64,000 nucleotides of DNA from Hemiscyllium ocellatum (taxonomy: Eukaryota). The position numbers were made by a program, and so were the translations under genes. Positions 1-64,000 of the stretch are shown in pieces. The notes beneath the pieces are model-generated. The model made no database searches. It was not told the origin of the DNA and saw only the letters and a list, made by a program, of their open reading frames with translations. The stretch is taken from assembly GCF_020745735.1 (NCBI RefSeq), contig NC_083424.1, positions 18,400,999-18,464,998 on the forward strand, in the 5' to 3' direction. Positions within the stretch are counted from its first letter, which is position 1. Every line of letters starts with the position of its first letter.

Positions 1-75
1 ATACAGTAAACTCAGCACCAAATCACCCTGAGTCACTGCTCAGTGAAGGTCCTGTACACAGTGGCGAAAGGAATT

Positions 76-161
76 GGAAAGTGAAACCGAACGGAGCTCT
101 GTTTGCTGCTGGAGTTCAGTTCATTTTTCAAATACCGGGGTAATCTTGAGGAAACGAAACT
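76..161 (+). promoter_or_regulatory. ISRE/IRF-E cluster upstream of ISG15-like copy 1
   Basis: GGAAAGTGAAACCGAAC (76-92) and GGAAACGAAACT (150-161) fit GAAANNGAAA / GAAANGAAACT. The first closely resembles the mammalian ISG15 promoter ISRE (GGAAAGGGAAACCGAAACTG). Confidence 0.8.
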
Positions 162-458
162 TTCGGCCGGACCGTGAGCAGGCAATCAGAGGCGAGCAGA
201 GATGTGACGTTCAGTAACCGGCTCTGAGAATAAAGAGGAGGGCACCTGCAACACAGACTCAGAGAGAGAGAGACCCAGAGGGGGCGCAGCCGGGAACCGG
301 GCACTTACAGTGGGCACAGAGAGAGGGAGATCTGTTCACGTCTCCCATCCAGATCGGACACCGGCGTGAACAAAGCGGGGAAGACAAACTGCTGGGAAAG
401 GAGTGTCGGAAACAAGTCAGTGTTTAACTTTCCCGGAGCGGAGCCTCCAGCGAGGATT

Positions 459-2045
459 GTGAGTTCATTTCATCTTTTTGTTTCGGGAATTGCAGAATTC
501 GGTTTCCGGTGTGTGAAACGGGTTGCAGGGACAGAGCTCTGGAGCAAGTGAACAGCTCTGACAGTCTGTGTGTGCACAGAGCCGGGGGGGGGACGGTCCC
601 AGTCTGGGGCTGACTCCTCAGTAATGCTCCTGCCAGAACGGCCGCGTTTCTCCAGCGTTTGCTGGGAGTCTGATTCCCAACACCCGCAACCTTTTGTCTT
701 TATTCGAAATGGGCCGTTTTGAATCTAACAAGCTCCACTTTGATCAGTTATCATTGCAAGAAATGTTTAACATCATTTAAAATCTCAGAGCGGTTTGGAG
801 ACAAGATTTAGCATTTGGTGTCATCCGAGTTTCAGCCCAGATTGAATGGCGGAGTGGACTCGATGGGCTGAATGGCCTTATGTTTACTCCGATATCTTAT
901 TTGTTGTTCTCATGTGGCCTTGAACATTTCGAAATACTGAATGAAGAAAGATGCCAAAAGCCATGGGTTGTGTTTAACTAGAACAGCGAGACTCGGCTGG
1001 GAGTTCTGAATGGGTCACCCTGTTTAATGTTCCTGTTACAGAGACCCCTGTCGTTGGCTTCTTCAATCCGTTGAGCTTTCCGGACGATTTAACCCATCCC
1101 CTCTCACTTTACATGCTCTAAAATTCCGTGATTTATCTGAAGTTTCTGGTGAAACATGAGCCTTTGGTGTCACTGCGTTGATGTGATACAGTGGGAGTGT
1201 ATGTTCCTCTCAGTCAGAAAGATCAGGTTCCAGTGCCACCAGTTTCATGGCTGTGTCAGCACATATTTGAACAGGTTAATACGAAGCACTCACAGCATAC
1301 ATTGCTACTGTCCGCCCATCGGATATTACTTTCAGAATATCAGTTGTACACTTATTTCTAACTCTGCTTCTTTCTCAAAACTGGAACACAGATATAATAT
1401 TCACTGCTGCCCCGCAGAGACCCGGGTTCAATTCCCGCCTCAGGAAACTGTGTGGAGTTTGCACGTTCTCCCCGTGTCTGCGTGGGTTTCCTCCGGGTGC
1501 TCCGGTTTCCTCCCACGATCCAAAAATGTGTAGGTTAGGTGAATTGGCCATGTTAAATTTTCCGTAGTGTTAGGTGAGGGGGTAAATGTAGGAGAATGTG
1601 TCTGGGTGGGTTAAGCTTCGGCGGGTCGGTGTGGAATTGTTGGGCCGAAGGGCCTGTTTCCACACTGTAAGTAATCTAAAAAATCTAATCTAAATGGTGC
1701 AGATGTGAGGAGTCTGGGAGTGCAGAGGGGAATGGCTTTGGCAGGAGTGGGATATCTGTTTTGTCAGTGAAGCTGAAATCCTAGTCCACAAACAGCAAAA
1801 ATAGTATCTCTCCACAGGTACTGGCTGGAGTTCGGTGTGTTCAGCAGCATGTGATTTTTGTGTGCAGTATTTCTCCAATTGGAAATCAATCATTAAGAAG
1901 AAGTTTGATTGAATTGGGTGTACAGTAGGTACAGATTAGTTCCCTCAATTCTGTCAATGTCTGGAAAAGCCATTGCATGCTCAAAATGGTCTGAGACACA
2001 AAACACAGCATCCCCATCACTAACATCCTGTTCATTTCCCAACAG
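459..2045 (+). other. Putative 5'-UTR intron of ISG15-like copy 1
   Basis: Candidate donor GTGAGT at 459. Branch point CTAAC at 2020, pyrimidine tract, acceptor ttcccaacAG ending at 2045, ATG 12 nt downstream. The acceptor is better supported than the donor. Confidence 0.55.
1402..1692 (+). mobile_element. tRNA-derived shark SINE (HE1/V-SINE type), 5'-truncated
   Basis: Box B-like GGTTCAATTCC, central tgtggagtttgcacgttctcccc...gggtgctccggtttcctccc, CR1-like tail gggccgaagggcctgtttccacactgta plus (aatct)n. Confidence 0.85.
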
Positions 2046-2057
2046 CAATTTGACAAC

Positions 2058-2531
2058 ATGATACTGCAGGTGAAGTTTATGACCGGTGACATTGTCACAC
2101 TTGAGATCAATCCTTCCATTCACGTGTCAGCTCTCAAGATGATGATATATGAGAAGACCAAGGTACCTGTTTACCAACAGCGTCTGGTGATACAAAACGG
2201 GAACACTCAAGAGCTGAAGGACAACAAGAGACTGTCTGACTACTGTGTCCCTCCCAGTAACACTGTCATGCTGATCGTCAAGAATGAGGAGCGCATGCAG
2301 ATCTTCCTGCAGAATGACAAGGGAAAACTTTCTACATACGATGTTCGTCCCTCTCAGTCTGTTGAGGAATTTAAAGCACAAGTCCAGCGACAGGAGCGTG
2401 TCCCAGCCAATCAGCAGCGCCTGATGTACGATGGGAAACAGCTGGAGGATGGTCGGTTACTCTCTGACTACAATATTCAGCCAGAGAGCACCATCTTCCT
2501 CTTGCTGCGTTTGCGGGGTGGCTCACTGTGA
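2058..2531 (+). CDS. ISG15: ISG15-like di-ubiquitin modifier, copy 1 (157 aa)
   Basis: Two tandem ubiquitin-like domains. The second is exactly 76 aa (M80-G155: MQIFL...[37 protein letters not shown]), followed by a 2-aa SL extension. ISREs upstream; AATAAA at 2815 and 3685. Confidence 0.88.
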
Positions 2532-4389
2532 CAGCACCAATACACAATCAGTGGGAGATGTTCCTCAAAACTGTTATCAAAATCTACTGCTGTATTCCCC
2601 CAATTATACAATTCCTATGCAGTTAGGGATCACAGTTAGTAAATATACGGCCTTTTGGTTATCATTCTTAATTTGTACCATACATAGATGGGGGCTATCC
2701 ATGCCCATATTCCTGATGTGCACATACAGGCCAACACTTGCAAACAGCAAGAGATACATCGGGAGAGGGAGGGAAATAACAATGTCAAATGGGATCTGAC
2801 AATTTTTTTTATTGAATAAATGTTATCAAGGGCTACTGAACCTTTTTTCCTTTGGACCTGGATTCAGATTAGGCCCAACTTCCCTCAGTCTGCAGTTTGT
2901 GGGGAACCTGGCTGAAATAACTGGGGTCAGGAACTCACAACATATACATTCTTGCAGCATGAAAATGATTGTTTTCTGCTTCTAATTGGCAGCACCAGTG
3001 AGCTGTGCCTCAGGATGGTTGATATACGAATGGAGAAACTTACCTGTAATAACGGTATAGAATGGATGAGGGAAATGACGATCAAAGTATCCTTTAGTTA
3101 AGAATGATTTAAAATATTCAATACACATTTTCTGACATCTTACTTTACTTGAGAAGCCATGTATATATTATAAATGCTTTTTTTTGGAAGACTCATCTTT
3201 TCCATAACAGGATATGTATTGCCTGGACTGTACATTTTATTAAGGCATAAGATGTGAGTCGAAAATCAAGCTGTTTCTTTGGATTCAAGTTTAAATGTTA
3301 AATGTTGCTTCTGCTCCTTCATGATCTGTAAATGAGAATTATCTGGGAATCCACATTTGGTACATCAGCACTCCAAATACAAAACTATTTCCAGATGATT
3401 TGTCAAACCAAGTATTTTTAAATGAACAACAGGAATGTGCACTGAGCCCATGAGGTACCAGAATGAGATACATCTCACTGCAAAGTACATCTCCAGACTT
3501 TTTTTTGCAATGTTCTGTTTGTAAAAGGATGCATTCCAGGTTGTCTCTCTTTCAGGATTGATGTATATGAAAAGAGAATTCTTCAGAGATGTACGAATTC
3601 CTTCTCATTGTACCTGATTGAATACTGTACTTCCATGTAATTTGTATGTTAATAGTGATTGTAATGTTTATACCTTTCACTGACAATAAAATTTGTCTTT
3701 TTGTTTAGACAACGTGAAATGTTGTAGTATAATTCTGTCGGTTAACGTGAGGTGTGTCAATCTCTTCTCCAATGATAACAATCCAGAACTGAATTATAAC
3801 ATAATTACAAGGAACAGTTTGGGATTTTAGATTAAAGTAATTTTAAACATATTGCTTAACTTTCTTGTTGCAAATGAAGTAAACAAACAATTAAAACATC
3901 TTTCCAACAGAATCTGCAGCAGTGAAACAGTTTGAGGCTGTTGTCCCAAGTGAAATGACCATAATGGTAAAGAGCTGGATGGCAGCTTGTCTGGAATTCT
4001 CACGGTCAACCCCTTGTTCCAATATTACCCCATGTATAAATTACTCTAGGGGACTAACCACATGCAGCCCTCATCTGCAGTCCTGTCATCTAATACCTCC
4101 CAGCTGCTCAGAACTGTCATAGCACCTTTCTGATCCCTGCAGGATTTCAGTGCAGCATTTTGGGGTGCACTAGACTACCACTGAAATACTGCAAGGACAC
4201 TTTGCATGTGGAGATAGGCACCCAGCACACGAACTGGATCAGGTTGAATCTCAGGATGTCAGCTTTCTCTCTTAGCCCTCTCTCACTTTGAGTCTGCCTT
4301 GATGCTCATAGGAGTCCTACACAAACTGGCCTCTTATGATTTTACTTTTGTCCCCTGCACCACAGCTACAAGATTCATGATACTCTAAC

Positions 4390-4625
4390 CCTGCATCAGT
4401 AGAGAAGGTCACAGATATTCTTCTTACACAGCTGCACGTCCCTTCAGACGGCTGAGACTGCACTGAGCTGATTGGCAAACCAAGCCGAGACAGGCAGGGT
4501 CTGCTGTGATGACCTCCATGACCAGTCCTGGCGTGGGGTAGAAAATGGTCCTTCTTTGCATCAGCCCAACAGTGAGGGCCTCCTGCTCCCTGTGCACAAA
4601 GCAAGGTATGAATTTCCCTTTCACT
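4390..4625 (-). mobile_element. Degenerate Harbinger Myb/SANT-like exon
   Basis: Minus-strand reading across frames: KGKFIPCFVHREQEALTVGLMQRRTIFYP...QQTLPVSAWFANQLSAVSAV*RDVQLCKKNICDLLY*CR then GT. This matches the MSANTD/Harbinger ORF pattern (PRFS..ELE.L....RR..L.P ... QCRKK..DL). Confidence 0.55.
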
Positions 4626-5847
4626 GCAATGTCTGGATAAAACACCAGTTACTACACAGGGCAGCTACACACTTCCAGTGTTTGCATGGGTACACAGAAA
4701 TCTTTTAAAGGTGTCACTGATGCCAGACAAGATGGTCTATTCTGGAATATTCCCAGTAGTGGTGAGTTCTTTCAGGTACAGCAAGTGGTTGCATCAAGCT
4801 AGCTAGCAGGACAGTGTCACCATTGTGTAGGATGGGCAGTTAATGAGGTGAGTTTGAGATATGATGGTGAGAAATCCCTCATGAGGAGGAAAATAAATCA
4901 GAAGATAGAAAAGGCATGTATGTTATAATAATCTTGGAGGACTTCAATATGCAGGTGGACTGAGAAAATTAGATTGGGAGTGAAATGCAAGAAAAAGACA
5001 TTGTGGAATGTCTATGAGATGGCTTTTTGGAGCAGCTTGTGTTGGAGCCTACGAGGGAACAGGCCATACTGGATTTAGTTGTGGAATGAGGTTGACTTCA
5101 TGCAGATTTAAGGTAAATTTACTCTGCAATTTGAGAGGAAGAAGATAGAATCAGAGGTAACGGTATTACAGCTGAATAAAGGCAACTACAGAGGCATGAC
5201 AGAGGCACTGGATAGAGTTGACTGGGAGAAGAACATTGCAGGAAAGACAGTGGAACAACAATAGCAGGGCTAACTGGGAGTAATTCAGGAGACACAGCAG
5301 AGATTCATCTGAGGAGAAAGAAGTGTGGTACAGGGAGGATGAGGCAACCATGGCTGACTAGGGAAGTCAGGGATAGCATAAAATCAAATGAGAAACCATA
5401 TAACGTGTTGAAGAGCAGTGGGAAACCAAAGGATTGGGAAGCTTACAAAGACCAACAGAGGGCAACAAAAAAAGAAATAAGGAGTAAGAAGATTAAATAT
5501 GAGAATAACCTAGCCAGGAATATCAAGGAAGACTGTAAGAGTTTCTTTAGATTTAAAGGGCAAAAATAAGGCAAAAGTGGACATTTGGCTACAGGAAAAT
5601 GACACTGGAGTGACAGTAGTTTGGGAAAAAGAAAATGGCTGAGGAACTGAATAATTACTTGGTCTCAGTCTTCACAGTGGAAGACACAGGAAATATCCCA
5701 AAAATTTAAGAGAGTGAGGGGGCAGAGTTGAGTATGGTGGCTATGATCAAGGAGACGGTACTAGAAAGACTGAATTGCCTGAAGGTGGATTAATGACCTG
5801 AACCAGATAGACTACACCCCAGAGTTGGAAGGTAGATGGAGTCATAG

Positions 5848-6858
5848 ACTCCTCCACTTCCCGCTCCTCCGCCCTTGAGCCCCGCTCCTCCAACCGCCAC
5901 CAAGACAGAACCCCACTGGTTCTCACCTACCACCCCACCAACCTGCGCATACAACGTATTATCCGCCGCCATTTCCGCCACCTCCAAACGGACCCCACCA
6001 CCAAGGATATATTTCCCTCCCCTCCCCTATCAGCGTTCCGCAAGGACCACTCCCTTCGTGACTCCCTTGTCAGATCCACACCCCCCACCAACCCAACCTC
6101 CACCCCCGGCACCTTCCCCTGCAACCGCAGGAAATGTAAAACTTGCGCCCACACCTCCACACTCACTTCCCTCCAAGGCCCCAAGGGATCCTTCCATATC
6201 CGCCACAAGTTCACCTGTACCTCCACACACATCATCTATTGCATCCGCTGCACCCGATGTGGCCTCCTCTATATTGGTGAGACAGGCCGCTTGCTTGCGG
6301 AACGCTTCAGAGAACACCTCTGGGCCGCCCGAACCAACCAACCCAATCACCCCGTGGCTCAACACTTTAACTCCCCCTCCCACTCCACCGAGGACATGCA
6401 GGTCCTTGGACTCCTCCACCGGCAGAACACAACTACACGACGGCTGGAGGAGGAGCGCCTCATCTTCCGCCTGGGAACCCTCCAACCACAAGGTATGAAT
6501 TCAGATTTCTCCAGCTTCCTCATTTCCCCTCCCCCCACCTTGTCTCAGTCGGTTCCCTCAACTCAGCACCACCCTCCTAACCTGCAATCCTCTTCCTGAC
6601 CTCTCCGCCCCCACCCCACTCCGGCCTATCACCCTCACCTTGACCTCCTTCCACCTATCCCACCTCCATCGCCCCTCCCCCTAGTCCCTCCTCCCTACCT
6701 TTTATCTCAGCCTGCTTGGCTCTCTCTCTTATTCCTGATGAAGGGCTTATGCTCGAAACGTCGAATTCTCTATTCCTGAGATGCTGCCTAACCTGCTGTG
6801 CTTTGACCAGCAACACATTTGCAGCTGTGATCTCCAGCATCTGCAGACCTCATTTTTT
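5848..6858 (+). mobile_element. Penelope-like element 3' part (GIY-YIG endonuclease plus pseudo-LTR)
   Basis: Reads ...FTCTSTHIIYCIRCTRCGLLYIGETGRLLAERFREH...VAQHFN...RRLEEERLIFRLGTLQPQGMN. Flanked by AGTCATAG at 5840-5847 and 6859-6866 (TSD). Confidence 0.9.
6731..6766 (+). ncRNA. Minimal type I hammerhead ribozyme motif in a Penelope pseudo-LTR
   Basis: ATTC-CTGATGA-A-GGGC ttat GCTC-GAAA-C-GTC-GAAT: stem I (ATTC/GAAT), CUGAUGA core, stem II hairpin, GAAA, GUC cleavage triplet. Confidence 0.75.
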
Positions 6859-7196
6859 AGTCATAGTCATAGAGTCATAGAGATGTACAGCATGGAAACA
6901 GACCCTTCGGAGGTGTTAGTAATGATCTTTTAGGAATCACTAGAGCCAGGAAGGGTCTCAGAGAACTGGAAAATCGCCAATGTGACACCCTTGTTTAAAA
7001 AGGGAGTAAGGCAAAAAATGAAAAATTACAGATCAACTAGCCTAAACCCGGTTGTGGGTAAGATCCTGGAATATATTGTGAAGGATGAGATTTCTGAATA
7101 TTTGGAAGTGTATGATAAAATAGGACAAAGTCAGCATGGTTTCACCAAGGGGAGGCCATGCCCGACAAATCTGCTGCAATTCTTTGAGGAAGTAAT

Positions 7197-7500
7197 GGCA
7201 CGGTGGCTTATTGGTTAGCACTGCTGCCTCACAGCGCCCGGGGCATAGGTTCAATTCCCACCTCGGGCAACTGTGTGTGTGGAGTTTGCACATTCTCCCC
7301 ATCTCTGCGTGTGTTTCCTCTGGGTGCTCCGGTTTCCTCCCGCAGTCTAAAGATGTGCAGGTCAGGTGAATTGGCCATGCTAAATTGTCCATAGTGTTAG
7401 GTGTAGGGGAATGGGTCTGGGTGGGTTGCTCTTCAGAGGGTCAGTGTGGACTTATTGGTCTGAAGGGCCTGTTTCCATACTGGAGGGAATCTAATCTAAC
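7197..7500 (+). mobile_element. Shark tRNA-derived SINE, full length, inserted in CR1
   Basis: ggcacggtggct..tggttagcactgctgcctcacagcgcc head, box B, central domain and (aatct) tail. The CR1 reading resumes after it. Confidence 0.88.
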
Positions 7501-8344
7501 AAGCAAGTTAGACCAAGGGGAACCAATGGATGTCACCTACCTGGACTTCAACAAGGCCTTTGATAAGGTGCCATACACGAGGCTGCTGAGTAAGGTAAGA
7601 GCCCATGGTGTTAGAGGGAAAGTCCTGGCATGGTTAGAAGCTTGGCTGTCTGGCAGAAAATGGAGAGTGGGGATAAATGAGTCCTTCTCAGGATGGCAGC
7701 CAGTGACAAGTGGTGTTCCGCAGGACTCAATGTTGGGATCACAACTTTTCACTTTATACATTAACAATCTAGATGAAGGAACTGAGGGCATTCTGGTTAA
7801 GTTTTCAGACGGTACAAAGATAGGTAGAGGGACAATTAGCTTTGAAGAGGCAGGGAGGCTGCAGTAGGAGTTGGACAGGTTAGGAGAATGGGCAAAGAAG
7901 TGGCAGATGGAGTACAATGTGGAAAGTGTGAGGTCATGCACTTTGGTAGGAAGAATAGAGGCATAGACTAGTTTCTAAATCGGGAGAAAATTCAGAAGTC
8001 CGAAGTGCAAAGAGACTTGAGAGTTCTAGCCCAGGATTCTCTCAAGATAAACTTGCAGGTTAAGTCAGTATTTAGGAAGGCAAACACAGTGATGGCATTC
8101 ATTTTGAGAGGACTTGAATATAAAAGCAGGGTTGTACTTCTGAGGTTCTATGAGGCTCTGATCAGACCACATTTGGAGTATCGTACCCAGCTTTGGGCCC
8201 CATATCTCAGGAAGGGTGTACTGGGGTGTGTTGGAGTGTGTTCAGAGTAAGTTCACGAGAATGGTCCCAGGAATGAAAAGCTTTCATATATGAGCCACCA
8301 TGCCACCCTGTCGTATGGGCTTACCACGTCATCTTATGGTCTTA

Positions 8345-10075
8345 TAGGAGGCAGAGAGTGGGAATAAAGGCATCTTTTTCAGAATGGCAGCTTGTGACTG
8401 GAGGAGCTCTGCAGAGATCAGTGCTGGGAAATCGACTATTCATGTCAAGCATTAATGATCTGGATGAATGAACTGACAGCATTGTTCTAAGTCTGCAGGT
8501 CACACAAAGATATTGGGAGTGTCAGGTAGTAATGAGGAAGTGTGGAGGCTAGCAGAAGTGGAGAATGGGCAAAGAAGAGGCAGATGGAGTGCAATGTGAG
8601 AGTGTGAGTTGTTATGCACCTTGACAGGAAGAATAAAGGCATAGACTAAATGGGGAAAGACTTCAGAAATGTGGGAGAGCTAGTTCATGGCTACCTTAAG
8701 GCAGATTCAGTTGGAGGTTCAGAAGGCAAAAGCAATGTGGTCATGCATTTCAAAAGAGCTGGAATACAAGAGCAGAGGTGTACTGCTGAGACCATATCAG
8801 ACCCTGGTCAGATCGCATTTGGAATATTGTGAGCAATTTTGGTGCCGGTATATAAGGAAAGATGTGTTGGCATTGGGGGAGTCTAGCGGAGATTTACAAG
8901 AGTTGTTGTCGTGGAGAAAATGTAGAGAATCACCGGGAGACACAGAGAGTTCTTCAAGAAGTAGGCCTTTTATTTGCAAACAAGAAACCATGACACTGAG
9001 AAAGCAGATTCTCGAATGTTCCTGAACCTCTGCGCCCATGGTTTTTAATTTCTTTTTATCATGTTTCTGTTAGCTTATCAGCATGTCTGACTATATTAAA
9101 CAAAGTACCTCACTCTAGCTACACAATAAACCAGTGATGTTAGTTCCCATTATCTCTTTAGTTGTCCCACTATAGTTTTTTTCCTCCATTGTACTTCATG
9201 TTCTTCTAATGTCACAGTTAGATATTCAGTGTCAGCCTTTGCAAAAATGGTCTTTCATTGTAGACCCTACTTAATATTTTCCTAATGTCATGTTTAGATA
9301 CTTATTGTCAATAGTCTCAAGCAGGCTGACTCTACTAACAATTAATTAGATATTAAACATCATGTCCCAAATATTTATGGTCCCAACCTTGTCATAATAA
9401 TACTCAACAGGCGAGGCTAACTTTACTAACTCTTTTACCTCATCTTGCCACAGTGACTTTTCAGCCTCAACATTCCTCTGCTAATTGGTGTAAGAGCATT
9501 CCACTGTCCTTATCCCATCCTGCATTCCAAAGACCCCTTGCAACACATCACCAATGGTGTTCATGCTTAACCCTTCCCATGCTTTCATGCTCTTTATTTT
9601 CCATATTATCCAGTGGATAAATGGCTTATCATGAAAGAAGCATTTGTCAACTTTGGGTGTGCATGAGTTGAATTTAAGAGGGATGTAGATGATGTGATTG
9701 AAACTTACAGAATACTGACAGGCCTAGATAGAGTGGATGTTGAAAAGATGTTTCTACAATAGGAGAGACAAGGATATTGAGGTACAGCCTCAGAATGAAG
9801 GGACAACCCTTCAGAACTAAGATGACGAGGAAATTCTTCAGCTAGAGGATGATCAATCTGAGGAACCCATTGCAACAAAAGGCTGCAGGGGTCATGTCAT
9901 TGAGTGTATTTAAGGCAGAGAGAGAGATGGGTTTTGATTGGTAAAGGTATCACAGGTTATGGGGAGAAGGCAGGTGATTGGTGTTGAGAAAAATATCAGC
10001 TGTGATTGAATGATGGAGCAGACTTGATTGGCTGAATGGCTTAATTCCGCTCCTCTATCGTATGGCCTTATGATG
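8345..10075 (+). mobile_element. Older CR1 RT/3' fragment interrupted by an LTR-like insert (about 8906-9604)
   Basis: ELEYKSRGVLLRPYQTLVRSHLEYCEQFW and the CR1 3' tail (tggctgaatggcttaattcc...). The insert starts TGT and carries a minus-strand polyA signal (tttattt). Confidence 0.65.
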
Positions 10076-11300
10076 TATGGGTCTTGCAGAGAGAAGCTTA
10101 TCATGAAACGTGACAAATTGATACAGCCGATATATGTCAATGTGCAGACCAATATTTATGTGCAGCCAATTTATTGCAAGCCCTCCATATAGATATAGAA
10201 TCTGTACATTCACGTACCCGCATTAGAACTAAATGTAGTCTCTGGGCTTGAGGGATTACAAAGAATGAACATATTTCTCTGCTGTACCTCAACAGAAGAT
10301 CAAAATTTGGACTTTGCTTTCATGTGGGAGAGAAACTCAAAACAATTAAGCATAAGGATAAAGGATTCTCAGGTACCATTGGCACACTTTCTTCACTGTT
10401 TTCATGGTGGCAATCTTCTGAAGGACAGATCATGTTATGTGTAGATGTGTCTCTGAAGTGATTGGTAACTGCCCATCACACCTCACAACCCGATAAGGAA
10501 GGCCTCAGCTGTGCTGTGAGCACTCCAAGGATCTGCAGCTCATCATGACAAACCCTTGCTGCCCACAAAGTTAGTGAATGATCATTATTTAATTTATATT
10601 TTCTAATCAATCTTTCAGAGATATCATTACTGATCTCTGGAGCAGATGGAATTTGCATCAAAGAGTGGGGAGGACTAGGCCGGAGAAAAGTCTGTGTGCT
10701 GGGGGGGGCGGGGAGGGGAAGGACTATTTGGGAAGGGGTTATGTGGAATATCGAGTGGAGATAATGGAAAGGATGGGATGGTGATGGGAATGGAACAACG
10801 GACAGGGGTTGGGACACAAGGGGAGAATGAGAGAACCCGCACCATGACCTGTTCCCCACCCCCATGGTCCGATCCACCCTACCCCCGATCCTGCCCACCT
10901 GATTCCCCACACTGACCTACCTTCTGTCTCTGCCTGAGCTTTCCACACTCCACAAATACCTAACCAATCCTGGAGGCCTTTTCTGCCGTCACACCCTGAT
11001 TCAATATTGTGCCTGCTCTGTGCAATAATCCTGTGTTGAACAAGTAAGAAATGTTACAAAAGGTAATTCAACTGGTTCTGTTAATCATAACTATGGAAAT
11101 TTTAAAAAATAATTGCCTTTTGTTTAAATGTTGCGCTCATGTCGACTGTTCAAAACACTATTTTGAAAATCAGAAAGTTCAAAGGACATTTTGCTTTTTC
11201 AAACACCTGTTTGCATAAACCGATGTGGGAAACGAAAATTACTGAGTTAGAGGCCTGTGACAACTCAGAGTACCAGTGATGGAGCTGGCAGTAGAGTGAT

Positions 11301-12830
11301 TGTAATAAGGTCGGCCAGATAAACCTGACAGAGAGCATGAGTTCTCTGATTGGGGTTGTTAAGCTGCTCCAATCAGGGAGCCCTGGCTGATAGATATAAA
11401 CAGGCAGGCTCACTGTGTCTCAGACCTGCACACACACACTATGGGTGCTGGGGAAAAAATAAGCACTACCGCAGTTAGGCAGTAGTGTAGGGGTTAAAAA
11501 AAAACAGGGAAGGCCTGTGACCAGCAGTGTTCCACAGGGATTAGTCCTGGGTCCTGTTTTGTTTGTCATTTAAGAAAAAAAAATAAACAGGCAGGTCAGA
11601 AGTTCTGTTCACTTTCACAGTTGGATCTGAGGAAGCTGAACTAATGTCAAGTACTAGATTATTTCTTATTGACATTTTCTTCAGGATCTGGGATGGTAAG
11701 CCATTGCAGTTGCTGATGATCTATGTACTCGAGTCTGCAAACGAATCCCACTAGACTTAAATTGAGTAAGAGAATTCACAGGCTGGTATCCAGGAGAATG
11801 CTCACTCTGGAAAATCCATCCACATCTGGTTTGGACCAGTTAAATTGGTCAGCACCGTCCAAATCAGAACCAATCAAAATAAATGCTGGTTAAATTGTCA
11901 CCTGGTTCTAATTGACGTTGATACTGGTGCGGCTGTATCAGTGATTGCAGAACCAGTCTTTAACAAAATTTGTTCTGCATTCCAGCCCTTATATTTGTGT
12001 AAGACTTCAATCAAACTGATAACCTATACTGAGGAATCTCTACAGATTAAGGGGACAACTTTAGTCTGGTCTCACATGAGTAGCAGCTGATCCAGTTGCC
12101 ATGATTGTGGTAAAGATTCAGGCTCAAGCCTAATGCGACAAAATTGGTTGAGAAAGTTTGCCAAGATAGGTTCAACAATTTTAGATTAGAAAATGTCTGC
12201 CTGAATGAAGTCTCAAATAAATACCTGGAGGTTTTCCCGGAAGGTCGAGGAACTATTAAAGGATCCAACAAGGCCCTCCCTGTGCCATTTGCCTTACATG
12301 CAAAATTAGAGGCAGCAATGAAGTGACTAGAAAGTGATGGAATCATCAAACCAGTAATTTCCAGAATGGGCAGCACAGAACATACTGACAGTGAAGCTTG
12401 ACAGGCCAGTTCCCTTCTGTGGGGATTTTAAACAAACTGACAACTGAATAAATACCCAATCCCATACATAGAGGACCTCTCTGCAAAGCTGGAAGTGGGG
12501 GTGGTGGGGTATAGGAGGAGCTGTCTTTGATGAACTGGATATGGCCATGCGTACTTGCAATTGCGGTTAGATGAGGAGTTCCAGAAGAATGCTCAAATTA
12601 ATACACGTAAGAGTTTGTACCAATATTCAAGATTGGCATTTGAGGTGTCATCAACCAGTGCCATTTTTCCATGGATGATGAAGAACATTTTGCAAGTCTA
12701 CTCCAGATCATCATTTATTTAGATGACGGGCTAATAACAGGGAAGACCAATAAAGAGAATTTCAAGAACTTGGACATAGTCCTCAGACATTTCTCAAAGA
12801 CAGGCACCCAGACATTGAATATTTATGGTA
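11301..12830 (+). mobile_element. Decayed Gypsy LTR retrotransposon (LTR part, protease, RT)
   Basis: LTR-like start TGTAATAAGG with CCAAT and TATAAA; protease IDVDTGAAVSVI; KALPVPFALHAKLEA; RT IYLDDGLITG. Confidence 0.75.
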
Positions 12831-13800
12831 TTAAATGGCAACAGATTCATTGCACCCCTGGCCTAATTCCTACAGTTATGGAATTGGAGGGTAGAGGGAT
12901 AGTGGGTGCACTGGTGGACTCTTCAAGAATTTCCTAGAATCTCTGCTGAAAATTACTAAACACTTTCAGTGGCACCGTTATAATGAAATCTCTCTCATTC
13001 AGGCAGATCAGTCAATGAGGTACATCTCAGTAAAAGTGTCCATCTTAACTTTTAAAACGAGAGCCTGATTCTCCTGCCCTTTACAGTGAGGCCCAGGTTT
13101 GGAATTCAGCTTTATAACCACCCTCACATACATTTCAGAATAGAAACTGCTTGTTATGATATCGGGAAACTGTCACATCAACTAAAAATCCATGAAATAG
13201 CAGGTCAGATCACTCCTTGAAGTCACTCCACAGTTCACTATGTCCAGCTCAATGCCACCTTCCTACATTCTCTGTATCCCACAGAAACCAACTCCTGACA
13301 CTCAACCTAAAAACTCTTTTGACAAAAGAATAAAAGTGTATAACAAAGGTCCCAGCTGTAATGTGGAGATGCTGTTGCAGCACCAGCCTCTGTACTGTCA
13401 CCTCTTCCCTGTTTATTTATCGTTGGGTTACCATAGGAAAGATGAAATAAAGAAAGTGCTTTTTCACAGAGTCTGACTCAGAACAGCTGAGTGACCTGAG
13501 AAAAGTTCACAGAAAATGTTTGCTAACTACCATCTCATTCAGTTTAATATTCACAAGGTATGTGGCACCATGTTTAAATGAATGCAATTCAAAAGGCTTC
13601 ATTACATATATAAAGGCAGTGCAGTTTCATCTAGTTCTGTTCATTTGAAAATGAAGATTGTTTTAGAGAGGAAATCTGGGGTCGAGATGAAATAATTAGC
13701 AGCAAACATTGTTCAAACTGAGTATGTACAGTAAACCCAGCACCAAATCACCCTGAGTCACTGCTCAGTGAAGGTCCTGTACACAGTGACGAAAGGAATT

Positions 13801-13887
13801 GGAAAGTGAAACCGAACGGAGCTCTGTTTGCTGCTGGAGTTCAGTTCATTTTTCAAATACCGGAGGAATCTTTGAGGAAACGAAACT
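13801..13887 (+). promoter_or_regulatory. ISRE/IRF-E cluster upstream of ISG15-like copy 2
   Basis: GGAAAGTGAAACCGAAC (13801-13817) and GGAAACGAAACT (13876-13887), identical to the copy 1 motifs. Confidence 0.8.
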
Positions 13888-14202
13888 TTTGACCGGACCG
13901 TATTTTTTTATCTCAGTGAGCAGGCAATCAGAGGCGAGCAGAGATGTGACGTTCAGTAACCGGCTCTGAGAATAAAGAGGAGGGCACCTGCAACACAGAC
14001 TCAGAGAGAGAGAGAGACCCAGAGGGGGCGCAGCCGGGAACCGGGCACTTACAGTGGGCACAGAGAGAGGGAGATCTGTTCACGTCTCCCATCCAGATCG
14101 GACACCGGCGTGAACAAAGCGGGGAAGACAAACTGCTGGGAAAGGAGTGTCGGAAACAAGTCAGTGTTTAACTTTCCCGGAGCGGAGCCTCCAGCGAGGA
14201 TT

Positions 14203-14865
14203 GTGAGTTCATTTCGTCTTTTTGTTTCGGGAATTGCAGAATTCGGTTTCCGGTGTGTGAAACGGGTTGCAGAGACAGAGCTCTGGACCAAGTGAGCAGC
14301 TCTGACAGTCTGTGTGTGCACAGAACCGGGGGGGGACGGTCCCAGTCTGGGGCTGACTCCTCAGTACTGCTCCTGCTAGAACGGCCGCGTTTCTCCAGCG
14401 TTTGCTGGGAGTCTGATTCCCAACACCCGCAACCTTTTGTCTTTATTCGAAATGGGCCGTTTTGAATCTAACAAGCTCCACTTTGATCAATTGTTATTAA
14501 AATAGATATGTAAATGTTGCAGATGTGAGGAGTCTGGGAGTGCAGAGGGGAATGGCTTTGCGGGGAGTGGGATATCTGTTTTGTCAGTGATGCTGAAATC
14601 CTAGTCCACAAACAGCAAAAATAGTATCTCTCCACAGGTACTGGCTGGAGTTCGGTGTGTTCAGCAGCATCTGATTTTTGTGTGCAGTATTTCTCCAATT
14701 GGAAATCAATCATTAAGAAGAAGTTTGATTGAATTGAGTGTACAGTAGGTACAGATTAGTTCCCTCAATTCTGTCAATGTCTGGAAAAGCCATTGCATGC
14801 TCAAAATGGTCTGAGACACAAAACACAGCATCCCCATCACTAACATCCTGTTCATTTCCCAACAG
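14203..14865 (+). other. Putative 5'-UTR intron of ISG15-like copy 2
   Basis: Same GTGAGT donor and ctaac...ttcccaacAG acceptor as copy 1, but about 0.92 kb shorter. Confidence 0.55.
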
Positions 14866-14877
14866 CAATTTGACAAC

Positions 14878-15351
14878 ATGATACTGCAGGTGAAGTTTAT
14901 GACCGGTGACATTGTCACACTTGAGATCAATCCTTCCATTCAAGTGTCAGCTCTCAAGATGATGATATATGAGAAGACCAAGGTACCTGTTTACCAACAG
15001 CGTCTGGTGATACAAAACGGGAACACTCAAGAGCTGAAGGACAACAAGAGACTGTCTGACTACTGTGTCCCTCCCAGTAACACTGTCATGCTGATCGTCA
15101 AGAATGAGGAGCGCATTCAGATCTTCCTGCAGAATGACAAGGGAAAACTTTCTACATACGATGTTCGTCCCTCTCAGTCTGTTGAGGAATTTAAAGCACA
15201 AGTCCAGCGACAGGAGCGTGTCCCAGCCAATCAGCAGCGCCTGATGTACGATGGGAAACAGCTGGAGGATGGTCGGTTACTCTCTGACTACAATATTCAG
15301 CCAGAGAGCACCATCTTCCTCTTGCTGCGTTTGCGGGGTGGCTCACTGTGA
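14878..15351 (+). CDS. ISG15: ISG15-like di-ubiquitin modifier, copy 2 (157 aa)
   Basis: Same as copy 1 except H22Q and M80I. Ends LRLRGG-SL; AATAAA at 15627 and 16064. Confidence 0.88.
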
Positions 15352-16124
15352 CAGCACCAATACACAATCAGTGGGAGATGTTCCTCAAAACTGTTATCAA
15401 AATCTACTGCTGTATTCCCCCAATTATACAATTCCTATGCTGTTAGGGATCACAGTTAGTAAGTGGCCTTTCAGCTGTCACTCTGCTCTGTATTATATGT
15501 ACTGATGCCCATGTTCCTGATGTGTACAAACAGGCCTTAGCCAGCACTTGCAAACAGCAAGAGATACGTCAGGAGAGGGAGGGGAAAAAAGAATGTGAAA
15601 TGGGAACTGGCAAGTATTTTTTATTGAATAAATGTTATCAAGGGGTACTGAACCTTTTTCCTTTGGACCTGGATTCAGATAAAACCCAACTTCCCTCAGT
15701 CTGCAGTTTGCAGGGAACTTAACTGAAATAACTGGGGTCAGTAAGTCACAACATTCACATTCTCACAGCATTGAAATTATTCTTTTTTTGCTTCTAATTG
15801 ACATCAGTGAGCTGTGCCTCAGGATGGTTGCTACATGAATAAAGAATGGGATCACTTTTTGTTATTCATTGAAACGTACCTAAAATAACCGTGCGGAATG
15901 GATGGTCAAAATGGTTATCAAATTTACTTACGTTTATTAACAATGGTGTTGAATATTTTACAAATATTTGTTTTTGCCTGATTAAACCTGATTGTATAAC
16001 ATACTTACATGTAAATAATATTGTTAAGCTAATAGCATTTGTATTGTCTATGCCTTTAAAAAAAATAAAATTTGTCTTGTTATTTGGACCAAATGAAATC
16101 TTGTGATGTTATGCTGTTGGTTAA

Positions 16125-16635
16125 AGATGTTTGCCATGCTTGCCTTCCGTGGGTGTAGAAAAGCTTTCCAAGGATGATTCCAGAACTGGAGTGTTTAAGC
16201 TATAGGGTGGGGCTGAATATGCTGGGGCTTTTCTAAAACCTGCAGAAACAGAGGCTGAGGGGTGGCCTGAACAAGATTTATAAAATCATGAAGGGCATTG
16301 ATATGGTGAATAGCTGAGGTCTTTTTCCTAAGGTGGGGGAGGCCAAAACTAGAGGACATAGGATTAAGGTGAGAAGAAAACCGTTTGAAAAGAACGTGAG
16401 GAGTAACTTTTTCACACAGAGAGTGGTGTGTGTATGGAAAATACTGCTAGAAGAAGTAGTGGAGGAGGGTACAATTACAACATTTAAAAGACACCTGGAT
16501 GGTGTATGAACAGGAAACATTTAGAGCAATATGGGCCAAATGCTTGGCAAATGGTACTCAGTCAGATTGGGATATCTGTTCAGTGCTGAGGATTTGGACC
16601 GAAGGGTCTGTTTCTGTGCTGTATAACTCTATAAC
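16125..16635 (+). mobile_element. CR1 3'-end fragment
   Basis: aggatgattccagaactggag...tttttcacacagagagtggtg...ggaccgaagggtctgtttctgtgctgtataactctat, a typical shark CR1 3' end. Confidence 0.85.
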
Positions 16636-17771
16636 AAGAATAATGCATCTATAACTTGGGAAGATATCCTCCCTGTTTATCTTTCCTTATCCCACCACAG
16701 GAGGCACTAGCGAACACTTAGCACTGATGGGTTTCATACAGAGGATAAATAGTTTCCTTGGATAGCATTGTATAGGGGCCTGAACAACATGTCAAAGTAG
16801 ACAGCCTTCAGCCAATGGTTTCTAGCACAGTAAATCAAGGGTGACATTTCTTAGCAGTCCATTGACTTGGATACGATCATTCAGCCATTCAGAGTAGTCA
16901 GATTTAGAATCTTCTCCTTGACCCTATATTCCCTTTTGTGTGCTGATCTCCCCTTTAATGAGAGAAAGGCAGTGATTGAGTGAGTTACTTGTGTCAGTGA
17001 GGGGAAAGTGGTGATTTCTCCCTTCTTCCTGTACTCCTGGACATACCTACAGTTGACTGGGATCATACTGAGCTGGGTGACAAACTTCAACTAAAAGCAG
17101 GAATTTCACTGTGATAGAATAATACAGTGAGAATTTGTAGCTGGATCCAATGATTTTCTAACAGGCGATGCCACTAAGCCAAAGTTGACATAATAATTCA
17201 GAGGCTTATTCCCCTCTGACGCCAACTGTAGCACCCTACCTGAGACTTCATCTGAGAGAAGCTAGCTAGATTACAGCATTGACCCTTCTCTCCAAATGGT
17301 TGTGTAACATTACGTGTGGAGTGGAGAATTCAATATGGCGGTGACCCAGTAGGTCTGAGTTTGCTGAGCTCTGCCCAGGACCTGGGTAAAGTGGGGTACC
17401 TACCCTCTCCTCACTTCTTAAACTACTAAAAATAGCTTTTTCCCGGCAGCTACCGTTATTCTGCATCAAATTTTAGCAGCTTGATACATTTTAAAATAAC
17501 CAAAGGTAAAGGACCATGGAGTTTGCAGCAGGCAGGGAACCCCTCCCCACCACGTAGCAACAGCTGCGTCCATGCCCGCCCCGAGGGACTTACTTGGAGA
17601 GGCGAATCTGACCTCAAAGTTTGTTTAGCTCCAAGAGAAGAGACCCAGTCGACTTGGGAGTTGATCTTGATCATGCTTCTGCAGCATGATCGAGAGATTG
17701 AGAAACTTGAGCAGCGTGTTGGAGGGGCAGAGCAATGAGCCATGGTCTCTGAGGCCACTGCTGAATCTTCT

Positions 17772-17939
17772 GTGGGTCAGGTCCGGGCTCTGGAACATTG
17801 AGTCGGTGGTCAGGTCTGGGCTCTGGAATGTTGAGTCGGTGGGTCAGGTCCGGGCTCTGGAACGTTGAGTCAGTGGGTCAGGTCCGGTCTCTGGAGCGCT
17901 GAGTCGGTGGGTCAGGTCTGGGCTCTGGAACGTTGAGTT
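17772..17939 (+). repeat. 34-bp minisatellite, 5 copies, inside L1 ORF1
   Basis: Unit gtgggtcaggtccgggctctggaacgttgagtcg starts at 17772, 17806, 17839, 17873 and 17907. Confidence 0.9.
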
Positions 17940-18913
17940 GGCCCTTGAAGAGCATATCAACAACCTTGAAAATCGTGGTCATTGGAAAAATATTCGGTTG
18001 CTGGCCCTTGCCGAACGAGAGGAGGAAGGCAAGCTTATTGACTGTTTTGGAGCAATCGCTCCCACAACTGCTGAAGCTGGAGTCTGAGCTTGTCCAGGTG
18101 CAGGTTGAACAGGCTCACTGGGTTGCTGTGTGCAGGCCCAGGTCGGACTTGCACCCCCGCCAGGGCCTAGTTCCATTCCAGCATTACAGGGGAAAACAAA
18201 TATTGCTGGAAGCCTCCAGAGTTTTGGGGAAGGATCCCCAAGCCATGATATACAAGGGATCCAAAATAATACTGTTCCAGGACTTTTCTCCACTTGTGGT
18301 ATGCAAGAGGAAGGCATTTGACAAGGTAAAGAAGTATCTGAGGGATTTAAATATTCAGTATTCCATGTGATACCCAGCAACGCTGTGCTTCAGTCATGAA
18401 GAGTCTGTGCATAACTTCGGATCACCGGAAACAGTAAAAGAATTTTTGGATGCTCTCAAATACACTGATGGGCTTGAACTATATGGACAATGACTTGATT
18501 TTAGCCCCTTTTTTTCTCCTCCTCCCTCCCCCTTTCTCTTTCCCATCCTTCCTTATGGGGAGGTTTTTTCTTTTAACTTATCTATAGCTTGCTTGGTTTA
18601 TCTGGTTGTTGGGGGATGTTTCTGAGTTTTGAAAAAATATTTGCTGAGATTGTAATTTTACATATTTTATTTTATGTTGCTGTTTTGTTAAGAGTGTCTA
18701 GGGTAATAGTATGGAGGGGGTGGGTTGGTTGCCCACTTCTAATTCTTATATTATAAGATACTGACATATGTTTACTTTACTTTGTAATGTCTGGGCTGAG
18801 GGCACGGCTCGAGTTGGGAGGTGTTATGGTGGGATTACTGGAAGGTAGGAGTGCCCCTGGTGGTCAAGGGGGGGAAGTCTCCTTTTAATTATATCTTATT
18901 TTATTTTAGGAGT

Positions 18914-19156
18914 AGATTAGATTAGATTAGATTAGATTAGATTACTTACAGTGTGGAAACAGGCCCTTCGGCCCAACAAGTCCACACCGACCCGCCGAAG
19001 CGCAACCCACCCATACCCCTACATATACCCCTTACCTAACACTACGGGCAATTTAGCATGGCCAATTCACCTGACCCGCACATCTTTGGACTGTGGGAGG
19101 AAACCGGAGCACCCGGAGGAAACCCACGCAGACACGGGGAGGACGTGCAAACTCCA
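18914..19156 (-). mobile_element. Young shark SINE with (agatt)n tail inserted in the L1 inter-ORF region
   Basis: Reverse complement of the SINE core, CpG-rich, with a long (agatt)n tail at 18914-18945. Confidence 0.88.
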
Positions 19157-22100
19157 GTAGTTCTTCGTTATTTTGATTTAGTTGTTTCAAAGGCTGTATT
19201 TTTAAATTTACGCGCATTTTTTATTGTCTCTACTCAATGTCTTTTGGGTGGGGTTCTTCCTCCTGGGGCGGGTGGGGGGGGAATGCTGGGACTTTCTTGA
19301 ACAATCTTGGCTAGGCATTTGTCTAAACGGTGCACCTGGAATGTCAAGTGGAGGCACTGGCCAATTAAAAGGAAAAAGATGTTATCTTAAAAAAGAGAGG
19401 GTTGATGTAACCCTTTTATAGGAGACACAGCTACTCGATAAGGAGCATTCAAAGCTGCAGCAGGGAGGATTTGGTCAGGTGCTCTTTTCATCTTTTAGTT
19501 CAAAAAGTAGGGGAGTGGCCACATTATCTGGAAGAAGCTTCCCTTCCAAATGCTAAGCCAGATAAAAGATGAGTCTGGATGGGAGGGGAGTACGGGATTT
19601 TGAATGTATATTACTCCCCAGCACAGTCCTTTTAAATTTGTTACAGATGCGCTCTCCAAGTTGATGGCTCTCAGGGTACATCACATAATTATAGGAGGAG
19701 ATTTTAATTGTATTATCAATCCCGACGTGGACAGGATACCTAGGAGCTCTGTAGGTATATCTCTGAGATCTAGGCAGTTGGCTGATCTGAATATGGAGTT
19801 GGGGCTTGGAGATGTGTGGAGGTGTCTTCACCCTGAGGGTAGAGATTTTACTTTTTATTCTAACCCACACAAGTGTCATACTAGAATTGATTTTTTTTGT
19901 GTTCTTGACCTTTCTGAATTTGATATTGTCTTGTAAAATAGGGAATATAACTATTTCCAACCAGACAGCAGTGTATATGGAGGTCAAGACAAGTGATGAC
20001 AAGATGGGTTCCCAACATTGGCGACCCTTTCCGATAGTAAGTTCATAGAATATTTCTTGAAGGAATTTAAAACATTCTGGAGTATCAATTCAGGTATGGC
20101 CAGCAACCCACCGGTGATGTGGGAGACTGCTAAGGGCATATGCGTGTGGTTTGGTTATCTCATATTCTGCGACCCGGAAAAGACAAAAGGCTGAACTTCA
20201 GCGTCTGCTTGAGGCTCACCTGAAGGCAGCTGAGACAGCATATGTTGATAGACGATTCATTACTAAATTACAGTGGATTACAGCCCTCAGTGCTACTTTG
20301 AATACTGCACTTTCTCAAACAGCAAAGACGGAGATACTGTTTGCGAAGCAGAGATTATTTGAGTACGGCAATTAGCCGGGCAGGTATCTAGCATACCTTG
20401 CCAGAAAGAAAAAGGTTCCCCAATCCATTATGTCTATTAGAGAGGGTGCTGGTAACTTGACTTGTGATTCTAAAAAGATCAATGCAGCCTTTAGAAAGTT
20501 CTACTTCGAACTGTGTAAGTCGGAGGGCTGTGAGGATAGAGCGAGGAAGATGGAGTCTTTTTTTTAAAAACCTGGCCCTCTCGGCCTTAACCTCGGAACA
20601 AGTATTGCTTTTGAATGCTCCCCTGACAACCCAGGAAGTCCAGGAGGTGGTGAGGCAGCTCCAGAGCGGTAAAGCGCCCAGACCAGATGGATTCCAGGCT
20701 GAGTTCTATAAAGAATTCATAGATGAATTGGCCGGATCACTTATAGATACATGTAACTATTCTTATAGTCAGGGTTGCCTCCCGCCCTCCCTGAGAGAAG
20801 CTAATATCTCTCTCATTCTTAAAAATGTAAAAGCCCCAGATGACTGTATTTCGTGTACACCTATATCCTTATTGAATGTGGGCGTTTAAAATCCTCTCAA
20901 AAATGTTGGCATTAAGACTGGAGAGAATTTTACCATTTGTTATCCAAGAGGATCTAACGGGGTTTATTAAGGATCGCAGATCTACTAATAACATTAAAAG
21001 AGTGTTAAACATGATACCATCTGTCCAGCAGGGAGCAATACAGGGATTAGTCAACTTCCTGGATGCAGTGAAGGCATTCGATCGAGTAAGAATGGTCCTA
21101 TCTTTTTTATACTATGGAAAGGTTTGGCATTGGAGAGGTCTTTACCAAGTATGTTTCAGTATTATATAACGACCCTAAAGCAGCGGTGATTACCAACGGC
21201 ATAAGATTGGATAGTTTAGTGTTGGCAGAGGTTGTTGTCAAGGATGCCCTGTCTCACCATTCCTATTTACGCTAGTGATTGAGCTTCTGGCGGAAGCTAT
21301 CCAAACTGACCCTAATAACAGCCCCGAAGGTAGGATTGGGTAAGCATAAAATCACTCTTTATGCGGAAGATGTCCTTCTTTTTTTAAATGACCCATCGAT
21401 ATCTGTGACCCGCTTAATTCAAGGGGTTAACTTATTTGGTATGTCTCAGGTTACAAAATTAACTTTATGAAATCAGAGGCCATACCACTGGGAGGTCTTA
21501 CTAGCATATCCAATTTTCTGGATGAATCCTGTTTCCCCTTTCGGTGGTCACTGGGAGGTTTTCTCTTTAGGCATTTTGGTCAGCTATAAAAAGCTAATTA
21601 TACGCATTTATTAGGAAAAATAAGGCAAGACCTCCAACGCTGGGAAGATCTCCCGATATCCTGGATAGGAAGAACAGCTTTGGTCAAGATGAATATTCTA
21701 TCTCGCCTACTGTACCCCATGAGACTGTTTCCTTTGATGTTGCCGAGACAGGTGTTGCGTAAGCTTTATGGTTGGCTTGGATCCTTTATTTGGAATCATA
21801 GACGGCCCCTTATTAAATTAGAAAAGTTGCAGTTCTACAAGTAAGGGCGGGGGGGGGGGTGGGGTCTATATTTTCTGGATTTCAGGAAGTACCAACTGAG
21901 TTCTCTGTTTTCATATGTAGCTGATTGGGTCTCTTGTGACCTACAATCAATTTGGTTGGATATTGAGGCTTCCCAGTAAAATGCCCCCTCATCAATCTAT
22001 TATTTATGGATAAGATGAGAGTTATTACAGATCATTGTAAAAGTCCAGTTGTATTAAATACAATCAAAGCTTGGAGGATGATGCGACAGAATGAAGGTAA

Positions 22101-24143
22101 CATTGGGATTCCAGCCAGGCTTGCCTGACGCTGGATTTAAAATTTGGGAGTCCAGAGGCATCTCCTGTTTGGGAGATCTGTTGGATGGGGAGGTCATGAT
22201 GTCCTTTGAACAGTTTGGACTAATCCTTCCAAATCAGATATGGAAAGGAGAGTGCTTCGGCCGATGGGTGCACCCTCGGTTAGTAGTCTCTACCACTCGC
22301 TAGGTAATGAGGTATCAAAGGACATGGAATGATTATATAAAACCTGGAATCAAGAATTATGGATGGAAATCTCCTTAGAGATGTGGAAGGACATCTGGGA
22401 AAATGTCAGGAAGATCTCTGTCTGTAATATAACTCAGGCTATTCAATTGAAGATACTTCATAGGGCTCATGTGGCACCAGAGCAGCTTCCAAAGTTCAAG
22501 GTAGGAGCATCCCCAGTATGCCTAAATGTAAAATAGAAGTTGGTACTCTCACTCATTGTCTGTGGACATGACATAAGATTCGTAGATATTGGGACAGTGT
22601 AGCAAATGCCTTGGCAAAGATTTTGGCAATGGAGATTGGGTTTAACCCAATGTCTCTCCTTCTGGGCTTTCTAAATCTTCCATCTCTAGCTGCATATGGG
22701 AAGAAACTATTTTGTGTGAGGAAAAACATTTTTGTAAGTTGGGTATCGGAAGTCCCCTGGACTTCTTCATGAATACAGTGCACCAAAAAACAGAATTATG
22801 TTACAGAACATGGTGGCCCTTTTTGAACTACACCATTACAGATGTATCGGCCATACTGTTTAGGGCCTTTGTTTAGCCGTGAGGATGATGTTTGTTGATT
22901 TGGGGGCCCCTGGGAGGAAGAATCCCGTATAAATACGCGTTTTGTTATCACTTGATGTAATTTTATTTTGAATGTGTATTTATTTAGCTTATTTTTCTTT
23001 TTTTGTTGTTAGTAATGTACAATATTGTGGTCTTTTTGTATATATAGAGTCTTCTTTCTTATATCTTATTTGTGTTTTGGTCATTTGTAGAGTAGCTTAG
23101 CAGTTAGTTTTCATAATTTTATATTGGTGCTGTTATTATACTGCAAAGTGGATGCAGTATTTTGTATTAATTTTGACAAAAAACCTCAAAAATCTTTTTC
23201 TTTTCAATAAAAATACTTACAAAAAAAAACATGATGTGTGACACACTTCCCATGGGAAAGCCAATGGACTAGGGTATGTGGAGTTGATTGTTAGTAGCTT
23301 AGGAGAAAGTGACGTTAGTTGCAGAGTTTTGTGTCGCAACAACAAGGACCTTCTTGGTATGAGGTGCTGAAGTTCAAATTCCACCCTACAATTATGAATC
23401 ATTTCTTGAGGAATGAAAGCAGTGCTAAATAACATCTGAGCTTGTGTGAAGAACTGGAAAATCTCTTTAGCATTAGTGGGGGATGAATATGATCTTGTAG
23501 ACCATAAGCATGTTATCAAATGCTATTTGTCAAACAGCCAAAGGGTACCCTGGCAACTGGAGACAATGGCGAATGTCATTGTAAATGTCAGCCCTCACTG
23601 AACAGAGCAGCCTGGGGGAGGGCCTTTGGCCTTGGATGCTCAGTGCAGTAAGGAAGATCAGGAGGGCTAGCATCTGTGATGCTGGGGACCTCGGGAGAGG
23701 CTAAGACAGATCATCCTCTCATCACTTCTGGCTAAAGATACTTGCAAGTGCTTCAGCCTTATTTTTTATACTGATGTGCCGTGGAGTTTGCTCTTCCATT
23801 AATTGCCCACCAAACATTCATGAATGGATTGGGCAGAGTAAACACTGAATCTTTTTATTTTAGTGTCTGAAGTCAATGTTGAGCACTGTCAGGGCAACCC
23901 ATTCACAATTATATAGCACTGTACTGCCACCTCTACTGGGTCTGTTCTATTGGTGAGACAGGACATACCCACGGATAATGGTAATGGTTTCTGATACATT
24001 GTTGAGATTATTCTCAGGCTATGTCAGATTGCTGCTTTACTAGTTTGTGAGACAGCTGTCCTGATTTGACCTAAGCTCTCAGATAGTAGTGAGGAGACCT
24101 TCGCAATGCCAACAGATCTAGGTTCACCGTTGTTCTTTCCAGT

Positions 24144-24772
24144 TGTTATGGACTGGGCCAAACCCCCTCAAAACATTTCAAGAAAGTAATCCTGACCCTA
24201 ACTTTGCTAGTTGTTAAAAGCAGGTGTACAGTGGATATTCCAGTAGAGATGCAGCTAGTCAAACCACTTAGTTTTGAACAAAACATAGTTTATTTACAAG
24301 ATCACCAAATGAAACACAAACAGAAGAGAACAGAATACCGTGAAACAACCTATTTGAAAACCCAACAGATTATCTCAACTTAATGATGCCGTTCGTAATA
24401 CTTGCAATAATCCCATAGACATCCGTTGGCACAAAAGGTAAAATCTAACACAGGGTCTTACAGGAGAGGAGTCAGAGAGAGATCAGCATGGACCTGCTTC
24501 TTTACGGTCCAGCAGCTTTTCAAGTATACTGCTAAACACCAAGCCAAACCAAACCTGGGAAAAGATGAGCCGGGAGAACTAGCCACTCCCCTTTCATTGT
24601 TTAAGTTTTGTTTAACTGAAAAGCCTTCTACCCGAGGCAGTATCGGTTAGCTATAATCAGAATGGCCCTGAATCCCTTCAACATAGACTTTTTGGATACT
24701 GTGTCTTTTATGACTTCTCTGAAAAAGAAGCCAAGGACACCATAACCTTGTTAAAGGAGCAGCATTGTCAGA
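24144..24772 (-). mobile_element. Solo LTR (Gypsy-type) with 4-bp TSD
   Basis: Reverse-complement homologue of 26877-27541; CAGT on both sides (24140-24143 and 24773-24776). Confidence 0.75.
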
Positions 24773-24779
24773 CAGTGCC

Positions 24780-25640
24780 TTGATTGTTGCCAGGTGAATC
24801 ATCTGTTTTCATTTCTTTCACCAAATGCTTGAGCAGACATAACCGAACAGCTTACATTTGACAGTCAACCACATTGCTATCGGTCTGGAGTCACATGTAG
24901 GCCAGACCAGGTAAAGATGGAGAATACCCTTCTTTAAAGAACATTATCAAAAAACCCACTTATTTCACTAATCAACATTGGCTTATTGGTCACCATTAGA
25001 TTCACTTTTAATTCCAGATTTTATTAACTGAATTCAAATTTCAGCTTCTGCAGTTGTGGGATTCAGACCATTGGCCTGGGTCTTTGGATTACTTGTCCAG
25101 TGAAGACACCACTCAACACTTGACAAAGCCTCTCCACCATCTACAAAATTCAAGTTAGGAGTGTGATGGAATATTCCTTATTTGCCTGAATGGGTGCAGC
25201 TTTAGCAATACTCAATACCACTAGGACAAAGAATGCTGCTTTATTGGCACCCCATTTAATACCATCAATGTTCTCTCCCTCCAATGCACAGTGACAACTG
25301 TGTATACTATTTACAAGCTGCATTATGACAACTCAAATGGGTTGTTGAGATGGTACCCTCCAAATCTGCTACCTCTACCACCTAGAAGGACAAGCATAGT
25401 AAATGTGCTGGGACATTATCACCTGCAAGTTCCCCTCCAAGTAACACACCATCATGACACGATGATATTGTCATTCATTCACTGTTGCTGGGTCAACAGT
25501 TTGGAATGCCCTTCCTAACAGCACTGTGACTGTATCTACACCTCAAGGACTGCAGCAGTTCAAGATGATAACTCATCACTACCTCCACAAGGGCAATTAG
25601 AGATGGGCAATAAATGTTGCTCCAGCCAACTAAGCTGACA
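24780..25640. mobile_element. Old CR1/L2-group LINE and SINE fragments
   Basis: catctacaa...ggagtgtgatggaatattcc...ggactgcagcagttcaag...agggcaattagagatgggcaataaatg tail, which also occurs at 63505-63690. Confidence 0.6.
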
Positions 25641-26029
25641 TCCCGTGAAAGAATAAACAAAATGTTAAATGATTTTTGCTAGTCTTTTGTGTGAGGGCCT
25701 CTGCCATACCTTAACAAAGTCTCACTTTCATCAAGTTTCATAAAGAGTTTCTCTCTGCAAGGTTGTGAGTTTTCTCACGTGATTGCCCCCAACTTGCCTC
25801 ATTGACTACCTACACCTACATGACAACCATCTCATTCAATGCCTGCCTAATCCTCTTACTCTTCGTAGCCAGAGAAACGTGCCACTGCCTAGATATCACA
25901 ACATATACTGGCAGCCCTGACATTGCCACCATACCTAAAATGCCAGTGTGCATCTAGCTAAGTGCTGGCAGTTGTTCACTGCTGCCTTGCACCATCTCAT
26001 TCATTCTTCCTGTGAATAGTGGCGAGGAT

Positions 26030-26540
26030 AAACTGATAGTGTGGTTTACACACAAGAAACTGCAGGTCCTGGTGGATGGGGTGCTGTGGAGGTGGAATGT
26101 TTAGCACAAGAGGCCACAACACCAGACCCTACCAGATTGTGCCAAGGTCACCACCTGGGTCATTACAGTATTAAAGGTCTGGAGAAATGCCCAAAGTGCA
26201 GGAAGAGGGTGAATAACCTCCTCCATTCAACCAGGGTAAGGGCCACCAACCTATCTCTGTTACCCCATACTCATTCTCTCTTTGCTACTACACCCACCTC
26301 CCACCAAGGCTCTATTTCTGGCACTATTGCCTGCAACATCTTCCCTCACTCATTGTTACTCACCCCAATTTCCTGACACTAGTAACTCTGTATAGCCTCT
26401 GCACTATCTATTCATTGACACCTCCCCCAGCTCTAACAAATGTGCAACATCCCTTCATATCACTCATTCCTTTCTTCTCTGATTGCAGAGAAAAACAGCC
26501 CATTAAGTGCTGAAATAGCCAGGATGGTTGCAGAAACATA
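26030..26540 (+). mobile_element. Degenerate Harbinger Myb/SANT-like gene fragment (two exons)
   Basis: FTHKKLQVLVDGVLWRWNV...QHQTLPDCAKVTTWV...CRKRVNNLLHSTR then GTAAG; later acceptor gattgcAG followed by EKTAH. Same family as 4390-4625. Confidence 0.55.
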
Positions 26541-26876
26541 CTGTAACTGGGTTAAAAATGTGCCGTGAGGATGCAGAGAGCTGTTGGATGCCAGAGTTTG
26601 TGGACATGGGCTGCTTGCAGCTGCTGCCCAAGTAGCATAGCCTGAGACATTGACAGTGGGTGTGGAAGATGGAGGTCTGGAAGAGCTGGAATCACCAGAT
26701 ACCTGCTCTGACTTTTATGTTGGAAAACCTCAGTGTCTAGATTTCATGTGGCATGTGGTAGAATGGGAACCTGCACATTAATGAGACAAGCCGAGATAAT
26801 AATGAAGATGATACTGAATGATAATCCCGGTTAATAGTCAACTTGTCAGTCAGTAGTGGGAATCTCATCTCTGCAC

Positions 26877-27541
26877 TGTGATGATGCTGCTCCTTTAACA
26901 AGGTTATACTGCCCTTGACTTTTCTTTTCAAAGAGGTCATAAAAACAATGAATCCAAAGAGGTTGGCTTGGATAGGAACTAGGACAAAATTGACCATAGC
27001 TAGTAGATTCTGCCTCAGACAAAAGGATTTCGAATTCTTACAAGAAACATTTGTAAAATGAAAGAGGAGTGGCCAGTTCTCCCAGATCAGCTTTTCTCTG
27101 GTTTGTTTTTTTTAAAAAAGCAGTCTGGCTGCTTACTGAAAGCAGGAAGTCAGTTTGAGGCTGCCTGTCCAATAAACAGCTGCATGGAAGAGGGTGTTCA
27201 ATGCTATCATCTCTCTCTCCTGTAAGAACCTGGGTTTGATTTTGCCTTTTGTGCCAAGGGGTGTTTAAGGGGATTGTTGCAAGTATTTAGAACAGCATTA
27301 TTAAGTTGGTATAACCTGTTGGGTTTTCAGACAGTTTAAGTTATTCAATATTCTGTTCTCTTTCCTTTGTGTTTCATTCCATAATCTTGTAAATAAATTC
27401 TGTTTTGTTGAAAACTAAGTGGTTTGACCAGCTGCATCTTTCCTGGAATGTCCACTTTACACTTATTTAAACATCTAGAAAAATTAGGGTCCGGGCTATT
27501 TTCTTGACATGTTTTGAGGGGGTCTGGCCTGGCCCATAACA
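26877..27541 (+). mobile_element. Solo LTR (same family as 24144-24772)
   Basis: TGTGATG...CATAACA termini with an internal AATAAA near 27392. Confidence 0.75.
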
Positions 27542-27711
27542 ACATCTAGAACCTAATCGGAAAATGCAACTTGTTTCTCCTGATGTCAATAAAGGCCTCA
27601 CTCAACTTTTCACTCAATTCTTCCACATCTCTTTTCATGAACCAAAGGGTCAGCATGGACTTGATGGGCTGAATAGCCTGTTTCCACACTGTAGAGATTC
27701 TATGATTCTAA

Positions 27712-30700
27712 AATGTCCAGTGAAGTTATATGGGTGGAACTGAAAAATAGGACAGAGATGATAATCTTATTGGGATTGTACTATAGATTCCCCAATAGTC
27801 AGTGGGAAATTGAGAAGCAAATATGTAAGAATAACTCAAATATGTGTAGGAATAATGGGGGTTGTAATGTTGAGTATTTTAACTTTCTAAACAAAGATTG
27901 GGACTGCCACGATGATAAAGGTTTGGATGGAGAAAAATTTGCTAAATGTATACAAAAAAATAGTGGATGTGCCTATTAGAGAAGGAACAAAACATGACCT
28001 CTTGGGAAATAAGGCAGGGCAAGTGACTGAGGTGTTAGTGGGGGAACACTTTGAGGCAAGTATTTATAATTCAATTCGTTTTAAAATAGAAAGGGAAAGG
28101 ATAGATCTGATCTAAAAGTTAAAGCTCCAAATGGAAATAAGGCCAATTTTGATGGTATTAGGTAAGAACTTTCAAAGGTTGTTTGGGGGAGGCTGTTCAC
28201 AGGTAAAGGGATGGTTGGAAAGTGGGAGGCATTCAAAAGTAAGATCACAAGAGTTCAGAGCCAGTATGCTCCTGGTAGTGCAAAGGGCAAGGCTGGTAGG
28301 TGGAGGGAATGCTAGACGATGAGAAAAATTGAAACTGTGGTCACGAAAAAGGAGGACGCGCATGTCAGGTATAGACAGCTGGGATTGAGTGAATCCAAAG
28401 TGGAGTAAAAGGGTAGCAAGAAGAATACTTAAGAAGGAAATCAGGAGAGCAAAAAGGGGACATGAGATAGCTTTGCCAAATAGGGGTACAGAGAATCCAA
28501 AGAGATTCTACAAATATATTAAGGTCAAAGGAATAACTAGGGAGAGAATGGGGCCTCTTTAAGATCAATGAGGCTACCTATGCATGAAACTGCAGGATAT
28601 GGGTGAGATACGAAAAGAGTATTTTGCATCAGTATTTACTGTGTGGGAGAATATGGAAGCTAGGGAGCTCTAGGAAATAAATAGTGGCATCTTGAAAAGT
28701 GTCCATACTATAGAGCATAGAATGTTGCAGTGCAGTACAGGCCCTTCTGCCCTCAATGTTGCACTGATCTGTGAAATTAATCTGATGCCCATCTAACCTA
28801 CACCATCCCATTATTATCCATTTGTATGTCCAATGCCCATTTAAATGCCCTGAATATTGGCGAGTCTACTACTGTCGCAGGCAGGTCGTTCATGCCCCTT
28901 CTACTCTCTGAATGAAGAAACTACCCCTAATATTTGTCCGAAATCTATCACCCCTCAATTTAAACTATGTCCCTACGTGTTAGCCTTCACCATTTAAGGA
29001 AAAATGCTCTCACTGTCCACCCTATCTAACCCTCTGACTATGTTGTACACCTCAACTGAGTCACCTCTCAACCTTCTCTCCAGCGAAAACAGCCTCAGTT
29101 CCCTCAGCCTTTCCTTGTAAGATCTTCCTTCCATACCAGGCAACATCCTAGTATATTGCCTCTGAACCCTTTCCAAAGTTTCCACATCTTTCCTATAATG
29201 TGGTGACCAGAACTGTACGCAATACTCTCGGTGCGGCCTTAACGGTGCCTTGTACAGCTGAAGCGTGACCTTGTGGTTCCGAAACTCAATCCCCCTACCA
29301 ATAAACACCAACACACCATATGCCTTCTGAACAACTCTATCAACCTGGGTGGCAACTTTCAGGATTATGCACCAGAAGAGGAGCTGCTGGAGGTCTTAGA
29401 ATGCATAAAGCCCTGGGACCAGATCAGGTGCCAAGCAGTAGACATTGTCTATATGGACTTCAACAAAGTGTTTGACAAGGTTCTGCATGGTCGACTGGAT
29501 AGCAAGATTACTTCATATGGACTCTAGGGGGAGCTAGCCAATCAAGTACAAAACTGGTTTGAAGGTAGGAGACAGAGGGTGGTGGGAGAGGTTTGTTTTT
29601 TGGACTGGAGACCTGTGACCAGTGGTGTGATGCAAGGATCTGTGCTGGATCAACTGCTTTTTGTCATTATATAAATGACTTGGGTTGAATGGAGGAGACA
29701 TGGTTAGTAAGTTTGCAGAAGACATCAACATCGGTGGCATTGTAGACAGTGAAAAATGATATCTCAGAGTACATCAGAACCTTGAAAAGATGGTCGAATG
29801 GATTGAGGATTGATAGATGGAGTTTAATTTAGATAAATGAGAGGTGTTACATTTGGTAAGGCAAACCAGGCCAGGATTTATTCAGTTAATGGTACAGCCA
29901 TGGCGAACATTGCTGAACAAAGAGATGTAGGGGTGCAGGTGCCTTGTTCCTTGCAAGTGGAGTTGCAGGTAGACAGGGTAGCAAAGAAGGTATTTGGCAC
30001 GGTTGCCATCATTGGTGAATGCATTGAGTACAGGAATTGGGACATCATGCTGCAATAGTAAGGGACATTGGTAAGGTCACTTTCAGATTGCTGCATCCAA
30101 TTCTGGTTGCCCTTCTATAGGAAAGATGTCATTAAACTTGAAAGGTTTCAGAAAAACTTTTCAAGGATGTTGCTAGGATTCAAGGGTTGAGCTTGAACCT
30201 CATCTAGAGAGAGGCTGCATAGGGTGGGGCTGTTTTTCCCTGGAGCATCGGAAGCTATGGGATTATCTTGTAGAGGTTTATATAATCATGGCGGGCAAGA
30301 ATAGGGTGAAGAGAAAAGGTCTTTTCCCTAGGGTGGGAGAGTCCAGAACAAGAAGACATACATTTATAGTGAGAGGGGAATGATTTTAAATGGACCTGAA
30401 AGGCAGCATTTTCATGCAGAGGATAGTGCATGTATAGAATGAGCTGCCAGGAGAGGTGCCAGAGACTGACACATTCACAACATTCGAAAGACATCTAGAT
30501 TGGTACATGAATATGAAGTGTTTAGAAGGATATGGACCAAATGCTGGCAAATGAGGCTAGAATAGGTTAGGATATCTGGTCGGCGCATATAAGTTGGACA
30601 AAGGGTCTGTTCTGAAAATGTGTTGCTGGAAAAGCGCAGCAGGTCAGGCAGCATCCAAGGAACAGGAGATTTGACGTTTCGGGCATAAGCCCTTCTTCAG

Positions 30701-31165
30701 GAATGAGGAAAGTGCGTCCAGCAGGCTAAGATAAAAGGTAGGGAGGAGGGACTTGGGGGAGGGGCGTTGGAGATGCAATAGGTGGAAGGAGGTCAAGGTG
30801 AGGGTGATAGGCCGGAGTGGGGTGGGGGCGGAGAGGTCAGGAAGAAGATTGCAGGTTAGGAAGGCGGTGCTGAGTTCGAGGGATTTGTCTGAGACAAGGT
30901 GGGGGGAGGGGAAATGAGGAAACTGGAGAAATCTGAGTTCACCCCTTGTGGTTGGAGGGTTCCTAGGCTGAAGATGAGGCGCTCTTCCTCCAGCCGTCGT
31001 ATTGCTATGATCTGGCGATGGAGGAGTCCAAGGACCTGCATGTCCTTGGTGGAGTGGGAGAGGGATTTGAAGTGTTGAGCCACGGGGTGGTTAGGTTGTT
31101 TGGTCCGGGTGTCCCAGAGGTGTTCTGTTTCCATGTTGTATATCTCAATAACTCTGTGACTCTGT
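27712..31165 (+). mobile_element. Decayed CR1 ORF2 with a nested antisense CR1 (28706-29362) and a Penelope element (30612-31120)
   Basis: SSEVIWVEL...LGLYYR.PNS (EN), VDIVYMDFNKVFDKV.HGRL (RT) and 3' tail. The minus-strand insert reads RGIEFRNHKVTLQLYKAPLRPHREYCVQFWSPHY. Confidence 0.85.
30612..31120 (-). mobile_element. Penelope 3' fragment (same family as 5848-6858) with hammerhead motif at 30669-30704
   Basis: HPVAQHF...RRLEEERLIFSLGTLQPQGVN. Minus strand attcCTGAAGAagggcttatgcccGAAAcGTCaaat. Confidence 0.88.
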
Positions 31166-32819
31166 AACTTTCCTAGTAGTCCTTTAATGGCCACTTGGAT
31201 GATATAGGAGAATACTGCTGCACCAGTGAACCTTAACTCACCATCTCCTCACTGGCGAGAGTAAGCCTGGAGGTGAAATTAAAAGTATTGAACATACAAG
31301 AGTGAAAGACAAGGTAGACATGCAAGTGAATACACAGTGGAGATACGTCACTGTACTTGTTTCACAATTTGTTGCAGGAGCAGGGCTGGGAGCAGGTGTG
31401 ATCTTCACTATTGAGGTGCTGCTCAGGTGACAATCTGTTTATCGGTTCAGAAAGGAAGCCCCAGGGGCTGTCCAGAGAGTGCAGCAAGAAAACAATCCAA
31501 GCCCTACAATAACATCCGTAATCTTTTCAAACCTCTGGCCGTGAATTCAATGCCCTTGTTGAATCCCTTTGTCCTTGGTAAGTACAGTAAACATATCACA
31601 AATTGGGAAGTGTAAACACATCATTTGTCTACTTCTCAAACAGTCAGGATACTCAGCATTCTATAATATATAGAGATGTAGTCAGAACAGAAATCTCTAC
31701 ACCTACTTTGACAAAGAAAAGGATTTTTGAAAAGGTGGCTAAAAGCAAGTTGAAATCAGTAGCAGACTATTCTTTCTGATAAATATATCATACACAGGGG
31801 ATTCTAGCAGAAGTGAATCTTTAAACTTGATTTCATTGGATTAACGTGACAGCAGAGTATATTGGGATAACCAATCAGATTGTGTCAGGTATCAGATATT
31901 CTGATGTAACAAGGAAGGAGAGGAGAGGACTGCTGGAGATGTAGTGAGATAAAGAAGGGTAAACTTACTGTCAGAGAGAGGATTATTCGATGAGCAGAAA
32001 ATCAGAAACAAGGGAGTTGTACCAGAGGTAGTTTTACTCATTTATTAATCCAAATCTGAGACACTCTGTGAAAAGCAAAACAAAATACAAACTGCTCAAT
32101 GAGGTGATTCTGCAACGATTCTGCTGATCCACAGTTTCCTGGATTTGTGGTACTGGCAAAGACTGTGAGTTCGTTCTGTACTTTTGTATTAAACAAGTTG
32201 TTCTGAATTTCAGTAACAATTCACACAGGAGGAGGAGGAGGAGGCCATTCTCTCTGTGTCAGCTCTCTTTGATAGCAGCCAAACTAGCCCCTTGTTTTTG
32301 TAGATTTGCACATTTTTTTCACAACAGTTTTCAGAAAATCTTTTAATTCCCTTTTGAAACCCGTGACTGAATCTGCGTCAGCAACACTCAGGTGATGCAT
32401 TCCAAATGCTAAATGCTAAATGTAGATAAGTGTTTGCATATGTTGCGACTGATCCTTTTCAATGACTTTAAATTAGTATCCTCCATTTTATATTCGAGCA
32501 ATAGGAACAGCTTTTCCCTATTTATACTGTCCAGTTTGCTCACAATGTTGAAGACCTCTAGCAAATCACCTCTCACCCTTCTCTTCTATAAGCTTCAATC
32601 CTTTCTCCTAAGTGAACATTCTGATATCTTTAACCATCCTGTAAATCTCTTCTGCGCCATCTTTTAATGGTTCCACATTCTTCCTAAGTGCTGTGCCCAG
32701 AATTAAACATACCACTCAGTCAAGGCCAATCGTGTGTCGAATAAAGATTTACAATAACTTCTCAGGTTTGGGATTCTGTGCTTGGATTTATAAAGCCAAG
32801 GATCTCAGAAGCCTCATTG

Positions 32820-33160
32820 GGGTGGCACGGTGGCTTTGGGGCAGCATGGTGGCTCTGGGATGGCACGGTGTCTCAGTGGTTAGCACTGCTACCTCACAGT
32901 ACCAGGGGCCCGGGTTCGATTCCAGCCTTAGGTGACTGTCTGTGTGGAGTTTGCACATTCTCCCCATGTCTATGTGGATTTACTGTGGTTTCCTCTCACA
33001 GTCCAAAAGATGTGCAGGTCAGGTGAATTGGCCATGCTGAATTGCCCATAGTGTTAGGTGCATTAGTCAGAGGGAAGTGGGTCTGGATGGCTTACCCTTC
33101 GGTGGGTCGGTGTAGACTTGTTGGGCCGAAGGGCCTGTTTCCACACTGTAGGGAATCTAC
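32820..33160 (+). mobile_element. Shark SINE with a reiterated 5' head, within an old minus-strand CR1
   Basis: Three gg(t/c)(g/a)gca(c/t)ggtg(g)ct starts, then the standard SINE body and tail. Confidence 0.85.
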
Positions 33161-33459
33161 TTTCTCAATGTTTAAACATTTGAGTACATATACCTCTGCC
33201 CCTTTATTTTGTATCCTTTTTCAAAAGCTGTCTCTTCTCATTTTTCCCACCAAAATGAATCATTTCTGTGTTAAATTTCACTTGCTGCATAACCAACATT
33301 CCAGCAGCCTGTCTATGTTCTGTTGAAGTCTATCACTATTCTCCTCACAGTTCATCATTCTTCCAAATTTTGAGTGATTTACAAATTTTGAAATTATGCC
33401 CTGTAACCCAGATCCAGGTCACGAATGTAGACCAAGACAAGCAATGATTCTAATGTTCT

Positions 33460-33600
33460 GAGTTCTGAGGAAGGGCCACTGGATCCAAAACGTTAACTCT
33501 GATTTCTCTCCACAGATGCTGCCAGAGCTGTTGAGCTTATCCAGCAGATTCTGTTTTTGTTTCTGGTTTCCAGCATCCACAGTTCTTTTGGTTTTTATTT
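33460..33600 (+). mobile_element. Short non-autonomous Penelope-derived repeat with a degenerate hammerhead
   Basis: gttCTGAGGAagggccactggatccAAAACGTTaac followed by cagatgctgccagag...ccagcatccacag, as in Penelope pseudo-LTRs. Confidence 0.55.
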
Positions 33601-35605
33601 ACCATGATATACCATCCTTCAGTCTGAAAAGCAGGCATTCATTATTACTGCCTGACTCCTGTCAGTCAGCCAGCTTATACCACAGTGCCAATGAAACACC
33701 AAATATTATTTCTGGATGTTTTTTGTTTTTTTTCCAATTATCTAAACTTTTCTGAAATATGTTGGTCATGCCAGTATAGATGTTAATTTTGTAAATTAAT
33801 GCAGTCATCTCCACCTTGCCTGTCTACTCAAGGACTCTGTTTTCAGTCTCCTGTTCCCTTACAATTTTTGTTCCAATTTCTTCCTTCCTCCTTTGCTGAC
33901 CCCTCTGCCATTTTCAGCGTATATCTCCAAAGCTCAGTGTCTTTGCTAACCAGTTGTAGATCAGACTGTGCTGTGAATGACAGAACAACCCTGGATCCAG
34001 CTGAACATTCATTCTTTCCAGCAAAGGTCTGCAGGATGAACCTTGCGCAATCTTACACATTACAAACAAGGCGATGTTGAATCTGAGTGTTGCCCATCTA
34101 TCGCTGACATGAAAACAGTAACTTCATCAATAATGTTCATGATTGCTTAAAAATCACCCTGAAGCAGAGAGCTCAAACAGAATCACATCTCATTTGGCAC
34201 TGGTTTGAAAAGCTTTTGTTATTAATTTAAAACTCAGTCAAGGAAGAGATATGGAAAGCATAGAGCAGGTGAGATACAAAAATAGAGAGGGGCCTAAACT
34301 GTCCCGTATCCCTGGAGAATTATCCATGAGATTGCATCTATCTATCTGTCCGACTCCAATGATAAGCAGGAACAAGGGAGTAGGCCTCAGAGAGATTCTG
34401 CAGATTGCCCTGAACCAATAACATAAACTATTCCTTCCATGGCTACAAATAAGGATGAAACAAAATAAACATAAGGTGAGCTACAAGGCAGTCAGTCATG
34501 CTAGGAATCCGCCAAGGGGCTAACTATCAACTACATCCCTAAGGAGAGCTACATGAAGATCTTGATGATATTACTGAAAGAAAAGCCAGTTGGTTGAGAT
34601 AATGTGAATGATGTTCCTGTGAATCATGTACGAGGTTGTGTTGGTGGTGTTTAGGATGGGTGTCTAGTGAGCATGAAAACAGAATATACTGTTTGAAGGT
34701 CTCATTGAGCAGAGAATTAACTGGTGTTTATGTGGTTGAGAACTGAGAACAGGTTTTTAATCAGATTTTTGTGCGTTAAGTGGAATTACCGATCTGAAAA
34801 TTTGGTGGAGGCTCATTACACTGTGCATCTTTCTTTTCTCTTCCTACTTGATTTGTTAAGGGTGTTAGAGAATTTGATTTTGTGTTATCACTTGGGTTTG
34901 CTGGCGCCTCAATTTTTCTATTGGTGGATTTTCTGCCAGTAGCTTCCAAAGTGCTGTATTGGATTTTCCATGAGTGTGCCCTGCAGCCGTGCTTTTTGGA
35001 GGAAGGAGACAGGACCAATGAAGGAAGGTCAGACAGATCCTACTGAGTGTACCTACAGCACATACAAATGGGCTAAAGATGGATGTTATGTCCTGGTAGA
35101 TCTATTAATGTAAGACTGACTGAAGTATTCAGAGAGATCTATGAATTAAAAGCAACATAACTTCAAATGGTGGAAATCAGAGACTACAAAGCAGCTGGCA
35201 GCATATCACATGTCAGGATAACTGGAATCGATTGGAATTGTTAAAAATTATGAAAGGGTAAATATTGAAAGATTATTTTAATTTATCAGCTGATGGTAAC
35301 AACCAGAGGATAAGTTCTTCTCAGAAGAGGAAAGGAGGAAGATAGAAATATTTTTATTTGAAGTACAGATGTAATTGAAGCCAAATTAATCATAGCACTT
35401 CAAAGCAAATTTGATCAACATTCGAAGAAGAAAAACATTAAAAGCTAAAGAAATGTTAAAATAATGGGCTGAGTGGTCTTTATTTTTTAATCTATAAAAA
35501 TAACTCTTGATTGAAAAGGTAACTGTCATTTTCTCTCCAGATTTAGGAGCCAAAGGCTATTGAGCACTTGGATACAAAGAAAATTGAAGCTAAGTTGAGT
35601 AGACT

Positions 35606-36124
35606 ATGGGCAACAGTGCAAGTGATAACTTTAGCGACTTTGAGGAATTTGACTTTGGCACCAGCGAAGACGATCTAATCAATGATGTTTCGGCAAGTTT
35701 TGGTGATTTAGACACAAATGAATACCTGGAACAATATGGAGCAATCATTTATTTATATATTGTTGGGGAGGCAAAGACATCCTTTTACAAAATTGGCCAC
35801 ACGATTTGCCCCCAGCGAAAACGAGCAAAACTTCAAGTTGGAAATCCTCGTAAACTTATTTACAAGAGTGTCCTGAAATTACAATTATTGAAGAAGAAAC
35901 GGGGAGACTTTTTCAAGCTGAAGGATTTGGCTGAGCATATTGAAGCTGAAATCACTAAGGAGCTGGTAGATTTCAGTTGTGAATATGAACAATGCAGTAA
36001 ATGGTTTGAGTTCAGTGCAGCAACCAAACCCATTTTGTATGACATTTTCAAAACAAAAGTTTACAATATTGTTAATCTGAACAAAGACTGGGTCACTGTA
36101 GAACCTGTTCCTAAGAAACGCTGA
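35606..36124 (+). CDS. Uncharacterised T5orf172/MUG113-type GIY-YIG domain protein with N-myristoylation-like and acidic N-terminus (172 aa)
   Basis: Motifs YLYIVG...YKIGHT..P......LQVGNP..L...AEHIEAEI...KWF. Unbroken ORF, strong Kozak (actATGG), in-frame TAG at 35600, clean acceptor cattttctctccAG ending at 35540. Confidence 0.75.
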   Translation: MGNSASDNFSDFEEFDFGTSEDDLINDVSASFGDLDTNEYLEQYGAIIYLYIVGEAKTSFYKIGHTICPQRKRAKLQVGNPRKLIYKSVLKLQLLKKKRGDFFKLKDLAEHIEAEITKELVDFSCEYEQCSKWFEFSAATKPILYDIFKTKVYNIVNLNKDWVTVEPVPKKR

Positions 36125-36185
36125 CTATTAGTATGATCACTGGGATTTCATTTCAGGGTCAGCTGACTGTTGGAAATGAGCATTT

Positions 36186-36352
36186 AACCTTTGCTATTAG
36201 ACTCCAGTCTGTAAGCCATTCCCAGTTATCCATCATTGTATCTATTCTATTTATAAACCTTCAATTAGATTCCAACCTGTAAATCATTTCTAGGTAAACA
36301 TTACAAGACCTTAATCTTGTGGTCAGGCAGCAACTTGTAAATCATTCCCAAG
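36186..36352 (+). repeat. Three degenerate copies of a motif in the putative 3'UTR
   Basis: ctgtaagccattcccag (about 36209), ctgtaaatcatttctag (about 36277), ttgtaaatcattcccaag (about 36335). The first two also share the upstream aacctt...attaga.tcca. Confidence 0.6.
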
Positions 36353-36519
36353 TCTTTGTTATTTTTAATTTGAAAATCCAAGCCCCCTGAGTAGGTTCTA
36401 GTCTGTTACTTTTGGATATCTTGTCATTCTGTCAGTGAATCTTATAGGGTTGTTTTCAGAAAACGTGGGCTCTGCAAGACACTGATTGAGCATAATTTCG
36501 ATTATTGGATATAAACCAG

Positions 36520-36840
36520 TGCTAAATGTTCATAATGTCTGTGAGCTCCTTGTTTTTACTCCACTGAAGTTGAAGAATGCTCATGCTGGCTTTTTGCAGG
36601 ATGGCTCAGGGATCAAAGAAAAGGGTCTAGAGATTCTCAGACACAGAACTGGAGATCCAGAGGATAAGTGATGCCTTGTACAACAGCAGGAAATATTTTT
36701 TCATCTTGGCCTCCTGACTCTCCATCCTGCAGCAATTGCTGCTACTATTCCCGGTTCATGTCCTGCTACCATTCCTCACTTAGACAGGAGAGGACCTCTG
36801 TACTTCACAATAAGCACTTCCATTCTCTGAATGTTTCTGT
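36520..36840 (+). mobile_element. Highly degenerate HARBI1/Harbinger transposase remnant
   Basis: Across frames: VHNVCELL...AGFLQDGSG...SQT...IQRISDALYNSRKYF...HNKHFHSLNV, resembling ASGSFQ...SQ...IR.VTDAL...NRKGFHSLNVQ. Confidence 0.4.
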
Positions 36841-37749
36841 AAAGTGGGGTAGCACACGACCCTTAATTTTCATAAGTGAAATCCTGAGGGAATTTGTAGA
36901 AATAAGTGTTGCAGGGGCATTAGTGAAGTGTTGACAAAGTTGAGAAAGTTTCCAATGTGTTTCAGAAATCCTATTCACAGCAAGTGAGCTGGAAATAATG
37001 AGTTTGCCTTTAAGTTGATGTCCACATCAATATCATGCTTGCTCCCAAATAGGTGGTCACTGTTAAGAGGGAGCATACGGATAAATGGTAGCTACTAAAA
37101 TTTCATGTGATTCCAGTGCTAGCAAGAATTTTAAACTGCAATGAATCTCTTCATGAGTCTCTGGACAGCTGTCCCTAGTATAGGTTTTCATCTCCTTTAT
37201 TGAGTTGGCATCTTGTGTTAAACATGGGCTGAACCTACATTTTAGCTCAAGATATCATCTTGAACAGCCACAATAATCAACAACATCTGCATTTACTGCA
37301 GGAAATCACCCTCATTATGTTTAACTGCTTAGCCAGAGAAGTTAAGATTAAGCAAAGATTAAATCTACTTCCTACTCGGGTTATTGTTTAGGTACTCATT
37401 GGTGGAACTGCTGTTAAAAACTTGTATTAGTGAGATTCTAATTGCTGAGGGAAGTTTCTGTGGATTACGAGCTGCTTTTAGCTTTAAAGTTCCTGCTCTT
37501 TGTAGAAACTAAGTTATGCTCAGAAAGAAAAAAACACAAATGACTTCCTTTCTTTCTAAATTAAAAGTGATAATTTGAACTGTAAAATCTAAGACGTGGG
37601 GGAGCTTGTTAGCTATGTTTAGATGATTCTTTTTACATTAACATCAAATGAATTTCCATCACAAATACCAATTGGGCAGAGCTGGCAAGATACTCATTGA
37701 GACAGTGATTAAGAAACTTGACAGTGTCTTATTATCAAATGCTAAACAA

Positions 37750-38060
37750 GGGGACGGCATGGTGGCTCAGTGGTTAGCACTGCTGCCTTACAGTCCATCC
37801 TCGGGCGACTGTCTGTGTGGAGTTTGCACATTTGCCCTATGTCTGTGTGGGTTTGTTCCGGTTTCCTCCCACAGTCCAAAGATATGCAGGTCAGGTCAAT
37901 TGGCCATGCTAAATTGCCCATAGAGATGTGTAGTTTAGGTGCATTAGTCAGGGCAAATATAGGATAGAGGAATATGTCTGGGAGAGTTACTCTTTGGAGG
38001 TTGGTGTGGACTTGTTGGGCCAAAGGGCCTGTTTCCACACTGTAGGGATTCTAATTCTAA
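37750..38060 (+). mobile_element. Shark SINE
   Basis: ggcatggtggctcagtggttagcactgctgcct head through gggcctgtttccacactgtagggattcta tail. Confidence 0.88.
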
Positions 38061-38679
38061 AAAAAAGTACCGAAACTGAATTCAATCTTTTCGTATAGAA
38101 CATTGGGCAAATGCACATAAAGCAAGTTTGAAGTCTATTACACTTAAGTGAATGGGAGCATGTTGACTTAGGAACTTAACAGATAGAAAAGGTGAAATGT
38201 CAACAGTGCATGGTCTCTCTGTTCATCTTTAGTGGGAGAGATGCTATCTATGATTATTTTAGCACCAACGGTCCAGTAAGCTGTTTGTTTTGGGAGTTAA
38301 ATCTAGGTTTGTTTTAAAAAGCTCAGTACAACCTGAGGGGTTACAAAATCAATTTCTTTCTTCAAGTCAAGGAAGGATCTTCAAATGAGGGATATTTGAC
38401 CTGAAGATTTATTTAAAGAAAACCCAAGGTAAGCTATATTGTTATTAGATGGGTTGATGATGATTAGGGAGGTTCTCTGCTTTCAATTCATCTGAATGCT
38501 TGCTGATAGACTTAGCTATAACTCAAACCTGGTGTGAGCAGTTTTCAGTTCATCGAAAGCAGTTAGCTAAAATAAATGATAGTTGGATCTGTACTGTAAG
38601 CTTCAGAAAAGCTAACTTGATTATTAGTTATGTGGAAAATGCATAGGACCTAATCTCAGTTTCAACTTCAAGGGGGATG

Positions 38680-41600
38680 TGATGAAAGTTGTGCAATTTA
38701 TGCATGTGTTAATATCATTCTCAGGGTTTTGATTTAAAAATTGTGGCATATGGTTGTTGGCTACTTTTACAAAGAGCTTTATAAAAAATAAACTAAATCA
38801 GACAGTCCTTCTAGAGGAATGATCATTCCAAGATGGATTGTGAATGGAAAATTGCTTATATTGTGATAGTCTATCACAGTTGAATGAACATAAGACTACT
38901 TACAGTTCGGAATAAGAAGTAATGTGTTCATTTTAGAAAATCCAGAGGTTGAGCATTCTTTGGAGAGTTCAAAGGAGACCTGACAAGAGTCAGAAGCAAA
39001 CATTGTTTCTTTTCTTCCAGGACTATAGGGCATAGTATATTTAGTTTCTACAGTTACCTCAGTAAAAAAATGTTTAGTTTGTTTGACTTCCAAACCAAGA
39101 GTGTTTGGTTAGAAATCTGTAGGTTATTAGAAGCTGAGATGTCTAAGTTTGCAGTTTTGTGGGGGATTTGTGTATAAAGATCCTACTGTTCTTAGGACAG
39201 AAACGGGATAATCAGTTAAGTAGCACTTAAAGATGGACAAGTAATCTTTCCTGATTTTATTCTCTATGTAATATAAAATATCTGATTTATAATCATTTTT
39301 AGTATAATTTATTTGAAATTTGGGTTTTGGATTAGTAACGTTTGGGTTTTCTGTGTGTTTCGAGTTATTAACTAACTTGCGGATATTTTTGTCATTATGC
39401 TGATTAATTTTGAAACAGTTTATGAGGGCTACTTTGTCAGCCTCATGAGGTTTTCTTTACTCCAAGATTTTTTGGTTTAGCAAGGCAGACAATTGTACCA
39501 CTGTTAGAAATTTATGGACTTAGAATACTTTGAAATTTAGGGTGAACACCCATAAATTAGAGGGAGAATTTTAATTTCTGTTTTACTTTGTTTTGGGCAA
39601 TTCTATGAAGCCCAAGTTTGAAGACATAAGTATAACGCATGTTCCTGAGGAGGGGAAAATATAGTGAAGTTAGATTATCATAGAGTAAGGAGTTAGTGAT
39701 ACTCCCAGACTAGAGGTTTGGGATAAAACACGGAAGAGGACTTGAATATTAGTATAATTGTGGGTGATAACAATAGTTCCAGACATAAGCTATCAGAAGT
39801 ATACACTTATCTTAAACCTATCAAGGTGTTAGAGAAGGGATTCCTGGTGGTAGGGACTGTACAGAGGGTGTTACCTTTTTAAAACCTCTGAAGCAGTTTT
39901 TTAGGAGTAATTGGATTGTAATTTTACTGTATGTTTCAATTTGTGTGATGAATAAAACAATTCATTTATTCTATTTTATTTTCATTTCTCTCAATTAACA
40001 AACTTATTTTTTATTGATAAAACGAATTCTGCAACATTGTATGTCTAACTCAGTGAGAAACCACTTTATTAAAACCAAAAATGAATCTATCAAGCCAGAT
40101 TTTAGTCTGGGATCTGACTTCTCTGATAATAACATCTCTGGAGATCATAACATCTGTAACAGATAGTATTGGAAAGAAGGTTGAAAACGTTGCTTTGCTG
40201 TATGTTTTAAGATCTTCTCTTCTTATGTGTCATAAACTCTTTTGTCATTAAAGAAACTGGTGATTATGTTTCTGTGACTTATATGTTAACTGGTATATAA
40301 AAATATATGACCAATCTTGTCGGACCTAATTGTGGGATATGACTTGTCCAGTAATACCATCAGTTGAGTTCGTAATAAATAGGAACTCTTCAGGAATTTT
40401 AAGTCATTGAATTTAAAAGGGATCTGTATCTCTTTTAAAAGAGACAAGGATATGGAATTTCTGAACATATCACAGGGGTGTTGTGCGAAGTTTAATTGCA
40501 CATTCTAGAGTATCACGGTTGCTTTGAGTGTGACTAGGAAATTCCTGGGAGTAGAAGACATTGTGGTGGATTATTTGAAATCTTTGACTAAGACAGTTAT
40601 CAGATAAATTGAAGGCAGACAAAGAAGCAGGTTATTGTAATGGGGAAATTCATATCCAATATGTACAGCTAATTAAGTGAAAACCGAAACTGAGATATCA
40701 TAGCCAGAATAGTACAGATCCAGGTGGGAAAGAAAAAAGGAACTGAAGTTGGAGAACTGAGAGAAAAAAAACTAGAAAAGACTTGAATTGAAAGAAAAAG
40801 AAATAAACAGAAACATAAAGAAAAGGAAATGCAAAGAGAAAAGTATTAGAAAGGGAGAAGAAAGAAAGAAAACGAGAATTGGAAATAATAATCCTCAACC
40901 GTAGAATAAAGAGAGTAAAGGGGAAACAAAGGGTCATGGAAAGGGAGATGGAATTGAAAAACTTGAACTCCAAAGGGATAGGGAAACATAAATTGGCCAG
41001 GGAAAAGCTTAGCATAAAGAAGGAAAGAAGAAGAAACAGCTTGGAGGAAGATTCTGATTCCAATGAGAGATTTGATTTAACTAAAAATGTACTTAGTGCC
41101 CAGGTTTACTGAGGGTAGAGTCAAAAGATATTGGAAAGGTAGCTCAGCAGATAAAGTGACCAATGATGTTTGGACCTGAAATATTTTGACGACTACAGTT
41201 ACGACTGTAGCAGAGGATCAATCTGCAGGTCATAAACTATTGAAAAAAAACAACACTCAAAACACATGAGTCTGTCCCTCGAGTCATCAAGTAACATTTA
41301 TCATAGAGCCATAGAGATGTATAGTACGGAAATAAACCCTTCGGTCCAACTCATCTAAGCCGACCAAATTAATCTAGTCCCATTTCTCAGCAGTTGGCCC
41401 ATATCTCTTTAAACCTTTCTTATTCATATAGCCATCCAGATGCCTTTTAAACATTGTGATTGTACCAGCCTCTACCACTTTCTCTGGAGCTCATTCCATA
41501 CAGGCACCACCCTCTGTGTGAAAAAATTGCCCCTTATTTCCTTTTTAAATCTTTCCTCTCTCACCCTAAACCTATACTCTCTAGTTCTGGACTCCCCCAC

Positions 41601-43710
41601 CTCAGGGAAAAGACCTTGTCTACTTATGCTATCCATGTCCTTCATGATTTTATAAACCTCTTTAAGGTCACCCCTCAGGCTCCGATACTCCAGGGAAAAC
41701 AGGCCTAACCTATTCAGCCTCTCTCAAACCCTCCAACCCTGGCAACATCCTTGTAAATCTTTTCTGAACCCTTTCAAGTTTCACAACATCCTTCCTATAG
41801 GAGGGAGACCAGAATTTGATGAGGAAGAAACCCAACCAGACATTTGTAGAATTTTAAAGAGAAAAGGAAAGGCTGTGAGATCAATGGTTTTGATCACTGA
41901 AGTTTGAGAAAAAAAGGAAGGGAAATTATGATCATGGAAAAATTCAGAAATAGCATTATTGTAAAACTAGAAGCTTATTTAAATTAACCTCGAGTATCAA
42001 AGATCAGAAAAGCAGCAGTTCTGGGAGAAACATATGCTGTCTTTTAAGATATTTGCAGATGGTGAGATAGTCTTATGAGAGTCCATCAGAAAACTGAGTA
42101 CAATATGAAGTAAAAAGATGGAAGAGGCAGCAGTTTTAGGGAACAAAGAGGAGGACACCAAAGCATTAAAGAAGCTAAGTTAGAACCAAAATGATTTAAA
42201 AACAACATACTTCCACTGTAATAATACTGGACATAAAGGTAAATGCAGTAATAGGAATGCCTAAGAAATCCTCAGCAAAAAAGGGCATCAAGAAAGATAA
42301 TAGGTATTGCATTTGTGGTAGCAATACAAAAAGTATATGTTCCCTCATAATTTACTGAGACTGGAGAGATGCTGGGCAGTCCATAAATTCTTCTTTAGAT
42401 ATTAATGAAGAGAATCAGACAGCTGGAGGTTCTGAATAATTTATCTCAAAAGAAGAGATATTACTCTATAACTTGAATTGAGGAGGTAAACTGGAAAGAT
42501 ATTGAAAGACACAAGAGTAAGTCAGCCTTGGATTTTGCTGATAATACTCTTTGAATTCCACAGGATTAATAAAGGAAAAAAATTGGAGGTATATATGGAG
42601 ATAACAAACCAGCCCTATTGTACATGGTGGGGTTAAAGAGTGACTTAACAATTGGAGGAGGTGTTGCTGGAATAATAAAGAAAGTCCCACAGAAGGTTCC
42701 GATTTATCTTGCGAAATGACCTGGCAGGTTCAAAAATATTCACCTTATTGCTGTTGGTAGAGCAAACAGTAGAGGTTTAAAAAAAATGACATACTACAGA
42801 AGGATCATTCCGAATTGCTACATGTTTGTTTTGTGACTATGAATTAGCCAGGAAGAAGAGGAGTCTATGAAAAAGATTCAACTGTGAGGTTACATTTTCA
42901 AATCTTTATACAAAACAAATGAAGATAAGAAGAATGACATGACATGTTTAGCCCATCTTCTTCAATAGGAATACAACAAACAGATCCTGTATTGGAGAGA
43001 GTTATAACAAACAGCCAACTCAGAAATTGAATCTGAATCAATATCTGTCAATTATTACGTGTGAGATAATTTACTAATGAGAAATTGGAGACAAACTCAA
43101 ATATCATCTGATTAGGAATGGGCAGAGTCTGTCAGGTGGTGGTTCCATTTGAGTATCTTCATTAAACTTTACAAATAACTCAAAATTCCAATGGCAGGCC
43201 ATTAAAATGTGACTAAAGCATAGGCTAAGATATTAAAAGCATTGTTAATGGCCTAGACTAAATAAACATGTATCCAAATTTTACCAGATATGACATGTAT
43301 ATCAAGCATTGGAAAACTGCAGACGTCAATTAATCTTGTTTCTTTAAATCTGATACCAGATTCAGCAGCACCTTAATAGATTGTGTAGAACCCCTAGCTA
43401 AAACATAGAATGGAAATCAGAATATTTTAGCAATAATGGATGTTTCAGCAAATTTCCCTAAGGCAATGTCTTTTAGAAAAAATTATTTCAAAATGACAGT
43501 GGAAAAATTATTACAGTATTTTACAAGATATGGATTATCCAAAGAAATACAGTTATATCAAAGTCTAAATTTTATCTCACAACAATTCACAGAGTTAATG
43601 AAAAGTTCAAAGGATAAAAAGCTTAGCTTAAGTAGTGAATAACAATTTCATCTTTCACTTATCATCCACAATCTTCGAGTATGTTGAAAAAATTGCATGA
43701 CATTTTAATG
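38680..43710 (+). mobile_element. Decayed Gmr1-like Gypsy element (LTR-like region, gag, protease, integrase)
   Basis: LTR-like end gggatctgac...gatcataaca (about 40152); E/K/R-rich gag coil then FDLTKNV; LRNDLAG; integrase IDCVEPLAKT*NGNQNILAIMDVSANFPKA, with no RT recognised between protease and integrase. Confidence 0.65.
41303..41815 (-). mobile_element. CR1 3' fragment nested in the Gypsy gag
   Basis: catagagccatagagatgtatagtacggaaa tail and the reverse complement of the CR1 3' ORF2 end. Confidence 0.85.
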
Positions 43711-46700
43711 TGTTTGATTTCCAACTCCATCAAATTCCATATGTGGAGTGCCCCTTTAAAGACCAGAATTGAATTCAACTAATGAGGGCCATCATCACAC
43801 CAATTCAACCTCGCTAGTGCGGAAATAATGTGCGTGTGCACTGGTTTCATTAAAAAGCTACTGACAGACAAGCAGCACTTGATTCAGGATTTTCTACATA
43901 TCGCAGGATGCATCCCCTCCACCTCAGCTTGCCAGGAGCTTCAAATCAAGACCACTACTTTTTGGAAAGCTCAATTTTGATTAAACATAACATAGTTTTG
44001 TCTCTATTAAGAGTTCTGTATTTAAAATCGTTGATAATAATGATTAAACAATGCATGTTTACCACGGTTAGCACAGACAGGTCTCCATGTTCAATGTAGT
44101 AATCAAACGAAAAGTCATCAATGATAGAATGGTACTAAGTTCAACCTCATTTATAAGTGTTAATTTAATCACTAGAGGGCACTACTTGATCAAAAATCAA
44201 ATAGTTTGACATGATTCTCTTCAATTCTTTTATAGAATTTGCATAAGTTTTATTATGTGAACATTACGGTTCAAGTAATATCAGAGCATGCACCTAGATA
44301 TTTGTAAACATTAGCAGAAAAGAGTTGAATCATCAAAAAAATGGACATCGAGAACAACAAAACTTAAACAATTGGCCTCCTAGACCCTGCTCAATGCCAG
44401 CAGTACAATAATTCGGACGTGATCCTTATCACTGAGATTTATGAAATCTTGTTCAAAGTGTGTATGCTTCTCCTGTACTGGGGATAATACATATCAGCAA
44501 TGTCTCCTGTACAAAACACCCAGCAATGCCAGGGATCTGCCATCCTCCCCCATAAGTGCGTCAATTAGAGATGGATGGGGAGAAAATCATTTTGGAATGA
44601 GGCTTTTAAAAGAATCCAATTAAGGAGTGTTGCTGAGTTTAATTACCATTGTTGCCGAGCTAAGTGCACTCTTTTTCCAGAAAATGTTTGCATTAGTGAA
44701 TGAAAAGGAAATGAGATCATATCTGTGTGATTTCCTCGAACTGGCTTGTGTGCATTTGGATCTAAAAGAATAAGAAAACATCTATTATGCAGATACTTCT
44801 GGTTTGCAATATATGTGACAATGTTGATCCCATTGGCACTGATATTCGTTCAGAAGGATAGTGAAGTGTGTGGCAAGAATTCAGGACAAATTGGGAAAAC
44901 TAAATTTGTGAATGCTTCAACGCGAGGAAATCTTACATTCTGGTAGGAATGAAATCTATTGTTCTAAATTCTGGATTATACAGTTTTTATTAATTTATTT
45001 TCAACTTTTCTTCTTCTCATGAAAGCATAGTATCATAAAGGGATTGAGTGTGTTCTGAGCATTAACTTGGGACCTTTATTATCTGTCGAGTTCCAGTTAG
45101 CTCCTTTAGCCTTTTTAAAGGGAATTACTTTGAAATGAGAAAGAGGAGCAATCAGGAGAATGGTTTATGACAGATTACTTCATGTGGAGTAAAACACTGA
45201 TGTAGGTATAATTGTTAGAATGGCCTGTTTCTTTACTGCAATATTCCATGGTCTATTTTAATAAAGATTTGTTGCCAGCTGGTTCACCACACATGTGTGT
45301 TGTACAGTATAATTGTGGGATTTGTGAATTTATAAGTGAAATTTTAATATGTGTGAGTCAATGGGCATAGCTACGGCACAGATGAGCATGTCAAGGAATT
45401 GACTTCAACTGTCAATCTTCAGCTTACACTGGGGCAGAAGGAAAGAAAAGTCCAATCAGTGAAAGAAAGCCTCAGGAGTGGACCATCCCACTCCAACCCC
45501 ACACCAGATCAAATCCCCACTTCCAAGGAGGGAAAAAAGAAAGCTCTGAGTGAGTGGAACCCTACCCACAATCATGGACCACACACTGTACGTTTGGATT
45601 CTCCCACTCCCTCCACCCTGTGGTGTAGGTATCACTGAGCAAGAGACTAAATTCACTTCTTGTCAGTGGTAGATTTTAAATAGCTTTGGTTGAAAAGCGA
45701 TCTTTCAAACAATCAAGCTGTAAACAAATGCTAGATTTGATTGATTATTAGGGATGAATGAATTACAATGCCACAATCTATCAGTAAATAGTGGGATTGA
45801 GGTTTATCAGCAACTCACATAAAGGAACTGTTTCCTTTCCCACTGTGCTGGCACCAAGTGCACCCTTTATGATAATTTGGGTAAAATTAAAATTGAATTA
45901 CAACATTTAAGTTGGAAAACAGAAACCAGTTTATATCAGTCCTAATCTTTCTTGGATCAAATTGTCTGAATTACAGTTCTCTCTCACATTCCCAAATCTG
46001 TTTATCCACATTTTCTAGTCTATTCCTGAATGTTAACGTAGTTGCTGGCTCAATCACAAACACTGGAAATTATTTCATAGCCTCACAGCTCTGTAAAGAC
46101 ACTGCCCTCCATCTAAGATCTTGGATTTTATTATGCATCTATGGACCCTCATTCTAGACCCTTCAACTATTGGAGATCATCTATTTGTTTGTTCCATCCC
46201 ATCCTTTCATAACGGTAAACATTTCTATCTGATCCTGCCTTAAGCTGTATTGTTTTAAATAAAATCTTTGTAATACCAAGCAGCATCCTAAAAGGAAAAA
46301 AACCCAGAAAATATAGAAAGTACTCAGCAGATCAAACAATATCAGTAGAGAGTGAAGCAGACCTTTCAATCAAACCTGGAAAATATGATCAATTTTATTT
46401 TACTGAAACGGAGGATGCAATAAGAATAACATGAAAGATCCATGACCATGTGGAAGCTAGGGGAGATTAAATAACAAAGGAGTTGAGGGGATAAGGCCAA
46501 AAGGACTGGGACAAGTACAGAAACAGAAAAAAAATGCATTCAGAGGACGAGTGAATGCCAGAATGAAGAACAGATGCTACCTGAAAACAAAGACATTGGA
46601 AATAAAGACTTAAACCCCACAAACCTGCAAAAGAGAAGAAAATAATTGGGGCAGAGATTGAAGCCTGAAATTGTTGAACTACCATTGAGCCAAACCAAAA

Positions 46701-47457
46701 GGTGGATTGCCATTTCTTTAGCTGATGGGACCTTTCATTAAAGATGCACAGATCTTTTTCTATTGTCTAAACTCCCATCCAGAAATCGACACCCAAATAT
46801 ACTGTACACATTATTCAAACTCTTGGCTTTTACATCTACTGCTGTTGTGCTAAAATTTTGAATTCCATTTATTTAATAACCATAATGCAGCCTTATGAAC
46901 TTAAACCCCCAAAATCTTCTGTTCTTCTACAGTGCTAAGCCTAATTCCAGGCAGTGCTTCATCATTGTTGTCTTTTAAACAATGCATATTTTCAATTATT
47001 AACAATTACACTTGTTACTCTTGGCACTATCCCCTAGATGTTAGGAAGATGACCTTGCAGGGTCAATAAGGTGTGTTTGTCATTGTCATTTCTGTTGCCT
47101 TAGTCATTGCCAAGTGTTCCATCTGGTTTGTTTCTTTTTCAGAGATTTTTAGCAGTTGATAACACTGCGTGGCTTTGGCTGTTTCCTGACAGTGAAGAGT
47201 CTGCCACATTGCTGTGGGTCTGGTGTCACCTGTAAGCCAGACCAGGTAACGTCAGCAATTTCCTTCTCTAAAAGACATTAGTGAACCACCAGTTTTTTTA
47301 TCTACAAATATTTCATGATTATCAATAAGCTTTTAATTCAAAAGTGGGGTGCTGGAAAAACACAGCCTGTCAGGCATCATCCCAGGAGCAGGAGAGTCAA
47401 CCTTTGGAGCATAAACACTTCATCATGTGATCAAAATGTCTTTCTCCTGTTCCTCAG

Positions 47458-47765
47458 ATTTTTAAATTTACTTTATTCATAAAATATTTTGATCTGTACA
47501 ATTGGTGGTGCCATACATACATATACATTCTATTTCTTTACATACAGAGATCGGAATTAATCATTCGTATATACGGGTCTGTACGTTTACTATCCATATA
47601 TTTAGCCGAGGCGTCAGCGGAGCCTGATTGCTGAGTGGGCCCCCTGTTCTTCTTCGGCAGGCAGATGTTACACGGTGGTCTTTCCCCACCGCGCCTTGGC
47701 GGCAGCTGCCCCAAGCTGCAGCGCATCCCTCAACATGTAGTCCTGGACCTTGGAATGTGCCAGAC
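47458..47765 (-). mobile_element. Young Tx1/L1-like LINE 3' end inserted in a short Penelope-derived repeat (47345-47835)
   Basis: Minus strand reads LAHSKVQDYMLRDALQLGAAAAKARWGKTTV*, then a 3'UTR with AATAAA; CpG-rich. Confidence 0.65.
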
Positions 47766-47969
47766 CTGTTCCTGTGCTTTTCCAGCACCACACTCTGGAC
47801 TCTGATTTCCAGCATCTGTAATCCTCACTTTCTCCCAGCTCTTAATTCCAGATTTTTAAAAATTGAATTGTACCGAGATTGGATTCAAACCCATGTCCCC
47901 GGAACCTGACCTGCGTTTACCTTGATTACAAATCCAGTGTCTTTGTAAATTCAGTGTAATCGATTATAT

Positions 47970-49045
47970 GCAATCGCGCGAAACTAATAGGTCATCTCAT
48001 GGGCTATTTGAGGTGGCTGAAATGGACTCAGAGAATCACTTGAGGAAGAAGCGAAGACAAGCTGAAAGCAGGAAATGGCTAAGATGGGAGAACCAAGAAT
48101 GAAATAGGACAAACCAAGGAGGGAATTCTGGAATTGCTTCGGAAAAGAAGCCGAGTTCCTGGTGGTGATTGTCTGGAAAACGAAACGCCCCTCGGCTGTT
48201 GTGATCGTTCGGGAATGGCCGGAATGCTGAAGGTGTCGCTGTTCTGTGAGTGGCGGGGACGGGGATGGGAGGAAGATGTTTAAAATCAGGCAGAGAATCA
48301 CCAAAACCGAACAGCAAGAGGGCAGGGCGGCAAAGCTGAACCAGCCCAGCTCTATCTGACTGTCTCTCCGGAGCCGAGATTTCCGAAGGATGGGCTACAG
48401 GGAATCGTGTGCGCTGTGCTGGGCAGAATTCTGGGATTATGAAACTCCCAAAGTTGTGGTGGTTAAAAACCGAACTTTAGGAATAATTTACAGAATTATC
48501 CAACTACTTATCATTTTATACTTTGCTGTGTAAGTACATCCCAGAGTTGAGGCTATGTTGGGGCGAATACATGAATTATTAATTAATTAATTAATACATT
48601 AATTCCAAGATACCACACAATGTTTATTTTGCCTCCATGAGTTTGATTTTTGAATCGTCGGTTTTGAGATTGTGTGTGGAGGCAATTAACGATTGGTTTG
48701 ATATGTTTTCTTAAACCGAAGCCTGCGTTAAACTTGTCACTGAATAATTTCAAATCCTCGCCAATTGCAGGAGGTGTTTCTCGATTTCTGATTTCTTTAA
48801 CACTTTCTCAAACCGGATTGACTTTCAGAATCCAGGGTCTCTGCTGTTTCAACTCCGGGAGCCGAGTGTCGGCTCTTTGTAAACTTCGGGATTAATAGTA
48901 ACGTTCAAGGTTTTTACGCGAGCATGTGTAGTTCAGGATAAATATTTGGATTTCGTGAGCTTCAACCCCCCCCCCCAAAAAAAAGTATCAAAGCGAAATC
49001 TCGTTCTGTTTAAAAAGAATCGCGTCGGCTCCTGTGAAGCGTGTG
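47970..49045 (+). promoter_or_regulatory. CpG-enriched promoter/first-exon region of P2RX2
   Basis: Visibly higher CpG density than the flanks; GC boxes ggcgggg/ggggcg at about 48252 and 48325; not recognisably a repeat. Confidence 0.6.
48390..48529 (+). CDS. P2RX2: P2X purinoceptor 2, coding exon 1
   Basis: [46 protein letters not shown](V) has the WDYETPKV signature of P2X2 plus TM1; phase-2 donor GTAAGT at 48530. Confidence 0.93.
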
Positions 49046-49178
49046 AAATATTGCCAACAGGCTGGAGTAGAAAGCTTTTCTGATGCTCTGATTTGGAGAT
49101 GCCGGTGTTGGACTGGGGTGTACAAAGTTAAAAATCACACAACACCAGGTTATAGTCCAACAGGTTAAATTGGAAGCA

Positions 49179-49213
49179 CACTAGCTTTCGGAGCGATGCT
49201 CCTTCATCAGGTG
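49179..49213 (-). ncRNA. Hammerhead ribozyme motif (left arm of the Penelope fold-back)
   Basis: Minus strand CAC-CTGATGA-A-GGAGC atc GCTCC-GAAA-GCTA-GTG. Confidence 0.7.
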
Positions 49214-51302
49214 ATTGTGGAGGGCTCGATCGTAACACAGAATTTATAGCGAAAATTTACAGCGTGATGTAATTGAAATTATACATTTGAAAATTGATTG
49301 TCTGTTAAGCCTTTCATCTGTTAGAATACAGTGATAGTTTCACTTTCATATGTAAATCACAAAACCTTTCTTTTTAAAGTTGCATTATCGGGTTAGCTGC
49401 TAACAATGGTGATAGCTAGACAATATGTTGAAGGTGTTAGCCCCCTGTGTTCTCTGTCTATGACCTGACGTTTAGATTGATTCTAATCTAAAAAATGAGA
49501 TAACAGAGTTTTACATAAATTCATGCAGTTTTTGAGCTCAGGGTTCTACATGAATGTATGCAGTTTTTGAGCAAAGTACAATGTAACCCTGAAAGTACAA
49601 ATTCACCACACAGAATATATGTGTGCATGTAGGTCTTTGTCTGTCTGTGTGTGTGTGTGTGTGTCTGTCTGGGGTGGGGTTTGTGAGTGTGAGAAAGTGT
49701 GTGTGTGTGTATGTGTGTGTAGTGAGTGCAGAGTGTCAAGTCTGTGAGGGGGTGCATGTGTGAGTATGGGAGTGTATGTGTCTATGAAGGTGTGTGTGGA
49801 TGTCTGTGTGCGTGTCTGTGTGTACCTGTGTCCTTGTGTATGTGAGAGAGTGTGTGTGTGTGTGTGTAGGAATATCTGTGTGTGTGTGTGTGTGTGTAGT
49901 GCAATGGTGATCACCTGTAATGTGACATGAACCCAAAGTCCCGGTTGAGGCCCTCCCTATGGGTACCGAACTTAGCTATCAGCCTCTGCTCAGCCACTTT
50001 TCTTTGCTGCCTGTCCCGAAGTCCACCTTGGAGGATGGTCACCCGAAGGTCCGCGGCTGAATGTCCTGGACCACTGAAATGTTCCCCCAACTGGGAGGGA
50101 ACCCTCCTGTCTGTTGATTGTTGTGAGGTGCCCATTCATCCGTTGTTATAGCCTTTGTCCCATGTACCATGCCTCCGGGCATCCTTGCCTGCAACGTATA
50201 AGATAGACAACGTTGGCTGAGTCACATGAGTACCTGCCATGTACAAGGTGGGGGGTGTTCCCACGCGTAATAGTGGTATCTATGTCCACACTCTGACATG
50301 TCTTGCAGCATCCACTGTGACAGGACTGTAACACCGTAACACCCTGAGAGCCGGGTAGTTTGCTACGAACAATGATCTGTTTGAGGTTTGGCGGTGTTTA
50401 AAGGCAAGTAGTGGAGGTGTGGGGAAGGTCTTGGTGCGGTGCTTATCCTCATTGGTAATATGTTGCAGGTCAACTGGTGTTGACCACCAGTTCCGACGTG
50501 CCACAGCAAGGAACCGTAATTACCTCCTCAGGAGACAGACAGGTGCAGCAACTGACAGGGTACCCTTCGTTGTTTAGTACTTCCCAGGGGCTGAAAAATT
50601 GTGCCGTGTTCTTCGTGGCCTGCAACACATTATCAATGAGGATGAGCACCTCAACAAGACCTTTCCCACACCTCCACTACTTGCCTTTAAACAACCGCTA
50701 AACTTCGGACACACAGATGCAGGTACACACAGACACGCACACAGACACCCACACACACCCTAATAGACACACACACTCCCACACTCCCACATGCACCCCC
50801 TCACAGACTTAAGACACTCTGCACTCACTACACATACACACACACTTTCTCACATTCACAACCACGACCCTAGACAGACACACACACACATGCAAACATA
50901 TGTTGTGTGGTGAATTTGTACTTGCAGAGTTACATTGTACTTTGCTCAAAAACTGCATGCATTCGTGTAGAACTCAGCTCAAAAACTGCATGAATTTATG
51001 TAAAACTCTGTTATCTCATTTTTTAGATTAGAATCAATCTAAACATCAGGTCTTAGACAGAGAACACATGGGGCTAACACCTTCAACATATTGTCTAGCT
51101 ATCACCATTGTTAGCAGCTAATCCGAGAATGCAACTTTTTAAAAAGGTATTTGTGATTTACACATGAAAGAAGTGAAACTATCACTGTATTTTAACAGAT
51201 GAAAGGCTTAACAGACAATCAATTTTTCAATGTATAATTTCAGTGATATCACACTGTAAATTTATGCTATAAATTCTGTGTTACGATCGAGTCCTCCACT
51301 AT

Positions 51303-51337
51303 CACCTGATGAAGGAGCGTCGCTCTGAAAGCTAGTG
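51303..51337 (+). ncRNA. Hammerhead ribozyme motif (right arm; sense to P2RX2 pre-mRNA)
   Basis: CAC-CTGATGA-A-GGAGC gtc GCTCT-GAAA-GCTA-GTG. Confidence 0.7.
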
Positions 51338-52969
51338 TGCTTCCAATTAAACCTGTTGGACTATTACCTGGTGTTGTGTGATTTTTTAGTTCTGATGCTA
51401 GATCACATTAGGCAGAGCTTGTTTTTTCACACCTAAGACAGAGTAACCTTGGTCAAAATGGTAAATCTCTGCAAACACAAACTAACCATCTGGACGGGTA
51501 TATGAATAGGAAAGATTTAGAGTGGTGTGGGCCTGGATCAGATTGAGATGTCTGGTCAGCATGGATTAGTTAGACGGAAGGATCTGTATGTTTCTGAACT
51601 CTGACTCTAATTGCAGCTTGTTCGATTTACCACAAAGTAGCTACTTCTATTGGGCATTGCTTGATAAGGCATGGCCAGTTTTAATTTGGCTAATATTTTT
51701 ATTTCCCATTTTGCTATCACAATTTTCTACAACCGGACTGTGAAGGTGTAGTGGAGTTTAAAATCCAGCCAAGAGTTTGAATAAATTGTGGGAGTTACAT
51801 ATTTATGGAGCCACTTATTTATATTCAGCTTCTGCCAAACTCATCATAATGAACAGAATGTAAGGTACCTGTGTCTGATAGTTCTTGGCAACAGTCCTGT
51901 CAATACCATTACTTCTCTGTATTCTGCTTTTGATCTCCCCTACATTGAAAGCACGGTTTTGTACCACCACCCTATTCACTGTCTCAAAGACTTTTTTGAT
52001 CCAATCCCCAGTCTTCACACTATTGAAGGAAACAGTCCTTGCCTGTTAAGGTCCCTTAGTAAACTTGAAAAGTTAGAACTGGTATCATCATTGTCTTTTC
52101 TGTTTTTACACATTCTCCAGTATGTCAATACCTTTTTATATGATGCAAAGACTAGAGCTATGCACAGTACTGTGTGGTCAAATCAAGATTCCATGCAAGT
52201 GTGCAAAATGTCTCTGTTTTTTAACTCTTTCCTTCAGAAGAAATAACTCCCAGAGTTCAGTTTACCTTTTTAAAACATTTTTCCAACCTATTTGTCTATT
52301 TCCCTAAAAAATATTTGCACTATTACCCTATTTGAATACTTACAGCATCTTGGATGTGTTAAAATATCCCAAGACACTTCGCTAAATAACAGAAAAATAA
52401 TTGCTATTTATGTATGAATATGTGTTACTGATTGAAGGTTTCGAGGTGCAGAGGTGAGGAAAGTGGTAGTGGAACCAGCAAATAAAAGAGAAAATGTGTG
52501 TTTAATGCAGGTAAAACTGACAGCACTTTGATTTCTGCAGTGCAATCGCACCAAAGTCATGCATTAACAACTTCAAAGATTGGTTTTAAAATGGGTTAGG
52601 AGCCCTCGCACAGTTGCAGCTGTTTTTGATTAATGGGCAGCTTATTGACAATCTATCAATCGGTCATTATAACCAGCAATTGGCCATCATCGTTTCTAGC
52701 AACATTAACAGGGATGCTAGTTGCTCATTATATAATGTATTAGATGTTTTATATTAGTTATTTTTTAAACCAAACTCAATGTTTTTAGTTCAGCTGTGAA
52801 AAGTTCTGATTTTTTTAAAAAGGGTTTCTGACAATGTTTCTTCATGTCTGTGCAACAATTGAGCAGGAGGAGGGGGGACAGTAGAAGCATGGTGGAAACA
52901 AAGATATAGCTGCATAGAGAGAAAATAGGCAGAGGCAAACTTCTAGGATTCGTTAAGCTTCCAGCAGAG

Positions 52970-53300
52970 TTTGGAACATGGGACAGTAAAGGTATGTGCC
53001 CTTTAGTCCACAATGTTGTGCTGAACATGACACCAAATTGAACTAATCCCTTCTGCCTGCTCTTGGTCCATATCCCTCCACTTATTACATACAAATTTAC
53101 TTATCTAAAAGTCTTTAAATTTCCCCTTTTTGTATCTGCATCCTCCTCCATCGCCCCCTAGCAGTGCATTCCAGCCACCTACCTGTGTGAAAAAAAAAGC
53201 TTGTCCCTCACATTTCTTTGAACTCTCCCCTCTCACCTTAAATGCATGCCCTTAGTATTAGACACTCCAACTCTGGGGGTAAAAACATGCTCTAAGGAGA
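52970..53300 (-). mobile_element. CR1 3' fragment
   Basis: Reverse-complement CR1 tail (gtgcattccag...cctctcaccttaaatgcatgccc). Confidence 0.65.
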
Positions 53301-54395
53301 GATTCATAATGTGGCTGTGCTTCTCCAGGGAACTTGTCACAGAGTAATGTTGCTTCCTGCAGCAAGAACTGCAGTCATCCACCACAACTAGCACAGTGTT
53401 TCCTTGGGGGCAGGCAAAGTTGTCCCTCAACATGTCCTTATTGTTTTTGCCATTGACCCCTTTGGGTTGTAACAGATTGCTTCATATAATTTCATGCCTG
53501 CTATATTTTGTAAATACTGGAGAATATTTTAAACTGCTAGCTGCACAGTCCTTACTTAAAAATCGGCTTTTGGAACTCTGATACACTTAGTTATTCACCG
53601 AACCCAATTTCCTGGCAGGTCCTTGAATGGTCTCTCAATATACACACCCAAAACAGGCAGAAAGTTGGATAAAGGCTCCTGTGCATGTAAGAGGGTGTCT
53701 GCTCAGCTTTCAAGGAGAAGTGGCAAATGCCACTCCCAGGTGTTGAAAGAATTAATTCACAACACAAGACCCAATTCAAACATTTAGTTGCATTTATTCA
53801 TTTCAGTGGATCTTTGTATTTTTGAGCCTACCTCTCCACTGAGTTCTGTTGCAGGACCCTTTGTGCTAGTTGTGTTCTAGAACACAATTTCATGGTGACT
53901 TGTTTTAAAGAAGGGAGAGTAACAGTAATAGCAAACTGAAAACTTTATGGATGCAAAATTGACTGCGTTGTGTGTGGAATGTGCATCCAAACACCTTTGC
54001 CAAGTTTGCTCTGAATGAAGCTGTTAGTTTTAATTATCTTTAAAGTGAAATAGATTTAAAGCCAAGGAAAACAAAATTGCTGCAACAGGGTCCACGTGGT
54101 GATTGCATCTATTTCTATCACTGTGTGGTAGGAAAGACAAAAGTAAACTGGCATTGCCAACACCTTAATGTTAATACAAGCTCCACTGACTGAAAGATGC
54201 AACAGAACAATTCATTCTGTGAGACAGGAACAAATGAAGACCTTTTTTGAAGGTGTCAAGAATAACCAATGTTAAATTAACTTAGCTAAAGCTTTTAAGT
54301 CACCAACAGAAGAGAAAAATGAAATAGCCTCCATACACTGCTGTGAGCTTGGTTAACCTAAGAGAATTAATAATTTGTGTTTCTGATTTGTGCAG

Positions 54396-54543
54396 GTATG
54401 TTTTTATAATTCAAAAATCATACCAAGAAAGAGAGAATGCTCCAGAGAGTTCCGTCATCACCAAGATGAAAGGAATTGCAATGTCAAATTCATCCCTGGG
54501 AGTGAAAATATGGGATGTGGTAGAGTATGTTCATCCACCAGAG
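54396..54543 (+). CDS. P2RX2: P2X purinoceptor 2, coding exon 2
   Basis: Acceptor ttgtgcAG; (V)[49 protein letters not shown]; donor GTAGGG. Phase continuous with exon 1; ATP-binding KxKG intact. Confidence 0.95.
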
Positions 54544-55404
54544 GTAGGGCCTGGACGGTATTCTTTCCACTGAAGGAATCAAGTCTTCCAAAGTTACATT
54601 CCTATGGGCACTTCCATGTCTTTGGTGTTCTCAAGTGTCTATTTTGCATGTGTCAGCCAGATGCTTTGTACTGGAATGACTCTCAAATATTGAGAAAATA
54701 AGCGAAAGCCATTGCTTTCAGTGGGTGTGAACTTCCAGTTGTGTGATAGACCAGGGGCAGGAATCTGTGATGACATTATTCTCTGCTTTGCCCAGGAGCA
54801 TTGGGCCAAATTGAATGCCTTACCCATGCATTCTCATGGCAGGTTTGCTGGGCAGGCGATATTTAATCATATGGGAGTGTGGCAATCACACCATCTTCCC
54901 ATTCTCTGCCTGATTACATCTGTTCCTTTCCACATGCTGCCATCACTGGAATTCACTCAGTGATGGGCAGGAGACTGGCTATGATGGATACCTGAAAAAC
55001 AAACACTGTTAATGACAGAGCTTCATTAGCCCCCCACACCCACTTCCACCAACCCCCCTCCCACCCTTGCTGCTAAATCCCCCTTCCTGACATCACTGAC
55101 ATATGCCCATGTCCATTGACAATCCCGTGATTTGGGAGGGTATAGTGTCCGAGTGGCACTACCCACTGGCCAGTAGCTCTTACTCAGTAACTGGAACTTC
55201 TGCCTGAGGTTCTTGATTCTGGTGAGGGATTTCTGCTGCATTATTATTGATGTTTAATTTGGCTGGCCTTCTCAAAGAGGTGATATGTGGAAGACCCGCA
55301 TTACTTCCAGTAGCCTCAGGCTGGAATGACGATACATAATGATCATGTAGAGTATTTTACATCAAGGAAAAAATTGATATTGAATGCATTTTTTATATTG
55401 CTAC

Positions 55405-57613
55405 ATAGAACATAGAACATAGAAAAATACAGCATAGTACAGGCCCTTCGGCCCTCGATGTTGCACCGACCAAAGCCTACCTAACCTACACTAGTCCAAT
55501 AACCTCCATATGCTTATCCAATGCCTGCTTAAATGACCATAAAAAGGGAGAGTCCACCATTGATACTGGCAGGGCATTCCATGAACTCACAACCCGCTGA
55601 GTAAAGAATCTACTCCTAACATCTGTCCTATACCAACCTCCCCTTAATTTAAAGCTGTGTCCCCTAGTAACAGCTGACTCCATACGCGGAAAAAGGTTCT
55701 CACTGTCAACCCTACCTAAATCCCTAATCATCTTGTACACCTCTATCAAATCTCCCCTAAACCTTCTTTTCTCCAATGAGAACAGCCCCAAGTGCCTCAG
55801 CCTTTCCTCATACGATCTTCCTACCATGCCAGGCAACATCCTGGTAAACCTCCTCTGCACCCGTTCCAGTGCCTCCACATCCTTCCTATAGTGTGGCGAC
55901 CAAAACTGCACACAATACTTCAGATAAGGCCGCACCAGAGTCTTATACAACTGCAACATGACCTCAGGACTCCGGAACTCGATTCCTCTACCAATAAAGC
56001 CCAGTACGCCATATGCCTTCTTCACAGCACTATTTACCTGGGTGGCAACTTTCAGAGATCTGTGTACATGGACACCAAGATCCCTCTGCTCATCCACAAT
56101 ACCATGTAGCCTACCATTAGCCCAGTAATCCATCTTCTTGTTACTCCTACCAAAGTGAATGACTTCACACTTCGCTACATTGAACTCCATTTGCCACCTT
56201 TCTGCGCAGCTCTGCAACTTATCTATATCCCGCTGTAACCTGCCACATCCTTCTTCGCTGTCCACAACTCCACCGACTTTCGTATCATCCGCAAACTTGC
56301 TCACCCAGCCTTCAAGCCCCTCCTCCAAGTCATTTATAAAGATGACAAACAGCAATGGTCCCAAAACAGATCCTTGTGGAACACCACTAGTAACTGCACT
56401 CCAAGATGAACCTTTACTATCAACTACTACCCTTTGTCTCCTTCCAGCCAGCCAATTCCTAATCCAAACCTCTAATGCACCCTCAATGCCATACCTCCAT
56501 AATGTTTGCAGTAGCCTACCATGGGGAACCTTATCAAACACCTTGCTAAAATCCATATACACCACATCTACTGCTTTACCCTTGTCCACTTCCTTGGTCA
56601 CCTTCTCAAAGAACTCAATAAGGTTTGTGAGGCACGACCTGCCCTTCACAAAACCATGCTGACTATCCTTGATCACATTACTCCTATCCAGATGTTCATA
56701 AATCCTATCCCTTACATTTCTCTCTAAGACTTTGCCCACAACAGAAGTGAGACTCACTGGCCTATAGTTACTAGGGCTGTCCCTACTCCCCTTCTTGAAC
56801 AAGGGGACCACACTCGCTATCCTCCAGTCTTCTGGCACTATTCCTGTAGACAACGACGACATAAAAATCAAGGCCAATGGCTCCACTATCTCCTCCCTAG
56901 CTTCCCAGAGGATCCTAGGATAAATGCCATCAGGCCTAGGGGACTTATCTATTTTCACCCTTTCCAGTATTCCCCGGACCTCTTCCCTACATACCTCAAA
57001 GCCATCCATTCTAATCACTTGTGACTCAATATTCACATCAGCAACAATGTCCTGTTCCTGAGTGAATACTGATGAAAAGTATTGATTTAGTGTCTCTCCA
57101 ATCTCCTCCACCTCCACACACAACTTCCCACTACTATCCTTGACTGGACCGATACCTACCCTAGTCATCCTTTTATTCCTGACATACCTATAGAAAGCCT
57201 TTGGGTTTTCCCTAATCCTACCAACCAAGGACTTTTCATGTCCCCTTCTCACTGCTCTTAGCTCTCTCTTTAGATCCTTCCTGGCTACCTTATAACTCTC
57301 AATCGCCCCAACTGAACCTTCACGCCTCATCTTTACATAGGCCGCCCTCTTCCCTTTTACAAGGGATTCCAATTCCTTATTAAACCACGGCTCCCTCACA
57401 AGACCCTTTCCTCCCTGCCTGACTGGTACATACTTATCAAGGACACCCAATAGCTGCTCCTTGAACAAGCTCCACATATCATTTGTGTCCTTCGCTTGAA
57501 GCCTATTTTTCCAATTCACACATCCTAAGTCATGCCTCACCGCATCATAATTTCCCTGCCCCCAGCTATAACTCCTGTCCTGCAGTGCACACTTATCCCC
57601 CTCCATCACTAGA
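55405..57613 (-). mobile_element. Young 5'-truncated CR1 LINE with an uninterrupted 707-codon RT ORF (55486-57609)
   Basis: NYRPVSLTS, SQHGF, YMDFSKVFDKVPH, GVPQGSVLGP, KFADDTK without stops; (catagaa)n tail; gctac on both sides (55400 and 57614) as a possible TSD. Confidence 0.93.
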
Positions 57614-58116
57614 GCTACGTGAGACTTTGCAATTGATTAAACAAAGTAAGTTTGATCACAGACAGTTGTCACATGCTCAGTCAGAGCCCAGTTTTACCCC
57701 ATCCACTTGTACAATATCAAAATTGATCCATTTCTGTCACTGCAATCATCTTTCGGTAGTGCATTGAACTACTACTGTGGAGTATGTGCTCAAGACCTGA
57801 AGCAAGCCGTCAACGAACCAAGGCTAACAGCTACACTGATAATTTTCACAGGAATAGTTTTGTTCTGATTTATATCATTTCTATGTTGTAAGCTTCATGA
57901 CAAAGGAACACATACCATCGACATGGCTTATCACACCCTTCTAGTTTACAAAACTTTCGTTTAACAGAGGAAAGTGACTTATTCCCTCACCTGTATTGAA
58001 TGAGTCTATGTCTCCTGATGGAATTCTTGTGATTTCCAAACTACTCTTGTAGAACCCTGATTCCTCCCAACTACCTTGAACTGTTGACTGTACTTCTCAC
58101 CTTTCTTTTGTTCTAG

Positions 58117-58188
58117 GGTCGTGATATTTTCAGTGTTACTGTACGAACCATAACCACACCATTGCAGAAGCTGCAATTCTGTCCTGAG
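58117..58188 (+). CDS. P2RX2: P2X purinoceptor 2, coding exon 3
   Basis: Acceptor ctttcttttgttctAG; 72 nt GRDIFSVTVRTITTPLQKLQFCPE (compare mammalian [24 protein letters not shown]); donor GTAAGA. Exon 4 was not found in the window. Confidence 0.9.
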
Positions 58189-58999
58189 GTAAGATCCTGT
58201 CAAATGATATTGAAATCGGCCTTCCACCAGTTTAGACACTTAACTTCTACATTGTCCTTGTCCCTTTACATATTGGCTTTGAAACTTACAGTTACAGTCA
58301 CTATTCTCAAAATACTCAACTGCTGAATTTTCACTCGCTAGGATTGGGTTGAGCACTGCTCTGTCGCTAGTTTGGCTATCTACATACTGGGAGAAAGTGA
58401 GGACTGCAGATGCTGGAGATTAGAGTCAAGAGTGTGGTGCTGGGAAAGCAGAGCAGGCCAGTCTGCATCCAAGGAGCAGGAGAATTGACATTTTGGGCAC
58501 TGTCCTGGATGCACTTTAAAAATTACACCCGTCTCATTCTTTCACACAAAGGCAATCTCTGTTAGTGTGGGCTTATTTGAAGTCCCCTACAACTGTAACC
58601 CTTTTTTCTCATGCCTTTCTATGATTTTTCTACATATCTATTGCTCTATCTCTCCATGACTTTGCTGGGATTACATTACAGTAATCACACCTTTTTTTTT
58701 AGTTCTAAGCTCGTTTAAGACCCTTCTGAGGCATCCATCCTCATTGGTACTGTGATGGTTTCCTTTATCAATATGCTATAGTCCCGCCTCCTTTTTTTGC
58801 TCCCCCCACCCCACTCATCCTGCCTGAAACTTCTATAACCTGAAATGTTGTGCTGCCAGTCTTGTTCTTCCTTCAACTATGTCTCAGCAATTGTAATAAT
58901 GTCATATTCCCACGTACTGATCTAAGTTCATCCACCCAACGAGTCAAACTCCCTGTATTAAACAGACTGTGTTATACAGTCAAGAGGGTGTTCTCTGGG

Positions 59000-61900
59000 T
59001 GTTCTCACCATTGACTGCAGACCCCATGAAGTCTCATGGCTTCAGGTTAAACATGGGCAAGGAAACCTCCTGCTGATTACTATGTACGGTTCTACCTCAG
59101 CTGATGAATCAGTACTCCTCCGTGTTGAACAACATTCAGAAGAAGTACTGAAGGGCACAAGATGTACTCTGGGTGGGGGATTTCAAACTGCACCACCAAG
59201 AGTGACTTAGCAGCAGTATGGCTGAGGTGTTCAGGTCCTAAAGGACATAGCTGCTTGACTGGGTCTGTTAGAGACAAAAGAAAAACTGCAGATACTGCAA
59301 TCCCAGGTTGACAGCAAGCCAGGCAGCATCAGGAAGTGGAGAAGTCAATGTTTCAGATGTAACCCTCCTTCAGGACTGGGGGTGGGAGTAAGGGGAACTG
59401 CAGATAAGAGGGCATGGGGAGCAGAGTGCTATTGTGAGGATCGGTGAACACAGGTAAAGGATACGACCTGGATGGTTAATGGGAGGAATGAATCTGGCTG
59501 GTGGCTGGAAGTAAGGGTCATTCAGAGAAATGAAAGGGAGGGGGTGGGGCAGGATAGGGAGTCAGGGGATGGGAAGGGAGGTTATTTGAAATTGGAGAAC
59601 TCAATATTGAGTTCTCTGGGCCGTAGGCTGCCCAGGCGGAAAATGAGGTGTTGTTCCTCCAATCTGCAGTCTGATATATTATGGCAATGGAGTAGGCCGA
59701 GGATGGTCGTGTTCGAAAGGAACTAGGAAGGGGAATTAAAATGGGAAGGGAGGTCAGGTTGGTCCCTTCAGGCCCTCAGCTTGTTCCTCTCCAACAGAGT
59801 CATCAGTTCCCCTCCACCAATACCCTCCTCTGCTTCACTGAACTAGTCCTCACCCCTAACTTTTCCTTTAATCCTCCCAATTTCTCCAAATCTAGGTGAT
59901 GGCTGAGGGCATGTGGTCGAGCCCCAGCTATGACTGCCTCTTTGTTGACTATGTAGAATAGTCCCTCTTCAGTACCTACACCAGCACTGTGCCCCCTGAT
60001 ATGGTTTTCTCTTCCCCCATTACATTGATGACTGCATTGGTGCAGCATCCTGCGGCTGAACTGGAGCAGTTCATCGACTTCGCCCACAACTTCCACCTTG
60101 CCCTCTAATTCACTTGGTCCATCTCTGACACCTCCCTCCCTTTCGTGACCTCTCCATTTCTATCTCCCCTGACAGTCTCCAGATGGATGTTACTATAAAC
60201 CCGTAGACTCTCACATCTACCTGAACTACACCACCTCCCACTCAGTGTATTGCAAGATCTCCATTCCGTAATCCCAATTTCTCCACCTCCGCCACATCTA
60301 CTCAGATGAGGAGACATTCCTCTCCTGAGCATCCAAATGCCCAAGTATTTTGAACAACATGCTTTTCCTCCCTCTGTCATCCAGACTGCACCACCTCCAT
60401 TTCCCATAACTCCGCTCTAACTCCTCCTGCTCCAAATGCAATAAAGACAGGGCCCCCCTTGTCTTCCCCTACCACCCCACCAGTCTCTGCACCCAACATA
60501 TCATCCTTGAAACACTTTTGTTTTGCAAACTCAAACTAGACCGCACCACCAAGAACATCTTCCCCACCCCATCTCTCTCCACCTTCTGCAAGGACCGTTC
60601 CCTTTATCAGTCCTTGGTTTGTGCCTCTCTCCACAACCACCCCCTGAACCCCCAGTTACCTTCCCCTGCAACCAGAAAAGATGCAAAACCTGCCAGTACA
60701 CCACCCCCTCATCTCCATCCAGGACCCCAAACAGTCCTTCCAGGTGAGACAGAGGTACACCTGCCTCTCCTCCAACCTAGTTTATTGCATTAGGTGCTCC
60801 TGATATGGTTTTCTCTACATCGGGGAGACCAAATGTAAACTCAGGGCATGTTTCACCGAGCATTGCAGCCGGACCCGCAGGGACCGACCTAACCTCCCAG
60901 TCACTGCCCATTTTAATTCCCCTTCCCACTCCCTTTCCAACATGACCATCCCGGCCTCCTCCATTGCCACAATGAATCAGACTGCAAATTGGAAGAAAAA
61001 CAGCTTGTCCTCCACCTGGGCAGCCGACAGCTCAGAGGACTCAACATTGAGTTCTCCAATTTCAAATCACCTCCCTTCCAATCCCCCGACTCCCTATTCA
61101 GCCTCTCCCCCTCCCTTCCATTCCTCTAACTGATCCTTCCTTCCAGCTACCAACTGGATTCTTACCTCCCACCAACCAACCAGATTGGACCCTCAACTTG
61201 TGTTCATCTATTCCTACCTCATCACCTCGCCACCCCTCCCCCCCACCAAAACATCATCCCATGTCCCAACAGCATCTCCTTTATCTGCAGCTCCCTTTAC
61301 ACCCATCCCCAGCCCTGAAGGAGGATTACGCCTGCAATGTTGACTTCCAGCCTCCTGCTTGCATGCTCTAGACTGAGTCCGCAGCGGGAAGTGAAGGAAC
61401 CAACAAGAGGAAAAAACATACTTGACCTCGTCCTTACCAATCTGCCGGCTGCAGATGCATCTGTCCATCACAGTATCGGTAAGAGCAATCACTGTCCATT
61501 CCTTGTGGAGCTATAGTCCTGCCTTCATATTGAGAATAACCTCCATCGTGTTGTGTGGCACTATCACAGTGATTTATGGGACAGACTTTGATCACACAAG
61601 ACTGGGTATACATATGGTCCTGTGGGCCATTCACAGCAACAGAACTGTATTCCATCATAATCTGTAATCTCATGGCCTGGCATATTCCCCATTCAACCAT
61701 TACCATCAAGCAAGGAGATCAACTCTAGTTCAATACTGAGTATAAGAGGGCATGCCAAGAGCAACAGCAGGCCTACCTGAAGATGAGGTGTCATTCTGAT
61801 GAAGCCGCCAAACAGCATAAGCAGCAAGTGATAGACAGAGCTGAGTGATCCGACATTCAAAGGTTCAGATCTAATCTCTGCAGTCCTACCAGATCTAGTC

Positions 61901-62838
61901 GAGAATGGCAGTAGACAATTAAATAACACATTAGAGGAAGAGGCTCGACAAATATCTCCATCCTCAATGATGGAAGAGCCCAGCACATCACTGTAAAAGG
62001 TAAGGCTAAAGTTTTCACAGCAATCTTCAGCCAGAAATGCCGAGAGGATGATCTAACTTCAATTCCTCCAGTAGTCCCATGCTTTATGGATACCAGTCTT
62101 CAGCCAATTCGATTTACTCCACGTTATCAAGAAATGGTTGGAGGCATTGGATACTGCAAAGGCTACAGGCACTGAATATTCCTGCAATAGTACTGAAGAC
62201 TCGTGCTTCAGAACTTGCCACTCCCTGAGCCAAGCTATTCCAGTACATTTACAACACTGGCATCTACCCGACAATGTAGAAAATTGCCCAGGTATGTCCT
62301 GTATAGAAAAAGCAGGACAAAGCCAATCGAGACAATTTCTACTCCATCAGTCTACTCTCAATCATCAGTAAAGGGATAGAAGGTCTCATCAATAGTGCTA
62401 GGAAGCAGCATCTGCTCAGCAATAACCTGCTCAGTGACACCCAGTTTGGGGTTCATCTGGGACACTCAACTCCTGACCTCATTACAGCCTTGGTTCAAAC
62501 ATGGACAAATCCCAGAGGTCAGGTGAGAATGACAGCTCTTGACATGTGTGGCATTGAGAAGCCCTGGCAAAACTGGAAACAATGGATATCAGGGGAAACC
62601 TCTCTGATGGTTAGAGACATACCTAACACGTAGGAAGATGGCCATGATTGTTGGAGGTCAGTCATCTCAACTCCAGGACATCTCTGCTGGAGTTCCTCAG
62701 GTTAATGTTCTAGGTTCAACCACCTTCAGCTGCTTCATCAATGACCTTCCCTCCATCATAAGCTCAGAATTGGGGATGTTTGCTAATGACTGCACAGTGT
62801 TCAGCACCATTCGTGACTCCTCAGACACTGAAGCGATC
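59000..62838 (+). mobile_element. Decayed CR1/L2-group LINE ORF2 interrupted by Penelope 59268-61367
   Basis: EN region (VLWVGDF), then ISAGVPQVNVLGSTTFSCFINDLPS...MFANDCTVF. Confidence 0.75.
59268..61367 (+). mobile_element. Older Penelope element (RT YIDD plus GIY-YIG) preceded by an inverted copy of its 3' end
   Basis: YIDDCIG at about 60021; NLVYCIRCS*YGFLYIGETK at about 60775. 59330-59770 is the reverse complement of about 60880-61350. Imperfect TSD cttgactgggtctg / ctagactgagtccg. Confidence 0.8.
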
Positions 62839-63500
62839 CAGTCAATGTTGGGGAAGTTAAAGAACCGCATAATGACCACCCTGTTCCTTTCATTCCTACC
62901 CGGAATCGTTTTGCCAATCCTCTCCTCCACATCGCTGAAACTTTGTGGAGGCCTATAAAAAAAAACTCCCAGCAGTGTGACCCCTGCTCCCTTGTTTCTA
63001 ACCTCAGCCTACGCTACCTCAGTAGACGAGTACTTGTCAAAAGTTCTTTCAGCCATCGTTATAGTGTTCTTGACTAACAAGGCCACATCTCCCCTCCCTC
63101 TTATACTACCTTTCCTGTTCTTAATGAAAGGTCTAAACCCTAGAACCTGCAACATCCATTCCTGACTCTGCTCTATCCATGTCTGTGAAATGGCCACAAC
63201 ATTGAAGTTCCAGGTACCTATCCATGCTGCAAGCTCACCTACCTTATTCTGGATACTGCAGGCATTGAAGTAGACACACTTCAAACCAGCTTGCTGTCTG
63301 CTAGCATGCTTCTGTGACCATGAAATCCTGTCCCAGTCCTCCCTACTGTCATCCTCCTGTGCACTGCAACTATAACACAGGTTCCCATCCCCCTGCTGAG
63401 CTAGTTTCAAACCACCTGAATAGCACTAGCAAATTTTTCACCCAGGTTATTAATATCCCTGTGGTTCAAGTGAAGACTGTCCTGTTTGTAGAGTTATCAC
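62839..63500 (-). mobile_element. CR1 ORF1 end / ORF2 endonuclease start
   Basis: LKCVYFNACSIQNKVGELAAWIGTWNFNVVAISQTW...RVVIMRFFNFPNIDW. Confidence 0.85.
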
Positions 63501-64000
63501 CGTTCCTTCACTGTCGCTGGGTCAAAAATGTTGCTGGAATTCCCTCCCTAAGGGCATTGTGGGTCAACCCAGCAGGTGGACTGCAGTGGTTCAAGAAGGC
63601 AGCTCATTCCACCTTCTCAGGGCAGCAAGGGAGGGACGATAAATACCAGCCAGCAAGGGATGCCCACGTTCCACAAAATAAAAATTAAATTTAGCTTTCT
63701 GGACCTCCTACGTGGCCTTATCCCACCCATGTCTTCTCCACCAACTGTACTGTCCTAGCATTCCTTCTACATCTGATTAGACTTTACTCCTGGCTTTACA
63801 TCTGCCCTGGGTCCCATCCCCCTGCCAAATCAGTTTAAAATCAGTGTCTTTTCCTGACACTGAACTGAATTCATCGTCTTCGAAGTTTGATGCCATCTTT
63901 CCATTGTTCCATGAGATTATGAATCATCAGTTGAATAAATAAAAAGTTTTACACACAAATATCCATCATTTATTTGAATATTTGTGGCATAAAATTCGAA

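What the first reader, a model, noticed from the sequence alone, without database searches (positions are those of the whole stretch)
35541..36124. Intact vertebrate gene for a phage/virus-type T5orf172 (MUG113) GIY-YIG protein
Seen: an unbroken 172-codon ORF amid decayed repeats, with a clean splice acceptor at 35540, a strong Kozak ATG and an in-frame stop 6 nt upstream, so it looks like a spliced host gene with the whole CDS in one exon. Motifs Y49-L-Y51, Y61-K-I-G-H-T, P69, L76-Q-V-G-N-P81, A109..I-E113 and W133-F134 follow the T5orf172/MUG113 pattern (YVY...YKIG.T..P..RL..LQTGNP...A..LE..LH...EWF). Known: this GIY-YIG branch is typical of phages, bacteria, large DNA viruses and fungi; the familiar vertebrate GIY-YIG proteins (SLX1, ANKLE1, Penelope EN) are different branches, and this ORF lacks the Cys/His pattern of the Penelope ENs in this same window. 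Inference: a horizontally acquired, or ancient and patchily retained, nuclease-fold gene domesticated in cartilaginous fish.
Basis: partly seen in the sequence, partly recalled or inferred. Interest (0 to 1): 0.88.

Follow-up and report, generated by a model that had tools for sequence, protein, structure and literature searches.

The report
Conserved shark gene, GIY-YIG (T5orf172) fold
A small, single-copy, spliced shark gene encodes a protein with the nuclease fold best known from phages and giant viruses; purifying selection keeps it intact, it belongs to a small uncharacterised fish gene family, and it has lost one key catalytic residue, so it may bind rather than cut.

Summary
An ATG ORF of 172 codons lies at 35606-36124 (+), with a stop 6 nt upstream, A at -3 and G at +4, and a pyrimidine-tract/AG acceptor at 35540. 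It is a real gene. The orthologue in Chiloscyllium punctatum is 98% identical (7 synonymous and 3 non-synonymous changes, dN/dS about 0.10). A 60%-identical orthologue in an unidentified species keeps exactly 172 codons without indels (dN/dS about 0.11). A Scyliorhinus torazame gene model places an exon junction at the homologue of 32164|35541, which is flanked in the window by GTGAGT and CAG. The direct Pfam match is just under threshold (T5orf172, 18.5 against 20 bits). Homology is nonetheless secure: phmmer gives E 1e-10 to 4e-9 to shark and fish paralogues that pass Pfam, hhalign gives 99%, and the AlphaFold model has 145 Foldseek matches to viral T5orf172/GIY-YIG/BRO-C proteins. The nearest relatives are not viral. 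They are small proteins from sharks and from a sturgeon DNA sample, which favours old, patchy inheritance over recent transfer. The orthogroup replaced the family's helix-1 arginine (K/Q). It also gained a conserved MG-x-x-x-S N-terminus, a 15-residue basic insertion and a C-terminal extension. I read it as a neofunctionalised, probably non-catalytic or weakly catalytic, GIY-YIG-fold protein. It is a new member of a known family and of moderate interest.

The parts
32061..32164 (+). Candidate non-coding first exon (5' UTR). The 5' end is unknown and may lie further upstream.
   Evidence: The N-terminal part of the S. torazame gene model P0002 matches the translation of 32061-32144 (tblastn E 0.03). 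Its residues 30-54 match the translation of 32141-32164 joined to 35541-35594 (score 62 against a background maximum of 35, and 0 of 2000 shuffles reach it). In the window these frames contain stops, so the exon is non-coding here.
32165..35540 (+). Intron in the 5' UTR (3376 nt), with a GTGAGT donor at 32165-32170 and a pyrimidine tract plus CAG acceptor at 35528-35540.
   Evidence: The sequence is shown. The junction is homologous to that of the S. torazame model. An acceptor-like site also sits just 5' of the ATG in the 60% orthologue L004, the sturgeon-sample paralogue L003 and paralogue L008-L010. L011 has the 5' sequence of a spliced transcript, diverging exactly at that acceptor.
35541..35605 (+). 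5' UTR part of exon 2, with the in-frame TAG at 35600-35602.
   Evidence: The stop closes the ORF's frame, so no upstream exon can add coding sequence in that frame.
35606..36124 (+). Complete CDS, 172 codons plus TGA.
   Evidence: The orthologue is 98% identical in C. punctatum (P0001/L001), 72% in S. torazame (P0002) and 60% in an unidentified species (P0003/P0013/P0014, L004/L012), always 172 codons where the whole gene is seen. dN/dS is 0.10 and 0.11.
35606..35740 (+). N-terminal region, residues 1-45. It is predicted disordered and acidic/aromatic, and begins M-G-N-x-x-S, which fits the N-myristoylation pattern.
   Evidence: pLDDT is below 50 for residues 1-12 and 19-34. The region is 58% identical to the 60% orthologue, about as conserved as the domain core at 63%. 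G2 and S6 are kept in all three species where the N-terminus is seen. That it is myristoylated is my inference from the motif and was not tested.
35741..36016 (+). T5orf172/MUG113-type GIY-YIG domain, residues 46-137.
   Evidence: Pfam T5orf172 matches residues 49-137 to profile positions 2-89 of 101, E 0.003. hhalign against the Pfam-positive relatives gives probability 99.0 and E 6e-18. The AF2 core is confident, with strands 47-55, 60-66 and 84-94 and helices 69-77 and 105-119.
35888..35932 (+). Orthogroup-specific 15-residue basic insertion, residues 95-109.
   Evidence: It is absent from all paralogues in alignments A2, A3 and the hhalign output. It is the best-conserved segment against the 60% orthologue, at 12 of 15 identical.
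36017..36121 (+). C-terminal helix (141-158), strand (163-167) and a basic tail ending P-K-K-R.
   Evidence: One search gives the secondary structure. The segment is 69% identical to the 60% orthologue. The last seven residues are almost unchanged in all orthologues. The helix is shared with the sturgeon-sample type paralogues; the final strand and tail are specific to the orthogroup.

Best explanation
This is a bona fide, single-copy, two-exon (at least) host gene of a bamboo-shark-like genome. A non-coding first exon ending at 32164 is spliced to 35541, and the second exon carries the whole 172-codon CDS. The product is a small one-domain protein with the T5orf172/MUG113 variety of the GIY-YIG nuclease fold. 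It belongs to a small family of uncharacterised fish proteins, so it most likely entered or was inherited by early jawed vertebrates and was then lost from most lineages; a recent transfer from a phage or virus is less likely. Within that family the 172-aa orthogroup has been remodelled. It keeps the two strand tyrosines, the glycine and the helix glutamate (Y51, Y61, G64, E113). It replaced the near-invariant helix-1 arginine (K72 here, Q in two other species) and the glutamate before W133. It also gained three conserved additions: an acidic N-terminal tail that starts with a myristoylation-type motif, a basic 15-residue insertion, and a C-terminal strand plus basic tail. My reading is that the fold now serves mainly as a binding module for nucleic acid or for a partner protein, with no or much reduced phosphodiester cleavage, possibly tethered to membranes by an N-terminal lipid. 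Shown: gene reality, selection, fold, family membership, the homologous exon junction, and the residue substitutions. Inferred: loss of catalysis, myristoylation, the binding role, and vertical inheritance.
For: Gene reality: dN/dS is 0.10 against C. punctatum (7 synonymous and 3 non-synonymous changes; P = 8e-4 for that excess of synonymous changes) and about 0.11 against a 60%-identical orthologue, with no indel in 172 codons and a conserved start and stop. Copy number: one copy in the window, and one protein cluster and one contig per species in the 5.8- and 1.84-billion protein sets. Splicing: for this gene. For the paralogues, there is a spliced-transcript signature in L011 against L008-L010, and the Mustelus gene spans 8.2 kb for 156 aa. 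Fold and family: Pfam T5orf172 E 0.003 over 88 of 101 profile positions. phmmer gives E 1.2e-10, 4.1e-9 and 2.1e-6 to P0006, P0007 and P0008, which pass Pfam's thresholds for T5orf172 and MUG113. hhalign gives probability 99.0. The AF2 model has pLDDT 77.7 and pTM 0.74. Foldseek finds 145 BFVD matches at E <= 1e-3, led by GIY-YIG, T5orf172, BRO and MUG113 proteins, and Slx1 is the best PDB match (probability 0.94). No close viral donor: no phage, bacterial or giant-virus protein reached E <= 1e-3 in the exhaustive phmmer search. The NJ tree puts the orthogroup next to the sturgeon-sample type proteins. Remodelling: the arginine column is R in 22 of 26 other domains and K,K,Q,Q in the orthogroup. 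The glutamate before W133 is E in 20 of 26 others and K,K,N,N in the orthogroup. The catalytic half, residues 110-137, is the least conserved segment (39%), while the orthogroup-specific insertion (80%) and C-terminal part (69%) are the most conserved.
Against: No RNA evidence for this gene itself was available; the exon-1 model rests on another species' annotated gene model plus canonical splice signals. That model (P0002) is partial and departs from the ORF's first 33 residues, so it is imperfect. Lys can sometimes stand in for Arg, and R71 and R73 flank K72 in the two Chiloscyllium species and S. torazame, so residual nuclease activity is not excluded. E113 and both tyrosines are strictly kept, which would be odd for a purely non-catalytic scaffold. 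The AF2 model used an alignment that included bona fide T5orf172 paralogues, so the fold result is not fully independent of the sequence result. The species of the 60% orthologue and of most small paralogues is unknown. The sturgeon assignment rests on total DNA from a Huso huso brain sample and on vertebrate-like CpG depletion in a 1.3-kb contig. The tree has no support values.
Confidence: 0.6

Rival explanations
1. It is an active GIY-YIG nuclease of the host, acting for example in DNA repair, recombination or defence against foreign DNA. Lys72 or a neighbouring Arg would take the role of the canonical arginine.
For: Y51, Y61, G64 and E113 are invariant in the orthogroup. K72 is positively charged, and R71 and R73 flank it in three of four orthologues. 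T5orf172 proteins of phage ICP1 are active nucleases that depend on the conserved glutamate (PMC10448857). Strong purifying selection applies. Slx1 is the best PDB structural match.
Against: Two of four orthologues have Gln in the arginine column, and one of them also lacks both flanking arginines. From my knowledge of I-TevI and UvrC mutagenesis, not tested here, this arginine is needed for catalysis. The segment carrying the catalytic helix is the least conserved at 39%. There is no fused DNA-binding domain such as those that target phage T5orf172 enzymes. The N-terminal MG-x-x-x-S motif suggests a membrane location rather than a chromatin one.
Confidence: 0.3
2. It is cargo of a mobile or viral element (a Polinton-like element, an endogenous large-DNA-virus fragment or a transposon), or a recent horizontal acquisition from one, and not an old host gene.
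For: T5orf172 domains are common in giant viruses, baculovirus and ascovirus BRO proteins, phages and polinton-like viruses (PMC11296320 listed). The window is rich in retroelement remains. The family is missing from most annotated vertebrates.
Against: There is a single copy in the window and a single cluster per species. No other viral-type ORF or second family copy lies nearby. The repeats that flank the locus are copies of a dispersed repeat at 74% identity, not element termini. The 5'-UTR intron is shared with paralogues. Orthologues at 98%, 72% and 60% identity are all under purifying selection. No viral protein was found at E <= 1e-3 by sequence, and the best structural matches are only 11-26% identical.
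Confidence: 0.06
3. It is a chance ORF or a dying pseudogene.
For: The direct Pfam score is below the gathering threshold. No protein identical to the window's was found in the collection searched, where the best hit was the 98% C. punctatum protein.
Against: Homology is significant, the ORF length is conserved over saturated synonymous divergence, dN/dS is about 0.1, and the fold prediction is confident.
Confidence: 0.01

Closest known systems
Uncharacterised shark T5orf172/MUG113 proteins: LOC119956361 of Scyliorhinus canicula (P0004), XP_072348556 of S. torazame (P0006), LOC144486570, LOC144486571 and LOC144490070 of Mustelus asterias (P0011, P0019, P0015); also small unnamed proteins from a Huso huso DNA sample and other runs (P0008, P0016-P0018, P0007, P0009)
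   Same: They share the domain, with the same conserved columns: Y51, Y61, G64, P69, Q77, G79, N80, R82, L84, E113 and W133. phmmer E-values run from 1e-10 to 1e-4. The sturgeon-sample type also shares the residues after R82 and the C-terminal helix. The gene layout is the same, with a 5'-UTR intron ending just before the ATG.
   Different: The relatives are 120-160 aa, or tandem arrays of 2-4 domains. They pass Pfam's thresholds, keep the helix-1 arginine (22 of 26 domains), and lack the MG-x-x-x-S start, the 15-residue insertion and the C-terminal strand and tail.
Pfam T5orf172 (PF10544) / MUG113 (PF13455) proteins of phages, giant viruses, baculoviruses and ascoviruses (the C-terminal domain of BRO proteins), including the T5orf172 homing endonucleases of vibriophage ICP1
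   Same: The fold and motif order are the same. The glutamate shown to be needed for nuclease activity in one ICP1 enzyme (PMC10448857) corresponds by alignment to E113.
   Different: The viral proteins are usually fused to DNA-binding domains (Bro-N, KilA-N and others) and are mobile or multi-copy. This protein has a single domain, is single-copy, is encoded by a spliced host gene, is 11-26% identical at best, and lacks the arginine.
Fungal cellular members: S. pombe Mug113 and S. cerevisiae YPL034W/Yfs1
   Same: They are cellular eukaryotic proteins of the same Pfam clan with no assigned function (PMC12719033).
   Different: No direct sequence hit to them appeared in my searches, so the relationship is known only at Pfam-family level. 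The fungal proteins are larger, with flanking regions, and genetic data point to DNA repair, which is not known for the shark gene.
SLX1, the familiar vertebrate GIY-YIG structure-specific nuclease
   Same: It is the best solved-structure match for the model (6sei_A, E 0.03, probability 0.94, TM about 0.42). They share the GIY-YIG core.
   Different: There is no significant sequence similarity. This protein has no C-terminal zinc-finger domain (only three cysteines in 172 residues) and belongs to a different branch of the superfamily.

Membership tests
Pfam T5orf172 (PF10544) / MUG113 (PF13455), GIY-YIG clan | The protein itself scores at or above the curated gathering threshold | tested here: not met
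   T5orf172 scores 18.5 bits against a cut-off of 20, E 0.003, covering profile positions 2-89 of 101. There is no MUG113 hit at E <= 10. The orthologues P0002 and P0003 give no hit at E <= 0.1.
Pfam T5orf172 (PF10544) / MUG113 (PF13455), GIY-YIG clan | Significant homology to proteins that do pass the thresholds (transitive membership) | tested here: met
   phmmer gives E 1.2e-10 (P0006), 4.1e-9 (P0007) and 2.1e-6 (P0008) in a library of 1.84 billion proteins. These score 25-81 bits on T5orf172 and MUG113. 12 of 15 members of alignment A3 hit T5orf172. hhalign of the orthogroup against the others gives probability 99.0 and E 6.4e-18.
GIY-YIG superfamily | The characteristic alpha/beta core: a three-stranded sheet with the two motif strands, followed by helices | tested here: met
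   The AF2 model has strands 47-55, 60-66 and 84-94 and helices 69-77 and 105-119, with core pLDDT 85-95. 145 BFVD matches at E <= 1e-3 are led by GIY-YIG, T5orf172, BRO and MUG113 proteins. Slx1 is the top PDB match. Caveat: the input alignment contained paralogues that are known family members.
GIY-YIG superfamily | Tyrosine in strand 1, and tyrosine plus glycine in strand 2 | tested here: met
   Y51, Y61 and G64 are invariant in the four orthologues. Among 26 other family domains they are Y in 22, Y in 22 and G in 26.
GIY-YIG superfamily | Conserved catalytic arginine in the first helix | tested here: not met
   The column is R in 22 of 26 other family domains and invariant in the 18 single-domain relatives of A6. 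It is K in the window and C. punctatum and Q in S. torazame and the 60% orthologue. The same column aligns with the arginine of the solved GIY-YIG protein 1ywl.
GIY-YIG superfamily | Conserved acidic (metal-binding) glutamate in the later helix | tested here: met
   E113 is invariant in the orthogroup and E in 21 of 26 other domains.
GIY-YIG superfamily | Nuclease activity | not testable with these tools
   No biochemical data exist for any vertebrate member, and none was found in the literature searches.
Homing-endonuclease or mobile-element gene (phage-type T5orf172) | Multi-copy or mobile, fused to a DNA-targeting domain, and sited within an element or intron | tested here: not met
   It is single-copy, has no second Pfam domain, occupies an orthologous position in C. 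punctatum within 20 kb of colinear flanks, and is under purifying selection.
SLX1 / Penelope-type GIY-YIG endonucleases | A GIY-YIG core plus a Cys/His zinc-binding module, with sequence similarity to those branches | tested here: not met
   There is no sequence hit to them in the PDB or Pfam and only a fold-level match to Slx1. The protein has three cysteines and no Cys/His cluster.
N-myristoylated proteins | Gly2 after the initiator Met, a small uncharged residue at 3, Ser/Thr at 6, and no Pro at 7 | tested here: met
   The window protein begins M-G-N-S-A-S-D. The 60% orthologue keeps G2, N3, S6 and D7. This tests the sequence pattern only; whether the lipid is attached could not be tested.

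The most novel reading that the evidence does not exclude
The 172-aa gene and the small sturgeon-sample type proteins are orthologues of one ancient jawed-vertebrate gene. In this reading a GIY-YIG nuclease domain has been converted into a lipid-anchored, non-cutting sensor or adaptor. It might work in an innate-immune setting, since it lies 20 kb downstream of a tandem pair of ISG15-like genes on the same strand. That would make it a vertebrate pseudo-nuclease lineage that was lost from teleosts and tetrapods and has never been described.
Probability: 0.15. Interest if true: 0.7.

Novelty: new member of a known kind. Interest (0 to 1): 0.45.

Why it matters
Vertebrates are usually credited with only a few GIY-YIG proteins (SLX1, ANKLE1 and the endonucleases of Penelope-like elements). 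This locus shows that the T5orf172/MUG113 branch, known from phages, giant and insect DNA viruses, bacteria and fungi, also exists in cartilaginous fishes, and probably in sturgeons, as conserved, spliced host genes. At present those genes are annotated only as hypothetical or uncharacterised proteins. The 172-aa orthogroup is a clean natural example of a nuclease fold kept under strong selection while a core catalytic residue changed and new conserved appendages appeared. It therefore bears on how mobile-element nuclease domains are repurposed. It does not open a long-standing question, and the function remains unknown.

Tried and rejected
1. PHROGs, NCBIfam and PADLOC scans of the ORF gave only weak or irrelevant hits or none. 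PDB sequence searches with the protein and with the family profile were not significant; the best was a GIY-YIG UPF0213 protein at E 0.4.
2. I tried to find exon 1 from window-versus-C. punctatum conservation. The species are too close (95% identity everywhere) for exons to stand out.
3. I searched for an interferon-response element because of the ISG15-like neighbours. One match was found against 0.54 expected, and it lies far from the gene, so I dropped the idea.
4. I looked up run accessions to name the source species. Only SRR12532268 was found, which is total DNA from Huso huso brain (PMC7602020). The species behind SRR089296, SRR17051962/3, SRR25169343, SRR33006160-8 and the ERZ assemblies stay unknown, and cluster look-ups gave no names.
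5. DNA for the S. torazame, Mustelus and SRR089296 loci could not be fetched because the files were too large. As a result, dN/dS with S. torazame, the state of its first 33 codons, and synteny beyond Chiloscyllium were not tested.
6. Two high-ranking phmmer hits are spurious. P0005 is a Big_4 repeat protein that matches only the acidic residues 11-39, and P0010 is a low-complexity repeat.
7. CapR of the Vibrio PLE satellite looked like a precedent for a domesticated T5orf172 protein, but it derives from the N-terminal DNA-binding domain of those endonucleases, not from the T5orf172 domain.
8. Slip: I pasted the window's own 172-residue protein, copied, into a script. It was immediately overwritten by the value read from file.
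9. The consensus lines printed by the alignment tools were not used.
Full report
**1. The observation.** The window holds an ATG-initiated ORF at 35606-36124 (+) encoding 172 residues.
- Only three ORFs in the window are this long or longer.
- The ORF has no second copy in the window, by tblastn or by a family HMM on the six-frame translation.
- Around it lie copies of a dispersed repeat of about 300 bp (32857-33162 and 37751-38063, with further copies elsewhere) and reverse-transcriptase ORFs.

**2. It is a gene under selection.** The protein searches found four kinds of relative:
- a 98%-identical 172-aa protein of Chiloscyllium punctatum (chiPu_0015273);
- a 72%-identical partial model of Scyliorhinus torazame (scyTo_0019683);
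- a 60%-identical 172-aa protein assembled from three sequencing runs of an unidentified species;
- weaker shark paralogues.

The C. punctatum locus (L001) is colinear with the window over about 20 kb, at 92.6-94.5% identity in the BLAST blocks and about 95% over the aligned positions. Inside the ORF there are only 10 differences in 519 nt. Seven are synonymous and three are not, giving dN/dS 0.10. The probability of seven or more synonymous changes among ten is 8e-4, and of so few differences given the flank divergence is 1e-3.

Against the 60% orthologue (L004), synonymous sites are saturated, dN is 0.26 and dN/dS is about 0.11. There is no indel in 172 codons. Start and stop are in the same places, and an in-frame stop lies upstream of the ATG there too. 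This rules out a chance ORF, a pseudogene or neutral decay.

**3. Gene structure.** The S. torazame model spans 8.9 kb and has an N-terminal part that is not in the ORF.
- Its first 27 residues match the translation of window 32061-32144.
- Its residues 30-54 match the translation of 32141-32164 joined directly to 35541-35594. The score is 62, against a maximum of 35 for any same-length stretch in the six frames of the window, and none of 2000 shuffles reaches it.
- These frames contain stops in the window, so the exon is non-coding here. The torazame model appears to be a partial prediction that read through a 5' UTR.

My model is therefore exon 1 (from at least 32061 to 32164), an intron (32165-35540), and exon 2 (from 35541) carrying the full CDS.

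The same layout recurs across the family. An acceptor-like site lies 51 nt before the ATG in L004, 9 nt before it in the sturgeon-sample contig L003, and 1 nt before it in L008-L010. Contig L011, from the same run series, is identical to L008-L010 from that point on but carries 78 unrelated bases upstream, which is the signature of a spliced transcript. The RefSeq gene of a Mustelus paralogue spans 8.2 kb for 156 residues. I found no direct transcript evidence for the window's own gene.

**4. What the protein is.**
- *Direct Pfam scan.* It gives only T5orf172, just below threshold (18.5 against 20 bits, E 0.003), but over almost the full profile.
- *Sequence homology.* An exhaustive phmmer search of 1.84 billion representatives found, beyond the orthologues, only a handful of proteins. 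Two are artefacts: a Big_4 repeat protein matching the acidic tail, and a low-complexity repeat. The rest are small proteins or tandem arrays that pass Pfam's thresholds for both T5orf172 and MUG113. A profile of the orthogroup aligns to a profile of 18 such relatives with probability 99.0% and E 6e-18.
- *Structure.* An AlphaFold2 model built on 15 family sequences is confident over residues 45-168 (mean pLDDT 77.7, pTM 0.74), and residues 1-34 are disordered. Foldseek gives 145 matches at E <= 1e-3 in the viral structure library. The list is led by proteins named GIY-YIG nuclease, T5 Orf172 domain, BRO and MUG113, from giant viruses, baculoviruses, ascoviruses, iridoviruses and phages. Among solved structures the best match is the GIY-YIG nuclease Slx1 (probability 0.94).

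The fold assignment is thus supported by sequence and by structure. The caveat is that the structure prediction was informed by the paralogues.

**5. Where it comes from.** The relatives that can be named are all sharks (Scyliorhinus canicula, S. torazame, Mustelus asterias). One close paralogue (P0008) comes from total DNA of a beluga sturgeon brain (PMC7602020), on a CpG-depleted contig with a vertebrate-style acceptor before the ATG. More distant members sit on long contigs that look like non-vertebrate eukaryotes: gene calls are sparse, a TFIIH p62-like gene lies next door, and there is no CpG depletion.

A neighbour-joining tree of 30 domains, without support values, places the 172-aa orthogroup beside the sturgeon-sample type proteins. 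With them it also shares the residues following R82 and the C-terminal helix. It sits apart from a second shark clade of multi-domain proteins. No phage, bacterial or giant-virus protein came up by sequence at E <= 1e-3, and the structural matches are only 11-26% identical.

The simplest reading is an old family in jawed vertebrates, or earlier, that most lineages lost, rather than a recent capture from a virus. I hold this with moderate confidence because most source species are unknown. I found no paper describing vertebrate T5orf172/MUG113 genes. A sponge gene carries the annotation (PMC10176882), and the fungal members Mug113 and YPL034W have no assigned function (PMC12719033).

**6. How it probably works.** Column counts over 4 orthologues and 26 other family domains:

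| Column (window residue) | Orthogroup (4 sequences) | Other family domains (26) |
|---|---|---|
| Y51 | kept in all | Y in 22 |
| Y61 | kept in all | Y in 22 |
| G64 | kept in all | G in 26 |
| P69, Q77, G79, N80, P81, R82, L84, W133, F134 | kept in all | mostly conserved (19-26 of 26) |
| E113 | kept in all | E in 21 |
| Helix-1 arginine (K72) | K, K, Q, Q | R in 22; invariant in the 18 single-domain relatives |
| Glutamate before W133 (K132) | K, K, N, N | E in 20 |

The helix-1 arginine column aligns with the arginine of a solved GIY-YIG protein. From general knowledge of I-TevI and UvrC, not tested here, that arginine is needed for cleavage.

Conservation against the 60% orthologue is uneven. 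It is lowest in the segment that carries the catalytic helix (residues 110-137, 39%). It is highest in parts that only this orthogroup has: the 15-residue basic insertion (80%) and the C-terminal helix, strand and basic tail (69%). The disordered acidic N-terminus is about as conserved as the domain core (58% against 63%) and begins with a myristoylation-type pattern in every species where it is seen.

I therefore favour a remodelled GIY-YIG fold that works as a binding module, possibly lipid-anchored, with little or no nuclease activity (about 0.45 on its own). An active nuclease that uses Lys72 or a neighbouring Arg is the main rival (about 0.3). That the gene is real, conserved, spliced and of this fold I hold at about 0.9.

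**7. Verdict.** The gene is one member of a small fish family rather than an orphan. Its closest relatives are cellular, not viral. It has lost a hallmark catalytic residue. It is a new, divergent member of a known domain family in an unexpected host group. That makes it moderately interesting, with function unknown.

**Housekeeping.** The only joining of segments was the two predicted exons of this host gene, as they stand, to test the splice model. In one search I pasted the window's own protein into a script, which I should have read from file.

Noticed in passing
window 2058-2531 (+) and 14878-15351 (+): There are two 157-aa ORFs, 99% identical to each other. Each has two ubiquitin-like domains, ends in L-R-L-R-G-G plus two residues, and matches ISG15 structures over its full length (E about 1e-25). 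They look like a tandem pair of ISG15-like genes about 12.8 kb apart, on the same strand as the T5orf172 gene and 20 kb upstream of it.
   Followed up: partly
window 55486-57609 (-) and 7385-7867 (+): A 707-aa ORF carries a reverse-transcriptase domain (RVT_1, E 2e-34), and a shorter RT fragment lies at the second position. These are retroelement remains.
   Followed up: no
window 32857-33162, 37751-38063, 7197-7502, 18932-19156 (-), 1448-1679, 27647-27713: A dispersed repeat of about 300 bp occurs at 70-86% identity. Two copies in direct orientation bracket the T5orf172 exon at a distance of about 2.4 and 1.6 kb. They look like SINE-type copies, not element termini.
   Followed up: partly
P0004, P0006, P0012 (proteins from S. 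canicula, S. torazame and an unknown Logan run): Some family members are tandem arrays of 2, 3 and 4 T5orf172/MUG113 domains in one polypeptide. The repeats within a protein are very similar to one another, which indicates recent internal duplication.
   Followed up: partly
L011:1-82 compared with L008:2270-2354: Contig L011 is identical to L008-L010 from 4 nt before the ATG onward. Upstream it carries 78 unrelated bases, and the break falls exactly at a pyrimidine-tract/CAG acceptor. This suggests a spliced mRNA and unspliced or genomic copies of the same paralogue within one run series, SRR33006160-8.
   Followed up: yes
L002:1-19: The contig begins with a library-adapter-like sequence, so the initiator Met of P0007 is probably an artefact and that protein is truncated at its 5' end.
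   Followed up: no
L006:7857-9326 (-) and L005:4713-4970 (-): Distant family members P0025 and P0020 lie on contigs of 0.6-0.9 Mb from ENA metagenome assemblies. Their neighbours look eukaryotic (a TFIIH p62 PH/BSD protein and a PI3/PI4-kinase fragment), and CpG is not depleted. They probably come from non-vertebrate eukaryotes of unknown identity.
   Followed up: partly
P0002 residues 55-57 (S. torazame model) relative to window 35595-35704: The torazame gene model jumps from the 5'-UTR-like stretch straight to the equivalent of residue 34 of the ORF and skips the conserved N-terminus. This is either a mis-predicted short intron or a real difference in that species. It could not be resolved because the DNA could not be fetched.
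   Followed up: partly

What the first reader, a model, noticed from the sequence alone, without database searches (positions are those of the whole stretch)
35606..35773. MGNSAS myristoylation motif and acidic leader fused to a basic nuclease fold: possible membrane-tethered, auto-inhibited effector
Seen: the N-terminus fits MGxxxS, and the upstream in-frame TAG means Gly2 is at the real start of this exon's ORF. Residues 7-42 contain 13 D/E and several Phe, with no K/R before K57, while the domain is very basic (RKRAK, KKKR, C-terminal PKKR). Inference: a eukaryote-specific addition that could anchor the protein to membranes and mask the nucleic-acid-binding face. Cleavage in the Asp-rich linker could release an NLS-bearing domain, and FGDL in an acidic context is LIR-like. 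These mechanisms are speculative.
Basis: partly seen in the sequence, partly recalled or inferred. Interest (0 to 1): 0.7.

Follow-up and report, generated by a model that had tools for sequence, protein, structure and literature searches.

The report
Shark T5orf172-like protein with myristoylation-type leader
A small, selectively constrained shark gene encodes a very divergent phage-type (T5orf172, GIY-YIG-like) DNA-binding fold behind a disordered acidic leader. The leader's first 17 residues, including a myristoylation-type MGNxxS start, are conserved, but the nuclease, membrane-anchor and autophagy-motif ideas are unproven or contradicted.

Summary
Window 35606-36124 (+) is a 172-codon ORF starting MGNSAS. 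An in-frame TAG lies two codons upstream. Residues 7-42 hold 13 D/E, and there is no K/R before K57.

It is a real gene of a Chiloscyllium-like shark. It is 98% identical to a C. punctatum protein, 72% to a catshark model and 60% to a 172-aa orthologue of unknown species. dN/dS is about 0.11.

Residues 46-168 fold confidently as a T5orf172/MUG113 domain of the GIY-YIG superfamily. The clade sits on a long branch. It keeps both tyrosines and the glutamate that aligns with catalytic E180 of phage ICP1 Odn. The catalytic arginine column is K/Q/Q and the family's GGGTEWF motif is gone, so nuclease activity is doubtful.

The leader is predicted disordered. Residues 1-17 are the best-conserved stretch (14/17 identical at 60% overall identity, with synonymous sites saturated), which fits N-myristoylation or a binding motif.

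Against a stable membrane tether: D7 is suboptimal for the transferase, and there is no basic patch or cysteine near the N-terminus.

The FGDL "LIR" and RKRAK are not conserved. The C-terminal VPKKR is invariant. AlphaFold weakly suggests a contact between the N-terminal and C-terminal ends.

Verdict: partly supported, and of moderate interest.

The parts
35606..36124 (+). Complete coding sequence (172 codons plus TGA) of the MGN-leader T5orf172-like protein, all in one exon
   Evidence: ORF list. 98% identical to C. punctatum chiPu_0015273, 72% to an S. torazame model and 60% to P0003. dN/dS is 0.11 against L001 and 0.10 against L003.
35539..35540 (+). Candidate splice acceptor AG after a polypyrimidine tract. 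The exon would start at 35541, giving a 65-nt 5' UTR with no upstream ATG.
   Evidence: Sequence. The same tract plus AG is kept 50-60 nt upstream of the ATG in the 60%-identical locus L001. Inferred; no transcript data.
35600..35602 (+). In-frame TAG two codons upstream of the start codon
   Evidence: L001 also has an in-frame stop, four codons upstream of its ATG.
35606..35626 (+). MGNSASD: N-myristoylation-type consensus (G2, N3, S6, then D7)
   Evidence: Fits PROSITE PS00008. G2, N3, S6 and D7 are identical in C. punctatum and in P0003/P0015/P0016. D7 replaces the basic residue preferred by NMT.
35606..35656 (+). Residues 1-17 (MGNSASDNFSDFEEFDF): conserved acidic-aromatic N-terminal motif
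   Evidence: 14/17 residues identical to the 60% orthologue. pN is 0.068 with synonymous sites saturated. Residues 14-17 are the only part of leader residues 1-35 with pLDDT of 50 or more, and there is an isolated beta-bridge at residue 15 in both models.
35657..35710 (+). Residues 18-35: variable, acidic, Ser-rich disordered linker, which contains the non-conserved FGDL
   Evidence: 7/18 residues identical to P0003. pN for residues 18-45 is 0.38 and pLDDT is below 50. FGDL is replaced by SLEL or AYDL.
35711..35740 (+). Residues 36-45: short helix (37-44) leading into the domain
   Evidence: AlphaFold helix 37-44 in both models. The L-D-x-x-E-[YF]-L-[ED]-Q motif is conserved.
35741..36109 (+). 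Residues 46-168: T5orf172/MUG113-type domain (GIY-YIG superfamily fold)
   Evidence: Pfam PF10544 at E = 0.003 and 18.5 bits, below the cut-off of 20. An exhaustive profile search reaches only T5orf172/MUG113 proteins. pLDDT is 80-94. Foldseek top viral hits are T5orf172, BRO and GIY-YIG proteins at E about 1e-5 with probability 1.0. The best PDB hit is Slx1.
35819..35821 (+). K72 codon: the column of the conserved (catalytic) Arg of GIY-YIG/T5orf172 domains
   Evidence: The column is R in all ten paralogues aligned, and K/Q/Q in the MGN clade. It aligns with R148 of ICP1 Odn and with the PERRL Arg of UPF0213 protein 1ywl.
35942..35944 (+). E113 codon: equivalent of the catalytic Glu (ICP1 Odn E180, I-TevI E75), retained
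   Evidence: hhalign of A2 against Odn. Residue numbering checked. E180A abolishes Odn cleavage (PMC8263062). The column is nearly invariant.
35897..35941 (+). Residues 98-112: clade-specific basic insertion of about 15 residues that lengthens the loop and helix before E113
   Evidence: Gap in all paralogues in alignment A2. Residues 95-107, which overlap it, are 10/13 identical to P0003.
35990..36010 (+). Residues 129-135 (QCSKWFE): degenerate version of the family's GGGTEWF motif
   Evidence: Alignment A2 shows CSKWF, SGNWF and VTNWF against GGGTEWF in the paralogues.
36107..36121 (+). Residues 168-172 (VPKKR-COOH): invariant basic C-terminal tail
   Evidence: Invariant in all orthologues. 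An isolated beta-bridge at residue 170 appears in both AlphaFold models.
32061..32144 (+). Candidate non-coding 5' exon (weak evidence); a GTGAGT donor lies at 32165
   Evidence: The first 27 aa of the S. torazame model match this stretch (14/28, E = 0.03 within the window), but the window has a stop inside it. Inferred and unverified.
37358..37363 (+). First polyadenylation-type hexamer (ATTAAA) downstream of the stop codon
   Evidence: Pattern scan. Others lie at 37560, 38571 and 38787. Usage unknown.

Best explanation
This is a genuine, lineage-restricted elasmobranch gene with a single coding exon behind a short spliced 5' UTR. It encodes a 20-kDa protein with two modules.

Module 1 (residues 46-168) is a highly diverged T5orf172/MUG113 domain, which belongs to the GIY-YIG superfamily. 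It has kept the fold, both tyrosines and the active-site glutamate. It has lost the conserved arginine and the GGGTEWF motif, and it has gained a basic insertion. I read it as a nucleic-acid-binding module that is non-catalytic, or at best weakly catalytic.

Module 2 (residues 1-45) is an intrinsically disordered, strongly acidic leader. Its first 17 residues (MGNxxSDNFSDF-E/D-EFDF) are under strong protein-level constraint.

The most likely working model has three steps:
1. Met1 is removed and Gly2 is N-myristoylated.
2. The lipid gives only weak, reversible or partner-dependent targeting. It acts as a switch rather than a stable anchor, because there is no second membrane signal and the neighbouring sequence is acidic.
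3. The acidic-aromatic leader folds back onto the basic domain and the invariant C-terminal VPKKR, competing with nucleic acid.

Shown: the gene is real and constrained, the fold, the residue pattern, the conservation profile of the leader, and its predicted disorder.
Inferred: myristoylation, fold-back, nucleic-acid binding and any biological role.
For: Gene reality and constraint:
- Orthologues at 98%, 72% and 60% identity.
- dN/dS is 0.11 (window against L001) and 0.10 (window against C. punctatum L003).
- The CDS is 98.1% identical to L003 against a flank average of about 95.4%.
- It is a single copy in the window, flanked by dispersed SINE copies.

Fold and family:
- Pfam T5orf172 at 18.5 bits.
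- An exhaustive HMMER search of 1.84 billion representatives returns only T5orf172/MUG113 proteins.
- AlphaFold pLDDT is 80-94 for residues 46-168.
- The Foldseek viral library gives T5orf172, BRO and GIY-YIG proteins at E about 1e-5. The best PDB hit is Slx1.

Active-site reading:
- E113 aligns with Odn E180, which is required for cleavage (PMC8263062).
- The Arg column is K/Q/Q.
- The clade sits on a long stem branch of 1.58 substitutions per site with 100% support.

Leader:
- G2, N3 and S6 are conserved, and 14/17 residues are identical in positions 1-17 with synonymous sites saturated.
- The ATG is the first in the exon, preceded by an in-frame stop, in both lineages.
- pLDDT is below 50 for residues 1-13 and 18-35.
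- The leader has net charge -13 and the domain +11.
- Isolated beta-bridges at residues 15 and 170 recur in both models.
- The nearest relatives also carry short acidic leaders, so acidity goes with this sub-family.
Against: - There are no transcript, proteomic or biochemical data. Myristoylation is inferred from a motif expected by chance in about 1% of proteins.
- D7 and N8 replace the basic residues that favour NMT, where K7 forms a salt bridge with the enzyme's acidic Ab-loop.
- The conserved N-terminus could equally be a protein-binding motif. G2 could be held by the Kozak +4 G, by N-terminal acetylation or by a Gly-degron.
- The fold-back contact rests on two low-confidence (pLDDT about 50) models built from largely the same alignment. 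I could not inspect coordinates or PAE.
- Loss of the Arg does not prove inactivity. R71 and R73 flank the column in two of the three lineages, and atypical GIY-YIG sites exist.
- Only three orthologue lineages are available. The catshark model lacks the MGN N-terminus.
- No RefSeq model of this gene turned up in other annotated sharks.
Confidence: 0.45

Rival explanations
1. The protein is a stably membrane-tethered, auto-inhibited active nuclease effector. Cleavage in the Asp-rich linker releases an NLS-bearing catalytic domain, and an LIR links it to autophagy.
For: - MGNxxS is conserved.
- The fold is GIY-YIG-like and keeps both Tyr and the Glu equivalent E113.
- T5orf172 domains can be true nucleases, as shown for ICP1 Odn (PMC8263062).
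- The leader and the domain carry opposite charge.
- VPKKR is invariant.
Against: - The catalytic Arg column is K/Q/Q, and the 60% orthologue has no Arg anywhere in that helix.
- GGGTEWF is lost.
- There is no K/R before residue 57 and no Cys before residue 68, so no second membrane signal exists. The flank is acidic.
- FGDL is not conserved, and neither is RKRAK.
- No conserved protease site was seen in the linker, which is the least conserved part of the protein.
Confidence: 0.12
2. The leader is not lipidated. Residues 1-17 are an acidic-aromatic short linear motif, either an acidic activation domain or an adaptor- or partner-binding peptide, attached to a DNA-binding T5orf172 module. The protein would then work as a small regulator that binds DNA or RNA, comparable to domesticated non-cutting relatives of T5orf172 homing endonucleases. 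Gly2 would be conserved for other reasons (Kozak +4 G, N-terminal acetylation or stability).
For: - The whole stretch of residues 7-17, and not only residues 2-6, is conserved.
- D7 and N8 are unfavourable for NMT.
- T5orf172 was first described as a DNA-binding domain associated with Bro-N/KilA-N regulators. The phage satellite PLE protein CapR is a domesticated, DNA-binding relative of the N-terminal domain of T5orf172-type homing endonucleases (PMC8096241).
- The Arg column is lost.
- The nearest relatives have acidic leaders without MG.
Against: - N3 and S6 are invariant at 60% overall identity although the Kozak context does not require them.
- Within 131 family proteins fetched, the pattern occurs only in this clade and in two unrelated sequences.
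- From my own recollection, not tested here: bona fide NMT substrates with MGNxxS followed by D or E exist, namely the AMPK beta subunits.
Confidence: 0.28
3. The N-terminus seen here is not the one used in vivo. Transcripts would join upstream exons to an internal acceptor and replace roughly the first 25 residues, as in the S. torazame model.
For: - The S. torazame GenBank model is a partial, multi-exon model spanning 8.9 kb with a different N-terminus.
- Its first 27 aa resemble window 32061-32144.
Against: - That window stretch contains a stop codon, so it is probably a non-coding 5' exon that was read through in a 5'-partial model.
- Part of the model's N-terminus resembles the 5' UTR of the window's coding exon read in another frame.
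- C. punctatum, from the same genome project, was modelled as the 172-aa single-exon protein.
- Codons 1-17 show strong protein-level constraint, which an unused region would not show.
Confidence: 0.1
4. The ORF is not a functional host gene. It would be a decaying remnant of a virus or mobile element, or a chance ORF.
For: - T5orf172 domains are typical of phages, giant viruses, polinton-like viruses and BRO proteins.
- The Pfam score is below the cut-off.
- There are no RefSeq models in other sharks.
- The region is rich in SINE and LINE elements.
Against: - The ORF is intact at exactly 172 codons in lineages that are 60% identical, with dN/dS about 0.11.
- The upstream acceptor is conserved.
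- It lies in a collinear position in C. punctatum.
- No terminal repeats enclose it. The flanking SINE copies are ordinary dispersed copies.
Confidence: 0.03

Closest known systems
T5orf172 / MUG113 domain proteins (Pfam PF10544, PF13455; GIY-YIG clan), e.g. phage T5 Orf172, baculovirus and ascovirus BRO C-terminal domains, S. pombe Mug113
   Same: - Same fold order: beta-beta-alpha-beta-alpha, then further strands and a helix.
- Shared motifs: Y-x-Y, F-Y-K-[IV]-G, Q-x-G-N-P-R-K-L, the helix glutamate, and W-F.
- Best structural matches are to this family.
   Different: - The score is below the Pfam cut-off (18.5 against 20), and the 60% orthologue gets no Pfam hit at all.
- The conserved Arg and GGGTEWF are lost.
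- There is an insertion of about 15 residues before the Glu helix.
- The clade sits on a long stem branch.
- It has a vertebrate host and a unique 45-residue leader with MGNxxS.
Phage ICP1 Odn (Gp88), an experimentally proven T5orf172-domain nuclease
   Same: The T5orf172 domain aligns over the two Tyr strands, the Arg helix and the Glu helix. Odn E180 corresponds to E113 here (PMC8263062).
   Different: - Odn keeps the catalytic Arg, and takes its specificity from a separate RepA_N DNA-binding domain.
- The shark protein has K/Q/Q at the Arg column and no separate DNA-binding domain. It has an acidic disordered leader instead.
Small single-domain T5orf172/MUG113 proteins P0004, P0006, P0021 and P0022 (120-130 aa). 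P0006 comes from total brain DNA of the sturgeon Huso huso.
   Same: - Nearest neighbours in the tree (SH-aLRT 88).
- They share the G-N-P-R-K-L-I-[FY]-K motif and the I-L-Y-D helix.
- They have a short Ser- and Asp/Glu-rich N-terminal leader.
   Different: - They keep P-x-x-R and GGGTEWF and lack the insertion.
- Their leaders are about 20 residues long and start MS or MA, not MG.
- They have no VPKKR tail.
Tandem-domain T5orf172/MUG113 proteins of sharks (Scyliorhinus torazame, S. canicula, Mustelus asterias 'uncharacterized protein LOC...')
   Same: Same domain family and same host group. They show that elasmobranch genomes carry an expanded set of these domains.
   Different: They fall outside the clade that holds the MGN group in the tree. 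They have two to four domains per protein with canonical motifs, and no MGN leader.
N-myristoylated proteins with a myristoyl switch (recoverin, Arf and AMPK beta type; from general knowledge)
   Same: An M-G-N-x-x-S N-terminus at a true translation start. There is no adjacent basic patch or palmitoylatable Cys, so any lipid would act as a weak, conditional anchor.
   Different: Modification is untested here. No known lipid-binding pocket or partner is apparent. The sequence following the motif is unusually acidic.
Nucleic-acid-binding proteins auto-inhibited by an acidic disordered tail (HMGB1 type; from general knowledge)
   Same: A D/E-rich disordered segment and a basic binding module in the same chain, with net charge -13 against +11.
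   Different: No homology. Here the acidic segment is N-terminal and carries a strictly conserved aromatic motif. The contact is only hinted at by low-confidence models.

Membership tests
T5orf172 / MUG113 domain family (Pfam PF10544, PF13455) | Score at or above the Pfam gathering threshold | tested here: not met
   PF10544 scores 18.5 bits against a cut-off of 20 (E = 0.003) for the window protein. Orthologue P0003 has no Pfam hit.
T5orf172 / MUG113 domain family (Pfam PF10544, PF13455) | Significant profile-level homology to proteins that do pass the thresholds | tested here: met
   The orthologue profile A1 finds P0004-P0014 at E between 1.5e-11 and 6.5e-4 across 1.84 billion representatives. 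All of the nine scanned pass PF10544 and/or PF13455.
T5orf172 / MUG113 domain family (Pfam PF10544, PF13455) | Same three-dimensional fold | tested here: met
   AlphaFold pLDDT is 80-94 over residues 46-168. 59 BFVD matches have E at or below 1e-3, and the top ones are annotated T5orf172, BRO, MUG113 or GIY-YIG.
T5orf172 / MUG113 domain family (Pfam PF10544, PF13455) | Family signature motifs (P-x-x-R on helix 1; GGGTEWF) | tested here: not met
   Position 72 is K/Q/Q. The second motif reads CSKWF, SGNWF or VTNWF.
Catalytically competent GIY-YIG nucleases | The two motif tyrosines on strands 1 and 2 | tested here: met
   Y51 and Y61 are invariant, and Y49 is also kept.
Catalytically competent GIY-YIG nucleases | Conserved Arg at the start of helix 1 (I-TevI R27 equivalent) | tested here: not met
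   The column aligned with Odn R148 and with the PERRL of 1ywl is K (Chiloscyllium), Q (Scyliorhinus) and Q (P0003 group).
Catalytically competent GIY-YIG nucleases | Catalytic Glu on helix 2 (I-TevI E75, Odn E180) | tested here: met
   E113 aligns with Odn E180 by hhalign and is kept in all orthologues.
Catalytically competent GIY-YIG nucleases | Metal-dependent cleavage of nucleic acid | not testable with these tools
   Needs purified protein.
N-myristoyltransferase substrates | Gly2 at the true translation start | tested here: met
   It is the first ATG of the exon, with A at -3 and G at +4 and an in-frame stop upstream. The same holds in the 60% orthologue's locus.
N-myristoyltransferase substrates | Permissive residue 3, Ser/Thr-type residue 6, and no Pro at 7 (PROSITE PS00008), conserved in orthologues | tested here: met
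   MGNSAS-D, MGNNAS-D and MGNNVS-D.
N-myristoyltransferase substrates | Basic residue at position 7 or 8 that enhances catalysis | tested here: not met
   D7 and N8 in all orthologues. K7 is reported to form a salt bridge with the NMT Ab-loop (bioRxiv 10.1101/2021.06.22.449375). This is an enhancer, not an absolute requirement.
N-myristoyltransferase substrates | Covalent myristate on Gly2 | not testable with these tools
   Needs metabolic labelling or mass spectrometry.
Stable myristoyl membrane anchors (myristate plus basic patch, or myristate plus palmitate) | A second membrane signal next to Gly2 | tested here: not met
   There is no K/R before residue 57 and no Cys before residue 68. Residues 1-45 hold 13 D/E.
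LIR (Atg8/LC3-interacting) motifs | Core [W/F/Y]-x-x-[L/I/V] kept in orthologues | tested here: not met
   F-G-D-L occurs in Chiloscyllium only. It is S-L-E-L in the P0003 group and A-Y-D-L in S. torazame.
Acidic-tail auto-inhibited nucleic-acid binders (HMGB1-like logic) | An oppositely charged disordered segment and a basic binding module in the same chain | tested here: met
   Net charge is -13 for residues 1-45 and +11 for residues 46-172. pLDDT is below 50 for most of the leader.
Acidic-tail auto-inhibited nucleic-acid binders (HMGB1-like logic) | Intramolecular contact that competes with nucleic acid | tested here: inconclusive
   Both AlphaFold models show isolated beta-bridges at residues 15 and 170 and pLDDT of 50 or more only around residues 14-18 of the leader. 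Confidence is low, and no coordinates or PAE were available.

The most novel reading that the evidence does not exclude
A T5orf172 (GIY-YIG-like) gene of viral or mobile-element origin was domesticated in cartilaginous fishes. It was rebuilt into a lipid-switched, self-masked nucleic-acid sensor or effector. A myristoylated acidic-aromatic leader would hold the basic domain and its VPKKR tail closed until a trigger, such as foreign nucleic acid, a membrane or a partner, releases it. Its position about 20 kb downstream of two ISRE-bearing ISG15 genes would then reflect a role in innate immunity. This would be a vertebrate defence protein built on a phage-type nuclease fold.
Probability: 0.07. 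Interest if true: 0.75.

Novelty: new variant of a known kind. Interest (0 to 1): 0.4.

Why it matters
T5orf172/MUG113 domains are known from phages, giant viruses, baculovirus BRO proteins, bacteria and fungi. I found no paper in the searchable library that treats them in vertebrates.

This work shows three things:
- Elasmobranch genomes carry a family of these domains.
- One branch has been remodelled: it lost the Arg, gained an insertion and gained a new conserved leader.
- That branch has been kept under purifying selection for a long time.

This is a clean case of a mobile-element-type nuclease fold being recruited and probably made non-catalytic in a vertebrate. The conserved MGNxxS start offers a directly testable handle on localisation. 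If the lipid switch and self-masking are real, it would be a compact model for how an acidic disordered leader regulates a basic binding domain.

If not, it remains an ordinary lineage-specific gene of unknown role. Nothing here bears on a long-standing open question, so the interest is moderate.

Tried and rejected
- **GGGTEWF as the catalytic Glu.** I first took the Glu of the family's GGGTEWF motif to be the catalytic one, which would have made the shark protein doubly dead. The hhalign against ICP1 Odn showed that catalytic E180 aligns with E113, which is kept. I corrected this.
- **LIR reading of FGDL.** Rejected, because it is not conserved.
- **NLS reading of RKRAK.** Rejected as a conserved feature. 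KKKR is only partly kept, as KKKQ or KNKR.
- **Interferon regulation.** No GAAANNGAAA element lies between 28.1 and 40.8 kb. The canonical ISREs sit upstream of the two ISG15 genes at 77 and 13802. The element at 31997 has a 4-nt spacer.
- **Gene carried by a transposon.** The only flanking repeats are two dispersed tRNA-derived SINE copies, 84-91% alike, with no terminal repeats around the gene.
- **Extra copies in the window.** None found.
- **More orthologues.** Two word-indexed searches and one exhaustive profile search gave only three orthologue clusters.
- **Organism of the 60% orthologue.** The runs are SRR089296 and SRR17051962/3. The accession searches in the paper library failed.
- **S. 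torazame DNA.** Not obtainable because the file is too large.
- **PADLOC, NCBIfam and PHROGs.** Nothing useful.
- **Phylogenetic footprinting against C. punctatum.** The species are too close, at about 95% identity, to resolve a promoter or a first exon.
- **Literature check for the N-terminal peptide strings.** No hits.
- **Known short linear motifs in residues 7-25** (FFAT, FxDxF, acidic dileucine, caspase sites). I considered these by eye and found no convincing, conserved match. They were not formally scored.
Full report
**1. The observation**

The ORF at 35606-36124 (+) encodes 172 residues starting MGNSASD.
- TAG at 35600-35602 is in frame, two codons upstream of the ATG.
- A polypyrimidine tract ends in AG at 35539-35540.
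- No other ATG lies between 35541 and the start codon. The context is A at -3 and G at +4.
- Residues 7-42 hold 13 D/E. Residues 1-45 have no K/R, and the first K/R is K57.
- The leader has net charge -13. Residues 46-172 have net charge +11.

A myristoylation-type N-terminus is expected by chance in about 1% of proteins, so its meaning depends on conservation.

**2. Where the sequence comes from, and whether the gene is real**

The protein is 98% identical to hypothetical protein chiPu_0015273 of the bamboo shark Chiloscyllium punctatum. It is 72% identical to a partial model from the catshark Scyliorhinus torazame. It is 60% identical to a 172-aa protein assembled from three sequencing runs of an organism I could not identify.
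- The C. punctatum locus (L003) is collinear with window 25.5-46 kb at roughly 93-95% nucleotide identity. The window is therefore a close sister species.
- Nei-Gojobori dN/dS is 0.11 against the 60% orthologue, with synonymous sites near saturation. It is 0.10 against C. punctatum.
- The 958-bp contig of the 60% orthologue is genomic. It keeps a polypyrimidine tract plus AG at the same distance upstream of its ATG, has no upstream ATG in that stretch, and has an in-frame stop four codons upstream.

This is a protein-coding gene under purifying selection, with its coding sequence in one exon behind a short spliced 5' UTR. No transcript data were available.

**3. The domain**

- Pfam gives only a sub-threshold T5orf172 match: 18.5 bits against a cut-off of 20.
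- An exhaustive HMMER search of 1.84 billion representatives with the orthologue profile found just 12 proteins. Apart from the orthologue cluster itself, every one of the nine I scanned is a T5orf172/MUG113 protein. The named ones are uncharacterised proteins of sharks (S. torazame, S. canicula, Mustelus asterias), several with two to four tandem domains.
- AlphaFold models residues 46-168 with pLDDT 80-94.
- The best matches in the viral structure library are T5orf172, MUG113, BRO and GIY-YIG proteins of phages, giant viruses and baculoviruses (E about 1e-5, probability 1.0). The best solved structure is the GIY-YIG nuclease Slx1, which is a weak match at E = 0.14.

The fold assignment is secure.

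**4. Is it a nuclease?**

A T5orf172 domain can be a true nuclease. ICP1 Odn (Gp88) cleaves DNA, and E180A abolishes cleavage (PMC8263062). I fetched Odn and aligned it to the family profile.
- E180 aligns with E113 of the shark protein. That column is nearly invariant and is kept in all orthologues.
- The conserved Arg (Odn R148, and the PERRL Arg of the UPF0213 GIY-YIG protein 1ywl) aligns with position 72. All ten aligned paralogues have R there. The MGN clade has K (Chiloscyllium), Q (Scyliorhinus) and Q (the 60% orthologue). The last of these has no Arg anywhere in that helix.
- The family's GGGTEWF motif has become CSKWF, SGNWF or VTNWF.
- A basic insertion of about 15 residues precedes the Glu helix.
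- In a tree of 83 domains the clade has 100% support and a stem of 1.58 substitutions per site, which indicates a burst of change.

I conclude that canonical GIY-YIG catalysis is doubtful, at perhaps 20-25% likely. The domain is more probably a binding module. I had first misassigned the catalytic Glu to the GGGTEWF motif, and the Odn alignment corrected that.

**5. The leader**

Both AlphaFold runs give pLDDT below 50 for residues 1-13 and for about 18-35, with a short helix at 37-44. One run used the window protein as target and the other used the 60% orthologue.

Conservation is uneven:
- Residues 1-17 are 14/17 identical between lineages that are 60% identical overall. pN is 0.068 and all synonymous sites have changed.
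- Residues 18-45 are 12/28 identical (Fisher p = 0.01). They stay acidic, with 13-14 D/E and 0-2 K/R.

G2, N3, S6 and D7 are identical in all readable orthologues. Among the 131 family proteins fetched, the N-terminal pattern occurs only in this clade and in two unrelated sequences. The nearest relatives in the tree are P0004, P0006, P0021 and P0022. P0006 comes from total DNA of sturgeon brain (PMC7602020). These relatives have leaders of about 20 residues, rich in Ser and Asp/Glu, that start MS or MA. An acidic leader therefore predates the clade, while the MG start and the NFSDFEEFDF extension are new to it.

**6. What the leader probably does**

The conserved MGNxxS at a verified start is what an N-myristoyltransferase substrate looks like.
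- Position 7 is Asp in every orthologue. A Lys there promotes catalysis through a salt bridge with the enzyme's acidic loop. From memory only, and not tested here, the AMPK beta subunits are accepted substrates with MGNxxS followed by D or E, so this is a handicap and not a bar.
- There is no second membrane signal. There is no basic residue before position 57 and no cysteine before position 68, and the flank would be repelled by acidic membranes. From general knowledge, a single myristate gives only weak, reversible binding. A switch or a partner-dependent role is therefore more plausible than a stable anchor.

The strict conservation of residues 7-17 also points to a specific contact and not to generic charge. 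Both AlphaFold models show isolated beta-bridges at residue 15 and residue 170, and raise pLDDT to 50 or more only around residues 14-18. This is compatible with the acidic-aromatic motif lying against the invariant C-terminal VPKKR. It is a weak hint: confidence is low, the two runs share most of their alignment, and neither coordinates nor PAE were available.

**7. Parts of the interpretation that fail**

- FGDL is not conserved (SLEL, AYDL), so the LIR idea is rejected.
- RKRAK is not conserved. KKKR is partly kept. Only VPKKR is invariant.
- Nothing supports proteolytic release. The linker is the least conserved part of the protein.

**8. The catshark model**

The S. torazame entry is a partial model spanning 8.9 kb whose N-terminus differs.
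- Its first 27 residues resemble window 32061-32144, where the window has a stop codon. That stretch is probably a non-coding 5' exon that was read through, and a GTGAGT donor lies at 32165.
- The next residues resemble the 5' UTR of the coding exon read in another frame.

I think this is an annotation artefact.

**9. Surroundings**

- Two ISG15-type genes lie upstream. They are 157 aa tandem ubiquitin-like proteins ending LRLRGG, at 2058-2531 and 14878-15351. They lie in a duplicated segment, each with GAAAGTGAAAC upstream, at 77 and at 13802.
- No canonical ISRE lies near the candidate 5' end of the MGN gene, so I make no claim of interferon control.
- Two dispersed tRNA-derived SINE copies flank the gene, and LINE reverse-transcriptase remnants lie elsewhere in the window.
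- Nothing indicates that the gene rides on a mobile element.

**10. Verdict**

The object is a new variant of a known domain family: a remodelled T5orf172/MUG113 domain in elasmobranchs that is probably non-catalytic, with a conserved, probably myristoylated, acidic-aromatic leader.

| Claim | My estimate |
|---|---|
| Real, constrained gene | about 0.95 |
| Fold assignment | about 0.95 |
| Myristoylated in vivo | about 0.5 |
| Active nuclease | about 0.2 |
| Leader folds back on the domain or tail | about 0.35 |
| Stable membrane tether | about 0.1 |
| LIR | below 0.05 |

No step had to be referred.

Noticed in passing
window 2058-2531 (+) and 14878-15351 (+); ISRE-like GAAAGTGAAAC at 77-87 and 13802-13812: Two near-identical ISG15-type genes (157 aa, two ubiquitin-like domains, C-terminal LRLRGG followed by SL). 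Each has a canonical ISRE 1-2 kb upstream. They match solved ISG15 structures over their full length (E about 1e-25).
   Followed up: partly
window 2-746 / 13727-14489 and 1688-3031 / 14508-15840: A segmental duplication (93.5-95.8% identity) carries the ISG15 genes. Copy 1 has about 940 bp extra between promoter and coding sequence.
   Followed up: partly
window 32819-33162 and 37751-38056: Two same-orientation copies of a tRNA-derived SINE (84-91% alike) flank the MGN gene 4.9 kb apart. They look like ordinary dispersed copies and not element termini.
   Followed up: partly
window 55486-57609 (-); also 7385-7867 (+) and 20464-20889 (+): A 707-aa LINE-type reverse-transcriptase ORF (RVT_1, E = 1.7e-34) and shorter RT-like or LINE-like fragments.
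   Followed up: partly
window 49130-49828 and 50720-51386 (inverted, 88%); GAAAGTGAAAC at 49337-49347 (-) and GAAAACGAAAC at 48176-48186 (+): An inverted repeat pair of about 700 bp next to two more ISRE-like elements and a CA-rich simple repeat. No gene was recognised there.
   Followed up: no
window 6311-6824 and 30612-31126 (inverted, 88.8%): A dispersed repeat copy shared between the ISG15 region and the region upstream of the MGN gene.
   Followed up: no
proteins P0005, P0020, P0009, P0010, P0012, P0017-P0019 (S. torazame, S. canicula, Mustelus asterias): Sharks carry an apparently undescribed expansion of canonical T5orf172/MUG113 proteins, often with two to four tandem domains. At least two such genes with consecutive locus numbers lie on one M. 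asterias contig.
   Followed up: partly
L005 (SRR12532268, Huso huso brain total DNA) 203-565; L007-L010 (SRR33006160-68): Small single-domain relatives with short acidic leaders occur in a sturgeon DNA library and in an unidentified sample series. The sub-family may therefore be wider among jawed fishes than sharks.
   Followed up: partly
window 31997-32017 and 34361-34381: A 21-nt direct repeat (GAAAATCAGAAACAAGGGAGT and a variant of it). The first copy lies just upstream of the candidate 5' exon. It is IRF-like, but with a 4-nt spacer instead of the 2-nt spacer of an ISRE.
   Followed up: no
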